In this document: one piece after another, positions 1-52,322 of the stretch | Layout of the letters: each line of letters starts with the position of its first letter | How positions within the stretch are numbered: position 1 is the first letter of the stretch | Assembly: GCA_021786355.1 (NCBI GenBank) | Contig: JAJYNK010000011.1 | Coordinates: 1 to 52,322, forward strand | DNA length: 52,322 nucleotides | Direction of reading: 5' to 3' | From: a bacterium | GTDB lineage: Bacteria; Patescibacteriota; Minisyncoccia; UBA6257; UBA9933 | Position numbers and translations under genes: made by a program | Notes under the pieces: model-generated | Seen by the model: the letters and a program-made list of their open reading frames with translations, nothing else | Database searches by the model: none | What the model was told of the DNA's origin: nothing

Positions 1-138
1 ATATGTTTTTGCGGCGTCAAGCGTTCTTGTCTGAACCGGCAAAGAGGAGACGTTTTTGGATAATAACAACCTACCATCTTTTATTAATATTGGCAAGCCA
101 CTAGCTGCGGATAAATTTTCAATTTTAAATTGGGACAT
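1..138 (-). CDS. partial ORF (5' end only, continues beyond window edge), unknown function
   Basis: The ATG at 138-136 directly abuts the TAG of the upstream gene. The frame is open for 46 codons to position 1 (MSQFKIENLSAASGLPILIKDG...). No recognisable motif. Confidence 0.25.
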   Translation of the reverse strand, partial: MSQFKIENLSAASGLPILIKDGRLLLSKNVSSLPVQTRTLDAAKTY

Positions 139-1797
139 CTATTTGAATACTCTTTCTGTTTTAACGTACCAGTCTTTGATGTTTTCCAATCGGCTGTTTG
201 GCAAGGCCAGTATTTTTTCTTCGAATCCGTTTAAGGATTTACTTTGGATGTAAATATAAGGAGGCGAAAAAAGGAAAATAGCCGGCTGGTCATTTTTTAT
301 CAGCGACTGAGCTTGCAGCATTTTTTCTCTTCGGTTATCGGCGTTAAAGTCGGCTCTTACGGAATTAATCAGAAAATCAACGTCCTTGTTTTCGTAAAGA
401 GACAAGTTAAGGCCGGGATGGAATTTTTGGCTCGAATGCCAAAAAGAAAACAAATCGGGATTTTTGCCGTAGATGTTTCCGAATAAAATCATTTCATAAT
501 CCCTCGGTTTTATGGTGTCGGGGAAAATTTCGTCATTCGGTTTTATATTAAGATTTATTTTCACCCCGATTTTTTGCCAATCTTCCTGGATTATTTTCGC
601 GGTGTCGGTTAAAAAAGGGATTTCGGGAACGGTCAGCGAAAACTCAAGCCGGGCGTTTTTTCCGCTGTTTTGTCTTATGCCGTCTGACGAAACTTGCCAC
701 CCGCTCGCTTCCAGTAAATCTTTTGCTCTATCGGGCGAGAACTCGTTTTGTTGTTTGAAGAAATTTTCGCTGTAGCCGTTAATTCCCGGCGCGAGCGGAC
801 CGATTAAAGGAATCGCCATTCCTTTAAAAACGTCTTTTATTATCCGCTCGCGGTCGGTTGCCAAATCAAGGGCTTTGCGTACGTTTATGTCGCTCAGAAC
901 GGGATTAACGCTTTGGTTGAAAAAAATTCCATAATAACGGGGCATATTTACGGACTCGGTTTTGTGAGGAATAGTTATTTTATCCAAGTTATTATAAGAA
1001 ACGGCTCCGAGGCCGCTGATCAAGCCTCCGTTAAAAGCCCCAAGCGCGTCTTTTTCGCTGGTATAAAATTTAAAAGTGAAATTATCTAAATATGGTTTTT
1101 GGTTGAAATAAGTTTCATTTTTCACGAGCTCATAATCGGTGATAAAGCCGTCCCGCCGTTTTTTTAAGTCGGAAAATTTAAAAGGGCCGCTGCCTACAGG
1201 ATCGATTAAATTGTAATCGGAGAGGCGGATATTGGAAAAGGGAATGTCGCCAAAAATGTGTTTTGGTATCGGGCGCAGATTTATCAATGTGTTTTCAAAA
1301 AAAACATAAGGCGCGCTTAAAATTAATTTTATTTCTCTGGAGCTGACTCTTTCGGTTTTTACGCCCTGCCAGTCGGGAAATAATGCGGAATTGGCATCCG
1401 GGTCCTGAATGGCTTTGATCGTAAAAATAATATCGTCGGAAGTTATAGGACTGCCGTCTTGCCAGTTGATATCGCCTTTTATTCTTAATTTCCAAATTTT
1501 GCCGTTGTTTTCAATGCCTATTTCTCCGTCTTTTAAATCGTTGATGCTCGCGAAGGTTAGCGCGATAATATCCGAATCAGCCTCGTTTACCGCGATAACC
1601 GGATTTATAAAAACCGGCTGGCCAACTTTGCCTTCGGTGTATCCGCCGCCCTCTACCGGTCGAAGAACCGTGGCGGCTCTTACGAAATTAGCGCTTAAAT
1701 AAATTACTGCGATTACAAAAAGCGCCAAAAAGCCAAAAAAGGCAAGGCGTTCTTTTTTTGAAAAAGCGTTTAAGATTTGGCGGATTTTAAAATTCAA
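139..1797 (-). CDS. ABC transporter substrate-binding protein, family 5 (peptide/nickel type), N-terminal membrane anchor
   Basis: 552 aa. The N-terminal hydrophobic helix, length and sequence style fit OppA/DppA/NikA-type SBPs (…WQDGSPITSDDIIFT…, …NPDLFSFWHSS…). Confidence 0.8.
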   Translation of the reverse strand: MNFKIRQILNAFSKKERLAFFGFLALFVIAVIYLSANFVRAATVLRPVEGGGYTEGKVGQPVFINPVIAVNEADSDIIALTFASINDLKDGEIGIENNGKIWKLRIKGDINWQDGSPITSDDIIFTIKAIQDPDANSALFPDWQGVKTERVSSREIKLILSAPYVFFENTLINLRPIPKHIFGDIPFSNIRLSDYNLIDPVGSGPFKFSDLKKRRDGFITDYELVKNETYFNQKPYLDNFTFKFYTSEKDALGAFNGGLISGLGAVSYNNLDKITIPHKTESVNMPRYYGIFFNQSVNPVLSDINVRKALDLATDRERIIKDVFKGMAIPLIGPLAPGINGYSENFFKQQNEFSPDRAKDLLEASGWQVSSDGIRQNSGKNARLEFSLTVPEIPFLTDTAKIIQEDWQKIGVKINLNIKPNDEIFPDTIKPRDYEMILFGNIYGKNPDLFSFWHSSQKFHPGLNLSLYENKDVDFLINSVRADFNADNRREKMLQAQSLIKNDQPAIFLFSPPYIYIQSKSLNGFEEKILALPNSRLENIKDWYVKTERVFK

Positions 1798-1800
1798 GGT

Positions 1801-2010
1801 TTAAAATAAGTTGATTAAAGACAAAGCGGCGAAAATAACCGTTAAAACTACGGTGGCTATAAAAATTATTTTTTCGAATCCTCTCCGAGTTTGGTAATAA
1901 GAGCTTTCGCTTCCGCCAAAAACTCCCGAAAGGCCCGAGGATCTTTCCTGAAGTAAAATCAAAACAATCAATATTATCGAAATTATTATTTGAGCAATAG
2001 AAAATAACAT
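1801..2010 (-). CDS. secG: preprotein translocase subunit SecG
   Basis: 69 aa with two TM helices and a typical SecG core (LIVLILLQERSSGLSGVFGG). Confidence 0.8.
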   Translation of the reverse strand: MLFSIAQIIISIILIVLILLQERSSGLSGVFGGSESSYYQTRRGFEKIIFIATVVLTVIFAALSLINLF

Positions 2011-2142
2011 GAGTCTTAAAAATATCGCGAGGCATTAATGCCGAGCTAATATCGGCGAAGCCAAGTATCTATTTATATCCACGCGATATTTGCAGCTTCG
2101 CTGCAATACTAATAGATATAAGCTCAACAATAAAGTTTCGCG

Positions 2143-2508
2143 TTATTCTTTATAAAGCCGTTTTGCGGAAAAATGAACTAAAAGATTGATAACGCTTATT
2201 AATATCGTAGCATACAGAAGCGGCGTTAGTCCAGATATTGTAATATCGGCTGAAAAATAGTCAAGGATGTAGAGAGTAAGCGAGTTAACAAGAATAATCC
2301 CTAACCCGAGAGTTATAAAAATTATCGGCGAGAAAATCAATTTTAAAACCGGTCTGATAAACAGATTTATCAAAGTGAATATCAGCGTCGCGCTGGCAAG
2401 CCCGTAAAGACTGGCGCTGATGTTGAATCCGGAAATAAAATACTTAGCCGCCAAAAGAGCCAATACGTTGGAAAAAAAGGAAAATATAAATTTTGAGATA
2501 AGGCGCAT
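2143..2508 (-). CDS. small integral membrane protein, DUF360 / phage-holin-4-like family
   Basis: 121 aa with four predicted TM helices. Resembles the YvlD/DUF360 family from memory. Confidence 0.55.
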   Translation of the reverse strand: MRLISKFIFSFFSNVLALLAAKYFISGFNISASLYGLASATLIFTLINLFIRPVLKLIFSPIIFITLGLGIILVNSLTLYILDYFSADITISGLTPLLYATILISVINLLVHFSAKRLYKE

Positions 2509-2530
2509 ATGTTGTGCTATTTTTTATTCG

Positions 2531-2802
2531 CCAGTGATTTTATTTTAGAAAAATGTCTCGCAGGTCGAGCGGGCAAGGCGTCCAGCCGCAAACCCCTATG
2601 AGCACCGGCGGTTCTTTGGCTCCACCCCGCCAAGGCGGGGCTACGCTCTCGGCATCGCAAGTCGCCTAAGGCGACACCAAGCTTGCGATACCTCCGAGAG
2701 CTGCTCTACGGAACTTGCGGCTGGACGAGCGAGACCGAGAGCCAAGCGGCGATTTCCTCGCAGGGGAAATTGACCGCGCTTTTTCGAATATAAAATCACT
2801 GG
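2531..2802. other. GC-rich nested-hairpin element (candidate structured RNA or composite palindromic repeat)
   Basis: A 12-bp perfect outer inverted repeat (CCAGTGATTTTA 2531-2542 / TAAAATCACTGG 2791-2802) encloses a strongly GC-rich core. Long-range pairings are 2579-2591/2715-2727 (13 bp) and 2555-2560/2730-2735. Local hairpins are 2646-2700 and 2625-2640. Confidence 0.5.
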
Positions 2803-2951
2803 TAAAAATAGGTTTTGTAAACAATATCAATTTTATCACATTATCCGGATTGTGGAAAAACCTCATTTTGAATTTTGGGGTTTATGCTATAATTAAAACA
2901 AATTTAAAAGGTCGAAATTCTTAGTTAAAATGATGTAGCGATTAAATTTTT

Positions 2952-3635
2952 ATGTGGATTCAAAGTTTGACCGAAGCGACTGTGAGATCGCTCAGAACTT
3001 CTTGGGGCCAGGTCTACAATTTTGTGCCGGCTTTCATCGGCGCGATTGTGATATTGGTAATCGGTTTGATCGTCGCGGCTGTTTTGGGTTCTTTGGTTGA
3101 AAGGCTTTTTAGATCCATCAAACTCGACGAATTGCTTAGAAAACTCGGCTTTGCGACTTATGTGGAAAGAGCCGGTCTTCGAATGGATTCCGGAAAGTTC
3201 TTCGGCGCGATTGTTTATTGGTTCTTTATAATTGTTATTGTTTTGGCGGTTTCCAATATTTTGGGGCTTGAGGTGTTTTCAGCCTTCTTGACCCAGGTTC
3301 TTTTGTATTTGCCTAATATTTTTGTCGCCGCTTTGATTATGTTGGCCACTTTAGCCGTAGCCAAGTTTTTGAAGGCGGCTGTGAAGGCGTCGGCTCTTAG
3401 TGCCAGATTTCACGCGGCGAAATTTTTGGGAACCTTTGTTTGGTGGGTTGTCGCGATTTTCGGTTTTGTCACTGCTTTGTCCCAATTGGGGATAAACATT
3501 TTTATTTTCCAGGTTTTGATTTACGGTTTTGTCGCCATGCTGGCGATTGCCGGTGGCGTCGCTTTCGGCTTGGGAGGCAAAGATTACGCTTCTCACCTTG
3601 TTGATAGATTTAAGCAAGAGACAGAAGGAAGGTAA
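2952..3635 (+). CDS. polytopic membrane protein with conserved TM-helix repeats (MscS N-terminal-like)
   Basis: 227 aa with repeated hydrophobic helices. The repeat style matches the conserved TM-helix family. No MscS beta domain is present. Confidence 0.5.
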   Translation: MWIQSLTEATVRSLRTSWGQVYNFVPAFIGAIVILVIGLIVAAVLGSLVERLFRSIKLDELLRKLGFATYVERAGLRMDSGKFFGAIVYWFFIIVIVLAVSNILGLEVFSAFLTQVLLYLPNIFVAALIMLATLAVAKFLKAAVKASALSARFHAAKFLGTFVWWVVAIFGFVTALSQLGINIFIFQVLIYGFVAMLAIAGGVAFGLGGKDYASHLVDRFKQETEGR

Positions 3636-3685
3636 ATGATAAATAATAGCTGCCAGTGATTGGTCGCTGGTGGAAATAAGACAGC

Positions 3686-3716
3686 AAAAGGCGGTCGCCT
3701 AAGCGACCGCCTTTTG
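3686..3716 (+). terminator. rho-independent terminator
   Basis: AAAAGGCGGTCGC-CTAA-GCGACCGCCTTTT: a 13-bp stem, a tetraloop and a T-run, about 50 nt after the stop at 3635. Confidence 0.75.
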
Positions 3717-3743
3717 GATTGAATTTAGCTTTAGCAGTGTTAG

Positions 3744-3879
3744 ACCCCGCACCTTTAAAGGATATTGCACCTCGCTATTTTTTTATCAAACCAGAATTTA
3801 ATATTTAAAATAACTAGTTTATAATAAGGATTATGCAAAAAGGCGCATCTAAAAATACAATCCTTTAAAGGTGCGGGGT
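3744..3879. repeat. 20-bp perfect inverted repeat enclosing a 96-nt AT-rich spacer
   Basis: ACCCCGCACCTTTAAAGGAT (3744-3763) and its exact reverse complement (3860-3879). The right arm ends 26 nt before the ftsK ATG. Confidence 0.85.
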
Positions 3880-3905
3880 AAAATGATAGAATTGATTTTA
3901 GTAAA

Positions 3906-6032
3906 ATGTCCAATAAAAAAAATAAGAAGAATAAAAAAAACGCAAAATCTTTATCAAACGAGGAGGCGGAAAACGAAGCAAAACAATCAAGGCTTCATCC
4001 CGATACTAAAAAAAGCGTGTTCGCTATAGGTTTTTTGGCATTGGCGCTTATTTTAATTTTAGCGAGATTCGGAAACGCCGGTCCGGTCGGCGACTACGCG
4101 TATAATTTTTTTAACTGGCTTTTTGGCGTGGGCTATTTTCTTCTGCCGCTTATTCTTATAATAATGTCGGTTGTTTTTTTAACTTCAGAAAGGAGAAAAA
4201 TTTACGGAATTACTTTTATCGGCGCTATTATTTTTGTTTTGTCGAGCTTGGGGTTGATAGATATTTTTTATTCCGATAAAGCCGGAATTTTCGGCTGGCT
4301 AGTCGGCTCCATCGAGTCGTTGTTTGGTCGGGTTGCTTCGATAATTATTGTTGTCGCGATGATAGTCGCGTCATTTTTAGTAACTTTGAATTTGCCCATA
4401 AAAATAAGAAGAAGGCCCAAAGAATCGATTTTGGAATCAGAGGTTAGCTGGGAAGAAGAAAATAAACAGGAGAGTTCTGAAGCTAAACAGCCAGCCGAAA
4501 AAAGCGAAAACGATGTTCAAGGGGAAACAGCTGAAGAAATAGAGCCGAAAGTGGAAGTAAAAGAAAGATTCGCTTTGCCTTTTTCGCGTCCAGCTAAAAT
4601 TCAAACCAGCCGGGCGCCCGCTAATTATATTTTCCCGCCTCTGGATTTATTAAAGTCTTCTGTTGAAAAACCGACTTCCGGCGATCTTCGCGCTAACGCA
4701 AATATTATTAAAAGAACTCTGGACAGCTTCGGTATTCCGGTGGAAATGGGGGAAATAAATGTCGGTCCCAAAGTAACGCGTTACACTCTGAAACCCGCTG
4801 AAGGCGTGAAGCTTACTAGAATAACCGCCTTGTCTTCCGATTTATCCATGGCTTTAGCCGCGCACCCAATAAGAATAGAAGCGCCGATTCCGGGAAAATC
4901 ATTGGTTGGAATTGAAGTCCCTAACAAGGCCGCTTCAATTGTCCGTTTGGGGAGCTTGATGGCGTATCCGGAGTTTTCCGCAGCCGGGTCACTGGGCTTC
5001 GCGCTCGGCAGAGACGTTACCGGCGAGCCGATTTTCGCCAATATAGAAAAAATGCCTCATATGCTTGTTGCCGGATCAACCGGAAGCGGAAAAAGCGTTT
5101 CCATTCATTCGCTTTTAATATCACTTTTGTATAAAAATTCTCCCGATAATTTAAAAATGATTTTAATCGATCCCAAACGGGTCGAACTTACGGCCTACTC
5201 GGGGATTCCGCATTTGATAGCTCCTGTGGTAACCGAATCTAAAAAATCTTTGGGGGTTTTTAAATGGGCGCTTAAAGAAATGGACGGCCGCTATGAAATG
5301 CTGGAAAGCGCCGGTTCTCGCGACATTAAAAGTTATAACAAAAAAAATCCAAACAGCCCTTTGCCTTTCATTATTATAGTAATTGACGAGCTAGCCGATT
5401 TAATGAGCACGTATGGCAGAGAAGTTGAAGGCTCTATTGTCCGGTTGGCGCAAATGGCAAGAGCCACCGGTATTCATTTAGTATTAGCTACGCAGAGGCC
5501 GTCGGTAGAAGTTATTACGGGCCTTATAAAAGCCAATATTACCACTAGAGTCGCTTTGCAAGTCGCCAGCCAAGTAGATTCCAGGACGATTTTAGATAGT
5601 TCCGGCGCTGAAAAACTTTTGGGCGGCGGCGATATGCTTTATATATCCAGCGATCTTTCCAAGCCAAGAAGAATTCAGGGCGCGTATGTGTCCGAAGAAG
5701 AAATAAATAAAGTTACCCAATTTATAAGAGAAAATAACGGCGGTTACGATCATGAAGACGCGCCCACTTTTGAAAACGGCGCTTCATCGAATGCGATGAC
5801 GTCCGAAAGTTTATTTGATGGATTTGAAAATGACAACGACGACGAATTGCTTGAAGAAGCGATAGCCGTTATAACGGAAGCTCAAAAAGCGTCGGCATCT
5901 TTACTTCAAAGACGTTTGAAAGTGGGTTATGCTAGAGCTGCCCGGCTTCTGGATATAATGGAAGCCAAAAGTATTATTGGCCCTGGCGACGGGGCAAAAC
6001 CCCGCGAGGTTTACGTAAAAAGAGAAATTTAA
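3906..6032 (+). CDS. ftsK: DNA translocase FtsK/SpoIIIE
   Basis: N-terminal TM helices, a linker, a Walker A motif (GSTGSGKS), a Walker B motif (IIVIDELADL) and a C-terminal gamma wHTH (LLQRRLKVGYARAARLLD). Confidence 0.95.
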   Translation: MSNKKNKKNKKNAKSLSNEEAENEAKQSRLHPDTKKSVFAIGFLALALILILARFGNAGPVGDYAYNFFNWLFGVGYFLLPLILIIMSVVFLTSERRKIYGITFIGAIIFVLSSLGLIDIFYSDKAGIFGWLVGSIESLFGRVASIIIVVAMIVASFLVTLNLPIKIRRRPKESILESEVSWEEENKQESSEAKQPAEKSENDVQGETAEEIEPKVEVKERFALPFSRPAKIQTSRAPANYIFPPLDLLKSSVEKPTSGDLRANANIIKRTLDSFGIPVEMGEINVGPKVTRYTLKPAEGVKLTRITALSSDLSMALAAHPIRIEAPIPGKSLVGIEVPNKAASIVRLGSLMAYPEFSAAGSLGFALGRDVTGEPIFANIEKMPHMLVAGSTGSGKSVSIHSLLISLLYKNSPDNLKMILIDPKRVELTAYSGIPHLIAPVVTESKKSLGVFKWALKEMDGRYEMLESAGSRDIKSYNKKNPNSPLPFIIIVIDELADLMSTYGREVEGSIVRLAQMARATGIHLVLATQRPSVEVITGLIKANITTRVALQVASQVDSRTILDSSGAEKLLGGGDMLYISSDLSKPRRIQGAYVSEEEINKVTQFIRENNGGYDHEDAPTFENGASSNAMTSESLFDGFENDNDDELLEEAIAVITEAQKASASLLQRRLKVGYARAARLLDIMEAKSIIGPGDGAKPREVYVKREI

Positions 6033-6043
6033 TTACATCCTAA

Positions 6044-6697
6044 ATGGAACAAAATGTTTTTCCCAAAAGTTTTAAAGAGGAAGTTGAGGGAGCTATGGCG
6101 TTGAAGGGAATGAACGCGGTAAAATTATCGGAAGCCACAAATATTCCCGAACATTACCTTACGGCGCTTATCAGCCATCAGTCGAAGAATCTTCCTCCGC
6201 CGCCTTATATAAGGGGGTATATTTTAAGGATAGCGGAAGTATTGGATTTGGACGGCGGTTATTTGTGGCAGTCGTACAGCAAAACTTTAATTTCCAAAAC
6301 TTCCGGAAGCGAAGACCGTTTGCCGTTCAATAGATTTGCTTTGAAACCGGTAAGCAAGGCGAAAATCGCCGTTGGAATCGTAGTGTTATTTGCTATAATT
6401 TATTTTGGGTGGCGAGCGGGAGGATTTTTTGGGACGCCGGCGATAGAAATAACGAATCCGGCAACCGATAATTTTATTATAAAAGATTCGATTATAAATT
6501 TAACCGGAAAAATAAATCCTCAGGACAAGCTGACCATAAACGGCGAAGAAATAACCACCGACGGAAACGGATATTTTGAAAAATCTTGGGATTTTCGTTT
6601 TGGTCCGGACAATATAACCGCGAAACTGGAATTCAAAGTTAAAAGATTATTAGGCAAAGAAGTCGTAGTTGATAGGCAAATAATTTATCGGCCGTAG
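6044..6697 (+). CDS. HTH domain membrane protein, RodZ-like
   Basis: An N-terminal Xre-type HTH, one TM helix (IAVGIVVLFAIIYFGW) and an extracytoplasmic beta-rich C-terminus. Confidence 0.5.
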   Translation: MEQNVFPKSFKEEVEGAMALKGMNAVKLSEATNIPEHYLTALISHQSKNLPPPPYIRGYILRIAEVLDLDGGYLWQSYSKTLISKTSGSEDRLPFNRFALKPVSKAKIAVGIVVLFAIIYFGWRAGGFFGTPAIEITNPATDNFIIKDSIINLTGKINPQDKLTINGEEITTDGNGYFEKSWDFRFGPDNITAKLEFKVKRLLGKEVVVDRQIIYRP

Positions 6698-6704
6698 AGC
6701 ATGA

Positions 6705-6739
6705 AACACGTAACACGTAACTTATAACTCATATATAAT
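6705..6739 (+). repeat. degenerate heptamer micro-array (AACNNNT x4-5) upstream of recA
   Basis: AACACGT AACACGT AACTTAT AACTCAT ATATAAT. The last unit contains TATAAT (6734-6739). Confidence 0.8.
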
Positions 6740-6765
6740 ATAAGAAATAACAAATTTTAAAAAAT

Positions 6766-7779
6766 ATGGCGCAAAAAAAAGAAGACAAAAAAACCACTGG
6801 CGGATCAAAAGACATAGACGAGCTTTTAGAATCGCTTCAAGGTAAATTTGGCGAAGGAGCGATAATGAAGCTTGGCGACGCAAAAAAAATAAATGTTTCG
6901 GTTGTGCCGACCGGTTCATTTTCGCTTGATTTGGCTTTAGGGGTTGGCGGTTTTCCCAGAGGAAGAATTGTCGAGATTTTCGGGCCGGAATCATCCGGTA
7001 AAACCACTCTTGCTTTGCACGCGGTCGCCGAAGCGCAAAAAAAAGGAGGCAGGGCGGCTTTTATCGACGCCGAGCACGCGATGGATCCTGATTACGCCAA
7101 GCGTTTGGGGGTAAAAATAAACGATCTTTTGATATCCCAGCCAGACAGCGGAGAAGAGGCGCTTAATATTTTGGAAAATCTGGTGCGTTCGGGAATTATA
7201 GATATTATTGTTATTGACTCGGTTGCGGCGCTCACACCCAAAGCGGAGATAGAAGGAGAAATGGAACAGCAGTCGATAGGCCTTCAAGCGCGGCTAATGT
7301 CCAAAGCGCTTAGAAAAGTTACGGCCTTGGCGCACAACACCAATACCTTGATAATTTTTATAAACCAGCTTCGGGAAAAAATCGGAATAATGTTTGGTAA
7401 TCCCGAAACAACTCCAGGCGGACGGGCTTTAAAATTTTATTCTTCGGTTAGAGTCGACGTTAGGCGAACGGCGCAAATAAAAAAAGGCGACGAGGCTGTG
7501 GGTAATCGCGTTACTGCTAAAGTGGTAAAAAATAAAGTTGCCGCGCCTTTTAGAATGGCGGAATTCGATATTTTATTCGGCCAGGGGATTTCTTATGAAG
7601 GCGATGTTTTAACAGCCGCTATTAAATACGGTTCAGTTGCTAAAACCGGAAATACTTATATATTCGACGGAGAAAAGTTGGGCGTCGGATTTGACGCCTC
7701 CCGCGAAAAACTCAAAGAAGACAAAAAACTCGTGGAAGAAATAAAAAAGAAAACCCTGGCGGTAATCTCTGGAAAATGA
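6766..7779 (+). CDS. recA: recombinase RecA
   Basis: Canonical RecA sequence ([30 protein letters not shown]). Confidence 0.98.
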
Positions 7780-7830
7780 TGATTTGTTGATAAAATTAAA
7801 AAATTATTTTTGCGCTAATATAATTTTCTC

Positions 7831-7862
7831 CTCGTTTATCCCACGATCGTTGGATAAACGAG
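7831..7862. promoter_or_regulatory. 32-bp palindrome with ACGATCGT core, upstream flank of cassette A
   Basis: CTCGTTTATCC-c-ACGATCGT-t-GGATAAACGAG, 30/32 symmetric. It lies just downstream of a TATAAT at 7819-7824 and 24 nt before the ATG at 7886. Confidence 0.7.
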
Positions 7863-7885
7863 TAAAAGAAAATTAAATAAAAAAC

Positions 7886-8461
7886 ATGAAAAAAGGAGAA
7901 ATTACCTTAAAAGCTCTCGAAGCCATAGGAGATACCGCAATAAATTTTTTTGACCTTATGGTTGTAATTATGGGCTCAAGGTACGGCGCCTCGTATGGCG
8001 AACTGGATTTTGAATTTAGAAAAAGACAATTCGAAAGAGAAGTAGAAGCAGGAAAACAATTAGAGAAGCAAAAATTTTACGACTTGGTTTATCGGCTTAA
8101 AAAGCAGGGATTAATACAAGAGAAAGAAAGTAAATTTAAATTAACGAAATTAGGATTTGAGAAGTTAAAATTTTTAAAAGAAAGGAAAAAAGAAAGTTTG
8201 CCAACTAATGATTTCCCTGCGGAAAAAGGAAATAATTTTTGTATCGTGATTTTTGATGTTCCTGAAGCCGAAAGAAGAAAAAGGGACTGGCTAAGAGATT
8301 CCTTGGGTCATCTCGGATTAAAAATGATTCAAAAAAGCGTTTGGATCGGCAAAGTAAAAATACCCAAACCATTTTTGAATAGTTTGTTTAAATTAAAAAT
8401 GTTGGATTACGTAGAAATTTTTGAAATTACCAAAGCCGGTAGTTTAAAGCACGTAGTCTAG
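7886..8461 (+). CDS. winged-helix + Cas2/PaaX-like ferredoxin-fold domain protein (paralog A)
   Basis: C-terminal block FCIVIFDVPEAERRKRDWLRDSLGHLGLKMIQKSVWIGK…YVEIFEITKAGSLK has the Cas2/PaaX pattern (beta1 hhhhFD[IV]PE, helix, QKSVW). The N-terminal half has wHTH-like YRLKKQGLIQEKESKFKLTKLG. Paralogs are at 36328 and 46648. Confidence 0.6.
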   Translation: MKKGEITLKALEAIGDTAINFFDLMVVIMGSRYGASYGELDFEFRKRQFEREVEAGKQLEKQKFYDLVYRLKKQGLIQEKESKFKLTKLGFEKLKFLKERKKESLPTNDFPAEKGNNFCIVIFDVPEAERRKRDWLRDSLGHLGLKMIQKSVWIGKVKIPKPFLNSLFKLKMLDYVEIFEITKAGSLKHVV

Positions 8462-8492
8462 TAGTACGAACCGTAATTTGATAGTTTCAGCT

Positions 8493-8534
8493 AAAAACTC
8501 GTTTATTCTACGATCGTAGAATAAACGAGTTTTT
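8493..8534. promoter_or_regulatory. 42-bp perfect palindrome with ACGATCGT core, downstream flank of cassette A (also terminator-like)
   Basis: AAAAACTCGTTTATTCTACGA|TCGTAGAATAAACGAGTTTTT. Each half is the exact reverse complement of the other, and the A5/T5 flanks give bidirectional terminator geometry. Confidence 0.75.
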
Positions 8535-8550
8535 GAATTAAGTTATTTTT

Positions 8551-8579
8551 TTGAAAAAAGAGTTAATTAGAATTATACT
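8551..8579 (+). promoter_or_regulatory. sigma70-like promoter, probably giving a leaderless transcript for the 8586 gene
   Basis: TTGAAA (8551-8556), a 17-nt spacer, TATACT (8574-8579), then 6 nt to the ATG at 8586. Confidence 0.45.
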
Positions 8580-8585
8580 ACTCCT

Positions 8586-9914
8586 ATGAAATTCATTGCC
8601 GACTTTCATATTCACTCCAAATACTCCCGAGCCACCAGCAAAGATATGGTTTTGGAAGAGCTTGACCGCTGGGCGGATGACAAAGGAATTTTAGTAATGG
8701 GAACCGGTGACTTTACACATCCTGTCTGGTTTAACGAAATTAAAACCAAACTCGATCCCGCCGAGGCGGGGCTCTATAAATTAAAAAAAGAACTGAAACT
8801 TCCCACCATAAAAGAAACTTTCAGCGATACGCGTTTTATTTTAACCGCGGAAATTTCCGGAATTTACAGCCGCGGGGGGAAAACAAGAAGAATACATAAT
8901 ATACTTTTTTCTCCAAGTATCGAGGTTGTAGAGAAAATTAACAGCGCGCTTGGAGCGATCGGAAATTTAAAATCCGACGGCCGGCCGATTTTGGGCCTGG
9001 ATAGCGAAAAGCTGGCGGAAATTGTTTTTAATATAGACGAAAATATCGTTATTATTCCGGCTCACGCTTGGACTCCGTGGTTTTCAATTTTCGGTTCGAT
9101 GTCAGGGTTTGATTCCATCGAAGAATGCTTCGGTAAATACGCAGATAAAATTTTTGCCATAGAAACCGGGCTTTCAAGCGACCCGGCGATGAATTGGCGG
9201 TTGTCTAAGCTAGACAAAATTGCTTTGATTTCTAATTCCGATTCGCACTCTTTGCAGAAAATTGGCAGAGAGGCGAATATATTGGATACGGAACTTTCTT
9301 ACGAGGGGGTTGTAAAGGCGATTAAAAATGGAGCTCCCGCTAACCGGAAACAAACATCCGATAATAAACAACAAAATTTTGTTGCCACGTTGGAATTTTT
9401 TCCCGAAGAAGGAAAATACCACTATGACGGCCACCGTGTTTGCGGAGTCGTTTTTTCTCCGGACGAAACAAAAAAACACAACGGAATTTGTCCGGTATGC
9501 AAACGGCCGCTTACGGTGGGGGTTGTTTATAGAGTTGATCAACTTGCGGACGCGAAACCGGAAGTTATAAATGAAGGCAATTACCATTATTTTGACAATC
9601 GCGTTCCTTATTATAATCTCGTGTCTTTGGATGAGATTATCAGCGAGGCTTTTGGCGTGGGAACGGCTTCCAAAAAAGTTAAAGAAGCCTACTTGGATTT
9701 GATAAAAAAATTCGGCTCGGAATTGAAAATTCTTTTGGAAACGAGCGTTGAGGAATTAAAAAAATCTATCGACCCAATGATTGTCGAAGGCATTAAACGG
9801 GCGCGTGAAGGAAAAATTAAAATCCGGCCCGGCTATGACGGTGAGTACGGCGAAGTAAAAATATTTAATGACGGCGAAAGAGAAAAAATGAAAACCCAGC
9901 AGGCATTGTTTTAA
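8586..9914 (+). CDS. PHP-domain endonuclease Q-like protein
   Basis: An N-terminal PHP motif (FIADFHIHSKYSRATS), further His/Asp motifs (PAHAWTPWF, SNSDSHS) and a Cys cluster (CGVVFSP…CPVCKRPLTVGV), as in the EndoQ family. Confidence 0.7.
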   Translation: MKFIADFHIHSKYSRATSKDMVLEELDRWADDKGILVMGTGDFTHPVWFNEIKTKLDPAEAGLYKLKKELKLPTIKETFSDTRFILTAEISGIYSRGGKTRRIHNILFSPSIEVVEKINSALGAIGNLKSDGRPILGLDSEKLAEIVFNIDENIVIIPAHAWTPWFSIFGSMSGFDSIEECFGKYADKIFAIETGLSSDPAMNWRLSKLDKIALISNSDSHSLQKIGREANILDTELSYEGVVKAIKNGAPANRKQTSDNKQQNFVATLEFFPEEGKYHYDGHRVCGVVFSPDETKKHNGICPVCKRPLTVGVVYRVDQLADAKPEVINEGNYHYFDNRVPYYNLVSLDEIISEAFGVGTASKKVKEAYLDLIKKFGSELKILLETSVEELKKSIDPMIVEGIKRAREGKIKIRPGYDGEYGEVKIFNDGEREKMKTQQALF

Positions 9915-10005
9915 AATAGTTAACTGGCAAATTGGCTGATTTGTTGATTGGTTAATCGGCTTAGTGTAAGCTCAAAGTTAACTATTCAACTAATTAATTC
10001 TAATA

Positions 10006-10629
10006 ATGAACGACCCCACTATTTTTATTTTTCAATTAATAACGCTTATTGCTTCGGTAATAATCCATGAAGTTTCTCATGGCTTTGTTGCGTATCGGTT
10101 GGGCGATTCAACGGCTAAAGATATGGGCCGGCTGACTTTGAATCCTTTTAAACATTTGGATTTTTTCGGTTCGTTTCTTTTTCCCCTGGTTTTGTTTTTG
10201 TTCGGCAGTCCTATTCTATTTGGTTGGGCCAAGCCGGTTCCTTATAATCCGTATAATTTAAAAAATCCGCAAAGAGGCGGAGGGTTAATAGCTGCTGCCG
10301 GGCCTTTAAGCAATCTGTCTGTGGCGGTTATTTTTGGATTTATTTTAAAAATTTTTTCAATGAGCGGCATAGTTGATTCGCCCCTTTTTTTATTTTTGCA
10401 GATAATTATTTTAATAAATATTTCTCTTGCAATTTTTAATCTTGTTCCAATTCCGCCGCTCGACGGATCAAAAATTTTATTCGCTTTTCTTCCCCCGCGT
10501 TTTTTAAAAGCTCAAATTTTCTTGGAGCAATACGGTTTCATGTTTCTGCTTTTATTTATTTTTTTCGGAATCAGACTGATTCAGCCGATTATTTCCAAAA
10601 TATTTATGTTTTTAGGCGGCGGCCTTTAA
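10006..10629 (+). CDS. site-2 protease family (peptidase M50) membrane metalloprotease
   Basis: An HEVSH zinc motif in TM1, a later NLVPIPPLDG motif, and a polytopic architecture. Confidence 0.8.
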   Translation: MNDPTIFIFQLITLIASVIIHEVSHGFVAYRLGDSTAKDMGRLTLNPFKHLDFFGSFLFPLVLFLFGSPILFGWAKPVPYNPYNLKNPQRGGGLIAAAGPLSNLSVAVIFGFILKIFSMSGIVDSPLFLFLQIIILINISLAIFNLVPIPPLDGSKILFAFLPPRFLKAQIFLEQYGFMFLLLFIFFGIRLIQPIISKIFMFLGGGL

Positions 10630-10634
10630 TTTAC

Positions 10635-11105
10635 ATGCCTAGTACCGTAAATAAAACAAATAAAATTGCAGTTTCCGACGTTGGTAAAAAATTCAAAAAA
10701 TACGAAAGCTTAATAAAAAAACAAGCCGTAAAAATAGTCAACGTTTTGAAAATTAAAAATTCGGCAATCGATATTTTTTTAACGAGCAACGGTCAAATAC
10801 GTTTGATTAATAAAAAATTTCGCGGCAAAAATAAGCCGACTAATATTTTAAGTTTTGTTGAGCCGAAAAATTTTCCTCATCCAGAGCTTAAAATTAGAAA
10901 AAACTCAAAGAAAATTTTTATCGGGGAAATTTATTTGAATATCGACAAAGTTAAAGAATTCACAGGTTCAAAAGAGCACCTTAAACTGAACGAACTTTTG
11001 ACCCATGGCCTGCTTCATCTTCTGGGCTATATCCACAATACGAAAAATGATAGAATAAAAATGGAAAAGAAGGAAAAATGGTTAATTGGCAAACTAGATA
11101 ATTAG
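10635..11105 (+). CDS. ybeY: rRNA maturation endoribonuclease YbeY
   Basis: C-terminal HGLLHLLGYIH metal-binding motif. At 156 aa the size is appropriate. Confidence 0.8.
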   Translation: MPSTVNKTNKIAVSDVGKKFKKYESLIKKQAVKIVNVLKIKNSAIDIFLTSNGQIRLINKKFRGKNKPTNILSFVEPKNFPHPELKIRKNSKKIFIGEIYLNIDKVKEFTGSKEHLKLNELLTHGLLHLLGYIHNTKNDRIKMEKKEKWLIGKLDN

Positions 11106-11127
11106 TTAACTGGTTTTGGATAATGAG

Positions 11128-11523
11128 ATGGCGAGCGATTTTAAGGATTTGAAAATTTGGCAGGAAGCTTATCGTTTGTCTCTCGCGGTTTATAAAATAA
11201 CTGCAAAATTTCCCACAGAAGAAAAATTTTCATTGGTTGATCAGCTTCGGCGTTCAAGTATTTCAGTAGCGGCAAACATAGCAGAGTCAGCAGGTAGGTA
11301 TCATGGCAAAGACAAGATAAACCTATTAATTATAGCCAGAGGCTCGATTTGTGAAACAAGAAGCCATTTATTAATCGCATTGGGATTGAAATATTTAAGC
11401 AAAGAAAAATCTGAAGAACTGGAAAATGATTATGAAATTTTATCTAAACAAACAAATTCATTTATCGGATTTTTAAAGAAGCAAAAATCAACCAACCAAC
11501 TAACTAACCAATTAACCAACTAA
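11128..11523 (+). CDS. four-helix-bundle protein (23S rRNA intervening-sequence protein family)
   Basis: DLKIWQEAYRLSLAVYKIT…FSLVDQLRRSSISVAANIAES is typical of this family. The ATG at 11128 is preferred over the TTG at 11116. The C-terminal STNQLTNQLTN is encoded by a tetramer repeat. Confidence 0.75.
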   Translation: MASDFKDLKIWQEAYRLSLAVYKITAKFPTEEKFSLVDQLRRSSISVAANIAESAGRYHGKDKINLLIIARGSICETRSHLLIALGLKYLSKEKSEELENDYEILSKQTNSFIGFLKKQKSTNQLTNQLTN

Positions 11524-11533
11524 CTAATTAACT
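11490..11533 (+). repeat. AAYY tetramer array (11 units) spanning a CDS 3' end, its stop codon and the spacer
   Basis: AACC AACC AACT AACT AACC AATT AACC AACT AACT AATT AACT. Confidence 0.85.
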
Positions 11534-11540
11534 AGTTTCC

Positions 11541-12749
11541 ATGTATTTAACGGCTGTTGATTTAGGTTCGTCCCAAATAAAGGCTTTGGTAACGGTTTTG
11601 GATAAAGAAAATCGACTGACTTTGGTCGAGGTTTTTAAACTGCCTTCTCGAGGCATGCGCAAGGGCGAAATAGCCGATTTTAACGAGGCCTTGAAAGCCG
11701 TAAGCTCTCTTTTTATAGAAATAAGAAAAATCAGCAAAGGCGCATTGAAGAATATTTTTGTTAACGTCGGCGGGAAAAACGTCCGTTTGCAGGGGTCCCG
11801 CGGTATTGTGGCGGTTTCTCGCGCGGACAACGAAATATATCAGGAAGATATAGACAGGGTTATTAAAGCCTCGCAAGCTATAAACCTTTCCGACAACAGG
11901 ATGATTCTTCACACCGTTGTTTCCGAGTTTATAGTTAATGGAATGGATCAAATTCAAAATCCAATTGGTATGGTGGGCAATCGTTTGGAGGTTAATAGTT
12001 TGATTGTCGATGCTTTTTCTCCGATTGTTAACGACGTAAATAATTGTGTTGACTCGGCCGGCGGCAGTGTCGGCGGTTTGGTTTTTAATCCGCTTGCCTC
12101 AAGTCGCGCGGTTTTAAATAAAGTTCATCGGGAATTGGGAGTGGCGATGATCGATATCGGTTTTGGAACCACCAGTTTGGCGGTTTTCGAAGAAGACAAG
12201 CTTATTCAGGCGAAAGTGTTTCCAGTTGGCGCCGGCAACATCACTAATGATCTCGCCATTCAATTAAAATCTTCGATAGACGTCGCGGAAAAAATAAAAA
12301 TTTCTTTCGGCCACGCCGAAGCCAGCGAAGTTTCTTCGAAAGACAAGATTGATTTGTCGGAGCTTGATCCTGATTTGAAATCGGAAATTTCCAGAAGATA
12401 TATTTCCGAGATAATCGAAGCCCGACTTGCCGAGATATTTGAAATGGTCAATAATGAACTGAAATCCATAGGGAAAACGAAGTTGCCGGCCGGAATTATT
12501 CTTTGCGGCGGCGGATCGAAAATCCCCGGCATTATTGATTTGGCAAGACATGAGCTGAAATTACCGGTTCATTTTGGCGTTTTGGATCAAAGTAATTTTA
12601 GCGCGGCCAGCGCCGATCTGATTTCAAGAATTGAAGACCCGGAATTTTCGCTTGCAGCGGGACTTATTTTGTGGGGTTACGATCAAATCGCCAAAGAAGA
12701 AACTAAAAAAGGAAAAGTTGCCAAACTATTAAAATATTTTTTGCCGTAA
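11541..12749 (+). CDS. ftsA: cell division protein FtsA
   Basis: Actin-fold motifs (AVDLGSSQIKALV, DIGFGTTSLAVF, LCGGGSKIPGI), directly upstream of ftsZ. Confidence 0.9.
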   Translation: MYLTAVDLGSSQIKALVTVLDKENRLTLVEVFKLPSRGMRKGEIADFNEALKAVSSLFIEIRKISKGALKNIFVNVGGKNVRLQGSRGIVAVSRADNEIYQEDIDRVIKASQAINLSDNRMILHTVVSEFIVNGMDQIQNPIGMVGNRLEVNSLIVDAFSPIVNDVNNCVDSAGGSVGGLVFNPLASSRAVLNKVHRELGVAMIDIGFGTTSLAVFEEDKLIQAKVFPVGAGNITNDLAIQLKSSIDVAEKIKISFGHAEASEVSSKDKIDLSELDPDLKSEISRRYISEIIEARLAEIFEMVNNELKSIGKTKLPAGIILCGGGSKIPGIIDLARHELKLPVHFGVLDQSNFSAASADLISRIEDPEFSLAAGLILWGYDQIAKEETKKGKVAKLLKYFLP

Positions 12750-12750
12750 A

Positions 12751-13917
12751 ATGCCTAAATCAAAAACACAACATTTAGCAAGAATAAAAGTTTTAGGCGT
12801 AGGCGGCGGCGGCTCCAATGCTATTACCAGAATGTATGATAATTTTCCCCGGAGCATCGAACTTATTGCTATAAATACCGACATTCAGGACCTTGAGCAT
12901 TGCGAGGCAAAAAAGAAAATATGCATAGGTAAAAATTTAACTAAGGGACTCGGCACGGGTATGAATCCGGACCTAGGCCGTCAAGCGGCCGAAGAAAGCC
13001 GTTCTGAAATAGCCGAAGTTTTAAGAGACGCGGATCTGGTTTTTTTGACAGCCGGGCTTGGAGGAGGAACAGGGACTGGCGCAATGCCGGTTGTTGCGGA
13101 AATAGCTCGGGAAATGGAAATTTTAACTATTGCCATTGTTACCAAGCCCTTTGGCTTTGAAGGGGGGCAAAGAAACCGGATTGCCGAGGAAGGCTTAATA
13201 AAATTAAGAGACCGCGTTGATACTCTTATAACGGTGCCTAATGACAAAATTTTTTCCGTTATCGGCAAAGATACGACTTTAATTAAGGCTTTCGAAGAGA
13301 TAGACAGCGTTTTAAAGGAATCGGTTAGCGGCATAACCGAGCTTATTTTAAGCGCGGGAATCATAAATGTTGATTTTGCCGACATAAAAGCCATCACCCG
13401 CGATGCCGGAACGGCTATGATAGGGATAGGCATTGCTTCTGGCAACGAAAGATCCAAAAAAGCCGCTGATATGGCTATAAATTCACCGCTTTTGGAGATA
13501 TCCATCGACGGAGCCAAAGGGGTATTGTTCAGTATTTCCGGTCAAAGGGACTTAAAAATGTCTGAAGTTAATGAAATTGCCAAAATTGTCGCTGAAAACG
13601 CAGATCCTTCGGCCAAAATAATTTTTGGCGCTTACCACGATCGCAAACTTGCCAAGGGTCAAATAAAAGTGACGTTGATTGCAACCGGTTTTAGTAATAT
13701 ACTTACAAAAGAAAATCGTTTTTCGTCATCGCTTTTTGTTTCGTCTCCCGAGTTTGCTTCTCAAAGCGCCCACTTGCCGTTTGTTGGCATTACGGAAAGT
13801 TCCGCGCTTGAAACAAGCTCCGAAAAACCGAATTTAAAAAATTCGGACAAGAAAAAAAACATTGAAGACGAATCAAAACTGGAAATTCCCGCATTTTTAA
13901 GAAGAAAACGTCGATAA
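12751..13917 (+). CDS. ftsZ: cell division GTPase FtsZ
   Basis: The tubulin signature GGGTGTG, the motif NTD, and a C-terminal IPAFLRR peptide. Confidence 0.97.
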   Translation: MPKSKTQHLARIKVLGVGGGGSNAITRMYDNFPRSIELIAINTDIQDLEHCEAKKKICIGKNLTKGLGTGMNPDLGRQAAEESRSEIAEVLRDADLVFLTAGLGGGTGTGAMPVVAEIAREMEILTIAIVTKPFGFEGGQRNRIAEEGLIKLRDRVDTLITVPNDKIFSVIGKDTTLIKAFEEIDSVLKESVSGITELILSAGIINVDFADIKAITRDAGTAMIGIGIASGNERSKKAADMAINSPLLEISIDGAKGVLFSISGQRDLKMSEVNEIAKIVAENADPSAKIIFGAYHDRKLAKGQIKVTLIATGFSNILTKENRFSSSLFVSSPEFASQSAHLPFVGITESSALETSSEKPNLKNSDKKKNIEDESKLEIPAFLRRKRR

Positions 13918-14020
13918 CCGATACTTTCACGAATCAGCACAAATTTGGGTACGAATATCACGAATTGATTAGTGTTGTTCGCGCTTTTATTTGTGGATAT
14001 TGGTGATTGTATTAACAATC

Positions 14021-16630
14021 ATGTTCAAAAAACTTCAAAAAAGAAATGGACAAGTCGTGCCTTTCAAGGCGGAAAAAATCATAAACGCCATTTATAAGGC
14101 GTCTTTGGCGGTCGGTGAAGCGAATTGGCAAACAGCGGAGGTTTTAGCGAAAGAAGTTGTTAATAAATTAACAAAAAAAATCAAAAAAAATTCTCTGCCG
14201 ACCGTTGAAGAAGTCCAAGACACCGTCGAGCAGGTTTTAATCGAAACCGCCCACGCGAAAATCGCCAAAGCCTATATATTGTATCGTCAACACCGCGCCG
14301 AAATCCGTTTAGAAAAGCAACAGGTTTTAAACAAAAGCGAAATAGACGAAGTTGATAAAAAATTCGACCTTAATGCTCTAAGAGTTTTAGCCAGCAGATA
14401 TTTAAGAAAAAACGAAGACGGTTCTATTTTTGAAATTCCAAAGCAACTTTTTCAAAGAGTCGCGGTTCATACGACCATTCCCTCTCTTTTTTACGACGTC
14501 AAAGTTTATCAAAAACGGGGCGGCGCATCCGAGCACCGTTTGGAAGAATTTGATTTTATAAAAAATGAAGATAAATATTCCATCGGCAAATACAAGCTTA
14601 ACCGTTTTCATCTCGACGGTTTGTACAGAATGTACAAAAGATTTGACAGGGACAGAAAGATAACAATTTCTTGGCAAGGATTTTTGGATTTATTCAAAAA
14701 AGGATATTTCGATAAATACGAAGAGGAAATCGAAAAGTACTACAACTTGATGGTGAACCGCCGATTTTTGCCGAACACTCCGGCAATCGCCAACTTCGGA
14801 AATATTTTAGGCCAAGGTTCGGCCTGTTTTACTTTGGGAGTGGAGGATTCCATCGACAAAATAATGGATTCTTTGAAAGCGGCGGCGATTATTTTTAAAT
14901 CAGGCGGCGGCTGCGGATATAATTTTTCTAAACTTAGGCCGGAAGGAGATTTCGTCAAGAGTTCGGGAGGCACCGCCTCGGGGCCGATGAGCTTTATGTC
15001 GATGTTCGACAATATGACCGACGTCATAAAACAAGGGGGTATCAGGCGAGGCGCCAATATGGGTATTTTGAATTCAGATCATCCCGATATCGAAAAATTC
15101 GTCCACGCCAAAGAAGGCAACAAGGCTCTTAAAAATTTCAACATCTCGGTGATGTTAAAAGGGGAATTTTGGAAGTGTTTGGAAGAAAAAAAGCCTTATC
15201 CCTTGGTTAATCCCAGAAGCGGAAAAGTGGTGGCGGAAATTGAACCACAGGGTCTTTTAGACGCGATCGCTTATCAGGCTTGGGAATCGGCAGAGCCCGG
15301 AGTTTTGTTCCACGACCGCATCAATGAATATAATCCGTATCTAAAAGGAATTGGGCCTATTGAGGCCACTAACCCGTGCGGGGAGGTTATTCTTTATCCA
15401 AACGAAAGCTGTAATTTGGGTTCTTTAAATGTTTGGAGTTATTTCAAAAGAAACGGCGGGAAAAAACCCTATTTTGATTGGCAAGCTTTTGAGGCCGATA
15501 TAAAAATCGCCACCCGTTTTCTTGACAACGTGGTTGACATTAATAAATATCCCTTGCCTGAAATTGAAGAAATGACTTTAGACACCAGAAAATTGGGATT
15601 GGGACTTATGGGGCTGGGAGATCTTTTGTATGAATTGGAAATTCCTTACGATTCCAAAGAGGGAATTTCTTTTATGGAAAAAATAATGGAATTTATAAAT
15701 TACCATTCCAAAGTCGCTTCGGTCCAATTAGCCAAAGAGCGCGGCAGAATGCCTTCGTTTGACAAATCTTTTTATAAAGAAGGCAAACTTCCATTTTCGG
15801 CATTTAAAGACAAAGACTCTTGGAGTTTCGATTGGAAAGCCCTTGCTTCAAAAATAAAAAAGGACGGGATTAGAAACGGCTTTACGACCGTCATAGCGCC
15901 GACCGGTTCTATTTCAATGATTGCCGGATGTTCTTCGGGGATCGAACCGGTTTTTAGTTTGGTTTTTGAAAAAAACGTGGCCATCGGAAGTTTTTATTAC
16001 ATAGATCCGGTTTTTGAAGAAAGAATGCAAAAAGAAGGTTTGATGGATGAAGCTCTTATAAAAGACGTGGCAGCCATGACCGGCAGCGTCAAAAATATAA
16101 ATTATATTACGCCGAAGCTTAAAAAAATATTCGTTACCGCTATGGATATTTCTCCCAGAGATCACGTTAAAGTTTTGGCGGCTTTCCAAAAATGGACCGA
16201 TTCTTCAATTTCTAAAACGACAAATCTTCCCGCCGAAGCCACCTTTGAAGACATCAAAGATATTTATATTTTCGCGCATGATTTAGGCTGTAAGGGAGTG
16301 ACTGTTTATCGCGACAAATCTCTAAAGACTCAAGTGCTGACCGGCACCATTAAAAAATACGAAAAGAAGCATGACAAAAAAGAAACAAAAGACAGCGAAC
16401 TTGTCGCGATAAAAGACGAAAAAGCCAAAGGCTTGGCGGTTTATCACAAAGCCGGAACAATTTTAGGTATGTCCAGTTTGGGGCTTTCTCCGGCGCCCGA
16501 TAACGGCAATAATGATTCTTCTTCGAATTCGAACAACCAGCTTAAAAATTGTCCGTCTTGCAAAACTCCTTTGGCAAGGCAAGAGGGGTGTTTAAAATGT
16601 CCGAGCTGCGGTTGGGGATTGTGCGCTTAA
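14021..16630 (+). CDS. nrdJ: class II (adenosylcobalamin-dependent) ribonucleotide reductase with N-terminal ATP-cone
   Basis: An ATP-cone (KRNGQVVPFKAEKIINAI), an active-site region (NPCGEVILYPNESCNLGS) and a C-terminal CxxC…CxxC tail. The ATG at 14021 is preferred over the TTG at 13991. Confidence 0.88.
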   Translation: MFKKLQKRNGQVVPFKAEKIINAIYKASLAVGEANWQTAEVLAKEVVNKLTKKIKKNSLPTVEEVQDTVEQVLIETAHAKIAKAYILYRQHRAEIRLEKQQVLNKSEIDEVDKKFDLNALRVLASRYLRKNEDGSIFEIPKQLFQRVAVHTTIPSLFYDVKVYQKRGGASEHRLEEFDFIKNEDKYSIGKYKLNRFHLDGLYRMYKRFDRDRKITISWQGFLDLFKKGYFDKYEEEIEKYYNLMVNRRFLPNTPAIANFGNILGQGSACFTLGVEDSIDKIMDSLKAAAIIFKSGGGCGYNFSKLRPEGDFVKSSGGTASGPMSFMSMFDNMTDVIKQGGIRRGANMGILNSDHPDIEKFVHAKEGNKALKNFNISVMLKGEFWKCLEEKKPYPLVNPRSGKVVAEIEPQGLLDAIAYQAWESAEPGVLFHDRINEYNPYLKGIGPIEATNPCGEVILYPNESCNLGSLNVWSYFKRNGGKKPYFDWQAFEADIKIATRFLDNVVDINKYPLPEIEEMTLDTRKLGLGLMGLGDLLYELEIPYDSKEGISFMEKIMEFINYHSKVASVQLAKERGRMPSFDKSFYKEGKLPFSAFKDKDSWSFDWKALASKIKKDGIRNGFTTVIAPTGSISMIAGCSSGIEPVFSLVFEKNVAIGSFYYIDPVFEERMQKEGLMDEALIKDVAAMTGSVKNINYITPKLKKIFVTAMDISPRDHVKVLAAFQKWTDSSISKTTNLPAEATFEDIKDIYIFAHDLGCKGVTVYRDKSLKTQVLTGTIKKYEKKHDKKETKDSELVAIKDEKAKGLAVYHKAGTILGMSSLGLSPAPDNGNNDSSSNSNNQLKNCPSCKTPLARQEGCLKCPSCGWGLCA

Positions 16631-16654
16631 TAAAATTAATCTAGTATAAAGCTC

Positions 16655-17293
16655 ATGAAATATCGTTTTTTGATATGGTCTTTGATTGCTTTGGGAATAT
16701 TTGCCGTTGTTTTGGCGATTGTCGGATTTATTACCAGGCCCGTGCCGGCTTCTTCGGACGAACTAGCAATCCCTGTTTCTGATAATGATTGGTATTTAGG
16801 TTCTAAAAACGCCAAAGTAACGCTGGTTGAATACAGCGATTTCGAGTGTCCGGCTTGCAAGGCTTACGCGCCGATTATAACGCTGCTTAATAAGGATTTT
16901 CCCAATGATTTGAAAATAGTTTATCGGCATTTTCCTTTGCCTCAGCATAAAAACGCGCGAGTTGCGGCCCAAGCCGCGGAAGCCGCGGGGAAACAGGGAA
17001 AATTTTGGGAAATGGAAAACCTGATTTTTGAAAAGCAAAACGAATGGGCAGACAATAGTAATGCGGAAGAAAATTTTGTTTCATACGCGACGTCGCTGGG
17101 TTTGAATATCGAAAAATTCAAAAGCGACTTTAATTCGGATTTAACCAAAACAAAAATCGAAAGCGATTATGCAAGCGGCGAAGAATCAAAACTAACCTAC
17201 ACCCCCACCTTTTTCTTGAATTCAAAGAAAATAAGCAATCCTCAAAACTATGAAGAATTCAAGTCGCTAATAGAAACTCGGATAGGAAAATAA
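16655..17293 (+). CDS. DsbA-family thioredoxin-fold oxidoreductase, membrane anchored
   Basis: An N-terminal TM helix and a CPAC active site (EYSDFECPACKAY). Confidence 0.8.
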   Translation: MKYRFLIWSLIALGIFAVVLAIVGFITRPVPASSDELAIPVSDNDWYLGSKNAKVTLVEYSDFECPACKAYAPIITLLNKDFPNDLKIVYRHFPLPQHKNARVAAQAAEAAGKQGKFWEMENLIFEKQNEWADNSNAEENFVSYATSLGLNIEKFKSDFNSDLTKTKIESDYASGEESKLTYTPTFFLNSKKISNPQNYEEFKSLIETRIGK

Positions 17294-17295
17294 AT

Positions 17296-17814
17296 ATGTT
17301 TAAAATCCCTAAATGGTCTCTGTGGTCTTATTTAATTTTAAGTTTTGCGGGCTTTGTCGACGCGGCGTACGTAACCGCTAAAATTTACCTAAGCAGCCCT
17401 TTGAGCTGCGCGTTTTTTGAAAACTGTAATAGAGTTATAAATTCTTCTTACTCAAAAATTTTCGGAGCGCCGATAAGTTTGCTGGGCGCGGTTTTTTATT
17501 TGACAATTTTTTTGCTTTCGGTTTATTATGTGGATGTTTCGGCTCGGCGAGACATCCACCCTGAGCTCAAGGTGGAAGGGCCTGTCGAACGGGTGGATGT
17601 TAAAAGGGACCTGGCTTTAAAAGCCATTTTCTTTTTAACCGCCTTCGGTTTTGCTTTTTCATTATATTTGGTATATATTCAAGCGTTTTTATTGAATCAA
17701 TTTTGTTTGTATTGTCTGGTTTCGGCTTTAATTTCATTAATTTTATTTTTAAACACGGGATTTAATTATTTAAAAATGCGAAATATTGAATTGACTCAAG
17801 ATGAATCCCGTTAG
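17296..17814 (+). CDS. vitamin K epoxide reductase (VKOR) family protein
   Basis: A loop Cys pair (SCAFFENC) and a TM CxxC motif (FCLYCLVSA), adjacent to the DsbA-like gene. Carries a 63-nt GC-rich in-frame insert. Confidence 0.8.
   Translation: MFKIPKWSLWSYLILSFAGFVDAAYVTAKIYLSSPLSCAFFENCNRVINSSYSKIFGAPISLLGAVFYLTIFLLSVYYVDVSARRDIHPELKVEGPVERVDVKRDLALKAIFFLTAFGFAFSLYLVYIQAFLLNQFCLYCLVSALISLILFLNTGFNYLKMRNIELTQDESR
17539..17601. repeat. 63-nt GC-rich hairpin insert inside the VKOR CDS, bounded by a 9-bp direct repeat
   Basis: GTGGATGTT occurs at 17530-17538 and 17593-17601, exactly 63 nt (21 codons) apart. The interior contains ACATCCAC(CC), complementary to both copies, and the hairpin CCACC-N10-GGTGG. 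Confidence 0.75.
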
Positions 17815-17907
17815 AAATGGGATTAAATAATAAAATTTGCTAATTTATGAATTTATACAAAAAAAGTTGTTGTAAAAATATGGTGTTTGCGCCATTTCTA
17901 ACGGGAT
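17805..17907. repeat. 16-bp perfect inverted repeat (ATCCCGTTAGAAATGG) enclosing a 71-nt AT-rich spacer
   Basis: The left arm (17805-17820) contains the VKOR stop codon. The right arm (17892-17907) runs into the secD ATG (17906). Same arm family as 28132-28200. Confidence 0.85.
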
Positions 17908-19162
17908 GAATAAGCAACGAATTATTTTTTTATTGGTTATAATTTTGGTTTTGGCCGTTATCGGCGGTATTTTTGTCGCGCCTAAGTGGCTTGGCGCAAA
18001 ATACAGGCCTTGGCGTCTGGGGTTGGATCTTGTGGGCGGCAGTCACCTAGTTTACGAGGTTGATATGTCCAAGGTTGATTCAAAAGATCAAGATTCGGTT
18101 TTGAGCGGCCTTCGAGATGTTATTGAAAAAAGAATCAATCTTTTTGGCGTTAGCGAGCCTAGAGTCACTTCTGCCCAGCAGGGCGATTCTCACAGGCTTA
18201 TTGTCGAACTTGCCGGAATAAAAGACGTTTCCGAGGCGGTGAAACAAATAGGGCTTACTCCATTTTTGGATTTCAGGGAAGTTGTTCAAAAGCCGTCCCA
18301 GGGGAGCACGTCCACAATTCTGAAGGACGAAAACGTGGATTTCGTCCCCACTCAATTAAACGGCCGTTATGTTAAAAACGCTCAGCTCGATATTGACCAG
18401 ACTACCGGCGCAACGCAAGTGGCCATTCAGTTTAGCGACGAGGGCGGCAAAATTTTTGAAGAGTTAACCGCTAAAAATGTGGGCAAACAGCTGGCGATTT
18501 TTTTAGATAATAATTTAGTCAGCGCGCCCACGGTCAGGGAAAAAATTTCCGGCGGCAAGGCCGTAATTACCGGCAATTTTACTCTTGATGATGCAAAGCA
18601 AATGGTTCAAAGGTTCAACGCCGGCGCTCTTCCGGCTCCCATAAATTTGATAAGCCAGCAAACCATCGGCGCCAGTCTTGGCCAGGACTCTCTGAAAAAA
18701 GCGCTTTACGCCGGTTTTATAGGCACGATTTTGATAATAATTTTCCTTATATTTTATTACCGCAAATACGGAGTTTTCGCCGCTTTTGCGCTTTTTATTT
18801 ATATAGTTTTAACCGCCGCCATCTTTAAGATTTTTGTTGTTATGTCTCTTGCGGGCATTGCCGGATTTGTTTTATCAATAGGTATGGCGGTTGACGCCAA
18901 TATTTTGGTTTTTGAAAGAGTAAAGGAAGAAATGAAAAAGGGTTTGCTTGAGGCGCAAGCCATTGAAGAGGGTTTTAAACGGGCTTGGGCTTCCATTCGC
19001 GATTCGAATATTTCCACAATCATCACCTCAATAATTCTTTACGAGTTTACTTCCAGTTTTGTTAAGGGATTTGCTCTTACGCTTTTAATCGGAGTTTTAA
19101 TGAGTATGTTTTCCGCGATAACAATCACTAAAACATTTTTAAGGGCATTCGTAAGAAAATGA
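17906..19162 (+). CDS. secD: protein translocase subunit SecD
   Basis: Typical SecD periplasmic domain and C-terminal 6-TM region (GIAGFVLSIGMAVDANILVFERVKEE). Confidence 0.95.
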   Translation: MNKQRIIFLLVIILVLAVIGGIFVAPKWLGAKYRPWRLGLDLVGGSHLVYEVDMSKVDSKDQDSVLSGLRDVIEKRINLFGVSEPRVTSAQQGDSHRLIVELAGIKDVSEAVKQIGLTPFLDFREVVQKPSQGSTSTILKDENVDFVPTQLNGRYVKNAQLDIDQTTGATQVAIQFSDEGGKIFEELTAKNVGKQLAIFLDNNLVSAPTVREKISGGKAVITGNFTLDDAKQMVQRFNAGALPAPINLISQQTIGASLGQDSLKKALYAGFIGTILIIIFLIFYYRKYGVFAAFALFIYIVLTAAIFKIFVVMSLAGIAGFVLSIGMAVDANILVFERVKEEMKKGLLEAQAIEEGFKRAWASIRDSNISTIITSIILYEFTSSFVKGFALTLLIGVLMSMFSAITITKTFLRAFVRK

Positions 19163-19166
19163 AAAA

Positions 19167-19200
19167 TGTAAATATCAAAATGAAAAATGACAATGTAAAA
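19167..19200 (+). repeat. AT-rich intercistronic repeat, copy 1 (secD|secF spacer)
   Basis: TGTAAATATCAAAATGAAAAATGACAATGTAAAA is identical over 34 nt to 44696-44729. A partner arm TGTCATTTTTATTTT lies downstream in the same spacer. Confidence 0.85.
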
Positions 19201-19295
19201 TCTAAAATAACTGACCCCAAAATTATTTAATGTTAAAATAATTTTGAATTTTTATCTGTCATTTTTATTTTTAATTTTTTAATTTTAAATTTTCT

Positions 19296-20183
19296 ATGAA
19301 TATAATTAAAAACAAAAAATATTTTCTCGGATTTTCCGGAATAATTGTTGTTTTAAGTATTGTTATGATGGCAATATTCGGTTTTAAAACCGGAATAGAT
19401 TTTGAAGGAGGAACGCTTTGGCAAATAAAAGGCGACATTGCCGCGCCTCAGCTACAGTCATTTTTTGAAAATAATTTAAATGTTAAAAACATAACGGTTT
19501 ATCCGGAGCCGTCCAGCCAAAGTTTTTTGGTGCGTTCCAACGACATTAGCGAGGCTAAGCATCAGGAGTATTTAACCGCGTTAAAATCCAATTTTAAAAA
19601 CATCGAAGAACTTCGTTTTGAATCTGTCGGCCCGACAATCGGAAAAGAGTTGAAGACCAACGCTTACGAGGCGATTGCTTTGGTTCTTTTGGGAATTTCC
19701 ATTTATGTCGCCTACGCGTTTAGAAAAGTTTCTTTTCCGGTTAAGTCTTGGAAATACGGAGTAATAACGCTGATAACTCTTTTCCACGACGTTATTATTC
19801 CCGCCGGCATGTTGGCGATTTTAGGGAAAAAATTTGGAATAGAAATGGATACTAATTTCATAGTCGCGCTTTTGGTTGTTATGGGTTTTTCGGTTCACGA
19901 CACTATCGTTGTTTTTGACCGGATAAGGGAGAATCTTACGCTTAGCCGGGGAAAGATTGATTTTGACGAAGTGGTTGATAAAAGCATCAATCAAACGATG
20001 GCGCGCTCAATCAATACCTCTTTAACTCTTGTTTTAGTATTAGTGGCGCTTTTCGTTTTTGGCCCGGTTTCTCTTAAATATTTTATTTTGACGATTTTAG
20101 TAGGCACGATTTTTGGAACATATTCCTCAATATTTATTGCCAGTCCCTTATTGACAATTTGGAACAAATTTAGTAGAGTTTAA
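19296..20183 (+). CDS. secF: protein translocase subunit SecF
   Basis: Typical SecF sequence (GIDFEGGT, HDTIVVFDRIREN). Confidence 0.95.
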   Translation: MNIIKNKKYFLGFSGIIVVLSIVMMAIFGFKTGIDFEGGTLWQIKGDIAAPQLQSFFENNLNVKNITVYPEPSSQSFLVRSNDISEAKHQEYLTALKSNFKNIEELRFESVGPTIGKELKTNAYEAIALVLLGISIYVAYAFRKVSFPVKSWKYGVITLITLFHDVIIPAGMLAILGKKFGIEMDTNFIVALLVVMGFSVHDTIVVFDRIRENLTLSRGKIDFDEVVDKSINQTMARSINTSLTLVLVLVALFVFGPVSLKYFILTILVGTIFGTYSSIFIASPLLTIWNKFSRV

Positions 20184-20191
20184 AAAATGTC

Positions 20192-20325
20192 CAGTACTAC
20201 AACTTCGACAAATTCTTTCTTTTTTGAGAATTAAAAGCATATTAGTATTGGGTAAAAAGAATAAAATTATTTAATTAATAACAACCTCGAGAATCAATAT
20301 AAAAACAATCGAAGTTGTAGTACTG
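20192..20325. repeat. 17-bp perfect inverted repeat enclosing a 100-nt AT-rich spacer
   Basis: CAGTACTACAACTTCGA (20192-20208) and its exact reverse complement (20309-20325). The right arm ends 3 nt before the ATG at 20329. Confidence 0.85.
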
Positions 20326-20328
20326 AGA

Positions 20329-21369
20329 ATGACCCAAGTTTCTAAAATTATAAGCAGCTTAATTAGCGATATTTCAGAGCGCCAACAGGACATTTTAGTT
20401 GGTCGTTTTGGTTTGTCCAAAGACGGCGAAACAAGAACTTTGGCGGATTTGGGAGAAGAATACGGAATTACCAGAGAACGAGTCCGCCAAATCGAAGCGG
20501 ATGCTTTGGTATTAATTGCCGAGCGGGTAAATTCCAGAAATGATGTTCTGGGGATTATTAAAAAGTCTCTTGATCATCTTAGAAGCGTCGGCGGTCTCAA
20601 AAGAGAGGATTATTTTGTCGATGATTTGAAATTTTTGTTCGGCGATGATTCTTTGGGCTTCAAACAGGCTCGCTTTTTATTCGCTGTCTCCGGTTCTCCT
20701 ACGCTTTATGAGTCTGACGATGATTATTTCGATTTTTATTATGTTGACGAACCTGCTTTAGATAATGCCCATGAATTTGTTAAAAACGCCGCTAAATTTT
20801 TTGCCGATAAAAAAGAACATCTTGTTTTTCAAAATAAGTTCGCGCCGCTTGTCGAAGAATTAGCCAGAAATCACAAACTTAGCGAATTTGTGGCATTGAA
20901 TTATTTAATCGCTTCAAAAAAATTCGGAGTCAATCCTTTCAATGATTTCGGGCTTAGCCACTGGGAAGAAATTAATCCCAAAACAATAAGAAGCAAAGCT
21001 TATTTGGTTTTGAAAAAACAGGGAACGCCTCTTCATTTTCGCGATCTTTCCGATTTGATAAACAAGTGGAGCGACGCCAGAAAACGCGCCTACGCGCAAA
21101 CGGTTCATAACGAGCTTATCAAAGACAACCGGGTGGTTTTGGTTGGCAGAGGAATTTACGCTTTAAAAGAACATGGATACTTGCCCGGAACTTGCCGGGA
21201 AATCATCGTAAAAGTTTTAAAAGACAAAGGGCCTCTTAGCAAAGACGAAATAATGGACCATATTTCCAAGCAGAGAATTTTAAAGACCAACACAATACTT
21301 CTTAATCTTCAGAACAAAAAACATTTTAAAAGGACTCCTGACGGCAGATATCGTTTGGTCCGCTCCTAA
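20329..21369 (+). CDS. sigma-70 region-4-like HTH protein with C-terminal winged-helix (HARE-HTH-like) repeats
   Basis: TLADLGEEYGITRERVRQIEADAL is a region-4-type HTH. The C-terminal segments (AYLVLKKQGTPLHFRDL…, IIVKVLKDKGPLSKDEI…) look like wHTH. Confidence 0.5.
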   Translation: MTQVSKIISSLISDISERQQDILVGRFGLSKDGETRTLADLGEEYGITRERVRQIEADALVLIAERVNSRNDVLGIIKKSLDHLRSVGGLKREDYFVDDLKFLFGDDSLGFKQARFLFAVSGSPTLYESDDDYFDFYYVDEPALDNAHEFVKNAAKFFADKKEHLVFQNKFAPLVEELARNHKLSEFVALNYLIASKKFGVNPFNDFGLSHWEEINPKTIRSKAYLVLKKQGTPLHFRDLSDLINKWSDARKRAYAQTVHNELIKDNRVVLVGRGIYALKEHGYLPGTCREIIVKVLKDKGPLSKDEIMDHISKQRILKTNTILLNLQNKKHFKRTPDGRYRLVRS

Positions 21370-21383
21370 TTTATTTTTCTTTT

Positions 21384-21453
21384 AGTCATTCAGAGTCTCG
21401 CTTAGAGGGGCGAAGAATCTCGCTGAGATTCCTCGCTTCGCTTCGGAATGACT
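21384..21453. repeat. solo palindromic GC-richer element
   Basis: AGTCATTC (21384-21391) pairs with GAATGACT (21446-21453), with an internal hairpin GAATCTC-GCT-GAGATTC. The sequence style (…CGCTTCGCTTCGGAATGAC) is related to the repeats flanking the GIY-YIG gene. Confidence 0.6.
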
Positions 21454-21493
21454 TAGCGGTGATTTTTGCTCCAAAATATCTTATAATTAAAAA

Positions 21494-22819
21494 ATGACAG
21501 GTAATTTTCTTCTTGATTTAGAACTTAATTTTTTTAAGAGCCTAGGCGTTATTTTATCTTACGCGGGGTGGTTTATAATTCCCGCTATTTTATTCGTTCT
21601 TTTCTGGGAGTTAAGACTTCGTTTTATCCGCCGGGCTTTTATAAAAAAAATGGATTTTAAGATAATGGAAGTTAAAATCCCAAAAAATATTTTTATAACC
21701 GCAAAAGCGATGGAGCAAATTTTTGCGGCGATGTATTCCATTTACTCTTTCGGCGCTTTTAAAAATTGGGAAAAATACGTTTTGGGAAAAGTTGAAACAT
21801 TCGCTTCTTTTGAAATTGAAGGATCTTCCGCCGGCGTCCGGTTTTATATTTATCACCCGGCGCGACTGAGAAAACTTATCGAAGTGGCGATTTATGCCCA
21901 GTATCCCAACGCGGAGATACACGACTCTTTTGATTACGCAAAATCCACGCCGATTCATTTGCCAAACAGCGAATACGAGGTTTGGGGAACAAACTTTATT
22001 TTAAACAGGGAAAATTATTATCCCATAAAAACCTACGCGTATTTCGAAGAAACAGAAGAAGAAAAAAGAATCGATCCGCTGGCGCACATTGTCGAAGTTA
22101 TTTCTAATTTAAAGGAGGGAGAAAGAATATGGTACCAGGTGATAATCGCCGGCACCGGAAAACCGACGGGAAACGACTGGCAAAAAGAAGGGGAGGATAA
22201 AATTTCCGAAATAGCCGGCCGTAAAAAAGAAGACAAAAATAAATTTAGTGTTTGGGGCGAGTTTAATATGTGGGTTGCCAATTTTTTCAAAGCGCCATTT
22301 ACCGATGTTAATTGGGGCGAAGAAAAAAAGGAAGAAAAGCCAGCTTCTAAATTCCTGACTCCCGTCGAACAAAATATAGTAAAAGCCATTAACGGAAAAA
22401 CCGCGAAACTGGGATTTGAAACCGTTATCAGGATTATTTATATAGACCAAAAAGAGGCTTTTACTCCGTTAAACATCGCTTCAATACTGGGCACTTTTCA
22501 GCAATTTGGAGCCTCTGATATAAATTCTTTCAAGCCTGGCGGGGAAATAACGGGAGTGGGTAATTTTTTATCCAAAATCAGCTCCCGCTATAAAAAAATG
22601 ATGGAATTTACAAAAAAACGGGCGATTTATTTTGCTTATATAAATCGCAGATTTGGCAAAACAAATTGGGAAAAAAAGGAAAAATTTCCTGTTTTAAATA
22701 CAGAAGAACTCGCGACTATTTATCACTTCCCGAGCTTGACGATTGAAACTCCTCAGCTCAGGCGTTTGGATACTAAAAAAGGCGGCCCGCCAAAAGGACT
22801 GCCAATAATAAAAATGTAA
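21494..22819 (+). CDS. membrane-anchored hypothetical protein, upstream partner of the T4SS coupling-protein-like ATPase
   Basis: 441 aa with an N-terminal TM helix (GWFIIPAILFVLFW). No motif I can name. Same strand as the ATPase gene, 108 nt upstream of it. Confidence 0.5.
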   Translation: MTGNFLLDLELNFFKSLGVILSYAGWFIIPAILFVLFWELRLRFIRRAFIKKMDFKIMEVKIPKNIFITAKAMEQIFAAMYSIYSFGAFKNWEKYVLGKVETFASFEIEGSSAGVRFYIYHPARLRKLIEVAIYAQYPNAEIHDSFDYAKSTPIHLPNSEYEVWGTNFILNRENYYPIKTYAYFEETEEEKRIDPLAHIVEVISNLKEGERIWYQVIIAGTGKPTGNDWQKEGEDKISEIAGRKKEDKNKFSVWGEFNMWVANFFKAPFTDVNWGEEKKEEKPASKFLTPVEQNIVKAINGKTAKLGFETVIRIIYIDQKEAFTPLNIASILGTFQQFGASDINSFKPGGEITGVGNFLSKISSRYKKMMEFTKKRAIYFAYINRRFGKTNWEKKEKFPVLNTEELATIYHFPSLTIETPQLRRLDTKKGGPPKGLPIIKM

Positions 22820-22889
22820 AATTTAAAAATCAAAATGTAAAATTTTGGCAATCGTCTACGATGGTATTAATGAACTTTAAATTTTAATC

Positions 22890-22912
22890 TGCCATTTTTA
22901 ATTTTGATATTT
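22890..22912 (-). repeat. AT-rich intercistronic repeat, copy 3 (inverted orientation)
   Basis: The reverse complement AAATATCAAAATTAAAAATGGCA matches AAATATCAAAATGAAAAATGACA (19171-19193) at 21/23 positions. It pairs with a degenerate forward arm at about 22826-22851. Confidence 0.65.
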
Positions 22913-22927
22913 AATATTTAAATTTAT

Positions 22928-24430
22928 ATGGATGACATAACAGTAATCGGAAAAACAAATTTTAGAAATCAAGAAGTTAAATTTGGCATCAAAGCCCAGG
23001 ACAGAAGAAGGCATATGTATGTTATCGGCCAAACCGGAACCGGCAAAACGACCTTGCTTGAAAATATGGTTATTGACGATATCCGCGCGGGTCGCGGCGT
23101 GGGCATTATCGACCCTCACGGAGAATTTGCCGAAAAAATTTTGGAATTTATTCCCGAAGAGCGCGTTGATGATGTTATTTATTTTAACCCGGCCGACGTA
23201 GATAATCCGATCGCTTTCAATCCTTTGGAAAAAGTAGGAATGGAATATCGGCACCTTATCGCATCCGGCATAATGGGCGTCTTTAAAAAGATTTGGGTTG
23301 ACGCCTGGTCGGCCAGAATGGAATATATTTTGAACAATACCTTGTTGGCGCTTTTAGAGTTTCCGGAATCAACTCTTTTGGGGATAATGAGGATGTTTTC
23401 GGACAAAGATTACCGTAAAAAAATCGTTGACAATGTCCAGGATCCCGTTATTAAAGCTTTTTGGGAAAATGAATTCTCCCGCTATTCCCAGCGTTTTGAA
23501 GTGGAAGCGGTGGCGGCCATTCAAAACAAAGTCGGCCAGTTTGTTTCTAATCCTTTAGTAAGAAACATCATTGGCCAAACCCATTCAACGATTGATTTGA
23601 GAAAGATAATGGATGAAGGAAAAATCTTAATCGTTAATTTGTCAAAAGGAAGGATAGGCGAGGATAACTCTGCTCTTTTAGGGGCGATGCTGATAACCAA
23701 GCTTCAGATGGCGGCGATGTCTAGAATTGACATTCCCGTGGATAAACGCCGAGACTTTTATCTTTATGTGGATGAGTTTCAGAATTTTTCAACCGAATCA
23801 TTCGCCAATATTTTATCGGAGGCCAGAAAATACGCCCTAAATTTGACTTTAGCGCATCAATATATAGAACAGCTTGATGAAAAAGTCAGGGCGGCTATTT
23901 TCGGAAACGTAGGCACGGTGATTCTTTTTAGGGTCGGAGCTTTTGACGCCGAGTTTTTAGAAAAGCAATTTATGCCCGAATTTGAAGTCAATGATTTGGT
24001 TAATCTTCCTAATTACCATATTTATTTAAAGCTTTTAATAGATGGCGTTTCCGGCAAGCCGTTTTCAGCCGCCGCGCTGGCGCCGATTTCAATGATCGGT
24101 GAATCGTATTCGGACGTTCTTATCGAAAATAGCCGGAGAAAATACAGCGTTGCAAGATCGATTGTTGAAGAAAAAATCGCTTCCGAGTGGAGCGCCGGAG
24201 TTGCTTCCGCCCAGGATAAAGTATTTCGCCGCGAAGAGAGGCCAGTTAGGGAAGTTTTAGATGGAGGGGGGATTATAAAAAATGAAGCGATGCGAATAAA
24301 AAAAGACGTTATCCAAAAAGAAAGGCCCAATGTGGATATCGGGGATTTGCAGAAATCCATCAGAGAATCGCTGGAAAATAAAACAGAGGAAGGAAAACCT
24401 TCAGCAGAAGAAAAGAACCCAGAACAATAG
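22928..24430 (+). CDS. TraD/VirD4-like (type IV coupling protein-like) P-loop ATPase, soluble form
   Basis: Walker A (VIGQTGTGKTT) and Walker B (FYLYVDEFQNF) motifs. The layout matches TraG/TraD/VirD4-type DNA-translocating NTPases, but there is no N-terminal TM segment. Confidence 0.75.
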   Translation: MDDITVIGKTNFRNQEVKFGIKAQDRRRHMYVIGQTGTGKTTLLENMVIDDIRAGRGVGIIDPHGEFAEKILEFIPEERVDDVIYFNPADVDNPIAFNPLEKVGMEYRHLIASGIMGVFKKIWVDAWSARMEYILNNTLLALLEFPESTLLGIMRMFSDKDYRKKIVDNVQDPVIKAFWENEFSRYSQRFEVEAVAAIQNKVGQFVSNPLVRNIIGQTHSTIDLRKIMDEGKILIVNLSKGRIGEDNSALLGAMLITKLQMAAMSRIDIPVDKRRDFYLYVDEFQNFSTESFANILSEARKYALNLTLAHQYIEQLDEKVRAAIFGNVGTVILFRVGAFDAEFLEKQFMPEFEVNDLVNLPNYHIYLKLLIDGVSGKPFSAAALAPISMIGESYSDVLIENSRRKYSVARSIVEEKIASEWSAGVASAQDKVFRREERPVREVLDGGGIIKNEAMRIKKDVIQKERPNVDIGDLQKSIRESLENKTEEGKPSAEEKNPEQ

Positions 24431-24438
24431 GAATAGTT

Positions 24439-24820
24439 CTGTCATTGCGAGCGTAGCGAAGCAATCTCTTTTCTTTCCGAGAATATTTTGTTGTTCTATG
24501 GATAAGCAATATTTTGTATATTTTATGACCAATAAAGCTAATACAGTTATTTATGTAGGCATCACCAATAATTTAAAAAAGAGGGCTCATCAACATAAAA
24601 ATAAATTAATGAATGGCTTTACAAAAAAGTATAATGTAAATAAACTTATTTATTACGAAATATACGATAATGCGTATAACGCGATTTCAAGAGAGAAACA
24701 AATCAAAAGCGGCTCAAGGCAGAAAAAGATTAACTTGATTAATAAAATAAATAAAGAATGGAAAGATTTATATTATGAATTGTAAAGATTGCTTCGTCGC
24801 TTCGCTTCTCGCAATGACAG
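24439..24820. mobile_element. GIY-YIG gene cassette bracketed by imperfect inverted repeats
   Basis: The left repeat is CTGTCATTGCGAGCGTAGCGAAGCAATCT (24439-24467). The reverse complement of the right repeat (24787-24820) is CTGTCATTGCGAGAAGCGAAGCGACGAAGCAATCT. An extra partial copy AGTCATTGCGA is at about 24832-24842. Confidence 0.6.
24498..24785 (+). CDS. GIY-YIG nuclease family protein (small, UPF0213-like)
   Basis: YFVYFMTNKANTVIYVGITNNLKKRAHQH…REKQIK carries the GIY…YVG, R and E motifs. The start at the internal ATG (24498) is preferred, because the upstream extension overlaps the previous CDS and the repeat. Confidence 0.85.
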   Translation: MDKQYFVYFMTNKANTVIYVGITNNLKKRAHQHKNKLMNGFTKKYNVNKLIYYEIYDNAYNAISREKQIKSGSRQKKINLINKINKEWKDLYYEL

Positions 24821-24868
24821 ATAAAAGTTTTAGTCATTGCGATTATATTAAATATTAAGAATTTTATC

Positions 24869-25441
24869 ATGCTTTATACCGACTTAAAACCCGGAACCTG
24901 CGTAATTATTGACGGCCAGCCATGCGTGGTTTTGGAATATGAATTTTTAAGAATGCAGCAGCGAAAGCCCGTGGTTAAAACCAAACTTAGAAATTTAATT
25001 TCCGGTAGCATTTCCGAACGTTCTTGGCAGCCGTCCGACGACATAAAAGAGGCGGAAATTGAAAGGCAGAAATCCCAATTTTTATATTCTCATCGGGGAG
25101 AATTTTGGTTCACGGAAGCAAATAATCCCAAAAATCGGTTTAGTTTGAAAGAAGAATTTATCGGTTCGATTAAAGATTTTTTAAAAAATAATTTAGAAGT
25201 TATGGCGATAAAATTCGACGAAAAAATAATCGGCATCGAAATTCCGATAAAAGTTGATTATAAGGTTATTGAAGCGCCTCCGGCCATAAAAGGCAACACT
25301 GCTCAAGGCGGAACAAAAACCGTGATTATTGAAACCGGCATCAAAGTTGCCGTCCCGCTTTTTATAAATGAAGGGGACATTATTAAAATAAATACTCAAA
25401 GTGGAGGGTATGCGGAAAGGGCAGAAAAGGGCGGTCTTTAA
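24869..25441 (+). CDS. efp: translation elongation factor P
   Basis: Typical EF-P N-terminal KOW-like domain (DLKPGTCVIIDGQPCVVLEYEF…KPVVKTKLRNL). 190 aa. Confidence 0.93.
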   Translation: MLYTDLKPGTCVIIDGQPCVVLEYEFLRMQQRKPVVKTKLRNLISGSISERSWQPSDDIKEAEIERQKSQFLYSHRGEFWFTEANNPKNRFSLKEEFIGSIKDFLKNNLEVMAIKFDEKIIGIEIPIKVDYKVIEAPPAIKGNTAQGGTKTVIIETGIKVAVPLFINEGDIIKINTQSGGYAERAEKGGL

Positions 25442-25449
25442 GGCCGAAC

Positions 25450-25478
25450 TTGAATAAATAAGCCTCTGGCTTTACTAT
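25450..25478 (+). promoter_or_regulatory. sigma70-like promoter, probably giving a leaderless mnmA transcript
   Basis: TTGAAT (25450-25455), a 17-nt spacer, TACTAT (25473-25478), then 6 nt to the ATG at 25485. Confidence 0.45.
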
Positions 25479-25484
25479 TTCTCC

Positions 25485-26687
25485 ATGGATGCAAAAGATT
25501 TAAAAAAATCAGTTGTTTTTGTGATGATGTCCGGAGGAGTAGATAGCTCCGTGGCTGCTTTTTTGTTGCAAAAACAAGGATATAAGGTTATCGGCTGTTT
25601 TATAAGGGGTTATAATGTTGACGGCTGTCAGGAAAAAGAATCTGAAGACGCCCGCCGGGTTGTCGAATATTTGAACATTCCTTTTTATGTGGTTGATTTG
25701 GAAAATGAATATAAAAAACTCGTGGTTGATTATACTGTCAGGTCTTATAAAGAAGGAATTACTCCCAATCCGGACGTGATGTGCAATAAAGAAATAAAAT
25801 TCGGATTGTTTTTTAAAAAAGCGATTGAATTGGGAGCGGATTATGTGGCAACCGGGCATTACGTGAGGCTTGGTTTTCGGGATATTTTTCGCGGAACCGG
25901 CCGTCTTCTTGCTCCAGCGGCAAGAAGCGGCCTTGGCTCTCGGCTTATTCGCCCCGCCTACGGCGGGGGCCAAGCCGAATTAGCCTCCGAGACATTCCGC
26001 TCAAAAACCCCCGAAAAACTCGCCAGTTTTTATTTAAGGGAGGCCAAGGATAAAAACAAAGACCAATCTTATTTTTTGTGGACTTTAAAACAAAATCAGC
26101 TCAAACGTTGTTTGTTCCCCATCGGCGATTATGAAAAACCGGTGGTAAGAAAAATCGCCAAAAAAGCCGGGCTGCCTACGGCCGAGAAAAAAGATTCTCA
26201 GGGGATTTGTTTTTTAGGAAAAGTTCCGATGGAGGTTTTTTTAAAAAAATTCATTTCACCCAAAAAAGGAAAGATTGTTAATTTGGAAGGAAAAAAAATA
26301 GGCGAGCATCAGGGAGTTTATTTTTATACCATTGGCCAGCGGCATGGGCTCGGCATTGCCGGGAAGCGTCCTTTTTATGTGGCGGAAAAGGATGCGGTTA
26401 ATAATGTCATAAAAGTTGCCCAAGGCAGCGATGACCAAAACTTATTTAAAAAAGAAGCCTATTTAAAAGCGGTTAATTGGATAAGTGGAGAAGTTCCCAA
26501 AGAAAAAATGGAGGTTTTGGCAAGAGTAAGATACAGGCAGCCGCTTTCTCCCGCTTCCCTTTATAAGCTAAAAGCTGACAGCTATAAGCTAATTTTTGAT
26601 TCTAGTCAAAAATTCGTGGCCCCTGGCCAGTCAGCGGTATTGTATAATAAGAAAGGGGAAATGCTGGGCGGCGGCATCATAAGTTAG
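25485..26687 (+). CDS. mnmA: tRNA 2-thiouridine(34) synthase MnmA, carrying a ~145-nt GC-rich in-frame insert
   Basis: PP-loop (MSGGVDSSVAA), NPDVMCN, ATGHY and KDQSYFLW motifs. The GHYVR-to-KDQSYF spacing is about 46 aa longer than in E. coli MnmA as I recall it. Confidence 0.92.
   Translation: MDAKDLKKSVVFVMMSGGVDSSVAAFLLQKQGYKVIGCFIRGYNVDGCQEKESEDARRVVEYLNIPFYVVDLENEYKKLVVDYTVRSYKEGITPNPDVMCNKEIKFGLFFKKAIELGADYVATGHYVRLGFRDIFRGTGRLLAPAARSGLGSRLIRPAYGGGQAELASETFRSKTPEKLASFYLREAKDKNKDQSYFLWTLKQNQLKRCLFPIGDYEKPVVRKIAKKAGLPTAEKKDSQGICFLGKVPMEVFLKKFISPKKGKIVNLEGKKIGEHQGVYFYTIGQRHGLGIAGKRPFYVAEKDAVNNVIKVAQGSDDQNLFKKEAYLKAVNWISGEVPKEKMEVLARVRYRQPLSPASLYKLKADSYKLIFDSSQKFVAPGQSAVLYNKKGEMLGGGIIS
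25874..26018. repeat. GC-rich nested-hairpin element inside the mnmA CDS
   Basis: Terminal pairing TTTTCGGG…GCGGAA / TTCCGC…CCCGAAAA. Internal hairpins are CCGTCTTCTTGC-N6-GCAAGAAGCGG and GGCTT-ATTC-GCCCCGCC-TACG-GCGGGGGC-C-AAGCC. Confidence 0.7.
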
Positions 26688-26699
26688 AATTTTAAAAAA

Positions 26700-27518
26700 A
26701 TGATTATCTTGCTCTACGGGCCGGACAATTACAGGCGAAGTCAAAAATTAAAAGAAATAAGCCAAAACTATGGACAGAGGCAATCCCTTTTTTCTTTGGA
26801 GAAATTTGATTTTGAAGATAACGAAGAGTTTTACCGCTTCAAGGATTTTGCCGGCCAGCAACTTATTTTTGAAGGAAAAAAACTTGCCGTATTAGAAAAT
26901 GCTTTTAGTCTTGGAGAGGAAAATTCAGAATCGTTCAAAGAACTTTTAAAAGAAAATATCAAAAACGAAAACGTGATTTTAATTATTTCCGACAGCCGCG
27001 AACTTCCCGACGAATTTAAATTTGTTTTAGACGAGGCGATTAAAATTCAAGAATTCACTGAACTTGACGAGGGGAAAATGAAATTTTTCATAAGAAATGA
27101 AGCGAAGAAAAGAGGAGTGGAATTCAGTCTTGCCGCGGAAAATTTTCTTTCCGCTTTTTTCAAAAACAATACTTGGGGGTTGATTACCGAAATTGATAAG
27201 CTTCAATCTCTTTATCAAGAGCCCGCTAAAATAGAAGTCAGCGATCTTGAAAGAGCCGGAGATTTTTTTAAATCTTCCGACATCTATAATTTTATAAACG
27301 CTGTTTCTAATAAGGGAAGTTTGTCTGAAAAATTAAAAAACTTGGAAAGCCTTTTTTTGAATCACGAAGAACCAGCCATGATTTTTAATTTCCTGGCCGC
27401 TAACCGCTTTTTGAGCTTTGATTTATTAAAAAAAATGGCCGACTACGATGTTTTGGTAAAGTCGGGCCGAATAGATTACGAAACCGCGCTTTTGGATGTC
27501 TGTTTGCTCCGCATATAA
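26700..27518 (+). CDS. holA: DNA polymerase III delta subunit-like (HolA)
   Basis: The N-terminus (IILLYGPDNY), the ~270 aa size and the helical C-terminus fit short HolA forms. Similarity is weak. Confidence 0.5.
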   Translation: MIILLYGPDNYRRSQKLKEISQNYGQRQSLFSLEKFDFEDNEEFYRFKDFAGQQLIFEGKKLAVLENAFSLGEENSESFKELLKENIKNENVILIISDSRELPDEFKFVLDEAIKIQEFTELDEGKMKFFIRNEAKKRGVEFSLAAENFLSAFFKNNTWGLITEIDKLQSLYQEPAKIEVSDLERAGDFFKSSDIYNFINAVSNKGSLSEKLKNLESLFLNHEEPAMIFNFLAANRFLSFDLLKKMADYDVLVKSGRIDYETALLDVCLLRI

Positions 27519-27555
27519 AAATTTATCTTAAACAGGCTCACTCTTACTCATTCTG

Positions 27556-28095
27556 TTATTCAATCAAACCGAATTCCCTAAAAGATTGTTGATAAACTTT
27601 TAGAACATTGACTGCCTCTTCAAAAGTAATTTTAAAATCTTCTTCGTTGGCTCTAGCGGCGATTTTGTGGGCTTCCAATAGTTCTTGGCTATTAGTTATT
27701 TTTTCCGATGTTAAATGACTTAAACGTTCTTCCAGATCTTCTCCAGGATATGCGCCTGCTTTTAAAATCTCATCTAAAATTTTATCCGCCTCGGTTAAGG
27801 CCGCCTTTATCTGCTTTTCGTCTTTTGTTTCAAGGCGTTTTTTGATTGTTTTCCAGGCTTTTACGGAGTATCGTTTTCCAAAATCCCGAAGCCCAAAATA
27901 TTTAACTTCCAGAGCCGCCACTTTTTCATCGAAGAGATTGAGTTTTATAATATAAAAAATTACCAGCCAAAAAAGAATAGCCGATAAGATAAAAGCTATA
28001 AAATTTAACAGCCAAAGCTTGTCTAGATAAAAATTAACCAAATTGGCAAAAAACTCCGCGACAAATTTATTAATAGATAAAATTAACGTGTCCAT
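27556..28095 (-). CDS. hypothetical membrane-anchored protein
   Basis: 179 aa with one or two N-terminal TM helices followed by a charged helical domain. No motif recognised. Confidence 0.45.
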   Translation of the reverse strand: MDTLILSINKFVAEFFANLVNFYLDKLWLLNFIAFILSAILFWLVIFYIIKLNLFDEKVAALEVKYFGLRDFGKRYSVKAWKTIKKRLETKDEKQIKAALTEADKILDEILKAGAYPGEDLEERLSHLTSEKITNSQELLEAHKIAARANEEDFKITFEEAVNVLKVYQQSFREFGLIE

Positions 28096-28131
28096 AAATA
28101 TGTAAAAATAAATAAATTATATACGAGGTTC

Positions 28132-28200
28132 ATCCCGTTAGAAGTAGCCCGCCCACAGGTCCTTCGGACGCGCAAGCGCGGATGCGACTTCTAACGGGAT
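28132..28200. repeat. hairpin element with ATCCCGTTAGAAGT arms and a GC-rich loop
   Basis: ATCCCGTTAGAAGT (28132-28145) and its reverse complement (28187-28200). The right arm encodes the last three codons plus stop of gatA. The loop contains GCGCAAGCGC. Confidence 0.8.
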
Positions 28201-29639
28201 TCATATAATTTTCCAATTTCTAAAATATCATTTTCTTTAAAATGTTTGCCTATAAGCTGAAACCCCACAGGCGGGTTCTCCATGGGCCTTGTCGAAATGG
28301 ATATTGCCGGAAGTCCCGCTAAGTTTGCCGGAATGGTAAATATATCCGAAAGATACATTTTCAGAGGATCATCTGTTTTTTCGCCGAAATGGAAAGCCGG
28401 AGTGGGAGAGACCGGAGTTAAAATAACATCAACTCCGCCAGCCGACGGATCAAACGCTTTGTCAAAATCTTTTCTAATTAAATTTCTTACTTTTTGGGCT
28501 TTGGCGTAATAAGCGTCGTAATATCCGGAAGACAAAACAAATGTTCCCAAAATGATTCTTCTTTTAACTTCTGGGCCAAAGCCCTCCCCCCGCTGTCGGA
28601 AATAAATTTCTTTCAAGGTTTCAGTTTGCGATCCGCGGCCCGCTATTCGCGCGTAGCGTATGCCGTCGAATCTGGTTAAATTAGCGCTTACTTCCGCGGG
28701 CATAATAATATAATAGCAAGAAAGAGCGTATTTAGTGTGCGGTAAACTTATTTCTTTAAATTTTATACCGGCTTTTTTTAGCGACTCAATTGCTTCGCTA
28801 ATGGCTTTTGTCGTCTGGTCGTCCAGCCCTTCTTTTATGAAGTATTCTTTTGGCAACCCGATTGTTAAGTTTTTTGTTGTTGTAGGTTGTAGGTTGTCGG
28901 TTGTTAGTCGTTGGGATGTCGCGTCCATCGGGTCAAATCCTTTTATAGCGTTAAATAATATTTCCGCGTCTTCGACTGTTTTGGTTATTGGCCCTATCTG
29001 GTCTAAACTTGAAGCCATCGCCATCAGTCCGTAGCGAGAAACTGCTCCGTAAGTTGGTTTTAGCCCTACTACTCCGCAAAAGCTTGCCGGCTGCCTTATT
29101 GAGCCGCCCGTGTCTGACCCAAGTCCTGCCACAGCCATATCTGCCGCTACAGCGGCCGCGGAACCGCCCGAGGATCCTCCCGGCACTCGGCTTACGTCGC
29201 GAGGATTTTTTGTTTTTTTAAAAGCGGAATTTTCCGTTGACGAACCCATGGCGAATTCGTCCATATTGGTTTTGCCTAAGAAAATAGCGCCCTCATTTTT
29301 TAGCTTTTTTATAACCGTTGCATCATAGCTGGCTTTGTAATTTTCTAAGATTTTTGAAGCCGAAGTGGTAATTTCATTCTCAATCAAAATATTATCTTTT
29401 ATTGCTAAAGGAATTCCCGTTAGAGGGGCGAGTGTTTCTCCTTTTGCCTTTTTTATATCAGCCTCACCGGCTTTTTTTAAGGCGGATTCTTTTAGAAGAG
29501 AGATGTAGGCGTTTATTTCCGGATCTTTTTTTTCGATGTGTTTAAAGTATTCTTCGGCAATTTCAAACACGGAGAATTTTTTATTTTTAAGACCTTCTTG
29601 AAATTTTTTAATAGTCAAATTTGTGAGATTCATATGCAT
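28191..29639 (-). CDS. gatA: Glu-tRNA(Gln)/Asp-tRNA(Asn) amidotransferase subunit A
   Basis: Amidase signature (GGSSGGSAAAVAA…GSDTGGSIRQPA), downstream of gatC. Confidence 0.95.
   Translation of the reverse strand: MHMNLTNLTIKKFQEGLKNKKFSVFEIAEEYFKHIEKKDPEINAYISLLKESALKKAGEADIKKAKGETLAPLTGIPLAIKDNILIENEITTSASKILENYKASYDATVIKKLKNEGAIFLGKTNMDEFAMGSSTENSAFKKTKNPRDVSRVPGGSSGGSAAAVAADMAVAGLGSDTGGSIRQPASFCGVVGLKPTYGAVSRYGLMAMASSLDQIGPITKTVEDAEILFNAIKGFDPMDATSQRLTTDNLQPTTTKNLTIGLPKEYFIKEGLDDQTTKAISEAIESLKKAGIKFKEISLPHTKYALSCYYIIMPAEVSANLTRFDGIRYARIAGRGSQTETLKEIYFRQRGEGFGPEVKRRIILGTFVLSSGYYDAYYAKAQKVRNLIRKDFDKAFDPSAGGVDVILTPVSPTPAFHFGEKTDDPLKMYLSDIFTIPANLAGLPAISISTRPMENPPVGFQLIGKHFKENDILEIGKLYESR
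28881..28915. repeat. heptamer micro-array inside the gatA CDS
   Basis: TGTAGGT TGTAGGT TGTCGGT TGTTAGT CGTTGGG on the + strand. It encodes the low-complexity segment …RLTTDNLQPTT… of GatA. Confidence 0.7.
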
Positions 29640-29642
29640 TTC

Positions 29643-29684
29643 AACTCCTAACTCCTAACTACTAACTACTAGCTACTAGCTACT
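29643..29684. repeat. six-unit heptamer array filling the gatC|gatA spacer
   Basis: AACTCCT x2, AACTACT x2, AGCTACT x2. On the coding (-) strand this reads TAGTAGC x2, TAGTAGT x2, TAGGAGT x2, then TGAA-ATG, which gives repeated stops and an AGGAG RBS. Confidence 0.9.
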
Positions 29685-29979
29685 ATTCAAAAACAGGGGG
29701 TATTTTCAAAAAATCACCTTCTTTTTCAGGAAATAAATTTATTAGTGCTTCCCGACTTTTCGCCAAGTCTTGATTTATTTCATCTTCTCTTGTCATGTTT
29801 TTCAAATCGGTTCCGCCGGCCATTGGGGGAATTTTTTTAGTATCCAGCGCCTGAAGCTCTTCAAAATAATTAAGGATTTTTTTAAGATCTTCAACGAGTT
29901 TATCCTCTTCTTTTTCGGTTATTTTTATTCTGGCCAAATCTGCCAGATGTTCCAAGGTTTTTTTGTCTATTTGAGCCAT
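29683..29979 (-). CDS. gatC: Glu-tRNA(Gln) amidotransferase subunit C
   Basis: 98 aa with a typical GatC sequence (LADLARIKITEKEEDKL…) and position upstream of gatA. Confidence 0.85.
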   Translation of the reverse strand: MAQIDKKTLEHLADLARIKITEKEEDKLVEDLKKILNYFEELQALDTKKIPPMAGGTDLKNMTREDEINQDLAKSREALINLFPEKEGDFLKIPPVFE

Positions 29980-30180
29980 TCCCTGTAGTAGAAAAACGAT
30001 ATCAAATTAAATTTTAAAAAATTTAATTTATCCCGTTTATTCTATGATGTAATGATTAGTTTTGGGATTTTTATCTTTTGTCCCGATAAAATAACGATAA
30101 ATGATAAAAGGAATTAATCGTTTTTCACTACGGGGCATTTCTTAGTATTTTATATTTTTTAAGCATTTATGCAAATAAAA

Positions 30181-30243
30181 CCCCCGTATCGCAAGGCAAC
30201 AAACCGGCAAGAAACCGGCGAAAACACCTTTATGATGCGGGGG
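30181..30243 (-). terminator. long hairpin followed by a T-rich tail, downstream of the 30273-30605 ORF
   Basis: On the - strand, CCCCCGCATCAT…GCGATACGGGGG is followed by TTTTATTT, with an inner hairpin CCGG-N7-CCGG. Confidence 0.5.
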
Positions 30244-30272
30244 TTGGGGTGGTTAGAGGTAATAATCATCTT

Positions 30273-30605
30273 TTATTTCAGTGGGGGTAGGTTTACTATA
30301 TAAGTGTCTTTACTGTCGGTCGTTTCGTGGCTGATTTGAAGATGTCGTAGAACTTTTATGAAAGCCTCCTTCAAGCTCAATACTTCTTTTGTTTTGTCGG
30401 GCTCTTTTTTGTAGTCCACGAAATTGACATACAGTTTCCCATCTCTTTCTTCCGAAGAAACAAGGTTGGGAGAAAATCCTTGAGCCTTGCCCAGTCTTTT
30501 TAATAAAACCACAACCTCTCGCGGGTTTTCTTTAATTGTTGTCGAGTTAAAGCATTTTTTAGAACAAGTCGCCATTTGAGCAAAAAGACTTTGAACTATC
30601 GCCAT
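30273..30605 (-). CDS. hypothetical protein
   Basis: 110 aa. A strong SD (AAGAGGGGGTGAGTT-ATG) and a downstream hairpin support expression. No family recognised. Confidence 0.45.
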   Translation of the reverse strand: MAIVQSLFAQMATCSKKCFNSTTIKENPREVVVLLKRLGKAQGFSPNLVSSEERDGKLYVNFVDYKKEPDKTKEVLSLKEAFIKVLRHLQISHETTDSKDTYIVNLPPLK

Positions 30606-30684
30606 AACTCACCCCCTCTTATTTAAAGAATTCTATTCCAATATGCTTTTAAAAGAGTAGCAGGGTAATTTCGAAAAAACAAGA

Positions 30685-31605
30685 TTATTTTCCAATATCG
30701 AAAATTTTAAAAGCGTTTTGAGTTGTTTGCTCGCTCATTTTTTCCAGTGAAATGTTTTTTATTTTCGCCATTTTTTGGGCAGTTTCTTTTATGTAAATCG
30801 GTTCGTTTCTTTTGCCTTTATGCGGTTCGGGCGCGACATACGGGGCGTCGGTTTCCAAAAGAATTTTTTCCAAAGGAATAAATTTTATAATTTCGTCAAA
30901 TTGGCGATTGTAAGTGATTAACCCTCCGAATGTGAAATAAAAACCCATTTCCAAAAGAGTTCTAGCGTCTTCAATGGTTCCGGTAAAAAAATGGATTATC
31001 CCCGGAGGAGTATTTAGGAGTTGGGAGTTAGAACTTAGGATTTGAATTAAGTCGGAGAATGCTTTTGTGGCGGCACCACGCTGAGCGTGGTTGGAGTCGC
31101 GCTCGGCGCGACAATGGATCATTAGAGGTTTATTTAGTTCTTTGGCCAGTTTTATTTGTTGAACAAATGTATTTTTTTGAATTTCTTTCAAATTTTCAAA
31201 TCTTAAATCGTCATTTTTATTTTTTATTTTTAAATTTTTAATTTGAGCGGAGCGATAGTAGTCCAACCCGCATTCTCCGATCGCCACGACTTTTTCGTTT
31301 AAGGCTATTTTTTTATAAAATTCATAATCAAAATTTTCACTTCTCGAATTAAAACCGTTTCCTCCGCCGATTTCTTGCGGATCTAAATGAATGCTGTTGG
31401 TGTGGATCGGGTGAAGCCCGACTGCGGCGTAAACGCCCTCAGAGTATTTATTCGCTAATTCCACCGCTTTTTCAGAGGTGTCTTTTTGGCTGCCTGCGTT
31501 TACTGTCCAGATATTGCTGTCCAGAGTTCTCTTTATAACTTCTTCGCGGTCCTTATCAAAGGCCGAAAATTGAAGGTGGGTATGGGAATCGAATAAGAAA
31601 GGCAT
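30685..31605 (-). CDS. tatD: TatD-family metal-dependent hydrolase/DNase
   Basis: FDSHTHL, ECGLDY, MIHCR and ETDAPY motifs. The start at the second ATG (31605) is preferred, because the upstream 11 codons lie in a repeat array. Confidence 0.88.
   Translation of the reverse strand: MPFLFDSHTHLQFSAFDKDREEVIKRTLDSNIWTVNAGSQKDTSEKAVELANKYSEGVYAAVGLHPIHTNSIHLDPQEIGGGNGFNSRSENFDYEFYKKIALNEKVVAIGECGLDYYRSAQIKNLKIKNKNDDLRFENLKEIQKNTFVQQIKLAKELNKPLMIHCRAERDSNHAQRGAATKAFSDLIQILSSNSQLLNTPPGIIHFFTGTIEDARTLLEMGFYFTFGGLITYNRQFDEIIKFIPLEKILLETDAPYVAPEPHKGKRNEPIYIKETAQKMAKIKNISLEKMSEQTTQNAFKIFDIGK
31076..31112. repeat. pair of GC-rich hairpins inside the tatD CDS
   Basis: CCACGC-TGA-GCGTGG (31076-31090) and GTCGCGC-TCG-GCGCGAC (31096-31112). 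Together they encode the extra segment …AERDSNHAQRGAAT… right after the conserved IHCR motif. Confidence 0.6.
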
Positions 31606-31638
31606 AAAATAAGCTGTTAGCTGATAGCTTTTAGACAT

Positions 31639-31680
31639 GAGGTTTAGCTTCCTAAAAGCTAAAAGCTTTAAGCTATAAGC
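31639..31680. repeat. heptamer micro-array at the metG|tatD junction
   Basis: - strand: GCTTATA GCTTAAA GCTTTTA GCTTTTA GGAAGCT AAACCTC. AGCT-based units continue into 31606-31638. Confidence 0.75.
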
Positions 31681-33115
31681 TATTGAGGCGGGGGAAAAGA
31701 TTCTCTCCTTTTTGGTTATTTTGAATGCTGGTTAAAATTTTATCAGCTGTTTGAGGAAGAAACGGTAAAAGAAGCTCGGCGGATTTTTTGAGTAACAAAA
31801 CCAAGCCAGCCAAAACATCTTTTTTGTTCTCGGGGTTTTCCCAGGGTTTTTCGTTGTTGACTATTGAGTCGCCGTATCCGATAAGTCCCCATATTGTAGC
31901 CAGAGCTTCGTTGAGTTTAAATTCATCTATTTTTTTATTAACGGCGCTCTCCACTTCTTTTATTTTTAAAATTATTTCTTCTTTCGGCTGACAGTCTTTC
32001 AAATCAATTTTTGTGGCAATTGTCAGGACGCGCGCGGAAAAATTTCCCAGTCCGTTGGCTAAGTCGGAATTGTACCGTTCTTTGAGTTTTTCTTCGGTAA
32101 GGTCGCCATCGTCAAGCGTTGGGATTTCTTTAAGCAGATAATATCTTACGGCTTCTGCACCGTATTTTTCTATCAGCTCAAAAGGGGATATAACGTTTCC
32201 CAATGATTTAGACATTTTATGGCCGTTTGAAGTGATGAAACCATGGGTCATTATGGTTTTTGGTATTGGCAATTTTGCCGACAGAAGCATAGCCGGCCAA
32301 ATCGCGGCGTGGAATCTCAAAATGTCTTTTCCTATTAAATGAATATCGGCAGGCCAAAATTTATCGAATAATTCGCTTGAATTAGATCCGTATCCGATTC
32401 CGGTTATATAATTTGGCAGCGCGTCGCCCCACACATAAATAATTTGGTTTTCATCGCCGGGAACCGGAATGCCCCAGGAAAGTTTTTCTTTTATTCTCGA
32501 AAAAGAAATATCTTCCAGCCCGTCGTTTAGGAGCGCGAGAATTTCATTTTTACGGGATTCGGGAACGATATTTAGTTCTCCGGATTTAATTTTTTCTTTT
32601 AATACTTGGGAATATTTGGAGAGTTTAAAAAACCAATTTTCTTCTTCAATAGTTTCGACTTCTTTCAAGTGAATTGGGCATTTATTTCCATCGATAAGAA
32701 CTTTTTTGGTTTTGAATTCTTCGCAGCCAACGCAATAAAGGCCCTTATATTTTCTTTTTTCCAAATCGCCGTTTTCCTCGATTTTCTTCCAAAGTTTGGC
32801 GACTCCCGGCCAGTGTTTTTCTTTGTCCGTGGTCCGGATAAAATAGTCGTTGGAAATTTCTAATTTTTGGCAGAGTGATTTAAATTCGGCGCCGATTTCA
32901 TCTGTGAATTCTTGCGGACTCTTGCCGCTTTTTTTCGCCGCTTCATAAACTTTTTGGCCGTGTTCGTCTGTGCCGGTCAAAAAAAATACATCCTCATTTT
33001 TACTACGATGATATTTGGCTAAAACATCGGCCTGTATGAATTCCAGGGCGTGGCCTATATGAGGGGAAGCGTTTGTGTAGGCAATCGCCGTTGTAATATA
33101 AAACTTCTTTCTCAT
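31673..33115 (-). CDS. metG: methionyl-tRNA synthetase
   Basis: HIGH motif (SPHIGH), KMSKS motif and a CxxC…CP zinc knuckle. The ATG at 33115 is preferred over the TTG at 33118. Confidence 0.95.
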   Translation of the reverse strand: MRKKFYITTAIAYTNASPHIGHALEFIQADVLAKYHRSKNEDVFFLTGTDEHGQKVYEAAKKSGKSPQEFTDEIGAEFKSLCQKLEISNDYFIRTTDKEKHWPGVAKLWKKIEENGDLEKRKYKGLYCVGCEEFKTKKVLIDGNKCPIHLKEVETIEEENWFFKLSKYSQVLKEKIKSGELNIVPESRKNEILALLNDGLEDISFSRIKEKLSWGIPVPGDENQIIYVWGDALPNYITGIGYGSNSSELFDKFWPADIHLIGKDILRFHAAIWPAMLLSAKLPIPKTIMTHGFITSNGHKMSKSLGNVISPFELIEKYGAEAVRYYLLKEIPTLDDGDLTEEKLKERYNSDLANGLGNFSARVLTIATKIDLKDCQPKEEIILKIKEVESAVNKKIDEFKLNEALATIWGLIGYGDSIVNNEKPWENPENKKDVLAGLVLLLKKSAELLLPFLPQTADKILTSIQNNQKGENLFPRLNSL

Positions 33116-33116
33116 C

Positions 33117-33144
33117 AAGAGTTATTGGTTACGAGTTATAAGTT
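33117..33144. repeat. heptamer micro-array upstream of metG
   Basis: - strand: AACTTAT AACTCGT AACCAAT AACTCTT, then g-ATG. It shares the 12-mer AACTTATAACTC with the recA-upstream array (6719-6730). Confidence 0.8.
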
Positions 33145-33149
33145 GAAGC

Positions 33150-34172
33150 TTAAACCGCCAGCCGCTGGTGCCGGTGTTTTTTATCGGTCCAGTCGTTTAT
33201 AAGCTCTTGAAACACCGCCGCCACAGGGATTCCTAAAATAAATCCCGTAAAGCCGGCAAGAGTCGCTCCGGCCAGAAGAGCGAAAACAACAACAACCGGA
33301 TGAATATCAACCGTCCTTTTCATGACAATCGGAACTAATAAGTTAGATTCGACTTCATGGAGAATTACGAAAAGTATAAGCACTTTAATTGCTAACGCCA
33401 CAGAAATCGGAACGGCCATTAAAAACGCGACAATTCCCGCGACAATAAGCCCGATATAGGGAATTATTTCCAAAAGTCCGGCCAAAAGTCCTATTGCCAG
33501 ACTAAAATTTACACCTAACGCTTTCATTCCTAAAAAAGTGGCAAAGCCGACTATGAAACTCAAAATAACTTGCCCTTGCAGCCATTTGCCGATTTTTTTC
33601 CTTGTTCGATGAAATACATTAACCGCGTAATCCTCTTGGTTTGACGGCAAGATAGATTTTAAAAAATTTTCAACCCCCTCGCGATTTAATGCCAAGAAAA
33701 AAGAAACGACAACGGTTGTTATTGCTAAAACGATATTTTTAAATATCGAGGGAATCAGGCCGGTGATTGAAAGGTCGCCGTTGAAAAACATGGAAGTCAA
33801 GCGGTCTAAAAATTCCCCCGCGCTTGCCGTTATTCTGGAGATTCCCGGAACTCCGGAAAGCGCGCCCTGCATTTTATCGAGGTTGGCGAAAATATTTCTA
33901 AGCTCGATGATGCTAATCGGTATTATAGTGTAAAGAACTACCGCAAAAAGAAGGAAAAATGTTATAAAAATGAAAATAAGCCCTAAAATTCGGGGGATTT
34001 TGCGTTTTTCCAGAAAGGTCAAAGGCGCGTCAATGGCCGAAGAAATTACTATAGCCAGTAGAAAGACCACAAAAATGTCGCGGATAAGATAAAGGGCAAC
34101 GGCTAAAATCAGCATAAACAGGACTCTCCAAAGCGAGGTCCAAGAAATTTCTATGTGTTGATTTTCTGCCAT
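33150..34172 (-). CDS. AI-2E family transporter (PerM/UPF0118)
   Basis: Polytopic membrane protein with a typical C-terminal half (…LEIIPYIGLIVAGIVAFL…ILGIPVAAV…). The ATG at 34172 is preferred. The alternative upstream ATG at 34232 adds 20 atypical residues. Confidence 0.8.
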   Translation of the reverse strand: MAENQHIEISWTSLWRVLFMLILAVALYLIRDIFVVFLLAIVISSAIDAPLTFLEKRKIPRILGLIFIFITFFLLFAVVLYTIIPISIIELRNIFANLDKMQGALSGVPGISRITASAGEFLDRLTSMFFNGDLSITGLIPSIFKNIVLAITTVVVSFFLALNREGVENFLKSILPSNQEDYAVNVFHRTRKKIGKWLQGQVILSFIVGFATFLGMKALGVNFSLAIGLLAGLLEIIPYIGLIVAGIVAFLMAVPISVALAIKVLILFVILHEVESNLLVPIVMKRTVDIHPVVVVFALLAGATLAGFTGFILGIPVAAVFQELINDWTDKKHRHQRLAV

Positions 34173-34274
34173 TGTTTTTATAATAATACCATTAATTTCA
34201 AATAGCAATATTTTTAGTTTTTTTGACTTCAAATAAAGTTTGAAACAAGCCGAATTTCAGTATAATGAAAGAAT

Positions 34275-35561
34275 ATGAAAAGAAAGCGGTTTTATTTTGA
34301 TTACGCCGCCACAACTCCTTTAGATAAAAAGGTTTTTTTAAAAATGAAGCCTTATCTTGAGGATAATTTTGGCAATCCGTCTAATTTGTACGAAGCCGGA
34401 CGCAAAGCCAATCAGGCGGTTGGCGAAGCGACTGATAAAATAACTAAAGCTTTGAATTGCGCGCCTGATGAATTTATTTTCACAAGCGGAGCTACCGAAG
34501 CGGATAATTTGGCGATAGCCGGCATAGCCCGCGCCAATAAAGAGTTTGGCAATAAAATTATAATTTCAGCCGTTGAGCATAAAGGCATAATGTCCGTTTG
34601 CGATGCGCTAAAAAAAGAAGGGTTTGAAATTGTAAAAATTCCGGTTAATAAGTTTGGCTTGGTTGATTTAAAAAAACTAAAAAAAGAAATTAATTCAAAA
34701 ACGATTTTGGTTTCTATAACTTACGCGGACAGCGAAACCGGCACAATTCAACCAATCGCAGAAATAGCCGATATTATAAAAAAATTTAAAGAAAAAAAAT
34801 ATTCTAAACCCTATACCCTCGTGGCTAGTGGCTATCCGCCTTATTTCCACACCGACGCCAGTCAAGCCGCGCCATATCTCGATATTAATGTAAAAAAATT
34901 GGGAGTTGATCTAATGACTTTGTCCGCGCATAAAATTTACGGGCCGAAAGGCATCGGCGGATTATATATAAAAAAAGGAATAAAAATAAAACCCATAATT
35001 TACGGCGGCGGACAGCAAAGTTTGAGATCGGGGACTCAAAATGTTCCGGCAATTGTCGGTTTCGGCGAAGTAATGGCGCTGGCGCAGAAAAATAAAAAAG
35101 CGGAATTTAAACACGTAAAACAATTAAGAGACAAATTGGGAAAAGGAATTTTTAAAACCATTCCTAGGATTATTTTAAACGGCCATCCTAAAAACCGTTT
35201 ACCTAATTTTTTAAATATTTCCGTTTTAGATATTGAGGGGGAAGCGTTATTATTATACTTGGATGAAAAGGGAATTGCGGTTGGTACTGGCTCCGCCTGC
35301 AATTCCGAAAGTCTGGAACCGTCCTATGTTTTAGCCGCGCTTGGCCGGCCTTACGAATATATCCACGGCAGTATCCGGTTTACACTCGGAAAATATACGA
35401 AAGATTCGGACGTGAATTATGTTTTGAAAAATTTGCCTGAAATGGTCAAAAAACTCCGCCAGATTTCCCCTTTGAATTTAAAAATTAAAAATCCTCAAAA
35501 AATCAGCCAGCCAAAAGCCTTTGTCGGAGGCAAAACCCCGCATTTTTTAAAAAAGAAATAA
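34275..35561 (+). CDS. nifS: cysteine desulfurase NifS/IscS type
   Basis: PLP-lysine region (SAHKIYGPKGIGGLY) and active-site Cys loop (GTGSACNS). Confidence 0.92.
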   Translation: MKRKRFYFDYAATTPLDKKVFLKMKPYLEDNFGNPSNLYEAGRKANQAVGEATDKITKALNCAPDEFIFTSGATEADNLAIAGIARANKEFGNKIIISAVEHKGIMSVCDALKKEGFEIVKIPVNKFGLVDLKKLKKEINSKTILVSITYADSETGTIQPIAEIADIIKKFKEKKYSKPYTLVASGYPPYFHTDASQAAPYLDINVKKLGVDLMTLSAHKIYGPKGIGGLYIKKGIKIKPIIYGGGQQSLRSGTQNVPAIVGFGEVMALAQKNKKAEFKHVKQLRDKLGKGIFKTIPRIILNGHPKNRLPNFLNISVLDIEGEALLLYLDEKGIAVGTGSACNSESLEPSYVLAALGRPYEYIHGSIRFTLGKYTKDSDVNYVLKNLPEMVKKLRQISPLNLKIKNPQKISQPKAFVGGKTPHFLKKK

Positions 35562-35564
35562 TAC

Positions 35565-36257
35565 ATGTCAAAAAAATCGTTAACCGCAAAAAAGAAAACC
35601 CCGGACGTTGTTAATAAATTCACCGGCGGAAACTGGGTTTATACAAAAGAAGTAAAAGAACATTTTTTTAAGCCCAAAAATTTATTGTGGGAAAATCCTG
35701 ACAGCGCCAAATTCGACGCTGAAGGAATTGTTGGTTCTCCTGCTTGCGGCGATGTTATGCGCGTGTGGCTTAAAATCGATCCTAAAAAAGACAGGATTAT
35801 TGAATTCAAATGGCGGACATTCGGCTGCGCCAGCGCCATCGCCGCCACTTCCATGCTTTCGGTTATGGCAACCGAGAAAGGCGGCATGAAAATAGACAAA
35901 GCGTTAAAAATTAAGCCTAAAGATATAATGAAACGGCTCGGAGGGCTTCCGGACAGAAAAATTCACTGCTCGGTTTTGGGCGATAAAGCGCTTAGAGCGG
36001 CGATAAACGATTGGTTTAAAAAAACCGGCCAATACGAAAGAATTATCGTGGAAGGTTCACGAGTTATTGACCCGGACACTAAAGTCACGGAAGCGGACAT
36101 CGAATCCGCGGTTATCGAAGGTGTAAAAACAATCGAGGGCCTTCAAAAAAGGACAAAAGTCGGGATCGGAAATCCCGCGTGCCTCGACGAAGCCGAACAG
36201 CTACTGAGATTTTACAGGGAAAAGTATTTCGGGAAAGAAGTCTCATTAACCAATTAG
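35565..36257 (+). CDS. nifU: NifU-like Fe-S scaffold (IscU-like N-domain plus BFD-like [2Fe-2S] domain)
   Basis: GSPACGDVM, FGCASAIA and HCSVLG scaffold cysteines, with a C-terminal …VGIGNPACLDEAE… segment. Confidence 0.85.
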   Translation: MSKKSLTAKKKTPDVVNKFTGGNWVYTKEVKEHFFKPKNLLWENPDSAKFDAEGIVGSPACGDVMRVWLKIDPKKDRIIEFKWRTFGCASAIAATSMLSVMATEKGGMKIDKALKIKPKDIMKRLGGLPDRKIHCSVLGDKALRAAINDWFKKTGQYERIIVEGSRVIDPDTKVTEADIESAVIEGVKTIEGLQKRTKVGIGNPACLDEAEQLLRFYREKYFGKEVSLTN

Positions 36258-36279
36258 AGTCACTTTTGATAATCTTTAT

Positions 36280-36317
36280 CTATCGGACTATTTGACGATC
36301 GTAAATTAGTACGATAG
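36280..36317. promoter_or_regulatory. 38-bp imperfect palindrome with ACGATCGT core, upstream flank of cassette B
   Basis: CTATCGGACTATTTG-ACGATCGT-AAATTAGTACGATAG. The arms are 12/15 complementary. It ends 10 nt before the ATG at 36328. Confidence 0.65.
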
Positions 36318-36327
36318 CATTAAGTAA

Positions 36328-36897
36328 ATGCGAGGAGAAAAACGGTTAAAAATTTTGGAATTTCTTTCAGAATCAACCCGCACAGCAGGAGATTTATTTT
36401 CTATTTTTACAATGCCGTACGGAACATCACTTTATAGGGGATTGAAAACAGCGGAAAGATATCATCAAGAACGAGAAAATAGAGAGATAGAAAGGAGAGA
36501 ACGGCTAAATTTCAACGATCTAATTTATAGATTAAGAAAAGACGATCTCGTAGAAGAATTTGGGGAAAAAAGAAAAAAATTTTTTCGCCTAACAGATAAG
36601 GGAAAAAATAGTTTGGCAAAGCTTGAGTTAAGAATATTAACTGATAATTACGAGATAAAAAGGGATAATTTAGTGAAAATTGTAGTTTTCGACATACCAG
36701 AGAAAAAAAGGAAAATGCGCGATTGGATCAGAAGAATATTAGTAAATTTGGAATTTAATATGCTCCAAAAAAGTGTTTGGATCGGCAAAACAAAAATTCC
36801 GGAAGAATTTATTAAACAACTTAGGAATCTAAACCTCTTGTCTTATGTGGAAATATTTGAGATAAGTAAAACTGGAAGTTTAAAGCAAATAAAATAA
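36328..36897 (+). CDS. winged-helix + Cas2/PaaX-like ferredoxin-fold domain protein (paralog B)
   Basis: VKIVVFDIPEKKRKMRDWIRRILVNLEFNMLQKSVWIGKTKIPEEFI…YVEIFEISKTGSLKQIK. Clear paralog of 7886-8461 and 46648-47232. Confidence 0.6.
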   Translation: MRGEKRLKILEFLSESTRTAGDLFSIFTMPYGTSLYRGLKTAERYHQERENREIERRERLNFNDLIYRLRKDDLVEEFGEKRKKFFRLTDKGKNSLAKLELRILTDNYEIKRDNLVKIVVFDIPEKKRKMRDWIRRILVNLEFNMLQKSVWIGKTKIPEEFIKQLRNLNLLSYVEIFEISKTGSLKQIK

Positions 36898-36904
36898 TTT
36901 TTAG

Positions 36905-36944
36905 CCTATCGGATTAATTCACGATCGTTAATTAATCAGATAGG
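36905..36944. promoter_or_regulatory. 40-bp imperfect palindrome with ACGATCGT core, downstream flank of cassette B
   Basis: CCTATCGGATTAATTC-ACGATCGT-TAATTAATCAGATAGG. The arms are 14/16 complementary and share CTATCGGA with the upstream flank. Confidence 0.65.
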
Positions 36945-36997
36945 ATAGGAGATATTGGTTAAAAAATAATTAGAGAATAATTATAAAAGTATTAGTT

Positions 36998-37216
36998 ATG
37001 GAAGCTAAGGTTAAAGAAATTTTGAACAAAGTACGGCCGTATATTAAAATGCACGGAGGTGATGTTGTGTTTGTGGAAATTAAAGACAATGACGTTTTTT
37101 TACAGGTTTTTGGCGCTTGCAAAGATTGCCCTTTATCCGATTTAACTTATAATAAAATGATAGGGGGGCTTCTTAAAGAAGAAATTCCCGAAATTAAAAA
37201 AGTCGTTATAATATAA
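36998..37216 (+). CDS. NifU C-terminal (Nfu-type) Fe-S cluster carrier domain protein
   Basis: 72 aa. VRPYIKMHGGDVVFVEI…GACKDCPLS carries the CxxC motif. Confidence 0.8.
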   Translation: MEAKVKEILNKVRPYIKMHGGDVVFVEIKDNDVFLQVFGACKDCPLSDLTYNKMIGGLLKEEIPEIKKVVII

Positions 37217-37224
37217 ATTTTAAA

Positions 37225-37482
37225 ATGGCAAACCAAAAAGAATATATTAGAAATCGCGCGGATTCAAACATAAGCAAAATCATTATTGACCGCGATCTTT
37301 GCATAGGCGCGGCATCTTGCATTGCCGTTTCCGGCTCCACATTTGAGTTGGATAACGAAAATAAAGCGGTGGTAATAGGAGCCGACACGGCGGACGATGA
37401 AACTTTAAAAATGGCCGCCGAATCCTGCCCCACTAAAGCAATTTTGCTTTTTGACAAAGAAGGTAAGCAGGTTTATCCATAA
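37225..37482 (+). CDS. small ferredoxin (single [4Fe-4S]/[3Fe-4S] type)
   Basis: DRDLCIGAASCIAV…ESCPTKAI: a CxxxxxC…CP ferredoxin pattern. Confidence 0.72.
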   Translation: MANQKEYIRNRADSNISKIIIDRDLCIGAASCIAVSGSTFELDNENKAVVIGADTADDETLKMAAESCPTKAILLFDKEGKQVYP

Positions 37483-37486
37483 ATAT

Positions 37487-37626
37487 TTTAAACAATAATA
37501 TTCTTTCGCTACCGTTCAGCCTCCCAGCGAGCGGCTTCACTGGCGCCGCTCCTTCGCTCGGTCGCCTATGGCGACCACCGTGCCCGCTCAGTCGCGGAGC
37601 CGCGCTCAAGAACATTATTGTTTAAA
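37487..37626. other. GC-rich hairpin element bounded by AT-rich 17-bp inverted repeats
   Basis: TTTAAACAATAATATTC (37487-37503) pairs with GAACATTATTGTTTAAA (37610-37626) at 16/17 positions. The 106-nt GC-rich core has hairpins GAGCGG…CCGCTC and GTCGCC-TATG-GCGAC. Confidence 0.6.
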
Positions 37627-37641
37627 ACAACATAAATTAAA

Positions 37642-38901
37642 ATGGAAAAATATAAGTATGTAATTGTGGGCGGGGGAGTTGCGGGCTTTACGGCGGCTGA
37701 AACATTGCGACAAAAAGACGTAAGCGCCACGATTGCTGTTATAAACAGCGAACCGTACGCCTTATATTCGCGTGTGATGTTGTCAAAGCCCGACTTTTTT
37801 TTGGGCAAAATTCCTTTTGATAAAGTTTGGATGAGAGGCCAGGATTGGTACGAGAAAAACAATATAACTTTTTTTGGCAGTAAAACAGCCGCGTCGCTTG
37901 ATGCCGATAAAAAAATTGTAAAACTATCCGATGGCTCGGAATTAGGCTATGAAAAACTGCTTATTGCCACCGGAGTTTGCGCCAGAAAATGGGGCATTCC
38001 CGGATCCGAAAGAGAGGGCGTTTATTATTTGCGCACCATTGACGACGGAAAGAAAATAATGGAGGCGATAAAATCCGCAAAGCGCGCCGTCACTATCGGC
38101 GGAGGGTTTATTAGTTTTGAAATGGCGGATTTGTTTGCTTTGGCGAAAATAGATACAAGTGTTGTTATTAGGGAAAATTATTTTTGGGAGCCGACTTTAG
38201 ATGAAGCCTCCGGCAAAATGATTGAAAAAGTCCTTACTGGGAGCGGCGTTAAAATAATAAACAACGCCGAAGTCCAGGAAGTTGTAGGCGAGAATAAAGT
38301 TGAGGGTATTGTTTTAAAAGACGGCAGGAAAATAGAGTGCGATATGGTTATTTGCGGAATCGGAGTAGCTTGCGATTTTAACTGGTTTGCTTCATCGGGA
38401 ATAAAAACAAACCGGGGAATTTTAGCGGATGAATATCTTCAAACCAATTTGCCTGACGTGTGGACTGCTGGAGACATTGCCGAATACAACGACCTGCTTT
38501 TGGAAGAAAATATCCAGCTTGGCAACTGGGTGAATGCCCATGAGCAGGGAAGGATTGCCGGGTTAAATATGGCCGGCGTTCACGAGCCGTTTAAATTCGT
38601 TTCGTTTTATACGACTCAAGGAATGGGGATCTCCGTCGCTTTTGTCGGAGATACCAGGCCCGGCCAGGACAGAATAATAATCAAGCGCGGTTATCCGGAA
38701 ATAAATTCCTACGCCCGCATAATTATTGTTGGCAAAGAACTTGTGGGCGCGACTTTAATAAACAGAACCAGTGAGTTATCGGTAATCGCCAAACTTATTG
38801 AAAATAATATTGACGTTTCTCAAAAATATAAGGAACTCGAAGACCCGAATTTTGATTTGAAAGGGCTTTTAAAAACAGAAGTAAAAATTATTCAGTTATA
38901 A
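37642..38901 (+). CDS. FAD-dependent pyridine nucleotide-disulfide oxidoreductase (ferredoxin/rubredoxin reductase-like)
   Basis: An N-terminal GGGVAGFTAA dinucleotide fold, a second Rossmann motif (VTIGGGFISFE) and GDIAE. Confidence 0.8.
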   Translation: MEKYKYVIVGGGVAGFTAAETLRQKDVSATIAVINSEPYALYSRVMLSKPDFFLGKIPFDKVWMRGQDWYEKNNITFFGSKTAASLDADKKIVKLSDGSELGYEKLLIATGVCARKWGIPGSEREGVYYLRTIDDGKKIMEAIKSAKRAVTIGGGFISFEMADLFALAKIDTSVVIRENYFWEPTLDEASGKMIEKVLTGSGVKIINNAEVQEVVGENKVEGIVLKDGRKIECDMVICGIGVACDFNWFASSGIKTNRGILADEYLQTNLPDVWTAGDIAEYNDLLLEENIQLGNWVNAHEQGRIAGLNMAGVHEPFKFVSFYTTQGMGISVAFVGDTRPGQDRIIIKRGYPEINSYARIIIVGKELVGATLINRTSELSVIAKLIENNIDVSQKYKELEDPNFDLKGLLKTEVKIIQL

Positions 38902-40975
38902 CTCTAGCATCTATTATTTTTGCTTCATTTTCCGATGCCATAACCGGATTCAGGTCAATTTCCTGGATTTCTAGGTGCTCAAGAGATAATTTTGAAACAG
39001 CGATAATAAGATTTTCCAATTTTTCGAAATCAACCGGTTTTTCACCACGAAGGCCTTTTAATATCGGATAGCCCTTTATTTCTTCAATCATTTTTTTGGC
39101 TTCGGATTTAGTAACCGGCGCTATTCGCGAAGAAACGTCTTTTAACGCTTCGGTAAAAATTCCTCCCATTCCGAAAACGATAACCGGCCCGAAAGTTTTA
39201 TCTCTTTTCATTCCGATAATTATTTCTCTTGCCCCCACACCAAATGGGGAATGCGTCTTCGCAAAAATATCTTTCCCCGTTATGGTGTGGGGGTTGACCA
39301 TTTTTTGCACAACCATGCCCTCTACCCGCGCATTTGGAAGCTTAGCTTTTATTGAATTTACAATCTCATCCCATGCTTTCTCGGCTTCGTCCAGATTTTT
39401 AATATTTAACTTAACCGCCCTGAACTCTGTTTTATGGATTACGTTCGGTGATACAATTTTAATTGCAACTAGATTATTAAACTTATTAAAAACATTCGAT
39501 AATTCATTTTTTGTTTTTACGAACTCACCTTCAACCGCGATTGAGTATTTTGACAATAATTTTTTTGTTTCCTCGAATCCCAACATTTTGTACGTAGTCT
39601 GCCCGCTCTCCGAAGTTTTAAAAAAGGAAGTTTTTTTATTTTCTGCCGCCATCACATCTAAAATTTCAACAATATCCCTACTATCTCCGAAATTCACAAG
39701 CCCGTTTTTCTTAAATTCCAAAAGCGCTTTATAAATTGATTGTCCGCCTATGAAAACCGGTAAAATCGGTTTTTTCTTTGAAAATCCGCCGAGCAATTTT
39801 GCCGTTTCTTCGGCCTGCGTCATCATCTGGGGAGTAAGTATGGTAATAACAGCGTTAATGTTTTTTTCATTGACTAAAATTTTTAAAGCGCTTGCGTAGC
39901 GGTCGCTTAAAGCGTCGCCGATAATATCAATCGGATTATTTACGGCAGCCATCGGAGGTAAAACTTTTTTAAGCGCGTTTTTGGTCTCATTTTTTAAGGT
40001 TGCCAGTTCCAGCGATTTAGAAAGGTCTATCAGGTCAGCCGCCACAACCGACGGGCCACCGCCATTGGTTAAAACCGCCAGCTGTTTTAAGGGCTTATAA
40101 ATTCCCATATGAAATAGCTTTGCGAAGCTAAAGAATTGCCGGATAGATTCTACGGTTATTACGCCGGATTGTTTACAGGCGGCGGCGAATACGGAATCTT
40201 CCGGCGCAAGCGATCCGGTATGAGAAGCTACGGCGGCCAATCCTTTATTGCTTCGGCCGGCTTTTAAAATGACTATCGATTTTTTACGGGTGATTTGTTT
40301 TGCCAGCCGCATAAACTTTTTTCCGTCGCTTATTTTTTCAAGGTATAGCATTATTGCTTTGGTGTTTTTGTCGCTTGCGAGGTATTCTAAAAATTCTATT
40401 TCGGTTAAGTCCGCCTCGTTTCCCAAACTTATAAATTTGGAAAATCCGATGCCCCTTGCTTTTGCCCAGTCGAGCATTGCCGCTCCCAAAGCGCCGGATT
40501 GCGATACAAAAGCGATACTTCCTTTTAGGGGTATTTCCGGCGCAAATGACGCGTTAAAATTATTTTGCGTATCAATTATGCCAAGGCAATTCGGCCCGAG
40601 AAGTGTTATTTTGTATTTTTTGGCGATGGTTTTTATTTTTTCTTCAAGCTCCAAGCCGCTTCTCCCTATTTCTTTAAACCCAGAAGAAATAATTATTACA
40701 TTAGAGATTTTTTTCTTCCCGCACTCTTCAAGAACCTGGGGGACAATGTCCGCGCGAAGCGCGATTAAAGCTAGATCGATCTCGTTTTTTATATCAAGAA
40801 CCGAAGTGTAAGAAGTGAGATTTAGGATTTTTTTATACGCCGGATTTACTGGATAAATTTTCCGCCGCGAGCCGCCCAGTAGATTTTTAACCAACGAATA
40901 ACCAACCTTATCTTTATTTGGCGAAGCGCCAATTACTGCGATTGATTTGGGATTAAAAAAGTTTGATAGATTCAT
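38888..40975 (-). CDS. ADP-forming acetyl-CoA synthetase (fused alpha/beta, acetate--CoA ligase)
   Basis: An N-terminal CoA-binding motif (IAVIGASPNKDKVGY), a ligase-CoA domain (SQSGALGAA) and a C-terminal ATP-grasp domain. 695 aa. Adjacent to OFOR. Confidence 0.85.
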   Translation of the reverse strand: MNLSNFFNPKSIAVIGASPNKDKVGYSLVKNLLGGSRRKIYPVNPAYKKILNLTSYTSVLDIKNEIDLALIALRADIVPQVLEECGKKKISNVIIISSGFKEIGRSGLELEEKIKTIAKKYKITLLGPNCLGIIDTQNNFNASFAPEIPLKGSIAFVSQSGALGAAMLDWAKARGIGFSKFISLGNEADLTEIEFLEYLASDKNTKAIMLYLEKISDGKKFMRLAKQITRKKSIVILKAGRSNKGLAAVASHTGSLAPEDSVFAAACKQSGVITVESIRQFFSFAKLFHMGIYKPLKQLAVLTNGGGPSVVAADLIDLSKSLELATLKNETKNALKKVLPPMAAVNNPIDIIGDALSDRYASALKILVNEKNINAVITILTPQMMTQAEETAKLLGGFSKKKPILPVFIGGQSIYKALLEFKKNGLVNFGDSRDIVEILDVMAAENKKTSFFKTSESGQTTYKMLGFEETKKLLSKYSIAVEGEFVKTKNELSNVFNKFNNLVAIKIVSPNVIHKTEFRAVKLNIKNLDEAEKAWDEIVNSIKAKLPNARVEGMVVQKMVNPHTITGKDIFAKTHSPFGVGAREIIIGMKRDKTFGPVIVFGMGGIFTEALKDVSSRIAPVTKSEAKKMIEEIKGYPILKGLRGEKPVDFEKLENLIIAVSKLSLEHLEIQEIDLNPVMASENEAKIIDARVITE
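39232..39293. repeat. 62-nt hairpin element inside the ADP-ACS CDS
   Basis: CCCCCACACC (39232-39241) pairs with GGTGTGGGGG (39284-39293), and the inner GGGGAA pairs with TTCCCC. It encodes …NPHTITGKDIFAKTHSPFGVG… in the ATP-grasp region. Confidence 0.65.
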
Positions 40976-40981
40976 TTTTAT

Positions 40982-41770
40982 TTATGTTATTTGTGGATAG
41001 AGTGACTCCTCAAATGTCGGCTTTTCCACTTTATAAAAAACTCCCAAGGCGATTTTTTCCTCCTGAGCCGTGACTTTTTTTATCGCGGTTTCGAGTTTTT
41101 TGGACGGAAATTTTTTGTCGAGCCAATAAACGTGATTATTGTAAAAATCGCGGGTGTCATAAAAAGTAATGCAGGGCTGGATTATATCCACGAAAGAAAA
41201 CCCTTTGTGCTCGATTGCCTGTCTCATGATTTTTTTTGTGCCCTCTATATCTCCGGCGTAAGTACGCGCCACAAAAGTCGCGCCGGCAGCAAGCATTAAA
41301 AGAAGCGGATTAAACGGTTCCTCCGTGCTTCCCGAAGGCGTAGATTTTCCTTTGAATCCTTTGGGGCTTGTGGCTGTTGCCTGGCCGGTGGTCAGAGCAA
41401 AAACCTGGTTGTCGTGTACAAAAAGATTTACATCGGAATTTCTTTTCGCAGCGTGTATCAAATGTTCGGCTCCTTCCGAATACGAATCGCCGTCTCCGCT
41501 GAAGCCCACCACCTGAAGAGAAGGATTTGCGATTTTAATTCCCTGCATTGTCGGAAGCAAGCGTCCGTGAAGCGAAGTAAAAGTATTTATATTCAGATAG
41601 TCGGTAATTTTTCCGTGGCAGCCGATGCCTCCGACTGCGACAAGATTTTCAAGTTTTAAGCTTCTCTCAGTCTTCAATTCTTCAACAAGTTTTCTAAAAG
41701 CGACAAGAATTGCCGAATTCGGGCATCCGGGACACCAGGTTATTTTTGCGCTTGTGGCTAAGTTTTCCAT
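40982..41770 (-). CDS. 2-oxoacid:ferredoxin oxidoreductase beta (TPP-binding) subunit
   Basis: TWCPGCPNSAIL, GGIGCHG and GDGDSYSEG motifs. Confidence 0.9.
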   Translation of the reverse strand: MENLATSAKITWCPGCPNSAILVAFRKLVEELKTERSLKLENLVAVGGIGCHGKITDYLNINTFTSLHGRLLPTMQGIKIANPSLQVVGFSGDGDSYSEGAEHLIHAAKRNSDVNLFVHDNQVFALTTGQATATSPKGFKGKSTPSGSTEEPFNPLLLMLAAGATFVARTYAGDIEGTKKIMRQAIEHKGFSFVDIIQPCITFYDTRDFYNNHVYWLDKKFPSKKLETAIKKVTAQEEKIALGVFYKVEKPTFEESLYPQIT

Positions 41771-43573
41771 TTATAATATTTCGTTTAATTGTTTTGCAAG
41801 TTCAACGACGTCAAAAGGCAAAGAGTCGTATTTTAAAATTTTATTTTCAATGTTAATTCCAGTTTTTTCGCGGATTATTGAAGCCAGTTGTCCGGAGCGG
41901 TTATTTTCAACAATAATTACTTTTTTTGCGTTTTTTAAATTCTCCGCCACCTTCTCCGTGTCAAACGGCGACATCCAGAGTATTTGCAAAAATTTCGGTT
42001 GATTTTTCAAATATTTTGCCGCTTCCAAAACAGCGCCTTTTGTCGAGCCCCAGAAAACAACGATATTTTTGGATTTTGGATCACCGTAAAATTTCACGGT
42101 TTCATATTTTGAAAAATCTTTTTCCAATTGTTTTAATTTTGAAAAACGCTTGTCGCCCATGGCTTTTACCATTTTCGGGTCTTCGGTTGAAATTCCCTCT
42201 TCGCTGTGTTCGTAGCTGGTGACTTTTATAACCGCGTCCGGCGTTCCCGGATATGCCATCGGCGATACTCCGTCTTCGGTTATTTGATAACGCTTATATT
42301 CGCTGTTAATTTTTTCGTCGATCTTCCCCCTTTCAACGGTGATTTCATTCGAGTTAAAAATTACTGTCGATGAGTTTTCCGATAAGTGTTTGTCCAAAAG
42401 CACAATTGCCGGCATCTGGTATTTCCAAGTCAAATTCAAGGCGTCCGCCCCTGCTTTAAAAGCTTCTTCCGGATCTCCGGGCGCGATTACTATTCGTGGG
42501 AATTCTCCGTGGCCTGAATTAATAATCCATTTTAAATCTCCCTGGCTGGTGTGGGTTGGGGAGCCGGTTGCCGGCGCCTGTCTTTGCGAAACCGCGATGG
42601 CTATCGGCGTTTCAGACATCCCAGCCAAAGCGAACGCTTCCTGCATAAGCGCGAATCCGCCTCCGGCTGTGCCTATCGCGGTACGCTTTCCTGCGTAAGC
42701 AGCGCCGAGCGCCATATTAATAACTGAAATTTCGTTTTCCGGATGTATTACTTTAAAAGTTTTTTCTTTCTCCGACGCTTGTGGTCGGTCCGACGACTCC
42801 GACGAGTGTCGGACTCCGTCGGAGAGTCCCGATCCCTCTGGGCGTCGGGACTGATTTTTCGCCAAATAATGCAAAATTGAAGTTGACGGAGTCATTGGAT
42901 AGCCGATATAAAAATCAAGCCCTGCTGCCAAAAGTCCTTTGGCAAAAGCGGTATTTCCGTCCGCCAGTTCCTTTCCTTTATCTCCACCGTGTTCCATTCT
43001 TCGGGAGTGTCGGAACCCGAGTTTTTCCAAATATTTATATCCTTTTTCCGCCAATGTTATGTTTATCTCATATCCCTTTTCTTTAAAAACCCGACGTAAA
43101 ATTTGGTCCATTTCATCAAAGGGCAAATCTAATAAATAACAAACAGCGCCGAGAGCCACAGAAGTCCGGGTTATTGCCGGAGCGTTTGATTCCTCCGCTG
43201 TTTTTACCATTGGAAGCAGTACTGCGTTTTGGCCAAACATTTTTAAGTCCTCGGCGTCGAATTTATCGGAAAAAACAACCGCTTCGGCGTTCAAATCGTT
43301 TTTATGAAGATGCATTGTTTCGTCGTTTAAGGCGATTAAAACGTCTATTTTTGAATAATCATTGTAAATTTTTTCTTTGGAAAAACTGATGCGCGAAAAA
43401 TTATGCCCGCCTCGAATAAGCGACGGATAATCAAAAGAAACAAAAACTTCAAAGCCGAGCTTTGTAAGAAATTGTCCCAAATTCGTGCCGGCTTCGCGCA
43501 CGCCGTCTCCGGCTGCTCCGCCAATGGCAACCGTAAAAATATTAGGGGGTTGATTTTTCTTTTTCCAGAACAT
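41771..43573 (-). CDS. 2-oxoacid:ferredoxin oxidoreductase alpha subunit with fused gamma domain
   Basis: An N-terminal gamma-type motif (IGGAAGDGVREAG) followed by the alpha domains. It abuts the beta gene with no gap. Carries an 84-nt GC-rich in-frame insert. Confidence 0.88.
   Translation of the reverse strand: MFWKKKNQPPNIFTVAIGGAAGDGVREAGTNLGQFLTKLGFEVFVSFDYPSLIRGGHNFSRISFSKEKIYNDYSKIDVLIALNDETMHLHKNDLNAEAVVFSDKFDAEDLKMFGQNAVLLPMVKTAEESNAPAITRTSVALGAVCYLLDLPFDEMDQILRRVFKEKGYEINITLAEKGYKYLEKLGFRHSRRMEHGGDKGKELADGNTAFAKGLLAAGLDFYIGYPMTPSTSILHYLAKNQSRRPEGSGLSDGVRHSSESSDRPQASEKEKTFKVIHPENEISVINMALGAAYAGKRTAIGTAGGGFALMQEAFALAGMSETPIAIAVSQRQAPATGSPTHTSQGDLKWIINSGHGEFPRIVIAPGDPEEAFKAGADALNLTWKYQMPAIVLLDKHLSENSSTVIFNSNEITVERGKIDEKINSEYKRYQITEDGVSPMAYPGTPDAVIKVTSYEHSEEGISTEDPKMVKAMGDKRFSKLKQLEKDFSKYETVKFYGDPKSKNIVVFWGSTKGAVLEAAKYLKNQPKFLQILWMSPFDTEKVAENLKNAKKVIIVENNRSGQLASIIREKTGINIENKILKYDSLPFDVVELAKQLNEIL
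42769..42852. repeat. 84-nt GC-rich multi-hairpin element inside the OFOR alpha CDS
   Basis: TCTCCGACG (42769-42777) pairs with CGTCGGAGA (42817-42825). GTCCGAC (42788-42794) pairs with GTCGGAC (42808-42814). AGTCCCGA (42825-42832) pairs with TCGGGACT (42845-42852). The 28 codons encode …RRPEGSGLSDGVRHSSESSDRPQAS…. Confidence 0.7.
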
Positions 43574-43590
43574 AGGGAGTTATTAGAAAA

Positions 43591-43599
43591 ATTATAACA
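43591..43599 (-). promoter_or_regulatory. extended -10 element (TGTTATAAT) for the OFOR/ACS operon
   Basis: The reverse complement of ATTATAACA is TGTTATAAT, 17 nt upstream of the ATG at 43573. Confidence 0.45.
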
Positions 43600-43647
43600 T
43601 ATTTTTTAAATAGAAGTTGGTTTGTTTTGAATATTTAATTAGTGAGA

Positions 43648-43676
43648 TTGACATAATTTACTTAGTGAGTTATTAA
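43648..43676 (+). promoter_or_regulatory. sigma70-like promoter for the 43735 ORF, flanked by a direct repeat TTAGTGAG
   Basis: TTGACA (43648-43653), a 17-nt spacer and TATTAA (43671-43676). TTAGTGAG occurs at 43639-43646 and 43662-43669. Confidence 0.45.
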
Positions 43677-43734
43677 ATAATCAGTATTTGTAATATCAAT
43701 CAAAAGGGATTATTTCAGGAAAGGGAGGTGGACG

Positions 43735-44109
43735 ATGGGAGCCTTACGGTGGCGAGTTGCGACAATTCTGGCAGAAAAAAAAGATTGTGTAGAGTTTCAT
43801 GTAGACCCAACAATTGATCCTGTGCGCAAACTGGAAGTATTTCTCGCGAGCCAAGATGGGAAAGCTGCCCTGGCTTTTCTTGCCGCAACTGGATTTGTTA
43901 TTTGGCTGGCCAAAGCAAACAGTCCCCATACAGACTTTTATTTGACAGGACGCGGTTTGGTAAGAAGCAATCGCGGCGGGCTCTCGGTGGTTTCCGCGTC
44001 TTCTTCTCCAAAAGGGGTTATTGATGCAGCGGATAATAAGGATCTTATCGAGTATATCCGACGGCAGCTAGATTTATCCGCAAGAGTGGTAATCACAAAT
44101 AGAATGTAA
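43735..44109 (+). CDS. hypothetical protein (compositionally GC-richer orphan)
   Basis: 124 aa with a strong SD (GGGAGGTG, 5 nt before the ATG), its own promoter-like sequence and a downstream hairpin plus T-run (about 44120-44172). No family recognised. Confidence 0.45.
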   Translation: MGALRWRVATILAEKKDCVEFHVDPTIDPVRKLEVFLASQDGKAALAFLAATGFVIWLAKANSPHTDFYLTGRGLVRSNRGGLSVVSASSSPKGVIDAADNKDLIEYIRRQLDLSARVVITNRM

Positions 44110-44184
44110 ACCGACAGATTCGTTTTCATCCGACGCACGCCTCCGTTTTGGAGACACGGCGTCTTTTTTATTTTCAAAAAGCCG

Positions 44185-44193
44185 TGTTATAAT
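44185..44193 (+). promoter_or_regulatory. extended -10 element (TGTTATAAT) for the hydrogenase genes
   Basis: TGTTATAAT lies 11 nt upstream of the ATG at 44205. Confidence 0.45.
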
Positions 44194-44204
44194 TTATAAA
44201 AATC

Positions 44205-44693
44205 ATGGCTGAAGCTGAAAAAATAAAAATTGGGTGGTTTTCGTTTTCCTGCTGTGAAGATAACACTATTGTGATGACCGAAGTTATGAATGACCACTGG
44301 CAAGAGTGGAAAAAGATTTTTGATTTCCGCCACGTTCGGGTTTTAAAATCCAAAAACATTTACGATGAGTTCGACATCGCTTTTATAGAAGGCGCGATCG
44401 CCTCTGATGAGCAAGAAACACAGCTAAAAGATATAAGAAGTCGTTCAAAAAAACTTGTAGCAGTGGGAGCTTGCGCGGTTGTGGGGCTTCCGGCCGGGCA
44501 ACGAAATAATTTTACCGAAGAACAAAACGCCAGTATTCAATTTTTGGTGGATAGATTTAAGGCGCTACCAAAAGTTTTGCGCGTTAAAGACGTGGTTAAG
44601 GTAGACGCGGAAATCCCGGGATGCCCGATGAGCCCGGATAATTTTTTAAAAGTTGTTAATGATTTAGTCGCGGAATTGCAAAAGCAAATTTAA
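44205..44693 (+). CDS. [NiFe] hydrogenase small subunit, minimal form (proximal cluster only)
   Basis: 162 aa. The NuoB/HoxY-like pattern is SFSCCEDN…FIEGA…VAVGACAV…IPGCP. There are no extra Cys clusters for medial or distal Fe-S centres. Confidence 0.78.
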   Translation: MAEAEKIKIGWFSFSCCEDNTIVMTEVMNDHWQEWKKIFDFRHVRVLKSKNIYDEFDIAFIEGAIASDEQETQLKDIRSRSKKLVAVGACAVVGLPAGQRNNFTEEQNASIQFLVDRFKALPKVLRVKDVVKVDAEIPGCPMSPDNFLKVVNDLVAELQKQI

Positions 44694-44695
44694 AG

Positions 44696-44729
44696 TGTAA
44701 ATATCAAAATGAAAAATGACAATGTAAAA
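44696..44729 (+). repeat. AT-rich intercistronic repeat, copy 2 (hydrogenase small|large spacer)
   Basis: 34 nt identical to 19167-19200. It starts 3 nt after the stop codon, as does copy 1 (4 nt after). Confidence 0.85.
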
Positions 44730-44810
44730 AGTAAAATTTTTAAATCTAAATTATTTTATATAATTAATTTGCTATTTTAATTTTTATTTTTAAATTTTTC
44801 ATTATTCATT

Positions 44811-46109
44811 ATGCACTCATTCGATTTATCTTTAGAACACATCACAAAAATAGAAGGCAACGCCTCGCTTTCAGTTAAAGTTGAGGACGGCAAAGTTAAA
44901 GACGTTAATTTCAAGACAATGGAATATAAACGTTTTTTTACCGAAGCGATGAAGGGCAAGTCCATTGCCGCGCTTCCGGCGCATTTGGCGAGAATCTGCG
45001 GCACCTGTTCAAACGCGCACATTATTTGCAGTATTGAGGCGTGTGAAAACGCGCTTGGTATAAAAGCCAGTGAACAAACTAAAATACTTCGCGCTTTAAC
45101 TTTGCACGGGCTTATTATAAGAGACCACGCGCTTCATTTGTATTTATTTTCAATGCCCGATATTTACGGAAAAGACGCTTTTTTGGATTTTGACGAAAAT
45201 AACCCGGAAGAACACCAATTACTTCACGACGGATTTGAAGTGAAAGCCGCGGGAAATTTTTTGGCGACTTTGATTTCCGGAAGAAGCGTGCATGCCACTT
45301 ATCCGGCAGTGGGGGGATTTTTGCATTTTCCCGATAAATCCGGCATAGACGAAGCAATTAAAAAACTTCAATCAGTCCGGCCGGCGGTTTTACGCTTGAT
45401 AGAAATTTTTAAAAACGCGCCTTTTCATTTTGATCGCGAAACGCAATATATGGCATTAGTTCCGGAAAAAAGTTTCGGATATATAATTGGCGATATTAAA
45501 ACTAGTACTGGAGAAACCTACGAAGAAGAAAAGTTCAGAGACCATTTAGAACACGTTGTTTTGCCTTATTCTCAAGCGTCCGCGTATCAGTATGACGGCG
45601 ACGGGTATATGGTTGGCGCTCTGGCGCGCATAAATCTCGCTAAAGATTTGCTTCATCTGGAAACAAAAAAATCATTAAAATTACTTGGCGATATTTTAGA
45701 TCTTTTTCCTTCAACCGATGTTTTTTATAATAACCTTGCGCAGGCGATTGAGATCTTGCATTCTATTGACGAATCAATCGATTTGTTAAGCAATAATAAT
45801 TTTGTCCCAGAGCCGCTTATAAAAGCAGTGCCCCATGAAGGAGTGGGGATTGGAGTCATAGAAGCTCCGCGCGGAACTTTGTACCACAAGGTTGTTATCG
45901 GAGCTGACGGTGTGGCAAAAGAAGGGGAAGTAATAGTGCCAACCGGACAAAACCAAATAAACATAGAAAGAGACGTGGCGATATTGGTACAGAATCTTTT
46001 ACCCGACACGTCCAAAGAAAAAATTGAATTTGAAATAGAAAAACTTATCCGCGCGTATGATCCGTGCATGAGCTGCGCCGCGCATTTTTTGAAAGTGAAT
46101 TGGGAATAA
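44811..46109 (+). CDS. [NiFe] hydrogenase large subunit (group 3-like)
   Basis: An N-terminal RICGTCSNAH motif and a C-terminal DPCMSCAAH motif, followed by a 7-aa tail (FLKVNWE) suitable for endoprotease cleavage. Confidence 0.92.
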   Translation: MHSFDLSLEHITKIEGNASLSVKVEDGKVKDVNFKTMEYKRFFTEAMKGKSIAALPAHLARICGTCSNAHIICSIEACENALGIKASEQTKILRALTLHGLIIRDHALHLYLFSMPDIYGKDAFLDFDENNPEEHQLLHDGFEVKAAGNFLATLISGRSVHATYPAVGGFLHFPDKSGIDEAIKKLQSVRPAVLRLIEIFKNAPFHFDRETQYMALVPEKSFGYIIGDIKTSTGETYEEEKFRDHLEHVVLPYSQASAYQYDGDGYMVGALARINLAKDLLHLETKKSLKLLGDILDLFPSTDVFYNNLAQAIEILHSIDESIDLLSNNNFVPEPLIKAVPHEGVGIGVIEAPRGTLYHKVVIGADGVAKEGEVIVPTGQNQINIERDVAILVQNLLPDTSKEKIEFEIEKLIRAYDPCMSCAAHFLKVNWE

Positions 46110-46133
46110 TATTTGATGTATTATTCCCAATTC
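46097..46133 (+). terminator. hairpin overlapping the hydrogenase large-subunit stop codon
   Basis: GAATTGGGAATAAT-N9-ATTATTCCCAATTC, a 14-bp stem. The T-tail is weak, so terminator function is uncertain. Confidence 0.4.
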
Positions 46134-46164
46134 ATCCCGAACGAAAGGAGGGATCTCAGGATTA

Positions 46165-46545
46165 TTAAAGTTTAAGAATTGCGGTAATTATCGACGTAAT
46201 TTTTTCAATCGCTTTTTCTTGAGAAATCGTCGGCGGAATGCCGATGATTTTTATTTTTTTCAAACGGCCCAATTTTTCCAGATATCTTAAATTTGAATAA
46301 GCGTCAAAATCATGAAGCGAAACATTTGAAGATTTGGAAAAACTTTTTAAATCTTCAAATGTTTTAATTTCCTCAATCCCCAAGACCGTATCTATGATCG
46401 TAAGCTCTTCGGGTATTTCCCATTCTTCATTCGGATCTTTTATTTCAAATTTTATTTCTGGGAATTTTTTTTGGAGTTCCGGCAGAATTTTCAAGGGCAG
46501 AGAATCATTTTTAGTCTCCGGATTTCCAAAAACATATATTATCAT
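46165..46545 (-). CDS. hydrogenase maturation endopeptidase (HycI/HybD-like)
   Basis: 126 aa. VFGNPETKNDSLP, IIDTV and SLHDFD match the Glu/Asp-Asp-His metal-ligand spacing of this family. Sits next to the hydrogenase genes. Confidence 0.6.
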   Translation of the reverse strand: MIIYVFGNPETKNDSLPLKILPELQKKFPEIKFEIKDPNEEWEIPEELTIIDTVLGIEEIKTFEDLKSFSKSSNVSLHDFDAYSNLRYLEKLGRLKKIKIIGIPPTISQEKAIEKITSIITAILKL

Positions 46546-46586
46546 AAATATTTATAATAATAACATCACAGGACTTAGGACTATCG

Positions 46587-46630
46587 CAAAACATCGTATA
46601 TGTGACGACCGTCACATATACGATGTTTTG
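46587..46630. promoter_or_regulatory. 44-bp near-perfect palindrome (core ACGACCGT), downstream flank of cassette C
   Basis: CAAAACATCGTATATGTGAC-GACC-GTCACATATACGATGTTTTG, with 20-nt perfectly complementary arms. It lies about 40 nt upstream of the protease gene start. Confidence 0.7.
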
Positions 46631-46647
46631 GTAGTTTTAAAATGATT

Positions 46648-47232
46648 TCATGTCTTTAATTGTTTTAAACTGCCAGTTTTGCTTATTTCAAATATTTCAA
46701 CATACGGTAGAAGATCAAAATTTTTTAGATTGTGTATCAATTCTTCGGGAAGCTTTGTTTTTCCAATCCAAACACTTTTCTGCAACATTTTAAATTTCAA
46801 ATTTCTGAGAACCTCTCTTATCCACCCTCTTTTCTTCCTGTGCTTTTCTGGAATGTCAAATATTATAATTTTAAATGTATTTTCGTTTTCTATTTTATAT
46901 ACTTTTTGAGGAAACTCATTTGTTTTTCTTAAACGAAGATTTTCCAATTTCTCCGCGCCTTTTTTGGTTATTTGCAATGATTTTTTATTTTCTTTATTAA
47001 TATTTTCGATTAACCCCTCTTTTCTTAGGCGATATAATAGATCGTAAAAACGCAATTTTTCTTCGCGATCTATTTGTCGGCCTTCTCTTTCTCTTTGGCG
47101 GCGCGCTAAAAGTTTTAATCCTTTATTTAATGAAGTTCCATAGGGTAAGCTAAAAATAAAAAACACATTGCCTATGGTTTGAGCTGATTGTTCGAGGGTT
47201 TCTAATATTTTTAATCCATACTCTCCTTTCAT
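46648..47232 (-). CDS. winged-helix + Cas2/PaaX-like ferredoxin-fold domain protein (paralog C)
   Basis: FKIIIFDIPEKHRKKRGWIREVLRNLKFKMLQKSVWIGKTKLPEELI…YVEIFEISKTGSLKQLKT. The start at the ATG at 47232 is preferred, because the longer ORF runs through the upstream palindrome. Confidence 0.6.
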   Translation of the reverse strand: MKGEYGLKILETLEQSAQTIGNVFFIFSLPYGTSLNKGLKLLARRQREREGRQIDREEKLRFYDLLYRLRKEGLIENINKENKKSLQITKKGAEKLENLRLRKTNEFPQKVYKIENENTFKIIIFDIPEKHRKKRGWIREVLRNLKFKMLQKSVWIGKTKLPEELIHNLKNFDLLPYVEIFEISKTGSLKQLKT

Positions 47233-47245
47233 AATTATTATTTTA

Positions 47246-47277
47246 ATCGTATATCTGACGATCGTCAAATATACGAT
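47246..47277. promoter_or_regulatory. 32-bp palindrome with ACGATCGT core, upstream flank of cassette C
   Basis: ATCGTATATCTG-ACGATCGT-CAAATATACGAT. The arms are 11/12 complementary. It lies 14 nt from the ATG at 47232. Confidence 0.7.
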
Positions 47278-47313
47278 ATGGTATGGTTGGTGTGTTTATA
47301 AAATTTTATAAAA

Positions 47314-48051
47314 TTAAAGTGTTTGGTTGGCGAGTGTTAAATTCCGGAGCGTGTATTTTTTTAAATTTAAAACCTGTTCGTTTGTTATGACTTCGCAGAT
47401 TACGCCCCAGTGTATGGAAACGAGATTGCCAATGGCGACTTGTTCAATATCATATTCCGATTCAAGCTGGCGAACCAATTTTCTTTTTATGGGCGTTCCG
47501 ATAAAAAGTTTTTTATCTGTATATAAAAGCGGTTCGGTTAAAACGGTTATGAACGGGCCGTCTATTTCCATAACTTTTCCCCAACTCACGCGACACTCAT
47601 CCATAGTTTCAACCGTATGTTCGCGTTCATCGTGCCCGGTCCTTTTCCAAACGTTTAAAACATGGAAAGAATGGTGCGGAGCCGCGCCTCTGCCGATTTT
47701 ATCTTCAACGACGCTGAATGATTTGCCCCCCATTCGGTATTTTATTTTTTGTTCTTCCACGAGATGACGGTAAAAGCTTTTCTGATCTGTTTTTTCAAGC
47801 ATACTGTTTCCCAGCCAATATGCTTCAACTACTCTGTCGTCAAAAGGATCAGCAACCCCATTTATTCTTGATATATATTTTAGATAAGGATAAAGAGTTT
47901 GGAATTTTGAAATTAAATGCTCCAGGCCGGCGTCTTTGGCGCCTTCATTTATATAGGCCTTAATTTCGCTGTTTTTATTAGGGCCGCAATAATGCAATCT
48001 ATTAGGCCCGAAAGCGTATCGGCTGCAGCGCAAAATTCCATCCATCATCAT
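47314..48051 (-). CDS. hypothetical protein with a Cys-rich N-domain and a HypC/HupF-like C-terminal segment
   Basis: The N-terminus is GILRCSRYAFGPNRLHYCGP. The C-terminal …ECRVSWGKVMEIDGPF…VAIGNLVSIHWGVICEVITNEQ resembles HypC (MCxxxPGxVxxIDG…GDWVLVHxGFAIxxIxxxEA). It overlaps the upstream EamA gene by 4 nt. Confidence 0.5.
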   Translation of the reverse strand: MMMDGILRCSRYAFGPNRLHYCGPNKNSEIKAYINEGAKDAGLEHLISKFQTLYPYLKYISRINGVADPFDDRVVEAYWLGNSMLEKTDQKSFYRHLVEEQKIKYRMGGKSFSVVEDKIGRGAAPHHSFHVLNVWKRTGHDEREHTVETMDECRVSWGKVMEIDGPFITVLTEPLLYTDKKLFIGTPIKRKLVRQLESEYDIEQVAIGNLVSIHWGVICEVITNEQVLNLKKYTLRNLTLANQTL

Positions 48052-48980
48052 ATTGAAGATAATTTTTCCTGCGGGTTGACAAAGGCTTTATCAGCCGCTT
48101 TTTTGGAAAAAATAATCACAATAAAAGTTCCGAGAATAAAAAGCAGAGAACTAATTAGGTCGCGGACAGCGAAAGAATGAGTAATAAAAAGCGCCGATAA
48201 AACATTGGTGATTAAAGTCGCGGGGACAAGAAGTGTCGCTACGTACGTTGTCGGAGCGCGCTTGAGAGCCGCGTACCACGTTGTTACGTAACCGAATAAC
48301 AGCGCGCTGGTTAAAAGTATCCAGCCCCACTGGATTAAATTCAATGACGGGGTGGCAATTATTCCATTTTTTAAATAAAGAAAGGCGATAAGAATAATCG
48401 AGCCGATCGTCATTCGGGCAGACGCCACAATAGAACTTGATAAATCTCGGAGGGCTTTTTTGGCAATGATATTTTCAATCGCCCACAGCAACGTGGCGCC
48501 CAAAATCATCAATTCTCCCAAATTATATTTAAACCCGATAAAGCCCCCAATCAAAAGATTTGCCGCAAAAATCATTCCGACTCCAATCCATTGCCAGCGA
48601 CTTACCCGTTCTTTTAAAAACGGAATCGCCAAAACAAAGACCCATAAAAACAGAGTTTTGTGGATGAGAGCCGCGTTAATCGCGCTCGTTTTTGAAAGCC
48701 CGATAAAAAACAGGGCAAACGGCAATGATCCGCCGACAACGCCGATTAAAAATAATTTCAACCACTGGTTCTTTTTTAAAGATTTAATTTCCGGCCATTT
48801 TTTCAGTCCAGTCAAAACGCCGATAAGCAATATCGCAACTAAGCTATTTTTTAAAGTTGTGAAAAAAATCGGATCTTTGACCGTGGTTACCGCGATCTTA
48901 TTTATAAAATTGGTTAATCCGGAAATAAACGCGGTTGTCAGCGCGAGTATTGTCGCGTAGCGGAAATTTTTATTGCCCAT
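48048..48980 (-). CDS. EamA/DMT-family transporter
   Basis: 310 aa with about 10 TM helices in two repeated halves, typical of the EamA family. Confidence 0.82.
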   Translation of the reverse strand: MGNKNFRYATILALTTAFISGLTNFINKIAVTTVKDPIFFTTLKNSLVAILLIGVLTGLKKWPEIKSLKKNQWLKLFLIGVVGGSLPFALFFIGLSKTSAINAALIHKTLFLWVFVLAIPFLKERVSRWQWIGVGMIFAANLLIGGFIGFKYNLGELMILGATLLWAIENIIAKKALRDLSSSIVASARMTIGSIILIAFLYLKNGIIATPSLNLIQWGWILLTSALLFGYVTTWYAALKRAPTTYVATLLVPATLITNVLSALFITHSFAVRDLISSLLFILGTFIVIIFSKKAADKAFVNPQEKLSSI

Positions 48981-49070
48981 ATTGTAAATAGTTTACTAAA
49001 ATATAAGAACAAACTCAATTTTAAATTCTTGCGGGTTTTTAAAAGAGTAAAAAGGGGTATAATTATAACA

Positions 49071-49691
49071 ATGAAACGGCTAAATAATTTTAAGTTTAAA
49101 GAATTTGATATATTCAAAAAACTGGACACGCCTTCAAAAATACAGGATTTTATTGACGATATTGAGATAAATTTTGAAAAAAACGGCGAGACTTGCCGCT
49201 CGCCTTTAATGGTTTTAAAACATAATGAAGCCCATTGTTTGGAGGGCGCGCTTCTAGCCTCAGCGATTTTTTGGTACCACGGTAAGCCGCCGCTTCTTCT
49301 TGATTTGGTAACAACGCCAAACGACGATTATCATACAGTCGCCTTATTTAAAGAATCAGGCAAGTGGGGAGCGATAAGCAAAACCAATCATGCGTATCTT
49401 AGATATCGCGATCCGGTTTTTAAAAATGTTCGGGAGCTGGCAATGTCTTATTTTAATGAATATTTTTTAGACAGCGGGCAAAAAACTCTGCGAAGTTATT
49501 CCGGCTCTTTTGATTTAACCGAGTTCGGGGAAGATTGGTTGGTTGAAAAAGATGATTTATGGAGCATTGCCGAGGCGCTTGATAATTCCAAGCATTATAA
49601 AATTTTAACCGCCAAACAAATAAGGCGTTTGCGTTTAGCCGACCCCGTTGAAATAAAAGCCAATAAGCTGGTTCAGTGGAAAAAGGAATAA
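49071..49691 (+). CDS. transglutaminase-like / papain-fold putative cysteine peptidase
   Basis: A Cys (NEAHCLEGALLAS), then a His (DDYHTVALF), then acidic residues, in a spacing typical of transglutaminase-like cores. The ATG at 49071 is preferred, with TATAAT 7 nt upstream. Confidence 0.5.
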   Translation: MKRLNNFKFKEFDIFKKLDTPSKIQDFIDDIEINFEKNGETCRSPLMVLKHNEAHCLEGALLASAIFWYHGKPPLLLDLVTTPNDDYHTVALFKESGKWGAISKTNHAYLRYRDPVFKNVRELAMSYFNEYFLDSGQKTLRSYSGSFDLTEFGEDWLVEKDDLWSIAEALDNSKHYKILTAKQIRRLRLADPVEIKANKLVQWKKE

Positions 49692-49707
49692 AATAAATTT
49701 ATTAACA

Positions 49708-50298
49708 ATGCACCTGTCCATAACGGAAATTACAAATTTATTAATCCAGTACAGATATTTTATCCTGTTTCCGATTGTGGTTTTTGAAGGCCCGATAATA
49801 ACCGTGGTGGCTGGGTTTTTAACTTCGCTGGGTTATTTTAACTTTTTTATAGTTTACGCGGTTGCGGTAGCGGGAGATTTAGCGGGAGACGTTCTTCATT
49901 ACGCTATCGGTTATTGGGGTGGGGAAAAGTTTATAAGAAAATACGGACACTATTTCTTTATGGACGAGAAGAGAATTATTAAATTGGAAAAAAGTTTTGA
50001 GCGTAACGGAAATAAGATGCTTTTTATTGGTAAAATAGCTCATGGCGCGGGAGGCGCGTTTCTTATCGCTGCCGGGTTGGTCAAAATGCCTTTTCGTGAA
50101 TTTATGCGCGCGAATTTGTTGGCGACCGTTTTAAAATCTCTTATTTTGCTTTTATTGGGCTTCTATTACGGCGCATTTTTATCAAAGATAAATTCATATT
50201 TTGATTTTATCGCCGCAATTTTTATCGGAGCGGTTATTATCGTTGCCGTTATTTACTTTTTTTATTATCCCAAAAAAAATGAAGGAAAAACTGATTGA
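49708..50298 (+). CDS. DedA-family membrane protein
   Basis: Typical DedA core (FPIVVFEGPIITVVAGFL…GKIAHGAGGAFLIAAG). Confidence 0.82.
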   Translation: MHLSITEITNLLIQYRYFILFPIVVFEGPIITVVAGFLTSLGYFNFFIVYAVAVAGDLAGDVLHYAIGYWGGEKFIRKYGHYFFMDEKRIIKLEKSFERNGNKMLFIGKIAHGAGGAFLIAAGLVKMPFREFMRANLLATVLKSLILLLLGFYYGAFLSKINSYFDFIAAIFIGAVIIVAVIYFFYYPKKNEGKTD

Positions 50299-51118
50299 AA
50301 CAAACAACGGAAAGATTTTTTATTATACAGATATATTATCTTCTCAAGATCCGACAGTGGTTTTTTTACACGGTCTTTCTTCCAATCATACGACCTGGCT
50401 TAATGCGGCAGAAATTCTTCGCAAAAATAATACCAACAGCATAGCGCCGGATTTGCGCGGTCACGGGCTGTCTGACAAAACCAAAAAAAGAACGCTTTAT
50501 TCGTTTAGTGTCTTTTCCGATGACATAAAAAAAATTATCGACAACGAAGGATTGTCAAAAATTATTCTCGTCGGTTATTCGTACGGCGGTTCAATTGCCA
50601 TTGATTTTGCTATTAGATATCCGGAAGTTATGGATGGTTTAATATTGATTAGCGCGAATCACGTTAGTCCGTTTAAATATCGGGGGATTAATTTTCTTTC
50701 CCCGCTTGCTTATTATTTTCTTAACGCGTTAGCTTTTATTTTTTTGTGGCAAAAAAGAAAAAATTATTATTATTACAGGCAGGGGCAGTCAAAAGGATAT
50801 TGGCATTCTGTGTGGGTCGGTTTGAATACGATGCCGCTCGCTGTTAATTTTTGGATGTTAAGCCGCATGTTGTTGATAAATTTTAAAAATATAATTAGTT
50901 TAATTAAAGCGCCAACCTTAATAATAAGGGCGGAAGGGGACCCGTTTTTAACAGAAGCTGAGACGAAGGATATTGCAAAAGCTATAAAAAACGCAAAAAT
51001 AATCATTCCCGAACACGGTAGCCATTTTTTGGCTTCGCGCTCGCAAAACGAAATAGCCGAAATCATTGTTGGTTTTGTAAAAGGCCGGTTTGTGGCGGGG
51101 GAAATAGACCGGAAATAA
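50279..51118 (+). CDS. alpha/beta-fold hydrolase
   Basis: HGLSSNHTTW (oxyanion region), the nucleophile elbow GYSYGG, and a C-terminal GDPF…HGSHF. The ATG at 50279 is preferred and overlaps the DedA 3' end. Confidence 0.8.
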   Translation: MKEKLIETNNGKIFYYTDILSSQDPTVVFLHGLSSNHTTWLNAAEILRKNNTNSIAPDLRGHGLSDKTKKRTLYSFSVFSDDIKKIIDNEGLSKIILVGYSYGGSIAIDFAIRYPEVMDGLILISANHVSPFKYRGINFLSPLAYYFLNALAFIFLWQKRKNYYYYRQGQSKGYWHSVWVGLNTMPLAVNFWMLSRMLLINFKNIISLIKAPTLIIRAEGDPFLTEAETKDIAKAIKNAKIIIPEHGSHFLASRSQNEIAEIIVGFVKGRFVAGEIDRK

Positions 51119-51163
51119 ATTCCGCGCCAATTTAATCTAGCCGGATGCAATATAATAATCAGT

Positions 51164-52322
51164 ATGAAAATTGCGATTTTTAGCGACAGCTTTTTCCCTC
51201 AGGTAGACGGTGTGGCAAGTGTTGTTTTTAGATCGGCTCAAGGGCTGGGCGAATTAGGGCATGATGTTTATGTTTTTACCGCCTCAGCCGGTCGTTTAGT
51301 TAAGCAGGAAGAGAGCCGCAAAGAAAAAGCCCAAAAATTTACCTTAATCAGAATGCCTTCGGTTCCGGCGCTAATTTATCCCGGATATCGGTTTGCGTTG
51401 CCGATAGGTTTTGCGGTAAATAAATTAAGAAAGATTAAGCCCGATATTATTCATACCCACACTCCATTTTCGGTTGGTTGGGAAGCCGTGTGGCCGGCTA
51501 AAATTTTCGGCATCCCGATAGTGGGCACTCACCATACTTTTTATAATCATTATTTAAAACACGCCAAAATAGATTATGCCTGGGCGAAAAAAATTTCCTG
51601 GAAATACACGGTTGGATATTACAATCGCTGCAATCTTGTTTTGAGTCCGAGTAAGTCCTTGGCGGATGAATTAAAATTTCAAGGATTGAAAAAACTAGTA
51701 AAGGCATTCCCCAATCCCGTTGATACGGAATTTTTCCATCCGGTTGCAAGTCGAACAAAAAAAGAAGAGTTAAAAAAATTACTGGGCATTAAGGGAGCAT
51801 CTTTGGTTTATATGGGACGTGTCAGCTATGAAAAAAGCATAGATCAGGTTATTAAAGCCGCCGCGTTGGCTATGAAGAAAATTCCTAATTTACAGTTTGC
51901 AATAGTCGGGGACGGGCCGGAGCGGAAAAAACTTGAGAAATTAGTTAAGGATTTAGAAATAGAAAAAAACGTTCTATTTTTGGGGATCAAACACGAAAAA
52001 GATTTAGTTGAAGCGCTTCAGGCAAACGATGTATTTTTAACCGCAAGCAAGACAGAAAATATGCCGGTGTCAATTTTGGAAGCGATGGCAACTGGACTTC
52101 CGGTGATAGGTGTTGACGCTTTGGGAATTCCCGAAATAGTTTTGAACAACGTTAACGGATTCATAGTTTCTCCGGATAAAATTGAATCGATGGCCGGGAA
52201 AATATTACAACTCATTGAAGACGTCAAATTAAGAGAAAGATTTTCAAAAAAATCTAGGGAATTGTCGCTTGATTATTCGCAAGGGGAAATTGCGAAAAAA
52301 TTAGAGAACGAATATAATCAGT
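51164..52322 (+). CDS. GT4-family glycosyltransferase (3' end beyond window)
   Basis: My own translation from the ATG at 51164 gives MKIAIFSDSFFPQVDGVASVV…GRVSYEKSID…ENMPVSILEAMATGLPVIG…NGFIV. This is the EX7E-type GT4 signature. The frame is open to the window end, and the ORF is not in the supplied track because it is unterminated. Confidence 0.85.
   Translation, partial: MKIAIFSDSFFPQVDGVASVVFRSAQGLGELGHDVYVFTASAGRLVKQEESRKEKAQKFTLIRMPSVPALIYPGYRFALPIGFAVNKLRKIKPDIIHTHTPFSVGWEAVWPAKIFGIPIVGTHHTFYNHYLKHAKIDYAWAKKISWKYTVGYYNRCNLVLSPSKSLADELKFQGLKKLVKAFPNPVDTEFFHPVASRTKKEELKKLLGIKGASLVYMGRVSYEKSIDQVIKAAALAMKKIPNLQFAIVGDGPERKKLEKLVKDLEIEKNVLFLGIKHEKDLVEALQANDVFLTASKTENMPVSILEAMATGLPVIGVDALGIPEIVLNNVNGFIVSPDKIESMAGKILQLIEDVKLRERFSKKSRELSLDYSQGEIAKKLENEYNQ

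Follow-up and report, generated by a model that had tools for sequence, protein, structure and literature searches.

Three copies of a small cassette, each consisting of one gene between two palindromes, were found in the 52,322-bp stretch of DNA analyzed here (the window), which comes from a tiny-genome CPR/Wolfebacteria-like bacterium. Judged by its profile matches and predicted structure, the encoded protein is a "mini-PaaX", in which an N-terminal winged helix is joined to a C-terminal Cas2-fold domain. Our preferred but tentative reading (probability about 0.45) is that this protein is dimeric and autoregulated and binds its own palindromes, in a partnership resembling that of REP/REPIN with RAYT but with a protein unrelated to the HUH transposases. 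The three cassettes, each about 730-760 bp long, have the following features.

7796..7824, plus strand: putative promoter of gene A (TTAAAA-N17-TATAAT; 10/12 consensus matches)
7811..8541, plus strand: cassette A, approximate extent (manual flank comparison, accuracy about +/-10 bp); this DNA is missing between recA and the endonuclease Q gene in the collinear relatives L179 and L180
7826..7867, no strand: upstream palindrome of cassette A, putative autoregulatory operator; core ACGATCGT at 7843-7850, boxes CTCGTTTAT / ATAAACGAG
7886..8461, plus strand: gene A, 191 aa; predicted winged helix at about aa 1-102 and Cas2-fold/PaaX_M domain at aa 113-189, without the PaaX C-terminal domain
8493..8534, no strand: downstream palindrome of cassette A, a perfect 42-mer with A5/T5 tails; boxes as in the upstream copy, core at 8510-8517
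36280..36317, no strand: upstream palindrome of cassette B; box CTATCG(G/T)ACTA, core at 36295-36302
36328..36897, plus strand: gene B, encoding a 189-aa paralog; its insertion separates nifU_N from a 72-aa NifU-like gene
36906..36944, no strand: downstream palindrome of cassette B; core at 36921-36928
46587..46630, no strand: downstream palindrome of cassette C (minus-strand gene); box CATCGTATAT, core ACGACCGT at 46605; -19.9 kcal/mol, z -10.5
46648..47232, minus strand: gene C, encoding a 194-aa paralog; flanked by DUF6390 and a HycI-like gene
47246..47277, no strand: upstream palindrome of cassette C; core at 47258-47265

The ORFs at 7886-8461 (+), 36328-36897 (+), and 46648-47232 (-) had been called paralogs in a preliminary description of this DNA, and they are: their pairwise identity in the window was 40-44%, and the C-terminal block quoted there is common to all three. 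Their neighbors were recA and endoQ for A, nifSU and ferredoxin genes for B, and DUF6390 and hydrogenase genes for C, and no recurrent neighbor gene or functional regulon was found among 57 family loci. The family comprised 691 clusters at 50% identity (E ≤ 1e-30), and its paralogs within one genome are old (40-74% identical).

All three paralogs scored above the gathering cut-off of PaaX_M (PF20803), with E values of 3e-13 to 5e-15 and 50-56 bits against a cut-off of 24. Cas2 models matched marginally, and the N-terminus gave weak PadR/wHTH matches in Pfam. A fold comparison was needed because neither a PDB search by sequence nor an hhalign comparison with E. coli PaaX gave more than weak wHTH alignments. 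The AlphaFold model combined a winged helix with a beta-alpha-beta-beta-alpha-beta(-beta) fold. Its best structural match in the PDB was E. coli PaaX (8A39), which was top in Foldseek and best over the full length, followed by many Cas2 structures; 3EXC and 6JHZ matched the family fold with an rmsd of 3-4 Å and 27-28% identity. The Cas2/PaaX-like fold and the winged-helix N-terminus proposed at the outset were thus borne out.

PaaX of E. coli (8A39, 3L09; Pfam PaaX/PaaX_M/PaaX_C) likewise carries its winged helix ahead of a Cas2-like central domain, which serves dimerisation, and residues 66-178 of the family protein were collinear with positions 41-150 of the NCBIfam PaaX model TIGR02277. However, the score was 29 bits against an equivalog cut-off of 264.55, and the family protein ends after the Cas2-like domain at about 190 aa, whereas PaaX has 316 aa and a C-terminal helical effector domain for phenylacetyl-CoA. 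In contrast to PaaX, the family had no link to paa or aromatic catabolism genes, its neighbors differing between the three loci and varying elsewhere. Two Cas2 features are invariant in the family, namely the beta1 Asp (D124, aligned with the YDV Asp of SSO8090, 3EXC) and the QxSVW motif, but E. coli PaaX has lost both (LLLLSEG / APSLMAS in a manual alignment). The family therefore connects the Cas2 branch of this fold with the PaaX branch.

Many members carry the NCBI label Cas2, and current labels read "Cas2" or "hypothetical". The family shares with Cas2/VapD the ferredoxin-like fold, the beta1 Asp, and the Q-x-S-V-W/F motif. However, stand-alone Cas2 proteins have about 90-100 aa and the family protein has 190 aa with a fused winged helix. 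The three paralogs scored 27.7, 23.6, and 22.8 bits with the Cas2 model TIGR01573 (cut-off 24.5), and the match covered positions 2-43 of 96. Because the HMM matches are limited to the first 40 or so positions, the label "CRISPR-associated endonuclease Cas2" is best treated as a misannotation, and the annotation of these genes needs correction. No CRISPR-like array was present in the window, and no cas1 or other cas gene was present there or in the neighborhoods with Pfam tables; an association with CRISPR was rejected on these grounds together with the partial Cas2 matches. The preliminary description had also offered a Cas2/VapD-like toxin module, for which no support emerged. As a single-protein addiction or anti-phage system with self-repression, such a module would suit the invariant Cas2 motifs, the partial PADLOC matches to Cas2, WH_III-A, and Csa3, and the patchy distribution. 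We give it hardly any credence, since the gene has no partner gene, cas1, CRISPR array, or recurrent neighbor, the Cas2 matches stop at about position 40, and dispersed cognate palindromes are untypical of toxin systems.

The six palindromes (7826-7867 to 47246-47277), of 32-44 bp, were among the ten longest short-range inverted repeats of the window, and each gene was bracketed by a pair as first described. ACGATCGT occurred five times in the window; shuffled sequences gave 0.54 copies, and 0/100 shuffles reached five. All five copies were centers of palindromes flanking the three genes, and the sixth center was ACGACCGT, so the octamer was confined to palindrome centers as claimed. CGATCG alone was not rare (12 found, 13.4 expected); only the octamer placed within a palindrome stands out. 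Restriction avoidance of the core was discarded as a candidate, CGATCG not being depleted and GATC being mildly depleted. The arms were common to both flanks of one locus and differed between loci A, B, and C, again as the preliminary description had it. In the related loci (462 kb) plus the window, 51 of 62 strong palindromes lay within 200 bp of a family gene, in zones that make up about 6% of the sequence.

Paired flanking palindromes were found in 44 related loci from many CPR lineages, and their comparison revealed a bipartite site. Positions 1-3 from the dyad were conserved family-wide, with a between-locus identity of 0.83-0.95. At positions 12-17 the identity was 0.25-0.45 between loci, which is random-like, but the paired flanks of a locus agreed at 0.82-0.97; symmetry dipped at positions 5-10 and peaked again at 12-16. 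Each site thus consists of a family-wide CGATCG core and class-specific 6-bp boxes at +/-12-17, the inverted boxes being 22 bp apart (N22). Widely spaced 6-bp inverted half-sites are also found in PaaX (N27). In contrast to PaaX sites, those of the family have a CGATCG center, lie on both flanks of the gene, and are dispersed at gene 3' ends. No covariation of protein and box was detected when register shifts were excluded; with shifts allowed, box similarity tracked overall protein similarity (rho 0.38), with the recognition helix slightly the strongest (0.35), a signal inseparable from shared ancestry. Pairwise comparison of close paralogs gave no usable box/protein signal.

The palindromes probably act at the DNA rather than the RNA level, because their mismatches lacked a G.U wobble bias (G.T 60, A.C 61, other 165; in a second set 30, 22, and 57). 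They are not classical terminators, because A-runs rather than T-runs follow many copies, most family palindromes running into A-rich rather than U-rich sequence. The reading in which they function as hairpins in the transcript (a stem in the 5' UTR together with a terminator or a 3' stabilizer), bound or cut by the Cas2-fold protein, is in our view very improbable. Some Cas2 proteins have been described as RNases, upstream palindrome A would start at about +1 of the predicted transcript, and A5/T5 tails and highly stable stems are found in two downstream copies; the single-stranded DNA hairpin of downstream palindrome A was predicted at -17.3 kcal/mol (z -7.9), and that of the upstream copy, with 21-nt arms that are 86% complementary, at -10 kcal/mol (z -5.4). 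However, wobble pairs were not in excess in either orientation, symmetry was weakest beside the putative loop and strongest in the outer boxes, transcription would pass over both strands at half of the sites, and the palindromes had no matches in Rfam. On this evidence, together with the A-rich tails, the hairpin or terminator reading was rejected.

The promoter-like site of gene A, a consensus match, ended 2 bp before the upstream palindrome, and -10-like hexamers were enriched in the gene-proximal arm of upstream relative to downstream copies (33 versus 13). PaaX binds the operator TGATTC-N27-GAATCA and represses its own promoter by promoter occlusion (PMC9493321). Site anatomy and this precedent suggest that the family protein, too, binds palindromic operators and represses its own promoter. 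An autoregulated repressor with paired operators had been proposed from the start; its upstream half held, given the operator-like conservation and the abutting promoter, but the downstream palindrome was ruled out as the operator of the next gene because that gene runs convergently at 21 of the 42 loci.

Cassettes A, B, and C were each cleanly present or absent among collinear close relatives. Cassette A was absent between recA and endoQ in L179 and L180, which are thus empty sites of the sort that the preliminary description had proposed to look for by synteny. Cassette B was absent from the nifU_N junction in L184, L182, and L183 and present in L191; cassette C was absent in L184 and L182 and present in L183 (91% identical) and L191 (83% identical). 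The nifU_N|nifU72 junction is tight, and the two genes overlap when the cassette is missing. None of the empty junctions in L179, L180, L182, L183, and L184 held a residual palindrome. Deletion by recombination between the two flanking palindromes, as in Xer/pdif or integron cassettes, was rejected because it should leave one palindrome behind. A site-specific recombination module, with the palindromes as tyrosine recombinase crossover sites (Xer/pdif, integron attC) and the protein as an accessory DNA-binding factor, is therefore improbable. It would account for a gene between two sites with inverted arms around a 6-8 bp core, and for the ACTATCCTA-class gene, which lies directly 3' of an XerC/D-like integrase gene in many genomes. 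However, no integrase gene was found near copies A, B, or C in the window, and the boxes 12-17 bp from the dyad and the variable core-adjacent bases are unlike Xer arms. The patchy distribution of the cassettes could also reflect ordinary gene loss or homologous exchange of alleles.

The selfish cassette of REP/RAYT type suggested in the preliminary description fared well in one part: the cassettes behave as clean presence/absence units, and solo palindromes are dispersed. Its other part, IS200/HUH-type chemistry, is unsupported because no His is found among the invariant or nearly invariant (≥90%) columns of the family, and an HUH/IS200-type enzyme was rejected on this basis. These columns also contain no Cys, the paralogs had no Pfam match to Y1_Tnp, and no known transposase chemistry could be read from the protein sequence. 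IS200/IS605 elements and their derivatives are similar in that a small gene is enclosed by terminal or subterminal palindromes able to form hairpins, empty sites are clean and lack an obvious target duplication, and palindromic derivatives without a gene exist. However, the family lacks TnpA (HUH) and TnpB and has one and the same complete palindrome at either end, without a left/right distinction; identical multi-copy elements or identical cassettes in different contexts were not seen. Recent transposition was also rejected, the exact protein P0005 always being in one neighborhood.

Dispersal was tested in metagenomes for one class, ACTATCCTA, in which 54 sites with good flanks were solo and 29 were gene-adjacent; no solo palindromes of classes A, B, or C were found in the 52-kb window. 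Palindromes of the ACTATCCTA class were thus frequent without the gene and mostly solo, and the term "self-contained", applied earlier to the cassette, is wrong for the family. The solo sites favored gene 3' ends, the flanking genes being convergent at 25 and divergent at 10. Sites were kept behind clpP, rplU, and htrA in different species with a different linker each time, although the flanking proteins were only 31-62% identical between species; such conservation of position is no less compatible with a host function than with selfish spread. Linkers were perfectly symmetric in 44 of 89 unique sites and were drawn from 53 different linker sequences, a symmetry that could stem from template-switch "palindrome perfecting" rather than selection. 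The copy number appears small, perhaps 5-10 sites per class per genome and tens at most.

These data bear on a further explanation, in which the proteins are an ordinary host family of PaaX-like repressors or roadblocks and the palindromes are their operators or protein-reinforced bidirectional terminators or insulators. The upstream site would serve autorepression, the downstream and solo sites would stop read-through at gene ends, and patchiness would be the normal gain and loss of a regulator without element mobility. We regard this explanation as doubtful but deserving serious weight. It draws on homology to an established repressor that is autoregulated and has half-sites at a similar spacing, the operator-like conservation profile, the solo sites at gene 3' ends and convergent junctions (including those behind clpP, rplU, and htrA), the stable synteny of the ACTATCCTA-class gene, the small number of sites, and the lack of identical multi-copy cassettes. 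It sits less well with cassettes that have no cargo or target gene inside and occupy tight junctions such as nifU_N|nifU72, with the missing functional theme among genes beside solo sites, and with a protein that has no effector domain for signal sensing. Nor does it account for the A-runs in place of T-runs after many palindromes, or for palindromes of different classes that sometimes cluster in one spacer, and full-length symmetry through site-specific linkers is unexplained by protein contacts alone.

In the preferred reading, an autoregulated protein partnered with its own palindromes, the protein would bind duplex DNA as a dimer via the Cas2-fold domain, as in PaaX. Recognition of the class-specific 6-bp boxes, at +/-12-17 from the dyad, would fall to the two winged helices, and the conserved Cas2-fold dimer would cover the family-wide CGATCG core. 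With the upstream palindrome abutting or overlapping the promoter, the protein would repress its own synthesis. Gene and palindromes would form a discrete unit that is gained or lost whole, same-class palindromes would persist as solo copies, mostly behind gene 3' ends, and each palindrome class would have one single-copy protein, its gene flanked by palindromes of that class. The protein may merely bind the palindromes, stabilizing them or blocking transcription, or may also nick the core and aid their spread.

RAYT genes are flanked by their own repeats, the class-specific gene is single-copy, and the spacer varies yet the hairpin is kept (PMC3337134, PMC3116915). The family resembles the REP/REPIN-RAYT systems of Pseudomonas and Enterobacteria in its short single-copy gene between its own palindromic repeats. 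Further likenesses are one repeat class per paralog, extragenic dispersal, clusters, some A/T-run flanks, a linker that varies between copies and stays self-complementary, and largely vertical inheritance (RAYT side: PMC3337134, PMC3116915). In contrast to RAYT, the family protein is a winged helix plus Cas2 domain rather than an HUH/Y1 transposase, the repeat unit is one long palindrome whose center is conserved, not a REP doublet, copies apparently number tens at most rather than hundreds, and the gene with its flanking palindromes is polymorphic among close relatives. In the papers open to search, no prior description of a self-flanked mini-PaaX cassette was found.

A stronger version of this partnership, which we consider rather unlikely, would be a repeat system that has gone unrecognized and is so far restricted to CPR/Patescibacteria. 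Its protein would have a Cas2 fold, in place of an HUH, DDE, serine, or tyrosine enzyme, and would recognize and nick or mobilize its own palindromes, making the system an independent functional analogue of REPIN-RAYT. In such a system the winged helix could read the boxes and the Cas2-fold dimer the CGATCG core, and the protein could be a living Cas2-PaaX intermediate, which, if true, would bear on why Cas2 works alongside palindromic repeats. If the protein spreads or maintains the palindromes, this would be a second, mechanistically distinct partnership between a repeat and a single-copy gene; to our knowledge, a long-lived partnership of this kind is otherwise found only in REPIN-RAYT.

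CPR bacteria have tiny genomes, few recognizable regulators, and almost no experimental genetics. In this large family the sequence itself reveals the DNA partner, and each paralog has its own 6-bp specificity; protein-DNA recognition is therefore directly testable and binding sites are predictable in thousands of uncultivated genomes. Presence/absence polymorphism was also seen for one solo palindrome among the relatives, and one solo palindrome of the C class was found in relative L180.

The genes of the three palindrome-gene-palindrome cassettes (A, B and C) encode mini-PaaX proteins, a family of about 190 aa, and are placed in the window as follows.

6766-7779: recA
7886-8461, forward strand: gene A (191 aa), between recA and the endonuclease Q family gene
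8586-9914: endonuclease Q family gene
36328-36897, forward strand: gene B, paralog of gene A (40-44% identity)
46648-47232, reverse strand: gene C, paralog of gene A (40-44% identity)

The window contains five copies of the octamer ACGATCGT, where 0.54 would be expected, and none of the shuffled sequences had as many. All five were centres of palindromes beside the three family genes, and the remaining sixth centre was ACGACCGT. The six flanking palindromes ranked within the top ten by length among the short-range inverted repeats of the 52 kb; their arms were the same on both flanks of one gene and different from gene to gene, and no extra arm-plus-core copy was found in the window. Together with the paralog identities, these data bore out the preliminary description, which had reported three paralogs, octamer-centred palindromes and flank-matched arms.

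The fold of the family protein was analyzed by profile searches and an AlphaFold model (49 homologs, mean pLDDT 78). Pfam PaaX_M ('PaaX central Cas2-like domain') was above cut-off in all three paralogs, the Cas2 match was marginal, and the N-terminal half gave weak PadR-type winged-helix matches. The NCBIfam PaaX equivalog model was collinear (aa 66-178 with positions 41-150 of 279), with a score far under its cut-off. The AlphaFold model contained a winged helix, with helices at 4-14, 21-30, 52-73 and 88-102 and the wing at 77-86, and residues 113-189 formed a beta-alpha-beta-beta-alpha-beta-beta domain. The best Foldseek match was E. coli PaaX (8A39); many Cas2 structures came next (rmsd 3-4 Å, identity up to 28%), followed by Rv0674 and PadR, so that the winged helix and Cas2/PaaX-like fold claimed earlier were confirmed. 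D124 aligned with the Cas2 beta1 Asp. Manual alignment showed that the family keeps Cas2 motifs lost by PaaX, because E. coli PaaX has LLLLSEG and APSLMAS at the places of IVIFDVPE and QKSVWIG. The PaaX effector domain is absent, since the protein ends after the Cas2-like domain. The sole low-confidence, otherwise variable loop (residues 31-52 of protein A, DNA 7976-8041), which connects helix 2 to the long recognition helix, carries a near-invariant G-Y-G-A-S-Y motif (Y33, G34, S36; alignment A2), whose conserved Tyr/Ser could act in catalysis or insert into DNA.

At 50% identity and E<=1e-30 the family formed 691 clusters, and organism-named matches were nearly all from CPR lineages. Public names differ: NCBI calls many members 'CRISPR-associated endonuclease Cas2', and JGI calls them PadR or PaaX regulators. 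The former name arises because the TIGR01573 (NCBIfam) match is borderline and partial (27.7, 23.6 and 22.8 bits against a cut-off of 24.5, over just the first 43 model positions), and it is misleading when CPR genomes are surveyed for CRISPR. As a reading of the cassettes, a toxin or defence module is a lesser rival.

A genome scan gave 57 loci, which came from Wolfe-, Lipton-, Brenner-, Jorgensen-, Colwell-, Nomura-, Doudna-, Nealsonbacteria and others. Most family genes had 32-46 bp palindromes with locus-specific arms on both flanks, and 51 of the 62 strong palindromes in 462 kb were no more than 200 bp away from a family gene. The usual form of the centre was (A/G)CGATCG(T/C); CCAATTGG and GCGATAGC are examples of less frequent forms. 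Across the 44 loci having both flanks, dyad positions 1-3 were conserved family-wide, positions 5-10 were intermediate and A/T-rich, and symmetry dropped past position 18. Positions 12-17 showed chance-level likeness between loci, but within a locus the two flanks agreed at 82-97%. This profile is characteristic of a protein-binding site with two-fold symmetry, in which the centre is shared by all loci and each locus has its own 6-bp specificity box, which defines the class. The boxes are separated by 22 bp, whereas the half-sites of the PaaX operator, TGATTC-N27-GAATCA, are 27 bp apart; PaaX dimerises via its central domain and represses its own promoter (PMC9493321). The family protein is predicted to bind duplex DNA as a dimer in the PaaX manner, in which case the winged helix would read the boxes and the Cas2-fold dimer would sit on the core. 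In a shorter subfamily (about 160-175 aa; loci L047-L050, L006 and L039) the core was frequently asymmetric, being either GCGATAGC or, in reverse complement, GCTATCGC, always one identical single change from GCGATCGC. In L047 and L048 the two flanks of one gene carried it in opposite orientations (GCGATAGC / GCTATCGC).

RNA hairpins are a lesser rival, for which G·U richness would be expected. Of the non-Watson-Crick palindrome positions, 60 were G·T, 61 were A·C and 165 were of other kinds, and the corresponding counts in a second, transcription-oriented set were 30, 22 and 57; an RNA stem under selection was rejected, as neither set showed this richness, and no Rfam family matched the palindromes. 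Hairpin or cruciform DNA forms are possible, because folding computation gave stable single-stranded DNA hairpins with a GATC loop. The upstream dyad was usually 26-50 bp ahead of the family-gene start codon, a promoter-like TTAAAA-N17-TATAAT ended 2 bp before the palindrome of copy A, and, taken over all loci, the gene-proximal arm was richer in -10-like hexamers in upstream than in downstream copies (33 against 13). This arrangement fits autorepression through the upstream palindrome, by which the family protein would repress its own gene. The downstream neighbour was convergent in 21 of 42 loci, and the downstream palindrome was therefore rejected as the next gene's operator. No neighbour gene was conserved family-wide among the family loci.

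The genes neighbouring the cassettes served to find close relatives in which the gene order is identical.

Presence of cassettes A, B and C in the window and its relatives
Window: A present; B present; C present
GCA_024654025.1 (EndoQ 90%, POR-alpha 85% identical): A absent; B absent; C absent
GCA_900218215.1: A not covered; B absent; C absent
ENA contig L183: A not covered; B absent; C present (91% identical)
JGI contig Ga0063011_10003477 (L180/L191): A absent; B present (66%); C present (83%)

Cassettes were cleanly present or absent as a whole, the unit of gain or loss spanning the gene with its two palindromes plus about 5-50 bp outside them. The empty junctions were tight (recA-endoQ 33 bp; 7 bp past DUF6390; nifU_N/nifU72 overlapping) and held no palindrome in the relatives, which rules out that the two flanking copies simply recombined with each other. 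Orthologous C cassettes had the same box, and the linker was altered on both arms jointly (ATATGTG/CACATAT against ATACCCG/CGGGTAT). A C-class solo palindrome, with no adjoining family gene, was found in L180 between an M50 peptidase gene and ybeY, and was absent in the window and in related contig L179. Just past it (L180 6455-6655), short degenerate repeats rich in A/T (aaagaatataaa, aagaaat...) extended over about 200 bp and were also missing from the window and L179. L183 carried an unrelated 150-bp GC-rich hairpin-containing insert (16421-16571) between nifU_N and nifU72, the place of cassette B in the window, and the two genes overlap in two other relatives; this junction looks like a hot spot for insertions.

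One class, ACTATCCTA-N5-6-CGATCG-N5-6-TAGGAT, was scanned in metagenomes (at least 120 stretches). Among the matches listed, at least 129 sites, at least 29 were beside a family gene and at least 54 had 800 bp or more of sequence on each side and no family gene; the 'self-contained' module proposed earlier was thus not upheld, at least for this class. Solo sites were at gene 3' ends more than 5' ends among the matches listed, with surrounding genes convergent in at least 25 cases, co-directional in at least 38 and divergent in at least 10, and without a common function (ClpP, HtrA, L21, RecR, Tgt-like, pilins). Different species had solo sites in the same place behind clpP (56% identity), rplU (31-62%) and htrA (38%), with a different linker each time. 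The 89 unique sites among the matches listed had 53 different linkers, and 44 were symmetric without mismatch across positions 4-10.

Other-class palindromes lay 50-170 bp from some sites of this class. Two-class CGATCG-centred pairs shared one intergenic spacer in L085 (4391-4430 / 4481-4518, between convergent genes), L160 (6796-6836 / 6860-6898), L083 (5412/5585) and L104 (632/684), resembling enterobacterial mosaic REP clusters (BIMEs). Third copies stood one gene off from some family genes. In L001 a 167-aa gene (4709-5212, reverse strand; the locus is the same as L098 2295-2798) lies between same-class palindromes 4608-4649 and 5332-5377, forming a palindrome-gene-palindrome-gene-palindrome array; by eye, its N-terminus looked LexA-like. 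Similar third copies were behind a small neighbour gene in L024 (5161-5204) and L191 (4456).

Xer/integron-type recombination is another lesser rival. An XerC/D-like tyrosine recombinase gene (302 aa) was directly upstream of the ACTATCCTA-class family gene in many different genomes, the sole recurrent neighbour seen for any family subgroup.

L185: XerC/D-like gene 3016-3924, family gene 4001-4600
L186-L190: the same pair
L102: the same pair (2997-3902)
L002, L004, L005, L008, L010, L012, L014: XerC/D-like gene with ACTATCCTA-class gene

No such gene was near window copies A, B or C. One exact ACTATCCTA-class protein occurred in just one context, immediately behind an XerC/D-like integrase gene. 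This member is stably inherited.

The organisation was compared with REP/REPIN-RAYT systems (PMC3337134, PMC3116915), which it resembles in a short single-copy gene between its own repeats, an own repeat class for each paralog, and spacers that vary in every copy but remain self-complementary. However, palindrome copy numbers here look small and the family protein has no HUH/Tyr motif; of the earlier proposal, the REP/RAYT logic gained support and the IS200-type chemistry did not. We give a REP/REPIN-RAYT-like partnership of protein and palindromes a probability of about 0.45. The main rival, a family of ordinary repressors or roadblock proteins that serve the host and whose genes turn over in the normal way, is somewhat less likely. 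What is new in the partnership is the combination of a PaaX-like binder with REP/RAYT-like organisation, both component kinds being already known; a categorically new repeat-mobilising system built on the Cas2 fold is improbable. The searchable literature, which is incomplete and thus offers absence of evidence only, contained no PaaX-Cas2 link, no description of Cas2-like winged-helix proteins of this kind and no report of REP-like repeats in CPR.

GATC, the loop and centre of the palindromes, was under-represented in the whole window (109 against 153 +/- 12 expected), whereas CGATCG was not depleted (12 against 13.4); a GATC-specific restriction or methylation system could be the cause. A promoter-like TTGAAA-N17-TATACT precedes the endonuclease Q gene (window 8551-8586). 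Because the end of its -10 is 6 bp from the ATG and there is no Shine-Dalgarno sequence, the sequence suggests a leaderless mRNA. This promoter block was also kept in relative L180 (4236-4279).

Follow-up and report, generated by a model that had tools for sequence, protein, structure and literature searches.

Why should a GC-rich, hairpin-forming segment bounded by a direct repeat lie in frame within a core redox gene of a CPR (Patescibacteria) bacterium, a group with small, streamlined genomes that are generally regarded as repeat-poor? The DNA in which the question arose, here called the window, is a 52,322-nt stretch from a tiny groundwater member of the group, with a GC content of 39.5%, and the gene concerned is of the VKOR family. 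The earlier note on this DNA, made from the letters alone, took the segment for selfish hairpin DNA of the kind known as Rickettsia palindromic elements (RPEs), inserted with a 9-bp target-site duplication. The answer reached here retains part of that proposal. The segment is probably a small piece of foreign GC-rich palindromic DNA that behaves like the RPEs and the intragenic REPs, being translated, tolerated and prone to precise loss; the target-site duplication does not survive comparison of alleles.

The host gene and the position of the insert

The features on which the argument turns are as follows.

16655 to 17293, forward strand: gene for a DsbA-like thioredoxin-fold protein (Pfam Thioredoxin_4, 8.1e-27; DSBA, 4.2e-15), directly upstream of the VKOR gene
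17296 to 17814, forward strand: VKOR-family gene hosting the insert, an ORF of 172 aa (Pfam PF07884, E = 2.6e-26)
17500 to 17529, forward strand: promoter-like TTGACA-18 nt-TATTAT, 11 of 12 positions matching, inside the VKOR coding sequence
17530 to 17538, forward strand: left copy of the repeat GTGGATGTT, made up of the host codon GTG and GATGTT, doubling as 5′ arm of hairpin 1
17530 to 17559, forward strand: hairpin 1, with arms GTGGATGTTTCG (17530-17541) and CGAGACATCCAC (17548-17559) and a 6-nt loop, GCTCGG
17533 to 17595, forward strand: the 63-nt insert, GATGTT...CGGGTG, 21 codons, delimited by alignment with the empty alleles L006, L010, L012 and L014
17555 to 17576, forward strand: hairpin 2, an overlapping palindrome TCCACCCTGAGCT / AGCTCAAGGTGGA, 92% complementary, the CCACC...GGTGG hairpin
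17560 to 17592, forward strand: 3′ module, CCTGAGCT[CAAGGTGGAAGGGCC]TGTCGAACGG, in which the word CCTGAGCTTGTCGAACGG is interrupted by 15 nt
17593 to 17601, forward strand: right copy of GTGGATGTT, made up of the last insert codon GTG and the host codons GAT GTT

The product of the host gene matches PF07884 with 92.8 bits against a cut-off of 27.5, which places it in the VKOR family, and its cysteines, the loop pair C38 and C44 and the CxxC pair C137 and C140, are invariant in the orthologue alignment. The DsbA-like protein encoded directly upstream is its likely redox partner; the two genes are syntenic in all relatives, and secD and secF follow downstream. An AlphaFold model of the VKOR protein (mean pLDDT 72.8) has four long helices, at residues 6-32, 60-87, 96-132 and 138-171. 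The insert residues, D80-V100, lie between the second and third of these, with the lowest confidence at 81-100, and so the model puts the insert in the TM2-TM3 loop, as the earlier note had supposed in placing it between predicted transmembrane helices. From established VKOR topology we take this loop to be a short cytoplasmic turn.

The insert, its composition and its hairpins

As previously noticed, GTGGATGTT occurs exactly twice in the window, its copies spaced by 63 nt; the expectation is 0.18 per window and two copies were reached in 2 of 100 shuffles. The region 17524-17607 is TATTAT GTGGATGTT TCGGCTCGGCGAGACATCCACCCTGAGCTCAAGGTGGAAGGGCCTGTCGAACGG GTGGATGTT AAAAGG, with the insert reading in frame as VDV SARRDIHPELKVEGPVER VDV, and the frame is kept in every length variant described below. 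Through the flanking repeat the boundaries are ambiguous, 17530-17592 or 17539-17601 being equally valid with those given above.

The composition of the insert is foreign. Its GC content is 62% against 39.5% for the window, bearing out what had been said of the intervening DNA, and its GC3 is 0.62 against 0.34 in the remaining VKOR gene; the codons are minor ones, such as CGG, CGA, CTC, GGG and GTG, with a mean codon fraction of 0.285 as against 0.425. Two NCBI MAGs and two ENA assemblies, independent of one another, contain the identical 63-nt insert, and an assembly artefact is thereby excluded.

Both of the inverted repeats originally pointed out, the complement of the direct repeat contained in CGAGACATCCAC and the CCACC...GGTGG hairpin, are present. 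The arms of hairpin 1 pair at 11 of 12 positions when read strictly, giving a 12-bp stem with one G.U, and three nucleotides of a host codon are included. The minimum-free-energy fold favors hairpin 1 and leaves hairpin 2 out. The fold energy of the insert region corresponds to z = -1.78, a level equalled by 13 of 200 shuffles, and overall the fold z-scores, from -1.8 to -2.4, are modest. In hairpin 1, 91.7% of cells pair across six alleles, two pairs have changed on both sides, and every one-sided change yields a G.U on the sense strand. The internal arm tracks the host codon, TTA being accompanied by TA, and GTG or TTG by CA(C/T). The covariation score, 0.239 vs 0.152 and matched by 6 of 500 shuffles, is suggestive only, coming as it does from six related sequences. 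The longer alleles differ in having additional hairpins located within the 3′ module.

These features of hairpin 1 raise the thought that the segment is maintained for regulation, either as a functional structure in the sense-strand RNA, with effects for instance on ribosome pausing after TM2 or on mRNA stability, or as a small RNA made from the promoter-like site. The two compensatory pairs, the covariation and the restriction of one-sided changes to G.U, so that pairing is preserved on the sense strand only, would fit, as would the near-consensus TTGACA-18-TATTAT that ends immediately 5′ of the left repeat, right at the hairpin, and is conserved in all alleles in the DNA alignment. That match may simply reflect AT-rich coding sequence. 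The modest z-scores and the lack of an Rfam match speak against an RNA function, as do the small number and close relationship of the sequences, the variable length of everything but hairpin 1 and, in particular, nearly identical relatives that are without the whole element and are otherwise unchanged. An RNA function is accordingly considered quite unlikely.

An allelic series among close relatives

A protein search for VKOR orthologues gave 15 relatives. In the alignment of 16 sequences, that of the window included, an insert of 16, 21, 26 or 46 residues is present at one position in 7 of the 16, and the other 9 have a single DV there. Comparison at the DNA level resolves the following alleles.

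0 nt (empty): L006, L010, L012, L013 and L014
48 nt: L003, L007, L009 and L093
63 nt: the window and L016-L019
78 nt: L011
138 nt: L001 and L002

All are at the same codon boundary, all are multiples of three and none has a stop codon. Common to all the insert-bearing alleles are the 5′ module, GATGTT-TCGGCTCGGCG-RAACATC-YAY, and the 3′ end, TGTCGAACGG-RYR. The series is confined to a narrow Wolfebacteria-like clade. The position is gapped in 57 distant VKOR loci. Among 185,579 GTDB representative genomes the only close relative, Wolfebacteria MAG S40-20, has the empty allele, and the 56 more distant VKOR loci, with at most 42% identity, are all gapped across the segment. The orthologue alignment that had been proposed as a check has therefore shown a lineage-specific segment in a loop, absent both from the distant loci and from several very close relatives, and a homologous segment in unrelated lineages, which would have told against insertion, was looked for among the distant VKOR loci and found in none.

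How recently the state of the site has changed can be judged from pairs of near-identical sequences. L009, with 48 nt, and L010, which is empty, are identical across 1,341 nt except for the indel, so that the change in insert state is recent relative to point substitution; L093 (48 nt) shares 97.8% identity with L006 (empty) across 7 kb. In neighbor-joining trees of the flanks, sequences with states 0, 48 and 63 are intermixed, and 138, 78 and 0 are the states of the outgroup clade; both the ingroup and the L001/L011 outgroup clade are insert-bearing. Trees of the upstream and of the downstream flank differ in topology, and L012 has a mosaic sequence with its junction at the insert site, both pointing to recombination among these lineages. 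One gain with at least four losses is more economical in events than six or more gains at a single site, for which no donor is in view, and on that ground a single ancient gain followed by losses is favored.

The flanking repeat does not fit what was first proposed. Its length is 9 nt in the window, 8 in L007 and L003, 6 in L001, 4 in L011 and effectively 2 in L009, and with a range of 2-9 nt there is no clean fixed-length target-site duplication. Moreover, the left copy, GATGTT, is invariant in all six insert-bearing alleles, and the right copy, which in the other alleles is GTAGATGTT, ATGGACGTT, ATGGATGTT or GCGGATACT, equals the corresponding empty allele, being GACGTT in L009 and L010 and GATACT in L011 and L012. 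Either the element brings a GATGTT with it, or the left copy stays constant through being the 5′ arm of hairpin 1. An invariant left and a variable right copy would also fit repeated insertion of a GATGTT-carrying element.

Two further proposals concern what becomes of the segment at the level of protein. One is that the 16-46 residues are an adaptive extension of the loop, providing VKOR with a new cytoplasmic interaction surface. The constant frame would accord with this, and the peptide ends are alike among alleles, SARRN(I/D)(H/Y) at one and PEL...VER(V/M) at the other; yet the peptide similarity follows from there being few DNA differences, the length varies threefold, the closest relatives do without the segment, model confidence is low there, and the DNA word of the 3′ module is used in other proteins elsewhere, where at least four of the five open frames are represented. 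An adaptive role is very unlikely on this evidence. The other proposal is that the segment is not translated at all. Programmed translational bypassing, for which T4 gene 60 and the byp elements of Magnusiomyces mitochondria are the examples, would here involve take-off at the first GAT and landing at the second GAT or GAC, with a protein equal to that of the empty allele. Every allele does have matching Asp codons on either side of the insert, with the take-off codon in the 5′ hairpin arm. Against this, all five length classes are stop-free multiples of three, neither of which bypassing needs, and take-off is followed by no stop or rare codon, the next codon, GTT, accounting for a fraction of 0.51 of Val codons. 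Bypassing is thus extremely improbable.

A word dispersed across phyla

The earlier note proposed a search of the genome for other copies of the 54-nt core. Neither module has a second copy in the 52-kb window or in the related loci, which amount to about 100 kb, and the window has no further copy of CCTGAGCTTGTCGAACGG at up to 3 mismatches. The two modules differ in what larger collections reveal. Beyond this VKOR site the 5′ module is absent from GTDB representative genomes and the JGI metagenome collection. A control 18-mer from it, TCGGCTCGGCGRAACATC, has 68 singleton matches, all in unrelated GC-rich genomes, about the level of chance, and a dispersed family based on the 5′ module was rejected; apart from three or four matches in coding DNA put down to chance, the 21-mer GTTTCGGCTCGGCGRRACATC finds the VKOR sites only. 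That the 5′ module is confined to one site in the collections searched counts against the main reading.

The 3′ module is another matter. The 18-mer word CCTGAGCTTGTCGAACGG is exact in L009 and present with one mismatch in L003, L007 and L093, and its two parts are separated by 15 nt in the window and by 30 nt in L011 and L001. It matches at least 120 loci in many phyla, including Acidobacteriota, Verrucomicrobiota (many of them Opitutia), Chloroflexota, Planctomycetota, Bacteroidota, Proteobacteria and Actinomycetota, and among CPR lineages Levyibacteriota, Saccharibacteria, Paceibacterota, Peregrinibacteria and a Wolfebacteria MAG. Context that was not selected for is common to the matches: on the upstream side GCCTGC, with 47-83% agreement per position, and on the downstream side a G, with 78%. 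Of the 120 loci listed, 22 have two to six copies within 8 kb, and a relaxed search yielded 30 additional copies in 875 kb compared with 0 in 497 kb of control loci.

Five of the six reading frames of the word are open, and at least four of those five are used in other proteins; in low-GC genomes the word is inside long ORFs. A Saccharibacteria LeuRS with the word reads LANEEVV-TRSTSSGQ-VGVCERC, with an 8-residue gap in the alignment with Thermus LeuRS 1h3n, and a Levyibacteria PfkB kinase, with an 8-residue gap relative to 3h49, has the word flanked by a perfect 14-nt direct repeat. It is also in frame in RecB, Mfd and a CCA/HD enzyme. No Rfam family covers CCTGAGCTTGTCGAACGG, no relevant match to its DNA or peptide strings was found in the literature searched, and the plasmid and phage collections gave weak partial matches only. 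Two ideas about the word were discarded: that it occupies the loop of stems formed by local sequence (7.05 bridging pairs vs 6.60 in a flank-swap control), and that split copies exist in other genomes, where 13 candidates proved to be tandem or neighboring units and not interrupted words.

Selfishness, in the sense of the original proposal, has something in its favor, the 3′ module belonging to a dispersed multi-copy word that is in frame in conserved genes, CPR genes included, and something against it, no transposase having been found in the 52-kb window. One tentative reading, possible though somewhat doubtful, is that the insert is a single landing of an ultra-small, undescribed GC-rich word with a core of about 18-25 nt, GCCTGC-CCTGAGCTTGTCGAACGG-G, that has spread across many phyla including several CPR lineages. 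Such a word would be able to enter coding sequence in each of the five frames that are open in it, at times duplicating a long target, as with the 14 nt in the Levyibacteria kinase, and would grow by nested hairpins and tandem units, through a templated or enzyme-driven mechanism unlike those of classical MITEs or IS elements. The exact 18-mer is found in the shortest allele class, and a view in which the longer alleles are ancestral needs a deletion that recreated the word exactly; growth by nested hairpins possibly fits at least as well as decay.

The dispersed word also bears on whether anything foreign need be invoked. A purely local origin would have template switching or slippage copy the flank first inverted and then direct, in the arrangement F - x - F′ - y - F, with no foreign or mobile element and with later quasi-palindrome correction keeping the arms matched. 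The insert indeed holds an inverted (ACATCCAC) and a direct (GTGGATGT) copy of the preceding 8-9 nt, the inverted copy tracks the flank codon in six of six alleles, and the genome fragment has no other copies. Such an origin is nevertheless unlikely: TCGGCTCGGCG and CCTGAG...GTCGAACGG are without a local template, the composition and codon usage are foreign, and the 3′ part is identical to the word found across phyla. Template switching may instead have been the route by which foreign DNA got inserted.

Other GC-rich islands in the window

Similar GC-rich hairpin islands are present in the same genomes, some of them in frame, and they support the reading of the VKOR segment as an insert.

25881 to 26012: in-frame insert in MnmA, about 135 nt, 61% GC, without counterpart in the L003 orthologue
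near 42770 to 42860, reverse strand: GC-rich multi-hairpin segment in the PFOR alpha subunit, about 16 extra residues relative to structure 5b46
17805 to 17907: hairpin with arms ATCCCGTTAGAA / TTCTAACGGGAT, spanning from the VKOR stop codon to the secD start
28131 to 28201: a further copy of the ATCCCGTTAGAA / TTCTAACGGGAT hairpin
2540 to 2795 and 37480 to 37640: two intergenic GC-rich structures, z about -6, closed by AT-rich inverted flanks

The MnmA insert folds at -79.7 kcal/mol (z = -5.0). The ATCCCGTTAGAA / TTCTAACGGGAT hairpins constitute a separate family, a third copy of which is in frame in the RNR gene of L001. No sequence relatedness was detected among the window's GC-rich islands, and neither intergenic structure has an Rfam match. 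At gathering score, Rfam searches of the window and 12 word-bearing loci gave only one tRNA and Acido-Lenti-1, both elsewhere in those loci, and relaxed searches gave noise only. There is no gene for a transposase or RAYT (Y1 transposase) among the ORFs of the 52-kb window or the annotated neighbors, and this, together with the lack of a second copy, was counted against activity as a mobile element here.

Probable entry, tolerance and loss

The series of events that best accommodates these observations begins with entry of a foreign palindromic GC-rich DNA into the VKOR gene of an ancestor of the Wolfebacteria-like clade, directly after the last codon of TM2 and before the Asp-Val with which the TM2-TM3 loop opens. 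There it would be read as 16-46 extra loop residues and, being presumably near neutral, be tolerated. Precise loss could come about by slippage between the flanking GATGTT copies, perhaps aided by the hairpin, and would restore the empty allele. Internal hairpin modules may be gained or lost in whole-codon steps, since only in-frame, stop-free variants would survive selection, and homologous recombination would shuffle the alleles between lineages.

The hairpin insert in this core redox gene still segregates, near-identical strains having it, lacking it or having it at another length, which makes the locus a natural system for following the arrival of such DNA in coding sequence, its toleration there and its departure. 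There are practical consequences also, as such inserts fragment metagenome assemblies at strain-variable sites and create lineage-specific, non-adaptive ‘insertions’ in protein alignments. The most interesting by-product is the cross-phylum 18-mer together with the number of in-frame GC-rich hairpin islands in a small genome. With the word in LeuRS, RecB, Mfd and a sugar kinase of distant phyla, the existence of a very small and widely travelled insertion sequence becomes a testable question. If the word does travel in this way, then, taken with the window's other GC-rich islands, in-frame hairpin inserts would be a general source of loop variation in CPR proteins.

Comparison with known systems

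RPEs are about 100-150 bp and belong to families with dozens of copies per genome, some of them ending in CGTC (Ogata et al. 2000, 2002, summarised in PMC10969869, PMC3733652), and 44 RPE integrations are reported for R. conorii (PMC10969869). They are in frame in unrelated housekeeping genes, where they provide extra surface or loop residues, are lineage specific and are compatible with function (PMC10969869, PMC3733652). The VKOR insert is likewise palindromic, hairpin-forming, in frame in all its lengths and lineage specific, and its composition is foreign; to this extent the RPE-type signature that had been claimed for it holds. It differs in being 48-138 nt, in being seen as one copy in 52 kb with no multi-copy family in the available sequence, in having a CPR bacterium and not an intracellular alphaproteobacterium as host, and in lacking CGTC, neither that nor GACG being present on direct reading of the 63-nt insert. 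The likeness to RPEs rests on behavior.

Bacterial MITEs such as ERIC, BOX and the Coxiella QMITE are likewise small and non-autonomous, and the reading of a host ORF can run through them (PMC10969869, PMC5896051). They have terminal inverted repeats and a fixed-length target-site duplication, and the VKOR insert, unlike them, has neither, its ends GATGTTTCGG... and ...GAACGGGTG not being inverted repeats.

The GC clusters and byps of yeast mitochondria are GC-rich hairpin inserts in an AT-rich genome, sometimes in frame (var1), with presence/absence polymorphism among strains and nested or variable forms, though these belong to organelles and exist in many copies. The ribosome passes over byps, which can be out of frame; in the VKOR insert, by contrast, the frame is always kept.

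The intragenic REPs of the GTAG/CGTC super-families are short GC-rich stem-loops within ORFs of several phyla (Di Nocera et al. 2013, PMC3733652). Opitutus terrae has them at the highest frequency, repair genes and tRNA synthetases are common hosts, dimers encode 20-30 residues, and the stems show G.T pairs (PMC3733652). The word CCTGAGCTTGTCGAACGG, correspondingly, is abundant in Opitutia MAGs and occurs in LeuRS, RecB and Mfd. A REP of this type is a 20-40 bp stem-loop with GTAG (or degenerate GTRG, GTGG) or CGTC at one end. The VKOR insert shows no clear tag of this kind: its junction is GTGG|ATG in the window and L001 and GTAG|ATG in L007 and L093, with ATGG in L003 and L009 and GCGG in L011; unlike in typical REPs, this tetranucleotide is paired within the stem. 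A RAYT among the window ORFs is lacking, the single insert copy there is a further difference, and the word-encoded peptides STSSG, FDKLR and PELVE are absent from the supplementary tables of PMC3733652. A literature search found no description of palindromic or in-frame repeats in CPR, in line with what the earlier note said of genomes of this type; in-frame palindromic inserts outside Rickettsia, on the other hand, are already known, in the form of the REPs of several phyla (PMC3733652).

The VKOR locus

The empty VKOR allele P0013, carried by the insert-free loci L012 and L013, is a mosaic of an L001-like and an L011-like half (these two loci have VKOR inserts of 138 and 78 nt respectively). 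Its 5′ half has 89.6% identity to L001 and its 3′ half 99.3% identity to L011, and the two meet exactly at the VKOR insert site, a pattern suggestive of an insert-linked recombination or deletion. Within the VKOR coding sequence and stopping directly 5′ of the insert, there is also a near-consensus sigma-70-type promoter-like sequence (17500-17529, + strand; TTGACA-18-TATTAT, 11/12 matches) that is kept in every VKOR allele, filled or empty.

Dispersed hairpins and the 18-mer

A dispersed hairpin family is variable in its interior and constant in its arms, ATCCCGTTAGAA(A/G)T... / ...TTCTAACGGGAT. Its copies are as follows.

Window, 17805-17907
Window, 28131-28201
L001, 7055-7108
L001, 13097-13143
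L014 (empty VKOR allele), 4346-4451

One copy provides the VKOR stop codon and extends to the secD start, and the L001 ribonucleotide reductase gene holds one in frame (IYPVRNRTQTQASAISNG).

The GC-rich 18-mer CCTGAGCTTGTCGAACGG, which matches the 3′ module of the VKOR insert, occurs in frame in genes for a PfkB kinase, LeuRS, Mfd, RecB and a CCA/HD enzyme. The PfkB kinase copy has a perfect 14-nt duplication on its flanks, the LeuRS copies are at an identical site in two species, and the word is additionally present as three 27-nt tandem units within a 2,666-aa ORF. The loci of this set, from other genomes, are listed here.

L104, Levyibacteriota, near 336-353
L114, Saccharibacteria
L178, Saccharibacteria
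L147
L096
L159
L140

Intergenic islands and other genes

Between ORF 2143..2508 (- strand) and ORF 2952..3635 (+ strand) is a GC-rich island, 2540-2795 (250 nt, 58% GC), with a highly stable fold (-118.6 kcal/mol, z about -6) and AT-rich, inverted closing flanks (CCAGTGATTTTAT / ATAAAATCACTGG). Rfam gave no match to it, relaxed thresholds included, and it may represent a further hairpin island or a structured RNA not yet described. A small hairpin, GTCGCCTAnGGCGAC, is common to it and to a second GC-rich structured intergenic island, 37480-37640 (z about -6.2), 5′ of ORF 37642..38901 and closed by an AT-rich inverted repeat of 20 nt (TTTTAAACAATAATATTCTT / AAGAACATTATTGTTTAAAA).

Other genes in the window are these.

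7886..8461, small paralogous gene, PaaX/Cas2-like domain
36328..36897, small paralogous gene, PaaX/Cas2-like domain
46648..47268, small paralogous gene, PaaX/Cas2-like domain
11116..11523 and 24330..24785, a 23S-rRNA-IVP-family gene, assigned by synteny with L016, a related locus with the same VKOR insert, and a small free-standing GIY-YIG nuclease gene, flanked by a TraG-like ATPase gene and efp

In-frame segments in other window genes

The MnmA ORF (25485..26687, + strand) has an in-frame insert of ~135 nt (25881-26012, 61% GC) that is absent from the orthologue in L003, a locus with a 48-nt VKOR insert. It codes for 44 residues, DIFRGTGRLL...FRSKTP, and has a multi-branch fold with closing arms TTTTCGGG / CCCCGAAAA (MFE -79.7 kcal/mol, z = -5.0); Rfam gave no match to it. 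Further in-frame inserts may lie behind the stretched Pfam match of the TatD gene (30685..31638, - strand; 252 profile positions spread across 298 residues), the split match of the MetRS gene (31673..33118, - strand; two stretches), and a spike in GC at 31046-31133 that contains two small hairpins. Three or four GC-rich hairpins (42770-42860, - strand; z about -4) read in frame as ...SRRPEGSGLSDGVRHSSESSDRPQASEKEK... within the 2-oxoacid:ferredoxin oxidoreductase alpha ORF (41771..43573), and this segment amounts to ~16 residues extra compared with the solved Sulfolobus enzyme, 5b46.

Follow-up and report, generated by a model that had tools for sequence, protein, structure and literature searches.

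The mnmA open reading frame (ORF) at 25485-26687 (+ strand; 400 amino acids) encodes a tRNA 2-thiouridine(34) synthase and lies in a 52,322-nucleotide stretch of Patescibacterial DNA, which was analyzed as a whole and is called the window below. The locus raises the question of what a GC-rich, hairpin-forming stretch of DNA is, and how it is tolerated, when it sits in frame inside such a gene. The identity of the host gene is supported by its homologues, which carry the Pfam domains PF03054, PF20259, and PF20258 and the MnmA name, and the nearest named relatives are Candidatus Wolfebacteria; by the names of these MnmA relatives the host is a Patescibacterium. The first-pass annotation had counted 63 residues between the GHYVR and KDQSYFLW motifs and had given 17 for Escherichia coli; both counts were confirmed, the former in the ORF itself and the latter by alignment with E. 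coli MnmA 2DER. This alignment (E = 1e-85) consists of two blocks parted by the insert, with residues 132 to 185 of the window protein occupying the place of 2DER chain residues 147 to 154. The insert thus replaces the turn at the tip of a beta-hairpin in the MnmA catalytic domain (E. coli residues ∼147 to 154). The reported GC-rich insert in an AT-rich gene was also recovered, as the GC content in 100-nt windows is 0.56 to 0.65 over 25850-26049 versus 0.33 to 0.45 elsewhere in mnmA (0.59 to 0.65 for the element versus ∼0.38 around it). An assembly artifact was ruled out by independent assemblies from at least 5 other runs, which agree in carrying mnmA with the insert, free of gaps.

The insert is a discrete nested-hairpin element, as had been proposed, and represents a full copy of a palindromic repeat of ∼155 nt (25869-26023, + strand; covariance model R1, 152.3 bits, E = 2e-36, model positions 1 to 155). 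The full copy encodes MnmA residues ∼129 to 179 in frame, and its palindrome proper spans 25872-26019, within 2 nt of the bounds first assigned (25874-26018). Folding of 161 nt around the element gave -79.7 kcal/mol (z = -6.6), a value that none of 200 shuffled sequences equaled, and the opposite strand folds comparably (z = -6.75). The structure is Y shaped, with an outer stem and a junction enclosing two hairpins, and its ends pair as originally described, TTTTCGGG with CCCGAAAA followed by CGGAA with TTCCG. The arms of the outer stem (helix 1; 25872-25888 and 26003-26019, + strand) vary in sequence between copies, and double (compensatory) changes occur at each of its 15 pairs among the 30 copies (alignment columns 4 to 20 with 153 to 169). 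Helix 2 at the junction (CGGAA, 25892-25896, + strand, paired with TTCCG at 25995-25999) lies inside the conserved motif CGGAACCGG, and none of its five pairs varies in any of the 30 copies, an invariance that is in part a product of the search pattern with which these were gathered. Hairpin 1 (helix 3; 25899-25932, + strand) combines a variable stem with a conserved loop region, GCTCCAGCGGC, which encodes a recurring "..APA.." peptide. Double changes are found in 9 of its 13 pairs (columns 31 to 45 with 51 to 64), 96% of the cells are paired, and the covariation shows even at the peptide level. The base of hairpin 2 (helices 4 to 6; 25938-25992, + strand) is formed by the conserved pairing of CTCTCG with CTCCGAGA, GACCAAGC is conserved in its interior, and its apical loop is the site of nested insertions. 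The two hairpins had been called perfect; both are present, and hairpin 1 contains a 1-nt bulge.

Motifs shared between the insert and the intergenic region 2531-2802, noticed by the first-pass annotation, reflect real homology. The model identified a full-length second copy there (2577-2730, + strand; 70.4 bits, E = 1e-15), which is nested inside a third copy on the opposite strand (2525-2807, - strand; 44.2 bits, E = 4e-9), the latter matching the full model with a 137-nt insertion. The nested copy interrupts the hairpin-2 loop of the outer one, whose own outer stem is CCAGTGATTTTAT/ATAAAATCACTGG and whose fold has a z-score of -8.2; the composite lies between the divergent ORFs 2143-2508 (- strand) and 2952-3635 (+ strand). 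A BLASTN-short search of the mnmA element against the window returned a single 12-nt match (2735-2746), and the kinship of the mnmA copy with 2525-2807 became clear only through the covariance model. A probable fourth copy, weak, degenerate, and intergenic, was found with R1 with filters off (37486-37628, + strand; 23.6 bits, E = 7e-4 for the whole window) between the ORFs 37225-37482 and 37642-38901. Further copies are indicated in the same genome by the unitig 2644-2732, which has about twofold depth, and by a second contig carrying a copy that is ∼90% identical. Another GC island (29001-29200) was rejected as an element and corresponds to the Gly/Ala-rich amidase signature of gatA.

Related elements, for which the first-pass annotation had suggested a covariance or BLASTN search, were found by the covariance model both within the window and in metagenome loci. 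Scanning with a DNA pattern yielded 58 metagenome loci, 36 of which were confirmed by R1 (5 of them in mnmA), and the element, first described as a peculiarity of mnmA, belongs to a dispersed repeat family that also resides in many other genes. Its hosts are Patescibacteria of the Paceibacteria/Parcubacteria type; viral contigs had no match to the DNA pattern. The ORFs that harbor it in frame were assigned by Pfam to PCRF/RF-1 (release factor), Aminotran_5, Aminotran_1_2, PMT_2 (a glycosyltransferase, with two copies in one ORF), ParB, and DprA, which are unrelated genes with no common theme. Genic copies occur in both sense and antisense orientations, and the mnmA, Aminotran_5, and PMT_2 sites each include both orientations between the same flanks. 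Multiple copies are found on the contigs L119, L147, and L148 (three each), on L125, L100, and L136, and in the window (three to four). Syntenic relatives differ in the presence or absence of the element: in L084 the mnmA site is empty and an intergenic copy lies 850 bp downstream, which is shared by L147 and lacking in the window. No clear general target-site duplication was seen among the sites compared; TC..TC flanks occur at approximately 4 of 13 independent sites and not at the others, and the filled and empty sites are too diverged from each other to fix the junctions.

The covariance model was built from 30 copies, and part of the motif conservation was imposed by the DNA pattern used to gather them. 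In this alignment, 38 of 51 consensus pairs show double changes. Paired cells amount to 93.8%, versus 68.5% in shuffled alignments and 35 to 46% in slid controls, and double-change cells number 398 versus 119 in the shuffles. G-U cells (32) do not outnumber A-C cells (45); neither strand is therefore favored, and the constraint on the stems looks like that of a DNA palindrome rather than a strand-specific RNA. The conserved single-stranded motifs are CGGAACCGG, TCCAGCG, GACCAAGC, and CTCCGAGACATTCCG, again in part imposed by the search pattern. One reading frame of the element, s0, lacks stop codons in 36 of 44 copies and is the frame read in all genic sense copies. Without exception, genic copies are open in the frame of the host gene and have a length that fits it, whereas only roughly half of the copies between genes have s0 open.

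At the protein level, the insert of the window MnmA is a basic peptide of ∼46 residues rich in Arg, Ser, Ala, and Gly. Its AlphaFold model has a pLDDT below 50 at residues 133 to 179 and ∼90 or above in the remainder, with confidently predicted strands (128 to 132 and 181 to 185) bracketing the low-pLDDT stretch. Identity at the three codon positions is 0.77/0.89/0.42 and 0.77/0.85/0.45 in the two mnmA flanks, which are under purifying selection; within the element it is 0.70/0.68/0.72, without periodicity and with third positions as conserved as the first and second. A long insert is present at the site in 69 of 116 close MnmA homologues, and it is absent from the close relatives P0006 and P0007. 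Scored with R1, the window copy reaches 152 bits, while those of closer relatives reach ∼30 bits. The first-pass annotation had named conservation of the insert sequence among MnmA proteins as evidence against an element, and such conservation does exist, with a recognizably homologous insert in at least 40 of these 116 homologues. The element reading still stands, because the conservation is at the nucleotide level, including third codon positions, and the same sequence is found outside mnmA. Among the matches listed in a GTDB scan, MnmA relatives share at most 57% identity and few carry the element. The insert peptide recurs in the unrelated release factors, aminotransferases, and glycosyltransferase as well as in spurious intergenic ORFs. 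A profile search with it found one protein only, a spurious ORF in hisS-HIT intergenic DNA, and a search with the single insert peptide among 1.84 billion representatives found 2 proteins, a query too short for a census of host families. The three metatranscriptomes of the same study have zero coverage of this organism, and RNA runs found through the relative L113 have only 1 to 3 words in common.

Collectively, we consider it likely, with a probability of roughly three in four, that the insert is a copy of a dispersed selfish palindromic repeat family of Patescibacteria, similar to the Rickettsia palindromic elements (RPEs), which is translated as a tolerated disordered loop. Selfish, non-autonomous behavior is suggested by the several copies per genome, the intergenic and intragenic locations, the use of either orientation, the self-nesting, and the presence/absence differences between relatives. 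One reading frame of the element is intrinsically devoid of stop codons, and a copy would be tolerated when it inserts in that frame, has a length that is a multiple of three, and falls in a permissive surface loop. In mnmA, the outcome would be a disordered loop of ∼46 residues in an enzyme that stays under purifying selection. The stems are probably maintained by a DNA-level need of the element and not for the benefit of mnmA, either because the element propagates by way of a hairpin or cruciform or through homogenization between the arms, and the element is presumably mobilized in trans by some enzyme. The occupation of the mnmA site in most close relatives (69/116) was counted against this explanation and could mean a benefit there beyond tolerance.

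The first-pass annotation had left two fates for the insert, a translated surface loop or removal by some mechanism. The first is favored by the position at a beta-hairpin tip, the predicted disorder, the open frames of genic copies, and the purifying selection on the flanks, and the element inside mnmA is probably translated rather than removed. Removal before or during translation, whether through self-excision of an intron-like RNA or through programmed ribosomal bypass of the kind known from T4 gene 60 and the mitochondrial "byps," would yield MnmA without the insert and might be expected from a compact and very stable structure whose outer stem joins the two ends. Yeast mitochondrial GC-cluster or "byp" inserts are likewise GC-rich islands in AT-rich genes, here organellar ones, and they are skipped by the ribosome with no need for an in-frame position. 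However, a removed element needs no open frame, and removal would relax the constraint that keeps all genic copies stop-free and frame-compatible, which bypass does not require either; antisense copies would also need to be removed, and no intron or ribozyme model was matched. We therefore regard removal as very unlikely. More doubtful still is a lineage-specific insertion selected for its peptide, such as an Arg-rich tRNA-binding arm, with the DNA palindrome being incidental. The insert is indeed basic, and MnmA proteins of as little as 55% identity retain the motifs GTGR..APAA..LDSR..DQA.R.SETFR.K, but selection on the peptide sits poorly with the absent codon periodicity, the recurrence of the same peptide in other protein families and in spurious ORFs, the reading of the opposite strand in other copies, the pLDDT below 50, and the lack of the insert in P0006 and P0007.

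A functional structured RNA module is another reading, one that we judge improbable, in which the copies would be cis-regulatory, protein-binding, or catalytic units in mRNAs and intergenic transcripts, and the mnmA copy would regulate translation, stability, or cotranslational folding. The very strong covariation, the junction and loop motifs that are invariant across deep lineages, and the fold z-score of -6.6 are in line with such a role, and so is the mnmA site, which is filled in most relatives and where the empty or short alleles, too, form small palindromes. The orientation of the copies points the other way, since they lie in both directions relative to host genes, occupy one site in opposite directions in each of three genes, and nest within one another on opposite strands, and G-U cells favor neither strand; the host genes also lack a common theme and no Rfam family was matched. 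Rfam searches at the gathering threshold had no match in the window and 21 loci, and at E ≤ 10 the two window elements gave chance-level matches only (E ≥ 0.076 on the element). It is also conceivable, though unlikely, that the conserved Y-shaped core (the invariant CGGAACCGG junction, the UCCAGCG loop, GACCAAGC, and CUCCGAGACAUUCCG) is a new functional nucleic-acid module, being either the recognition structure of a hairpin-directed Patescibacterial mobilization system that inserts, flips, and nests while leaving frames intact or an RNA whose structure keeps the insertions it causes phenotypically silent. Conserved single-stranded motifs with heavy covariation are typical of functional RNA or protein-bound nucleic acid as well, a point that was counted against the selfish-repeat explanation.

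Several known types of insertion were rejected. An intein would be built of Hint-domain blocks with a junction nucleophile and at least ∼130 residues, and the ∼46 residues here are low-complexity (R/S/A/G) and predicted to be disordered. The element is too small for a group I or II intron and has no such core, and no known catalytic RNA core of a self-cleaving ribozyme was matched by Rfam in the window and 21 loci. A tRNA mimic for autoregulation by MnmA was dismissed because the loops bear no resemblance to anticodon loops and copies also lie outside mnmA; the tRNA/tmRNA scan found none.

The preferred explanation, a selfish palindromic repeat, finds its closest parallel in the RPEs (Ogata et al. 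2000 Science 290:347; Ogata et al. 2002 Genome Res 12:808; reviewed in PMC2229807 and PMC10969869). RPEs measure 105 to 146 bp and are inserted in the frame of housekeeping genes; the one in gmk is translated, and the enzyme retains its activity (PMC2229807, PMC10969869). Both groups consist of palindromic units of ∼105 to 150 bp that fold into long stem-loops (148 to 155 nt here), with many intergenic and intragenic copies per genome, and both are fused in frame to conserved housekeeping genes by means of a favored frame that is free of stops and gives a recurrent peptide, at positions compatible with the protein fold, in host-dependent bacteria with reduced genomes. In contrast to RPEs, the present family belongs to an unrelated phylum, the Patescibacteria, is GC rich in AT-rich genomes, has a three-way junction, internal motifs that are conserved, and outer stems that vary greatly, occurs in both orientations at one site, and nests within itself. 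The element is therefore at most an analogue of RPEs, likened to them by its features, and sequence homology would not be expected.

Other systems share fewer of these features. Bacterial MITEs with ORF fusions (the 107-bp form of Correia/NEMIS, ERIC, and YPAL/RU-2; PMC2229807) are likewise non-autonomous, stably folding units of 100 to 200 bp, but MITE families have conserved terminal inverted repeats and usually TA target-site duplications (PMC2229807), whereas in the present family conservation is lowest at the termini and a general duplication is not seen. Terminal inverted repeats shared between copies, as in a classical MITE, are absent: each copy has an outer stem of its own, all 15 helix-1 pairs vary, and the invariant positions are internal. 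No transposase partner came to light among the loci analyzed, and this was counted as a point against a selfish element, as were the variable termini and internal conserved motifs, which are unlike a classical MITE. In REP/BIME systems (RAYT and IS200/IS605-like Y1 transposases; PMC3733652, PMC1525189), as here, it is the hairpin form and not terminal repeats that matters, the stems co-vary under a DNA-level (single-strand hairpin) constraint, and the palindromes can be targets for further insertions, which is comparable to the nesting described above. REPs are, however, extragenic sequences of 20 to 40 bp tagged by GTAG/CGTC, and the present element, at ∼150 nt, branched, and often intragenic, falls outside that group. 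The coding palindromes of Nematomorpha mitochondria (PMC6649704) are also hairpin-forming inserts in protein genes that are kept, but they are organellar, long perfect repeats with both arms coding, unlike the single branched unit found here, which is always in frame.

We found no prior report in the literature of such a repeat family in Patescibacteria, and in-frame "protein-coding palindromes" have so far been described as a peculiarity of Rickettsia. An unrelated and structurally distinct family in Patescibacteria suggests that such coding palindromes arise repeatedly where small genomes harbor selfish palindromes. The covariance model, together with the filled, empty, and flipped sites, provides a resource for seeking the enzyme that moves the element. 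Arg/Ser/Ala-rich "loops" can be repeat derived, which calls for caution from annotators and in structure prediction, and the element accounts for much of the odd length variation in conserved Patescibacterial proteins, as in MnmA, which ranges from 339 to 574 amino acids among close relatives.

The 400-aa ORF at positions 25485 to 26687 (+ strand) was recognized as mnmA from the ORF list and homologue annotation, its homologues in Candidatus Wolfebacteria, Parcubacteria, and Patescibacteria being annotated as tRNA 2-thiouridine(34) synthase. At about 25850 to 26050, GC content rises to 0.56 to 0.65, compared with 0.33 to 0.45 in the remainder of the gene. For the 161 nt around this insert, the folding energy is −79.7 kcal/mol (z = −6.6), which none of 200 shuffles matched, and the complementary strand forms an equally strong fold (z = −6.75). 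The ends pair and are followed by an inner CGGAA/TTCCG helix, from which two hairpins branch, matching the discrete nested-hairpin element described in the first-pass annotation. Its spacing of 63 residues between the GHYVR and KDQSYFLW motifs was likewise confirmed, as was that of 17 in Escherichia coli by alignment to 2DER, in which residues 132 to 185 replace chain residues 147 to 154 of E. coli MnmA. At least five other runs (mine drainage, tailings, and sediment) yielded independent assemblies in which mnmA carries the insert without a gap. The covariance model R1, built from alignment A3 of the repeat, delimits the mnmA copy at 25869 to 26023 (+ strand, 152 bits).

Alignment A3 comprises 30 distinct copies over 155 nt, for which RNAalifold predicted 51 pairs, 38 of them with compensatory double changes. 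Standard pairs occupy 93.8% of cells, compared with 68.5 ± 0.8% in shuffles and 35 to 46% with slid partners, and double-change cells number 398 versus 119 in shuffles. Sequence varies freely in the outer stem (15 pairs) and in the stems of both hairpins. Nearly invariant parts are the junction CGGAACCGG, the loop TCCAGCG, and the segments CTTGACTCTCG, GACCAAGC, and CTCCGAGACATTCCG; this invariance was partly imposed by the search pattern. One-sided stem changes are rare, with 32 G-U and 45 A-C cells (one conserved U-G pair left out). Since a strand-selected RNA should tolerate G-U but not A-C, this symmetry suggests that the constraint acts on the palindrome as DNA, with hairpins possible from either strand. 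No Rfam family matched the repeat in the window or in 21 loci.

The notion that the element is peculiar to mnmA did not hold, and the search for relatives revealed a dispersed family. A profile of the insert peptide matched a spurious 87-aa ORF in another genome (L088), located in the hisS-HIT intergenic region. Scanning a metagenome collection with the pattern GGAAYCGG-N(70-100)-TCCGAGRCATTCCG returned 58 loci; R1 confirmed copies in 36, only 5 of which are mnmA, and the remaining 22, which lacked R1 confirmation, were dismissed as chance matches. ORFs holding in-frame confirmed copies encode the Pfam domains PCRF/RF-1 (release factor), Aminotran_5, Aminotran_1_2, PMT_2, ParB, and DprA, and the PMT_2 host, a membrane glycosyltransferase, carries two copies within a single 610-codon ORF. 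All sense-oriented genic copies use one common frame and encode the peptide seen in MnmA; antisense copies use other frames, and many more copies are intergenic.

The proposed kinship with the intergenic element at 2531 to 2802 was verified by two R1 matches, one at 2577 to 2730 (+ strand, 70 bits, E = 1e-15) and an interrupted one at 2525 to 2807 (− strand, 44 bits, E = 4e-9). The former fills a 137-nt insertion in the hairpin-2 loop of the latter, so that the two are nested on opposite strands. A weak, degenerate copy (37486 to 37628, + strand, 23.6 bits; outer stem TTTAAACAATAATATTCTTT/AAGAACATTATTGTTTAAA) occupies the spacer between ferredoxin-like and FAD-oxidoreductase-like ORFs. Contigs break inside 2544 to 2802 in four assemblies. 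The 89-nt unitig at 2644 to 2732 has about twice the depth of its flanks, and a ∼90% identical copy terminates another contig of the same depth; together, these observations indicate more copies in the same genome outside the window. At 42780 to 42880, within a pyruvate/2-oxoacid:ferredoxin oxidoreductase-like ORF (41771 to 43573, − strand; Pfam POR and POR_N), a GC-rich hairpin cluster with a fold z of −3.85 encodes ∼30 extra residues (..RRPEGSGLSDGVRHSSESSDRPQASEKE..). The cluster contains motifs (GACTCTC, GAGTCCGAC..GTCGGAGTC, ACCACAAGC, and GTCGGAGA) similar to the hairpin-2 half of the repeat and may be a truncated in-frame copy; R1 gave no score there.

Among the 116 closest MnmA homologues with both flanking motifs, 13 have a minimal hairpin (26 to 33 residues), 34 an intermediate loop, and 69 a long loop (at least 60 residues). 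The peptide ..GTGR..APAA..LDSR..DQA.R.SETFR.K.. is recognizable in 40 of the 69. Its variable residues covary like two hairpin arms (RLF-APA-AKS, RLL-APA-ARS, RRD-TPA-VSR, and HKF-FPA-KNF), and the DNA of relatives has this Y-shaped fold as well, with differing stem sequences. Across 80 Patescibacterial GTDB loci among the matches listed, loop length ranges from 26 to 81 residues with many unrelated inserts, some of them AT-rich palindromes (..KFKIQNSKF.., ..NPKSEI..; L001 to L080). In the closest insert-less relative (L084), the "empty" hairpin-tip codons at 3367 to 3456 are themselves a small palindrome (AAAGAGAGAAAATTTTTTCTCTTT). Palindromes in general may target or collect in the mnmA loop, or the loop may keep outer-stem remnants once the core is lost.

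The first-pass annotation left two fates for the insert, translation as a surface loop or removal by an unknown mechanism. Pairwise identities among six mnmA orthologues, by codon position, are 0.77/0.89/0.42 on the upstream side of the insert and 0.77/0.85/0.45 on the downstream side, so the flanking sequences are under normal protein-level selection, which persists past the insert. The corresponding values within the element, 0.70/0.68/0.72, lack periodicity, and the conserved entity is therefore not the peptide. An AlphaFold2 model of MnmA (mean pLDDT, 84) assigns values below 50 to residues 133 to 179, between confident strands at 128 to 132 and 181 to 185, and mostly above 90 to the rest of the protein. 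The host frame is stop-free in every genic copy, and that same frame is open in only about half of the intergenic copies; such filtering would be predicted for translated inserts and needless for excised or bypassed ones. We therefore infer that translation proceeds through the mnmA element, yielding a disordered surface loop; the element gives no evidence of a new excision mechanism.

Relatives differ in the copies that they carry. In the genome encoding P0007 (MnmA 75% identical; syntenic efp-mnmA-...-gatA), the mnmA site is empty, and a copy lies 850 bp downstream. The spacer beyond the next gene after mnmA holds this copy in L084 (4911 to 5060) as well as in L147 (12048 to 12196); in the window, that spacer (27518 to 27565) is only ∼45 nt and lacks the copy, the reverse of the presence/absence difference at mnmA. 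In mnmA (L018), the Aminotran_5 gene (L108 versus L123), and the PMT_2 gene (L141 versus L146), flanks and outer arms are shared but the core is found in both orientations; the simplest explanation is that the core inverted in place between the inverted arms. With R1, the mnmA inserts of close relatives ("STRFA" and "FRKQH" types) score 29 to 33 bits, as diverged members of the family, whereas more distant relatives carry near-consensus copies (139 to 152 bits). Purely vertical descent fits this pattern poorly, and a likely explanation is re-insertion or conversion from other copies. Two or three copies per contig occur on L119, L125, L100, L136, L147, and L148. On L100, two lie head to head 15 nt apart (9853 to 10007, + strand; 10023 to 10174, − strand), another sign of clustering or of insertion beside existing copies.

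Among known elements, the nearest counterpart is the Rickettsia palindromic element (RPE), a dispersed palindrome of 105 to 146 bp forming in-frame fusions in housekeeping genes via a recurrent open frame (PMC10969869, PMC2229807); translation of such an insert has been demonstrated experimentally for the Rickettsia gmk RPE (PMC2229807). The Patescibacterial repeat behaves like RPEs in size, palindromy, dispersal, and recurrent in-frame open frame, but it differs in phylum, composition, and architecture (three-way junction, conserved interior, and variable termini), and it flips and nests. The repeat does not fit the definition of a classical MITE: its terminal repeats are not conserved, and no target-site duplication was seen consistently across copies. 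Nor does it fit that of a REP, an intron, or an intein. A full-text literature search turned up no description of comparable elements in Patescibacteria/CPR, which is not proof of novelty. We conclude that these in-frame palindromic repeats of Patescibacteria probably constitute a new, selfish, RPE-like family.

Other features of the window were also recorded. A small ORF just upstream of efp (24330 to 24785, + strand) encodes a GIY-YIG nuclease domain (PF01541, E = 4e-17), and syntenic relatives have other genes in its place; any connection with repeat mobility would be purely speculative. Perfect AT-rich palindromes of ∼33 nt at 7831 to 7863, 8498 to 8530, and 47246 to 47278 (CTCGTTTATCCCACGATCGTTGGATAAACGAGT and variants) form a separate family and may be terminators or another small repeat. 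Very AT-rich intergenic blocks (GC, ∼0.2) at 19153 to 19295, 22804 to 22925, 31191 to 31244, and 44682 to 44806 share direct and inverted repeats of 35 to 77 nt (AAATGTAAATATCAAAATGAAAAATGACAATGTAA...) and may be promoter/regulatory regions or another repeat family. Repeats of 140 to 150 nt with 74 to 77% identity (8310 to 8451 versus 36746 to 36887, direct; 36744 to 36893 versus 46655 to 46804, inverted) connect three widely separated regions of the window and probably represent paralogous gene segments.

Follow-up and report, generated by a model that had tools for sequence, protein, structure and literature searches.

The small gene between nifU and nfu in the window, by which is meant the whole 52-kb stretch of DNA analysed here (52,322 nucleotides), is best read, at a probability of about 60%, as part of an autorepressing DNA-binding module composed of one gene and two copies of its own predicted operator. 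This unit, hereafter cassette B, belongs to a large, apparently undescribed family of palindrome-bracketed cassettes in ultrasmall (CPR) bacteria, and its product is a mini-PaaX, i.e. a winged helix and a Cas2-like PaaX_M domain without the PaaX C-terminal domain. A preliminary description of this DNA had given the gene order as nifS-nifU-[palindrome, paralog B, palindrome]-nfu-ferredoxin, with related palindromes on both sides of the B gene. The ORF coordinates and Pfam assignments bear out this order, with all genes on the + strand, and likewise the two flanking palindromes:

34275..35561, + strand: NifS-like cysteine desulfurase (Pfam Aminotran_5, E 2.5e-72), first gene of the Fe-S operon
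35565..36257, + strand: NifU_N + BFD-like scaffold protein (Pfam NifU_N, 4.5e-36, and Fer2_BFD)
36280..36317, no strand assigned: upstream palindrome of B, predicted operator, CTATCGGACTATTTGACGA followed by TCGTAAATTAGTACGATAG (19+19 nt, 84% self-complementary)
36292..36320, + strand: predicted promoter of gene B, TTGACG-17-TAGCAT (consensus scan; leaderless, ending 7 nt before the ATG)
36328..36897, + strand: gene B, 189-aa mini-PaaX (Pfam PF20803, AF2 model, Foldseek)
36905..36944, no strand assigned: downstream palindrome of B, second putative cognate site (core 36906-36943 plus one more pair)
36998..37216, + strand: Nfu, NifU C-terminal-like domain (Pfam PF01106, 1.1e-22), first gene distal to the insertion
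37225..37482, + strand: 4Fe-4S ferredoxin (Pfam Fer4_13 and Fer4_15, Fer4)
37642..38901, + strand: ferredoxin/rubredoxin-reductase-like flavoprotein (Pfam Pyr_redox_2, 3.6e-56), last gene of the operon

The gene B product comprises a winged helix (residues 1-104) and a Cas2-like PaaX_M domain (residues 112-188), the latter matched by PF20803 (E 5.4e-15) with 55.7 bits, the gathering score being 24; the paralogues A and C of the window likewise exceed the PF20803 threshold, and weak PadR and HTH_5 matches were also returned for B by Pfam. The AF2 model (pLDDT 82) displays a winged helix, made of helices 3-15, 20-27 and 56-71 plus a β-wing at 75-88, followed by a β-α-β-β-α-β-β domain. The best Foldseek match was E. 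coli PaaX (8a39), followed by PadR-like proteins (LmrR) and Cas2, with TubR retrieved too; a profile search of PDB sequences with B gave nothing significant, PaaX being found only by fold comparison. The PaaX profile TIGR02277 scored 29.2 bits against a cutoff of 264.55 and aligned with residues 66-178 only (profile positions 41-150 of 279), and the protein ends at residue 189, directly past the Cas2-like domain, without PaaX_C. Neither a cysteine nor an evident sensor or ligand domain was found in B by inspection of the sequence and domain search. The gene is under purifying selection, as judged from a dN/dS of 0.10-0.16.

The Cas2 profile PF09827 also matched B, with 27.5 against 23.8 bits, far below the PaaX_M score, and with TIGR01573 (cutoff 24.5) B (23.6) and C (22.8) fell below and A (27.7) above the threshold; it is because of such borderline scores in the family that some public records name these proteins 'Cas2'. 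The invariant D122, part of an FDIPE motif, aligns with the Asp at the end of strand β1 of Cas2 (3exc), which we take to be the catalytic Asp of Cas2. The identification of B as a CRISPR Cas2 was rejected given the much higher PaaX_M score, the fused winged helix and the absence of a CRISPR array from the window, where no 16-mer is present three or more times. When the Pfam families of the 72 downstream and the 74 upstream neighbours were ranked by frequency, the first 25 of each set included no Cas family, nor was any paa family among the commonest ones listed; cassette B adjoins Fe-S assembly genes, and elsewhere the neighbours are housekeeping genes of diverse kinds.

Two further cassettes of the same build lie in the window:

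7831..8534, + strand: cassette A (palindrome 7831-7862, gene 7886-8461, palindrome 8493-8534), between recA and a PHP-like gene
46587..47277, - strand: cassette C (palindrome 47246-47277, gene 46648-47232, palindrome 46587-46630), between DUF6390 and a HycI-like gene

The closest paralogue of B is C (56-58% identity, against 40% for A), and homology between the paralogous cassettes begins and stops at the outer edges of the palindromes. One other ORF (24869-25441), presumably EF-P-like from its appearance, was rejected as a paralogue, being unrelated to the family on comparison. The two B palindromes are 80% identical as direct copies, with the arm CTATCGGA(C/T)T and the centre ACGATCGT in common; the upstream one is identical in the orthologous locus L003 and perfectly palindromic in L001, an orthologue of 66% identity, and the downstream one, which has 2 mismatches in the window copy, is perfect in L003. 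It had been claimed that the arm shared by both B flanks differs from those at A and C: the sharing was upheld and the A arm is really different, but the C arm, ATCGTA-TATTTGACGATCG, is clearly related to the B arm, ATCGKACTATTTGACGATCG, the main difference being 1 nt of spacing per half-site. The palindromes of the window are not chance, since the loose outer-arm pattern was found at 3 sites against 0.13 expected in the 52-kb window and the arm pattern of A at 2 sites against 0.01 expected; no further palindromes of the A/B/C kind occur elsewhere in the 52 kb. A metagenome-wide scan with the B-type half-site TATCGKAYTANTTNACGATCG yielded two chance matches, neither palindromic nor near a family gene, and is uninformative about a regulon, as the collection missed the known JGI contigs of L001 and L002.

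Bracketing by palindromes was found to be a family-wide feature. The survey covered 88 gene copies: the three of the window, 80 loci of other species of Patescibacteria, and orthologues of B on 5 more contigs. A palindrome precedes the gene in 73 of them and follows it in 78, and its centre is CGATCG in 61 upstream and 61 downstream copies. In 623 kb scanned, 112 of the 116 long palindromes with a CGATCG-type centre adjoin a family gene (within 360 bp), and three of the other four are third copies of the local type; L020 and L025 each have a third cognate palindrome, on the 5' side of an adjacent gene. The orientation of the cassettes relative to their neighbours, which are unrelated housekeeping genes, is nearly random, and downstream palindromes occur before co-directional (45) and convergent (34) next genes alike. 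An Xer-like recombinase gene, outside the palindromes, stands upstream of one orthologous group only (11/74, in 11 different species). As many as 711 clusters at 50% identity score E≤1e-30 for the family, the named members of which are from Patescibacteria only; no member was found in viral contigs (IMG/VR), and a limited literature search found no relevant paper on CPR regulators resembling PaaX or Cas2, nor on CGATCG palindromes in these bacteria. In several assemblies, contigs end at the long perfect palindromes, a point of relevance to the assembly quality of metagenome-assembled genomes (MAGs).

The palindromes can be divided into three zones by their conservation. Positions 1-4 from the dyad are universal across the family, and positions 12-16 are alike in both copies of a locus and differ between loci. 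Arm similarity co-varies with that of residues 56-90, comprising the recognition helix and wing (partial Mantel rho 0.23, p≤0.002), and its covariation with four other protein regions was not significant by the same test. At positions 5-11 the upstream and the downstream copy of a locus diverge, but each is symmetric in itself, with 48 compensatory versus 75 one-sided differences. The latter symmetry is not predicted by plain operator selection and needs hairpin or cruciform formation, or a template-switch 'palindrome correction'. The combination of a universal dyad centre and variable arms is likewise unusual for a simple two-winged-helix dimer, and cognate sites are almost absent away from the family's own genes, which one would not expect if these regulators had regulons.

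The -35 hexamer and spacer of the predicted B promoter fall inside the upstream palindrome, and the same predicted geometry recurs in C (TTGACG-17-TAAAAT-7-ATG) and L001 (TTGACG-17-TATCAT-7-ATG). Across the family, a -10-like hexamer is present on the gene side of 48% of the upstream copies, with its mode at +17 from the centre, compared with 25% on the mirror side and 13-22% for the downstream copies. The possibility that the palindromes are symmetric back-to-back promoters was rejected, the TTGAC-like core being found in some clades only and the -10-like hexamers being enriched on the gene side only.

The preliminary description had suggested that the cassette interrupts the Fe-S gene string as an insertion would, and the comparison of gene order in relatives supports this. 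Not all relatives carry the gene here: nifU and nfu are adjacent in seven, within an uninterrupted nifS-nifU-nfu-fdx-reductase string (NifU 76-91% identical, nifU-nfu gaps of -20 to 185 nt), and the homology of the cassette is bounded by the outer edges of its palindromes. One cassette-free relative (L094) is nested inside the tight cassette-bearing clade, the other six being outgroups; in the three empty gaps read, neither a CGATCG palindrome nor a recognisable target was found. Three lineages hold the cassette at exactly the nifU-nfu junction, and the arrangement is kept in L001-L005; a further apparent cassette-nfu junction, at L019, was discarded as an alignment artefact, the neighbours there being a Laminin_G_3 protein and ORFs without a Pfam match. 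In one pair of genomes the cassette has a dS of 0.24 versus 0.68-0.97 for its flanks, and a second pair of genomes shows an identity of 66% for the cassette protein, with 86-91% for the flanking proteins and 83% for paralogue C. These empty relatives, together with the discordance in divergence between cassette and flanks, mark cassette B as a unit that was inserted and is subject to turnover. It did not arrive recently as an active element, since copies at the same site are only 66% identical, the gene is under purifying selection and paralogues within a genome are never more than 59% identical; profile searches with its single ORF gave no transposase or integrase match.

Taken together, we propose that B is a small dimeric regulator that would dimerise via PaaX_M, as PaaX does. 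One dimer would occupy each 38-bp palindrome, with its two winged helices reading the outer arms, which are specific to the locus and lie 12-16 bp from the dyad on each side, and the universal ACGATCGT centre might be explained by a conserved part of the protein or by a requirement of DNA shape. Binding at the upstream palindrome should repress gene B (negative autoregulation), because this is where the gene's own predicted leaderless promoter has its -35 hexamer and spacer. The downstream palindrome, just past the stop codon, would most likely be an auxiliary operator or a roadblock, making autorepression tighter and restricting the passage of transcription into or out of the cassette. The palindrome-gene-palindrome unit is envisaged to derive from a C-like paralogue and to have entered the nifU-nfu junction in an ancestor shared by a narrow clade, where it would have split an otherwise contiguous operon, and to have been lost or exchanged in close relatives since. 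Transcription of nfu-fdx-reductase would now have to cross two B sites or start at the B promoter, so that a modulating effect of B on these genes is probable, and control of nfu by B is plausible.

An unlikely alternative is that B is mainly the dedicated regulator of nfu-ferredoxin-reductase, the downstream palindrome being the operator of an nfu promoter and the cassette having been recruited to uncouple the distal genes from nifSU. The downstream palindrome does lie close upstream of the co-directional nfu, as had been described (its end is 54 nt before the nfu ATG and its centre 73 nt upstream); it keeps TTCACG-17-TAGGAT, like the upstream copy, no terminator intervenes between B and nfu, the arrangement is conserved in L001-L005, and the third palindromes of L020 and L025 imply that such proteins can have targets beyond their own gene. 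Against this, seven relatives run the same operon without B, there is neither a cysteine nor a ligand domain for sensing Fe-S or redox state, in L001 the downstream palindrome is separated from the ATG by 22 nt that hold no -10-like hexamer, and downstream copies are as common before convergent genes (34/79), with -10-like hexamers seldom seen (12-14%). An Fe-S regulator, the alternative raised by the preliminary description, is thus possible for the B copy but unsupported by the family pattern and by a protein lacking cysteine and sensor domain. Far less probable is that the palindromes work solely as hairpins in RNA, for termination, stabilisation or processing, and are not bound by the encoded protein, with gene conversion behind the similarity within a locus. 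Downstream copies start right past the stop codon, strong hairpins with A and U runs beside them are formed by that of A (-25 kcal/mol) and that of C (-33 kcal/mol), and differences between the copies of a locus are often compensatory. However, the B hairpins are A+T-rich and imperfect, the upstream one being weak (-11.3 kcal/mol, z -1.8), and no terminator-like site was found on the + strand between 34100 and 38000, with no T-run after the downstream B palindrome; a T-run follows only 7-8% of family palindromes, upstream or downstream, and the suggestion that they might be terminators only is thereby refuted. Explanations by an RNA motif were also rejected, as no Rfam match was obtained for the palindromes at either threshold and no wobble bias was seen, the mismatches (37 GT-type versus 47 AC-type) showing no excess of G·U over A·C on the sense strand. 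Moreover, the predicted -10 past the upstream copy would leave that copy outside the gene's own transcript, covariation of the arms is specific to the recognition helix and wing, and the conservation of the dyad centre is one of sequence and not just of a loop. The downstream copy is, in sum, neither a terminator nor, in general, the operator of a neighbour.

It is also conceivable, at rather long odds, that the cassette is a selfish or mobile unit in which the Cas2-like domain, as nuclease or recombination factor, works on the CGATCG centres, leading to excision, homing or exchange, with regulation being secondary. Consistent with this are the presence/absence polymorphism with clean empty sites within one tight clade, the divergence of the cassette decoupled from its flanks, the arrest of paralogous homology at the outer palindrome edges, the near-random orientation among unrelated housekeeping neighbours, the confinement of the palindromes almost only to the gene's side, the invariant D122 in register with the Cas2 β1-end Asp, and the symmetry kept at otherwise unconstrained spacer positions. 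An explicitly enzymatic form of the idea, which we regard as slightly more doubtful still, has the winged-helix/Cas2-like protein nicking or cleaving the CGATCG dyad of its own palindromes via D122 and so driving excision, exchange or homing; it would account for the clean presence or absence at nifU-nfu, the decoupled divergence, the palindrome boundaries and the spacer symmetry, and, if true, it would establish a new class of self-bracketed gene cassettes moving between related CPR genomes. Mobility nevertheless sits uneasily with the ceiling of 59% identity among the paralogues of any genome, which gives no sign of recent transposition, with the lack of copies in IMG/VR viral contigs, with empty sites devoid of a palindrome or recognisable target, and with the Xer-adjacent orthologous group, whose spread over 11 species points to long vertical stability. 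PaaX_M is, furthermore, a dimerisation domain in PaaX, and homologous recombination through the conserved nifU and nfu flanks can explain both presence/absence and exchange.

Patescibacteria (CPR) have tiny genomes and their regulation is hardly studied, and this family offers a direct and testable handle on it in that a protein, its predicted operator and the specificity code come together in one small unit. With several copies per genome (three in the 52-kb window), each gene having a readable pair of cognate sites, a natural set of predicted orthogonal repressor-operator pairs is at hand. The analysis also corrects the recurring misannotation 'CRISPR-associated endonuclease Cas2' and provides a concrete case of an operon split by a cassette that then turns over between close relatives.

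Among known systems, the nearest is PaaX, the phenylacetate catabolism repressor (E. coli W, 8a39; PaaX-like protein of Jannaschia, 3l09), in which an N-terminal winged helix is likewise followed by PaaX_M. PaaX binds the operator TGATTC-N27-GAATCA, represses its own promoter by hindering RNA polymerase, and uses PaaX_M for dimerisation (PMC9493321). In sequence pattern, these short inverted arms set far apart resemble the predicted operators of the B family, whose arms lie 12-16 bp from the dyad on each side. PaaX, however, is a protein of ~305 aa with a phenylacetyl-CoA-binding PaaX_C domain, whereas B has 189 aa and lacks this domain, has no paa genes nearby, and comes with a universal CGATCG centre and a second predicted operator at the 3' end of the gene; its family, moreover, has several orthogonal paralogues per genome, with all named members in Patescibacteria. 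Cas2 shares with B the ferredoxin-like β-α-β-β-α-β domain and the Asp aligned with D122, but B differs in being fused to a winged helix, with no CRISPR array and no Cas neighbours among the commonest families.

Cognate palindromic flanks with a short conserved core and variable stems are known from REP/RAYT systems, the ends of IS200/IS605 elements, integron attC sites and pdif modules, to which the cassettes bear a likeness as genes with cognate palindromic flanks that are gained and lost as a block. Unlike these, the cassette unit holds no HUH transposase or tyrosine recombinase, its palindromes are not dispersed (112/116 being gene-adjacent) and recent copies are lacking, and its arms follow the enclosed winged helix, not a shared host recombinase. 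Auxiliary operators acting through DNA looping are, on the other hand, familiar from lambda CI, whose gene is flanked by OL and OR, and from LacI with O1 and O2. By analogy, a regulator gene placed between two cognate operator regions could profit from a distal site that raises the local concentration of repressor. We know of no established precedent for a second operator at the 3' end of a regulator's own gene as a family-wide rule, and it is in this respect that the cassettes depart from lambda CI and LacI: single palindromes bracket one small gene throughout the family, and travel with it on duplication.

The preliminary description had placed a palindrome-bracketed paralogue within a same-strand string of Fe-S assembly genes, nifS-nifU-[palindrome, gene B, palindrome]-nfu-ferredoxin, and this order was reproduced, with the two paralogous cassettes of the window, as listed here.

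Fe-S operon and palindrome-bracketed cassettes in the window
34275-35561, + strand: NifS-like desulfurase
35565-36257, + strand: NifU_N+BFD scaffold
36280-36317: cassette B, upstream palindrome
36328-36897, + strand: gene B, 189-aa ORF
36906-36943 (36905-36944 if one extra pair is counted): cassette B, downstream palindrome
36998-37216, + strand: Nfu
37225-37482, + strand: 4Fe-4S ferredoxin
37642-38901, + strand: Pyr_redox_2 flavoprotein
7886-8461: cassette A gene; palindromes 7831-7862 and 8493-8534
46648-47232, - strand: cassette C gene; palindromes 47246-47277 and 46587-46630

The palindromes of cassette B share the centre ACGATCGT and are 80% identical when aligned as direct copies. Searches of the 52-kb window with outer-arm patterns returned 3 sites against 0.13 expected and 2 against 0.01, with no sites beyond the cassette palindromes. 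The B arm had been described as distinct from those of A and C, which held for A; that of C is a related arm, offset by 1 nt in each half-site.

B orthologues lie at the identical position on five other contigs (L001 and L002, 66% amino acid identity; L003-L005, 91%), bracketed by B-type palindromes, some of them perfect. On seven further contigs (NifU identity 76-91%), nifS, nifU, nfu, fdx, and the reductase gene follow one another free of any cassette, the nifU-nfu gaps being -20, 38, 3, 113, 3, 18, and 185 nt; no CGATCG palindrome was found in the three of these gaps that were read, and no family gene was found in L086-L089 by tblastn or called on L092-L094. The window, L003, L001, and the cassette-free L094 form a tight clade by Pyr_redox, NifU, and ferredoxin identities (Pyr_redox 85-91% inside it, 50-64% for outgroups). 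The adjacency of nifU and nfu in seven relatives bears out the proposed insertion and, with L094 inside the clade, sets aside the possibility that all relatives carry the gene here as an ancient resident. Given these relatives and the clade identities, the uninterrupted Fe-S operon is ancestral, the cassette having arrived in the stem of the window clade and being absent again from L094. When cassettes A, B, and C were aligned with the L001 copy, homology extended over the whole unit and was bounded on either side by the outer edges of the upstream and downstream palindromes; the palindromes move together with the gene.

Gene B is under purifying selection (dN/dS 0.10-0.16), and the divergence of its cassette is discordant with that of the flanks. 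Compared with L003, the window has a cassette of 92.9% nucleotide identity (dS 0.24) against 84-85% for nfu, fdx, and the reductase gene (dS 0.68-0.97), and the high-identity block stops at the start codon of nfu. For the pair formed by the window and L001, dN is 0.255 for the cassette protein (66% identity) against 0.05-0.08 for the flanking genes. Paralogue C is 83% identical between these last two genomes. Because of this discordance and the empty site in L094, the nifU|nfu junction stands out as a place of cassette exchange or loss between close relatives. That the cassette is enzymatic and mobilises itself by means of its Cas2-like domain is improbable: no sign of active transposition was seen, within-genome paralogues being at most 59% identical, and family copies are absent from IMG/VR viral contigs. 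A Phage_integrase match was obtained for 11 of 74 upstream neighbours, including ~300-aa Xer-like tyrosine recombinases directly upstream of and co-directional with the cassette at L023 (3053-3943) and L054 (2959-3873), and the recombinase gene lies outside the cassette palindromes. Similar ~300-aa co-directional upstream ORFs, judged by length, are probably the remaining Xer-like members (e.g., L027, L031, L036, L037, L039, L051, L064, L067, L075, and L079); loci with such ORFs mostly have (T)TACTAT-type arms.

The space between the ferredoxin and reductase genes of the window contains a G+C-rich element (37496-37620; ~62% GC against 39.5% for the genome) of ~105-125 nt, flanked by an A+T-rich inverted repeat, AAACAATAATATTCTT / AAGAACATTATTGTTT. 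An opposite-orientation copy (L094, 992-1098; 86% identity over 107 nt) is located in the nifU-nfu gap there, the exact place of cassette B in the window. No copy was found in L001 or L003 by blastn, and Rfam gave no match. The element resembles a small mobile (MITE-like) unit or a structured RNA.

In Pfam, the gene B protein matches PaaX_M ('PaaX central Cas2-like domain') at 5e-15, with a borderline Cas2 match and weak N-terminal PadR and HTH_5 matches. In NCBIfam, the PaaX model TIGR02277 aligns with no more than residues 66-178 and scores 29 bits where the cutoff is 264; the Cas2 model scores near its cutoff, hence the name 'CRISPR-associated endonuclease Cas2' given to some homologues. 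The AlphaFold2 model (pLDDT 82) comprises a winged helix (recognition helix 56-71, wing 75-88), a linker helix, and a β-α-β-β-α-β-β domain; among solved structures it matches E. coli W PaaX (8a39) best, then PadR-like regulators, TubR, and Cas2. The protein is therefore PaaX domains 1 and 2 without the ligand-binding domain 3. Assignment as a PaaX equivalog was rejected because it fails on all three points tested (C-domain, paa gene context, and score cutoff), and assignment as a CRISPR Cas2 was likewise rejected; the window holds no CRISPR array. The family is large, with 711 clusters at 50% identity scoring E≤1e-30, its named members all being Patescibacteria.

The family survey covered 88 gene copies (80 loci, drawn from different GTDB species, the B orthologues of L001-L005, and the window's three), with palindromes of 30-48 bp upstream of 73 and downstream of 78. 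CGATCG forms the centre of 61 upstream and 61 downstream copies; most of the remainder have CGGTCG, CGACCG, CGGCCG, or TGATCA. Across 623 kb scanned, 112 of 116 long palindromes with CGATCG-type centres have a family gene within 360 bp, and three of the other four each add a third palindrome of the type present locally. At the 62 loci where two copies exist, the sequence is universal over positions 1-4 from the dyad, positions 12-16 and 8 are the same in both copies of a locus and different among loci, and variation reaches even paired copies at positions 5-7 and 9-11. Of the five protein regions compared, only the one spanning the recognition helix and wing (residues 56-90) has an identity that tracks outer-arm similarity (partial Mantel rho 0.23, p≤0.002); covariation is not significant for the remaining four. 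Such a pattern would be the signature of direct arm readout by the winged helix.

The upstream palindrome sits in fixed register inside the predicted promoters of B (TTGACG-17-TAGCAT-7-ATG), C (TTGACG-17-TAAAAT-7-ATG), and the L001 copy (TTGACG-17-TATCAT-7-ATG). Family-wide, a gene-side hexamer matching TATAAT at ≥5/6 positions accompanies 48% of upstream copies, its position peaking sharply at +17 relative to the dyad; for comparison, such hexamers occur at 25% of mirror sides and at 13-22% of downstream copies. Protein bound there would block the -35 hexamer and spacer of a predicted leaderless promoter, and this occlusion would autorepress the cassette gene. In the window, the predicted promoters of cassettes B and C and of a PHP-like gene at 8586 (8550-8588, 36292-36330, and 47230-47268) have the -10 hexamer only 6-7 nt before the ATG, and none of these genes shows a visible Shine-Dalgarno sequence; leaderless mRNAs may therefore be common in this organism.

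The downstream palindrome begins immediately past the stop codon and occurs with co-directional next genes (45 loci) as well as convergent ones (34 loci). Because of this orientation independence, the few -10-like hexamers (12-14%) and T-runs (7%) that follow it, and neighbours that are unrelated housekeeping genes, the downstream copy does not in general represent an operator of the neighbouring gene or an intrinsic terminator; presumably it is an auxiliary site or roadblock of the cassette itself. The suggestion that the palindromes are terminators only is also refuted at cassette B, around which no terminator-like site was found on the + strand. In L001, only 22 nt separate the end of the downstream palindrome from the nfu ATG, so nfu transcription, from the B promoter or nifS, would have to cross it; in the window, 54 A+T-rich nt follow, and TTCACG-17-TAGGAT mirrors the upstream copy. 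The B protein, at its two predicted sites, thus likely modulates transcription reaching nfu, fdx, and the reductase gene. A dedicated Fe-S-sensing role is unlikely because the protein lacks both cysteine and a sensor domain, and because the gene is missing from seven relatives. Two-regulator, three-palindrome modules were seen in two species, at L020 (4712-5215, - strand; palindrome 5335-5380) and L025 (3799-4251, - strand; palindrome 4462-4503), where the gene convergent with the cassette encodes a small winged-helix protein (LexA_DNA_bind/HTH_11-like) with a third cognate palindrome 5' of it; predicted targets outside the cassette therefore occur.

Among the palindrome mismatches, G·U pairs are not in excess on the sense strand (37 GT-type, 47 AC-type), the upstream B palindrome folds weakly as RNA (-11.3 kcal/mol, z -1.8), and no Rfam family matches. 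At spacer positions 5-11, between-copy differences are often compensatory (48 cases against 75 one-sided), and this within-copy compensation may reflect either cruciform/hairpin formation or template-switch 'quasi-palindrome correction', which would preserve the symmetry of long palindromes. Many contigs begin or end within ~60-200 nt of a family gene (e.g., L003, L004, L005, L006, L007, L010, L015, L041, L058, and L059), three independent assemblies of the B orthologue (L003, L004, and L005) all begin 59-116 nt upstream of it, and a CGATCG-centred, 142-bp perfect fold-back stands near the start of the retrieved locus L055 (1-150); the long palindromes may break or fold back metagenome assemblies.

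Other repeats were noted in passing. A second long-palindrome family with a CTGCAG or CTCAAG centre and arms like AACATTCT..AGAATGTT occurs in several species (L026, 7036-7067 and 7093-7122; L038, 3106-3139; L042, 3398-3431) and might serve a further CPR regulator family as its operator. The window also holds two copies of a 34-nt direct repeat, TGTAAATATCAAAATGAAAAATGACAATGTAAAA (19167-19200 and 44696-44729), both of them 2-5 nt past a stop codon and ahead of a following co-directional gene. Two palindromes of L078 (56-81 and 202-247), ~3.8 kb from the cassette, contain TGTTTCACGTGAAACA, which matches the parS consensus.

No account of the bracketed-cassette arrangement was found in the searchable literature. 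Its four features are a universal dyad centre, paralogue-specific arms, two bracketing copies, and inheritance, loss, and exchange as a block. The operator of PaaX is TGATTC-N27-GAATCA (PMC9493321), which the palindrome geometry of the family resembles, and cassette B probably works like a PaaX-type repressor with a long-range palindromic operator.
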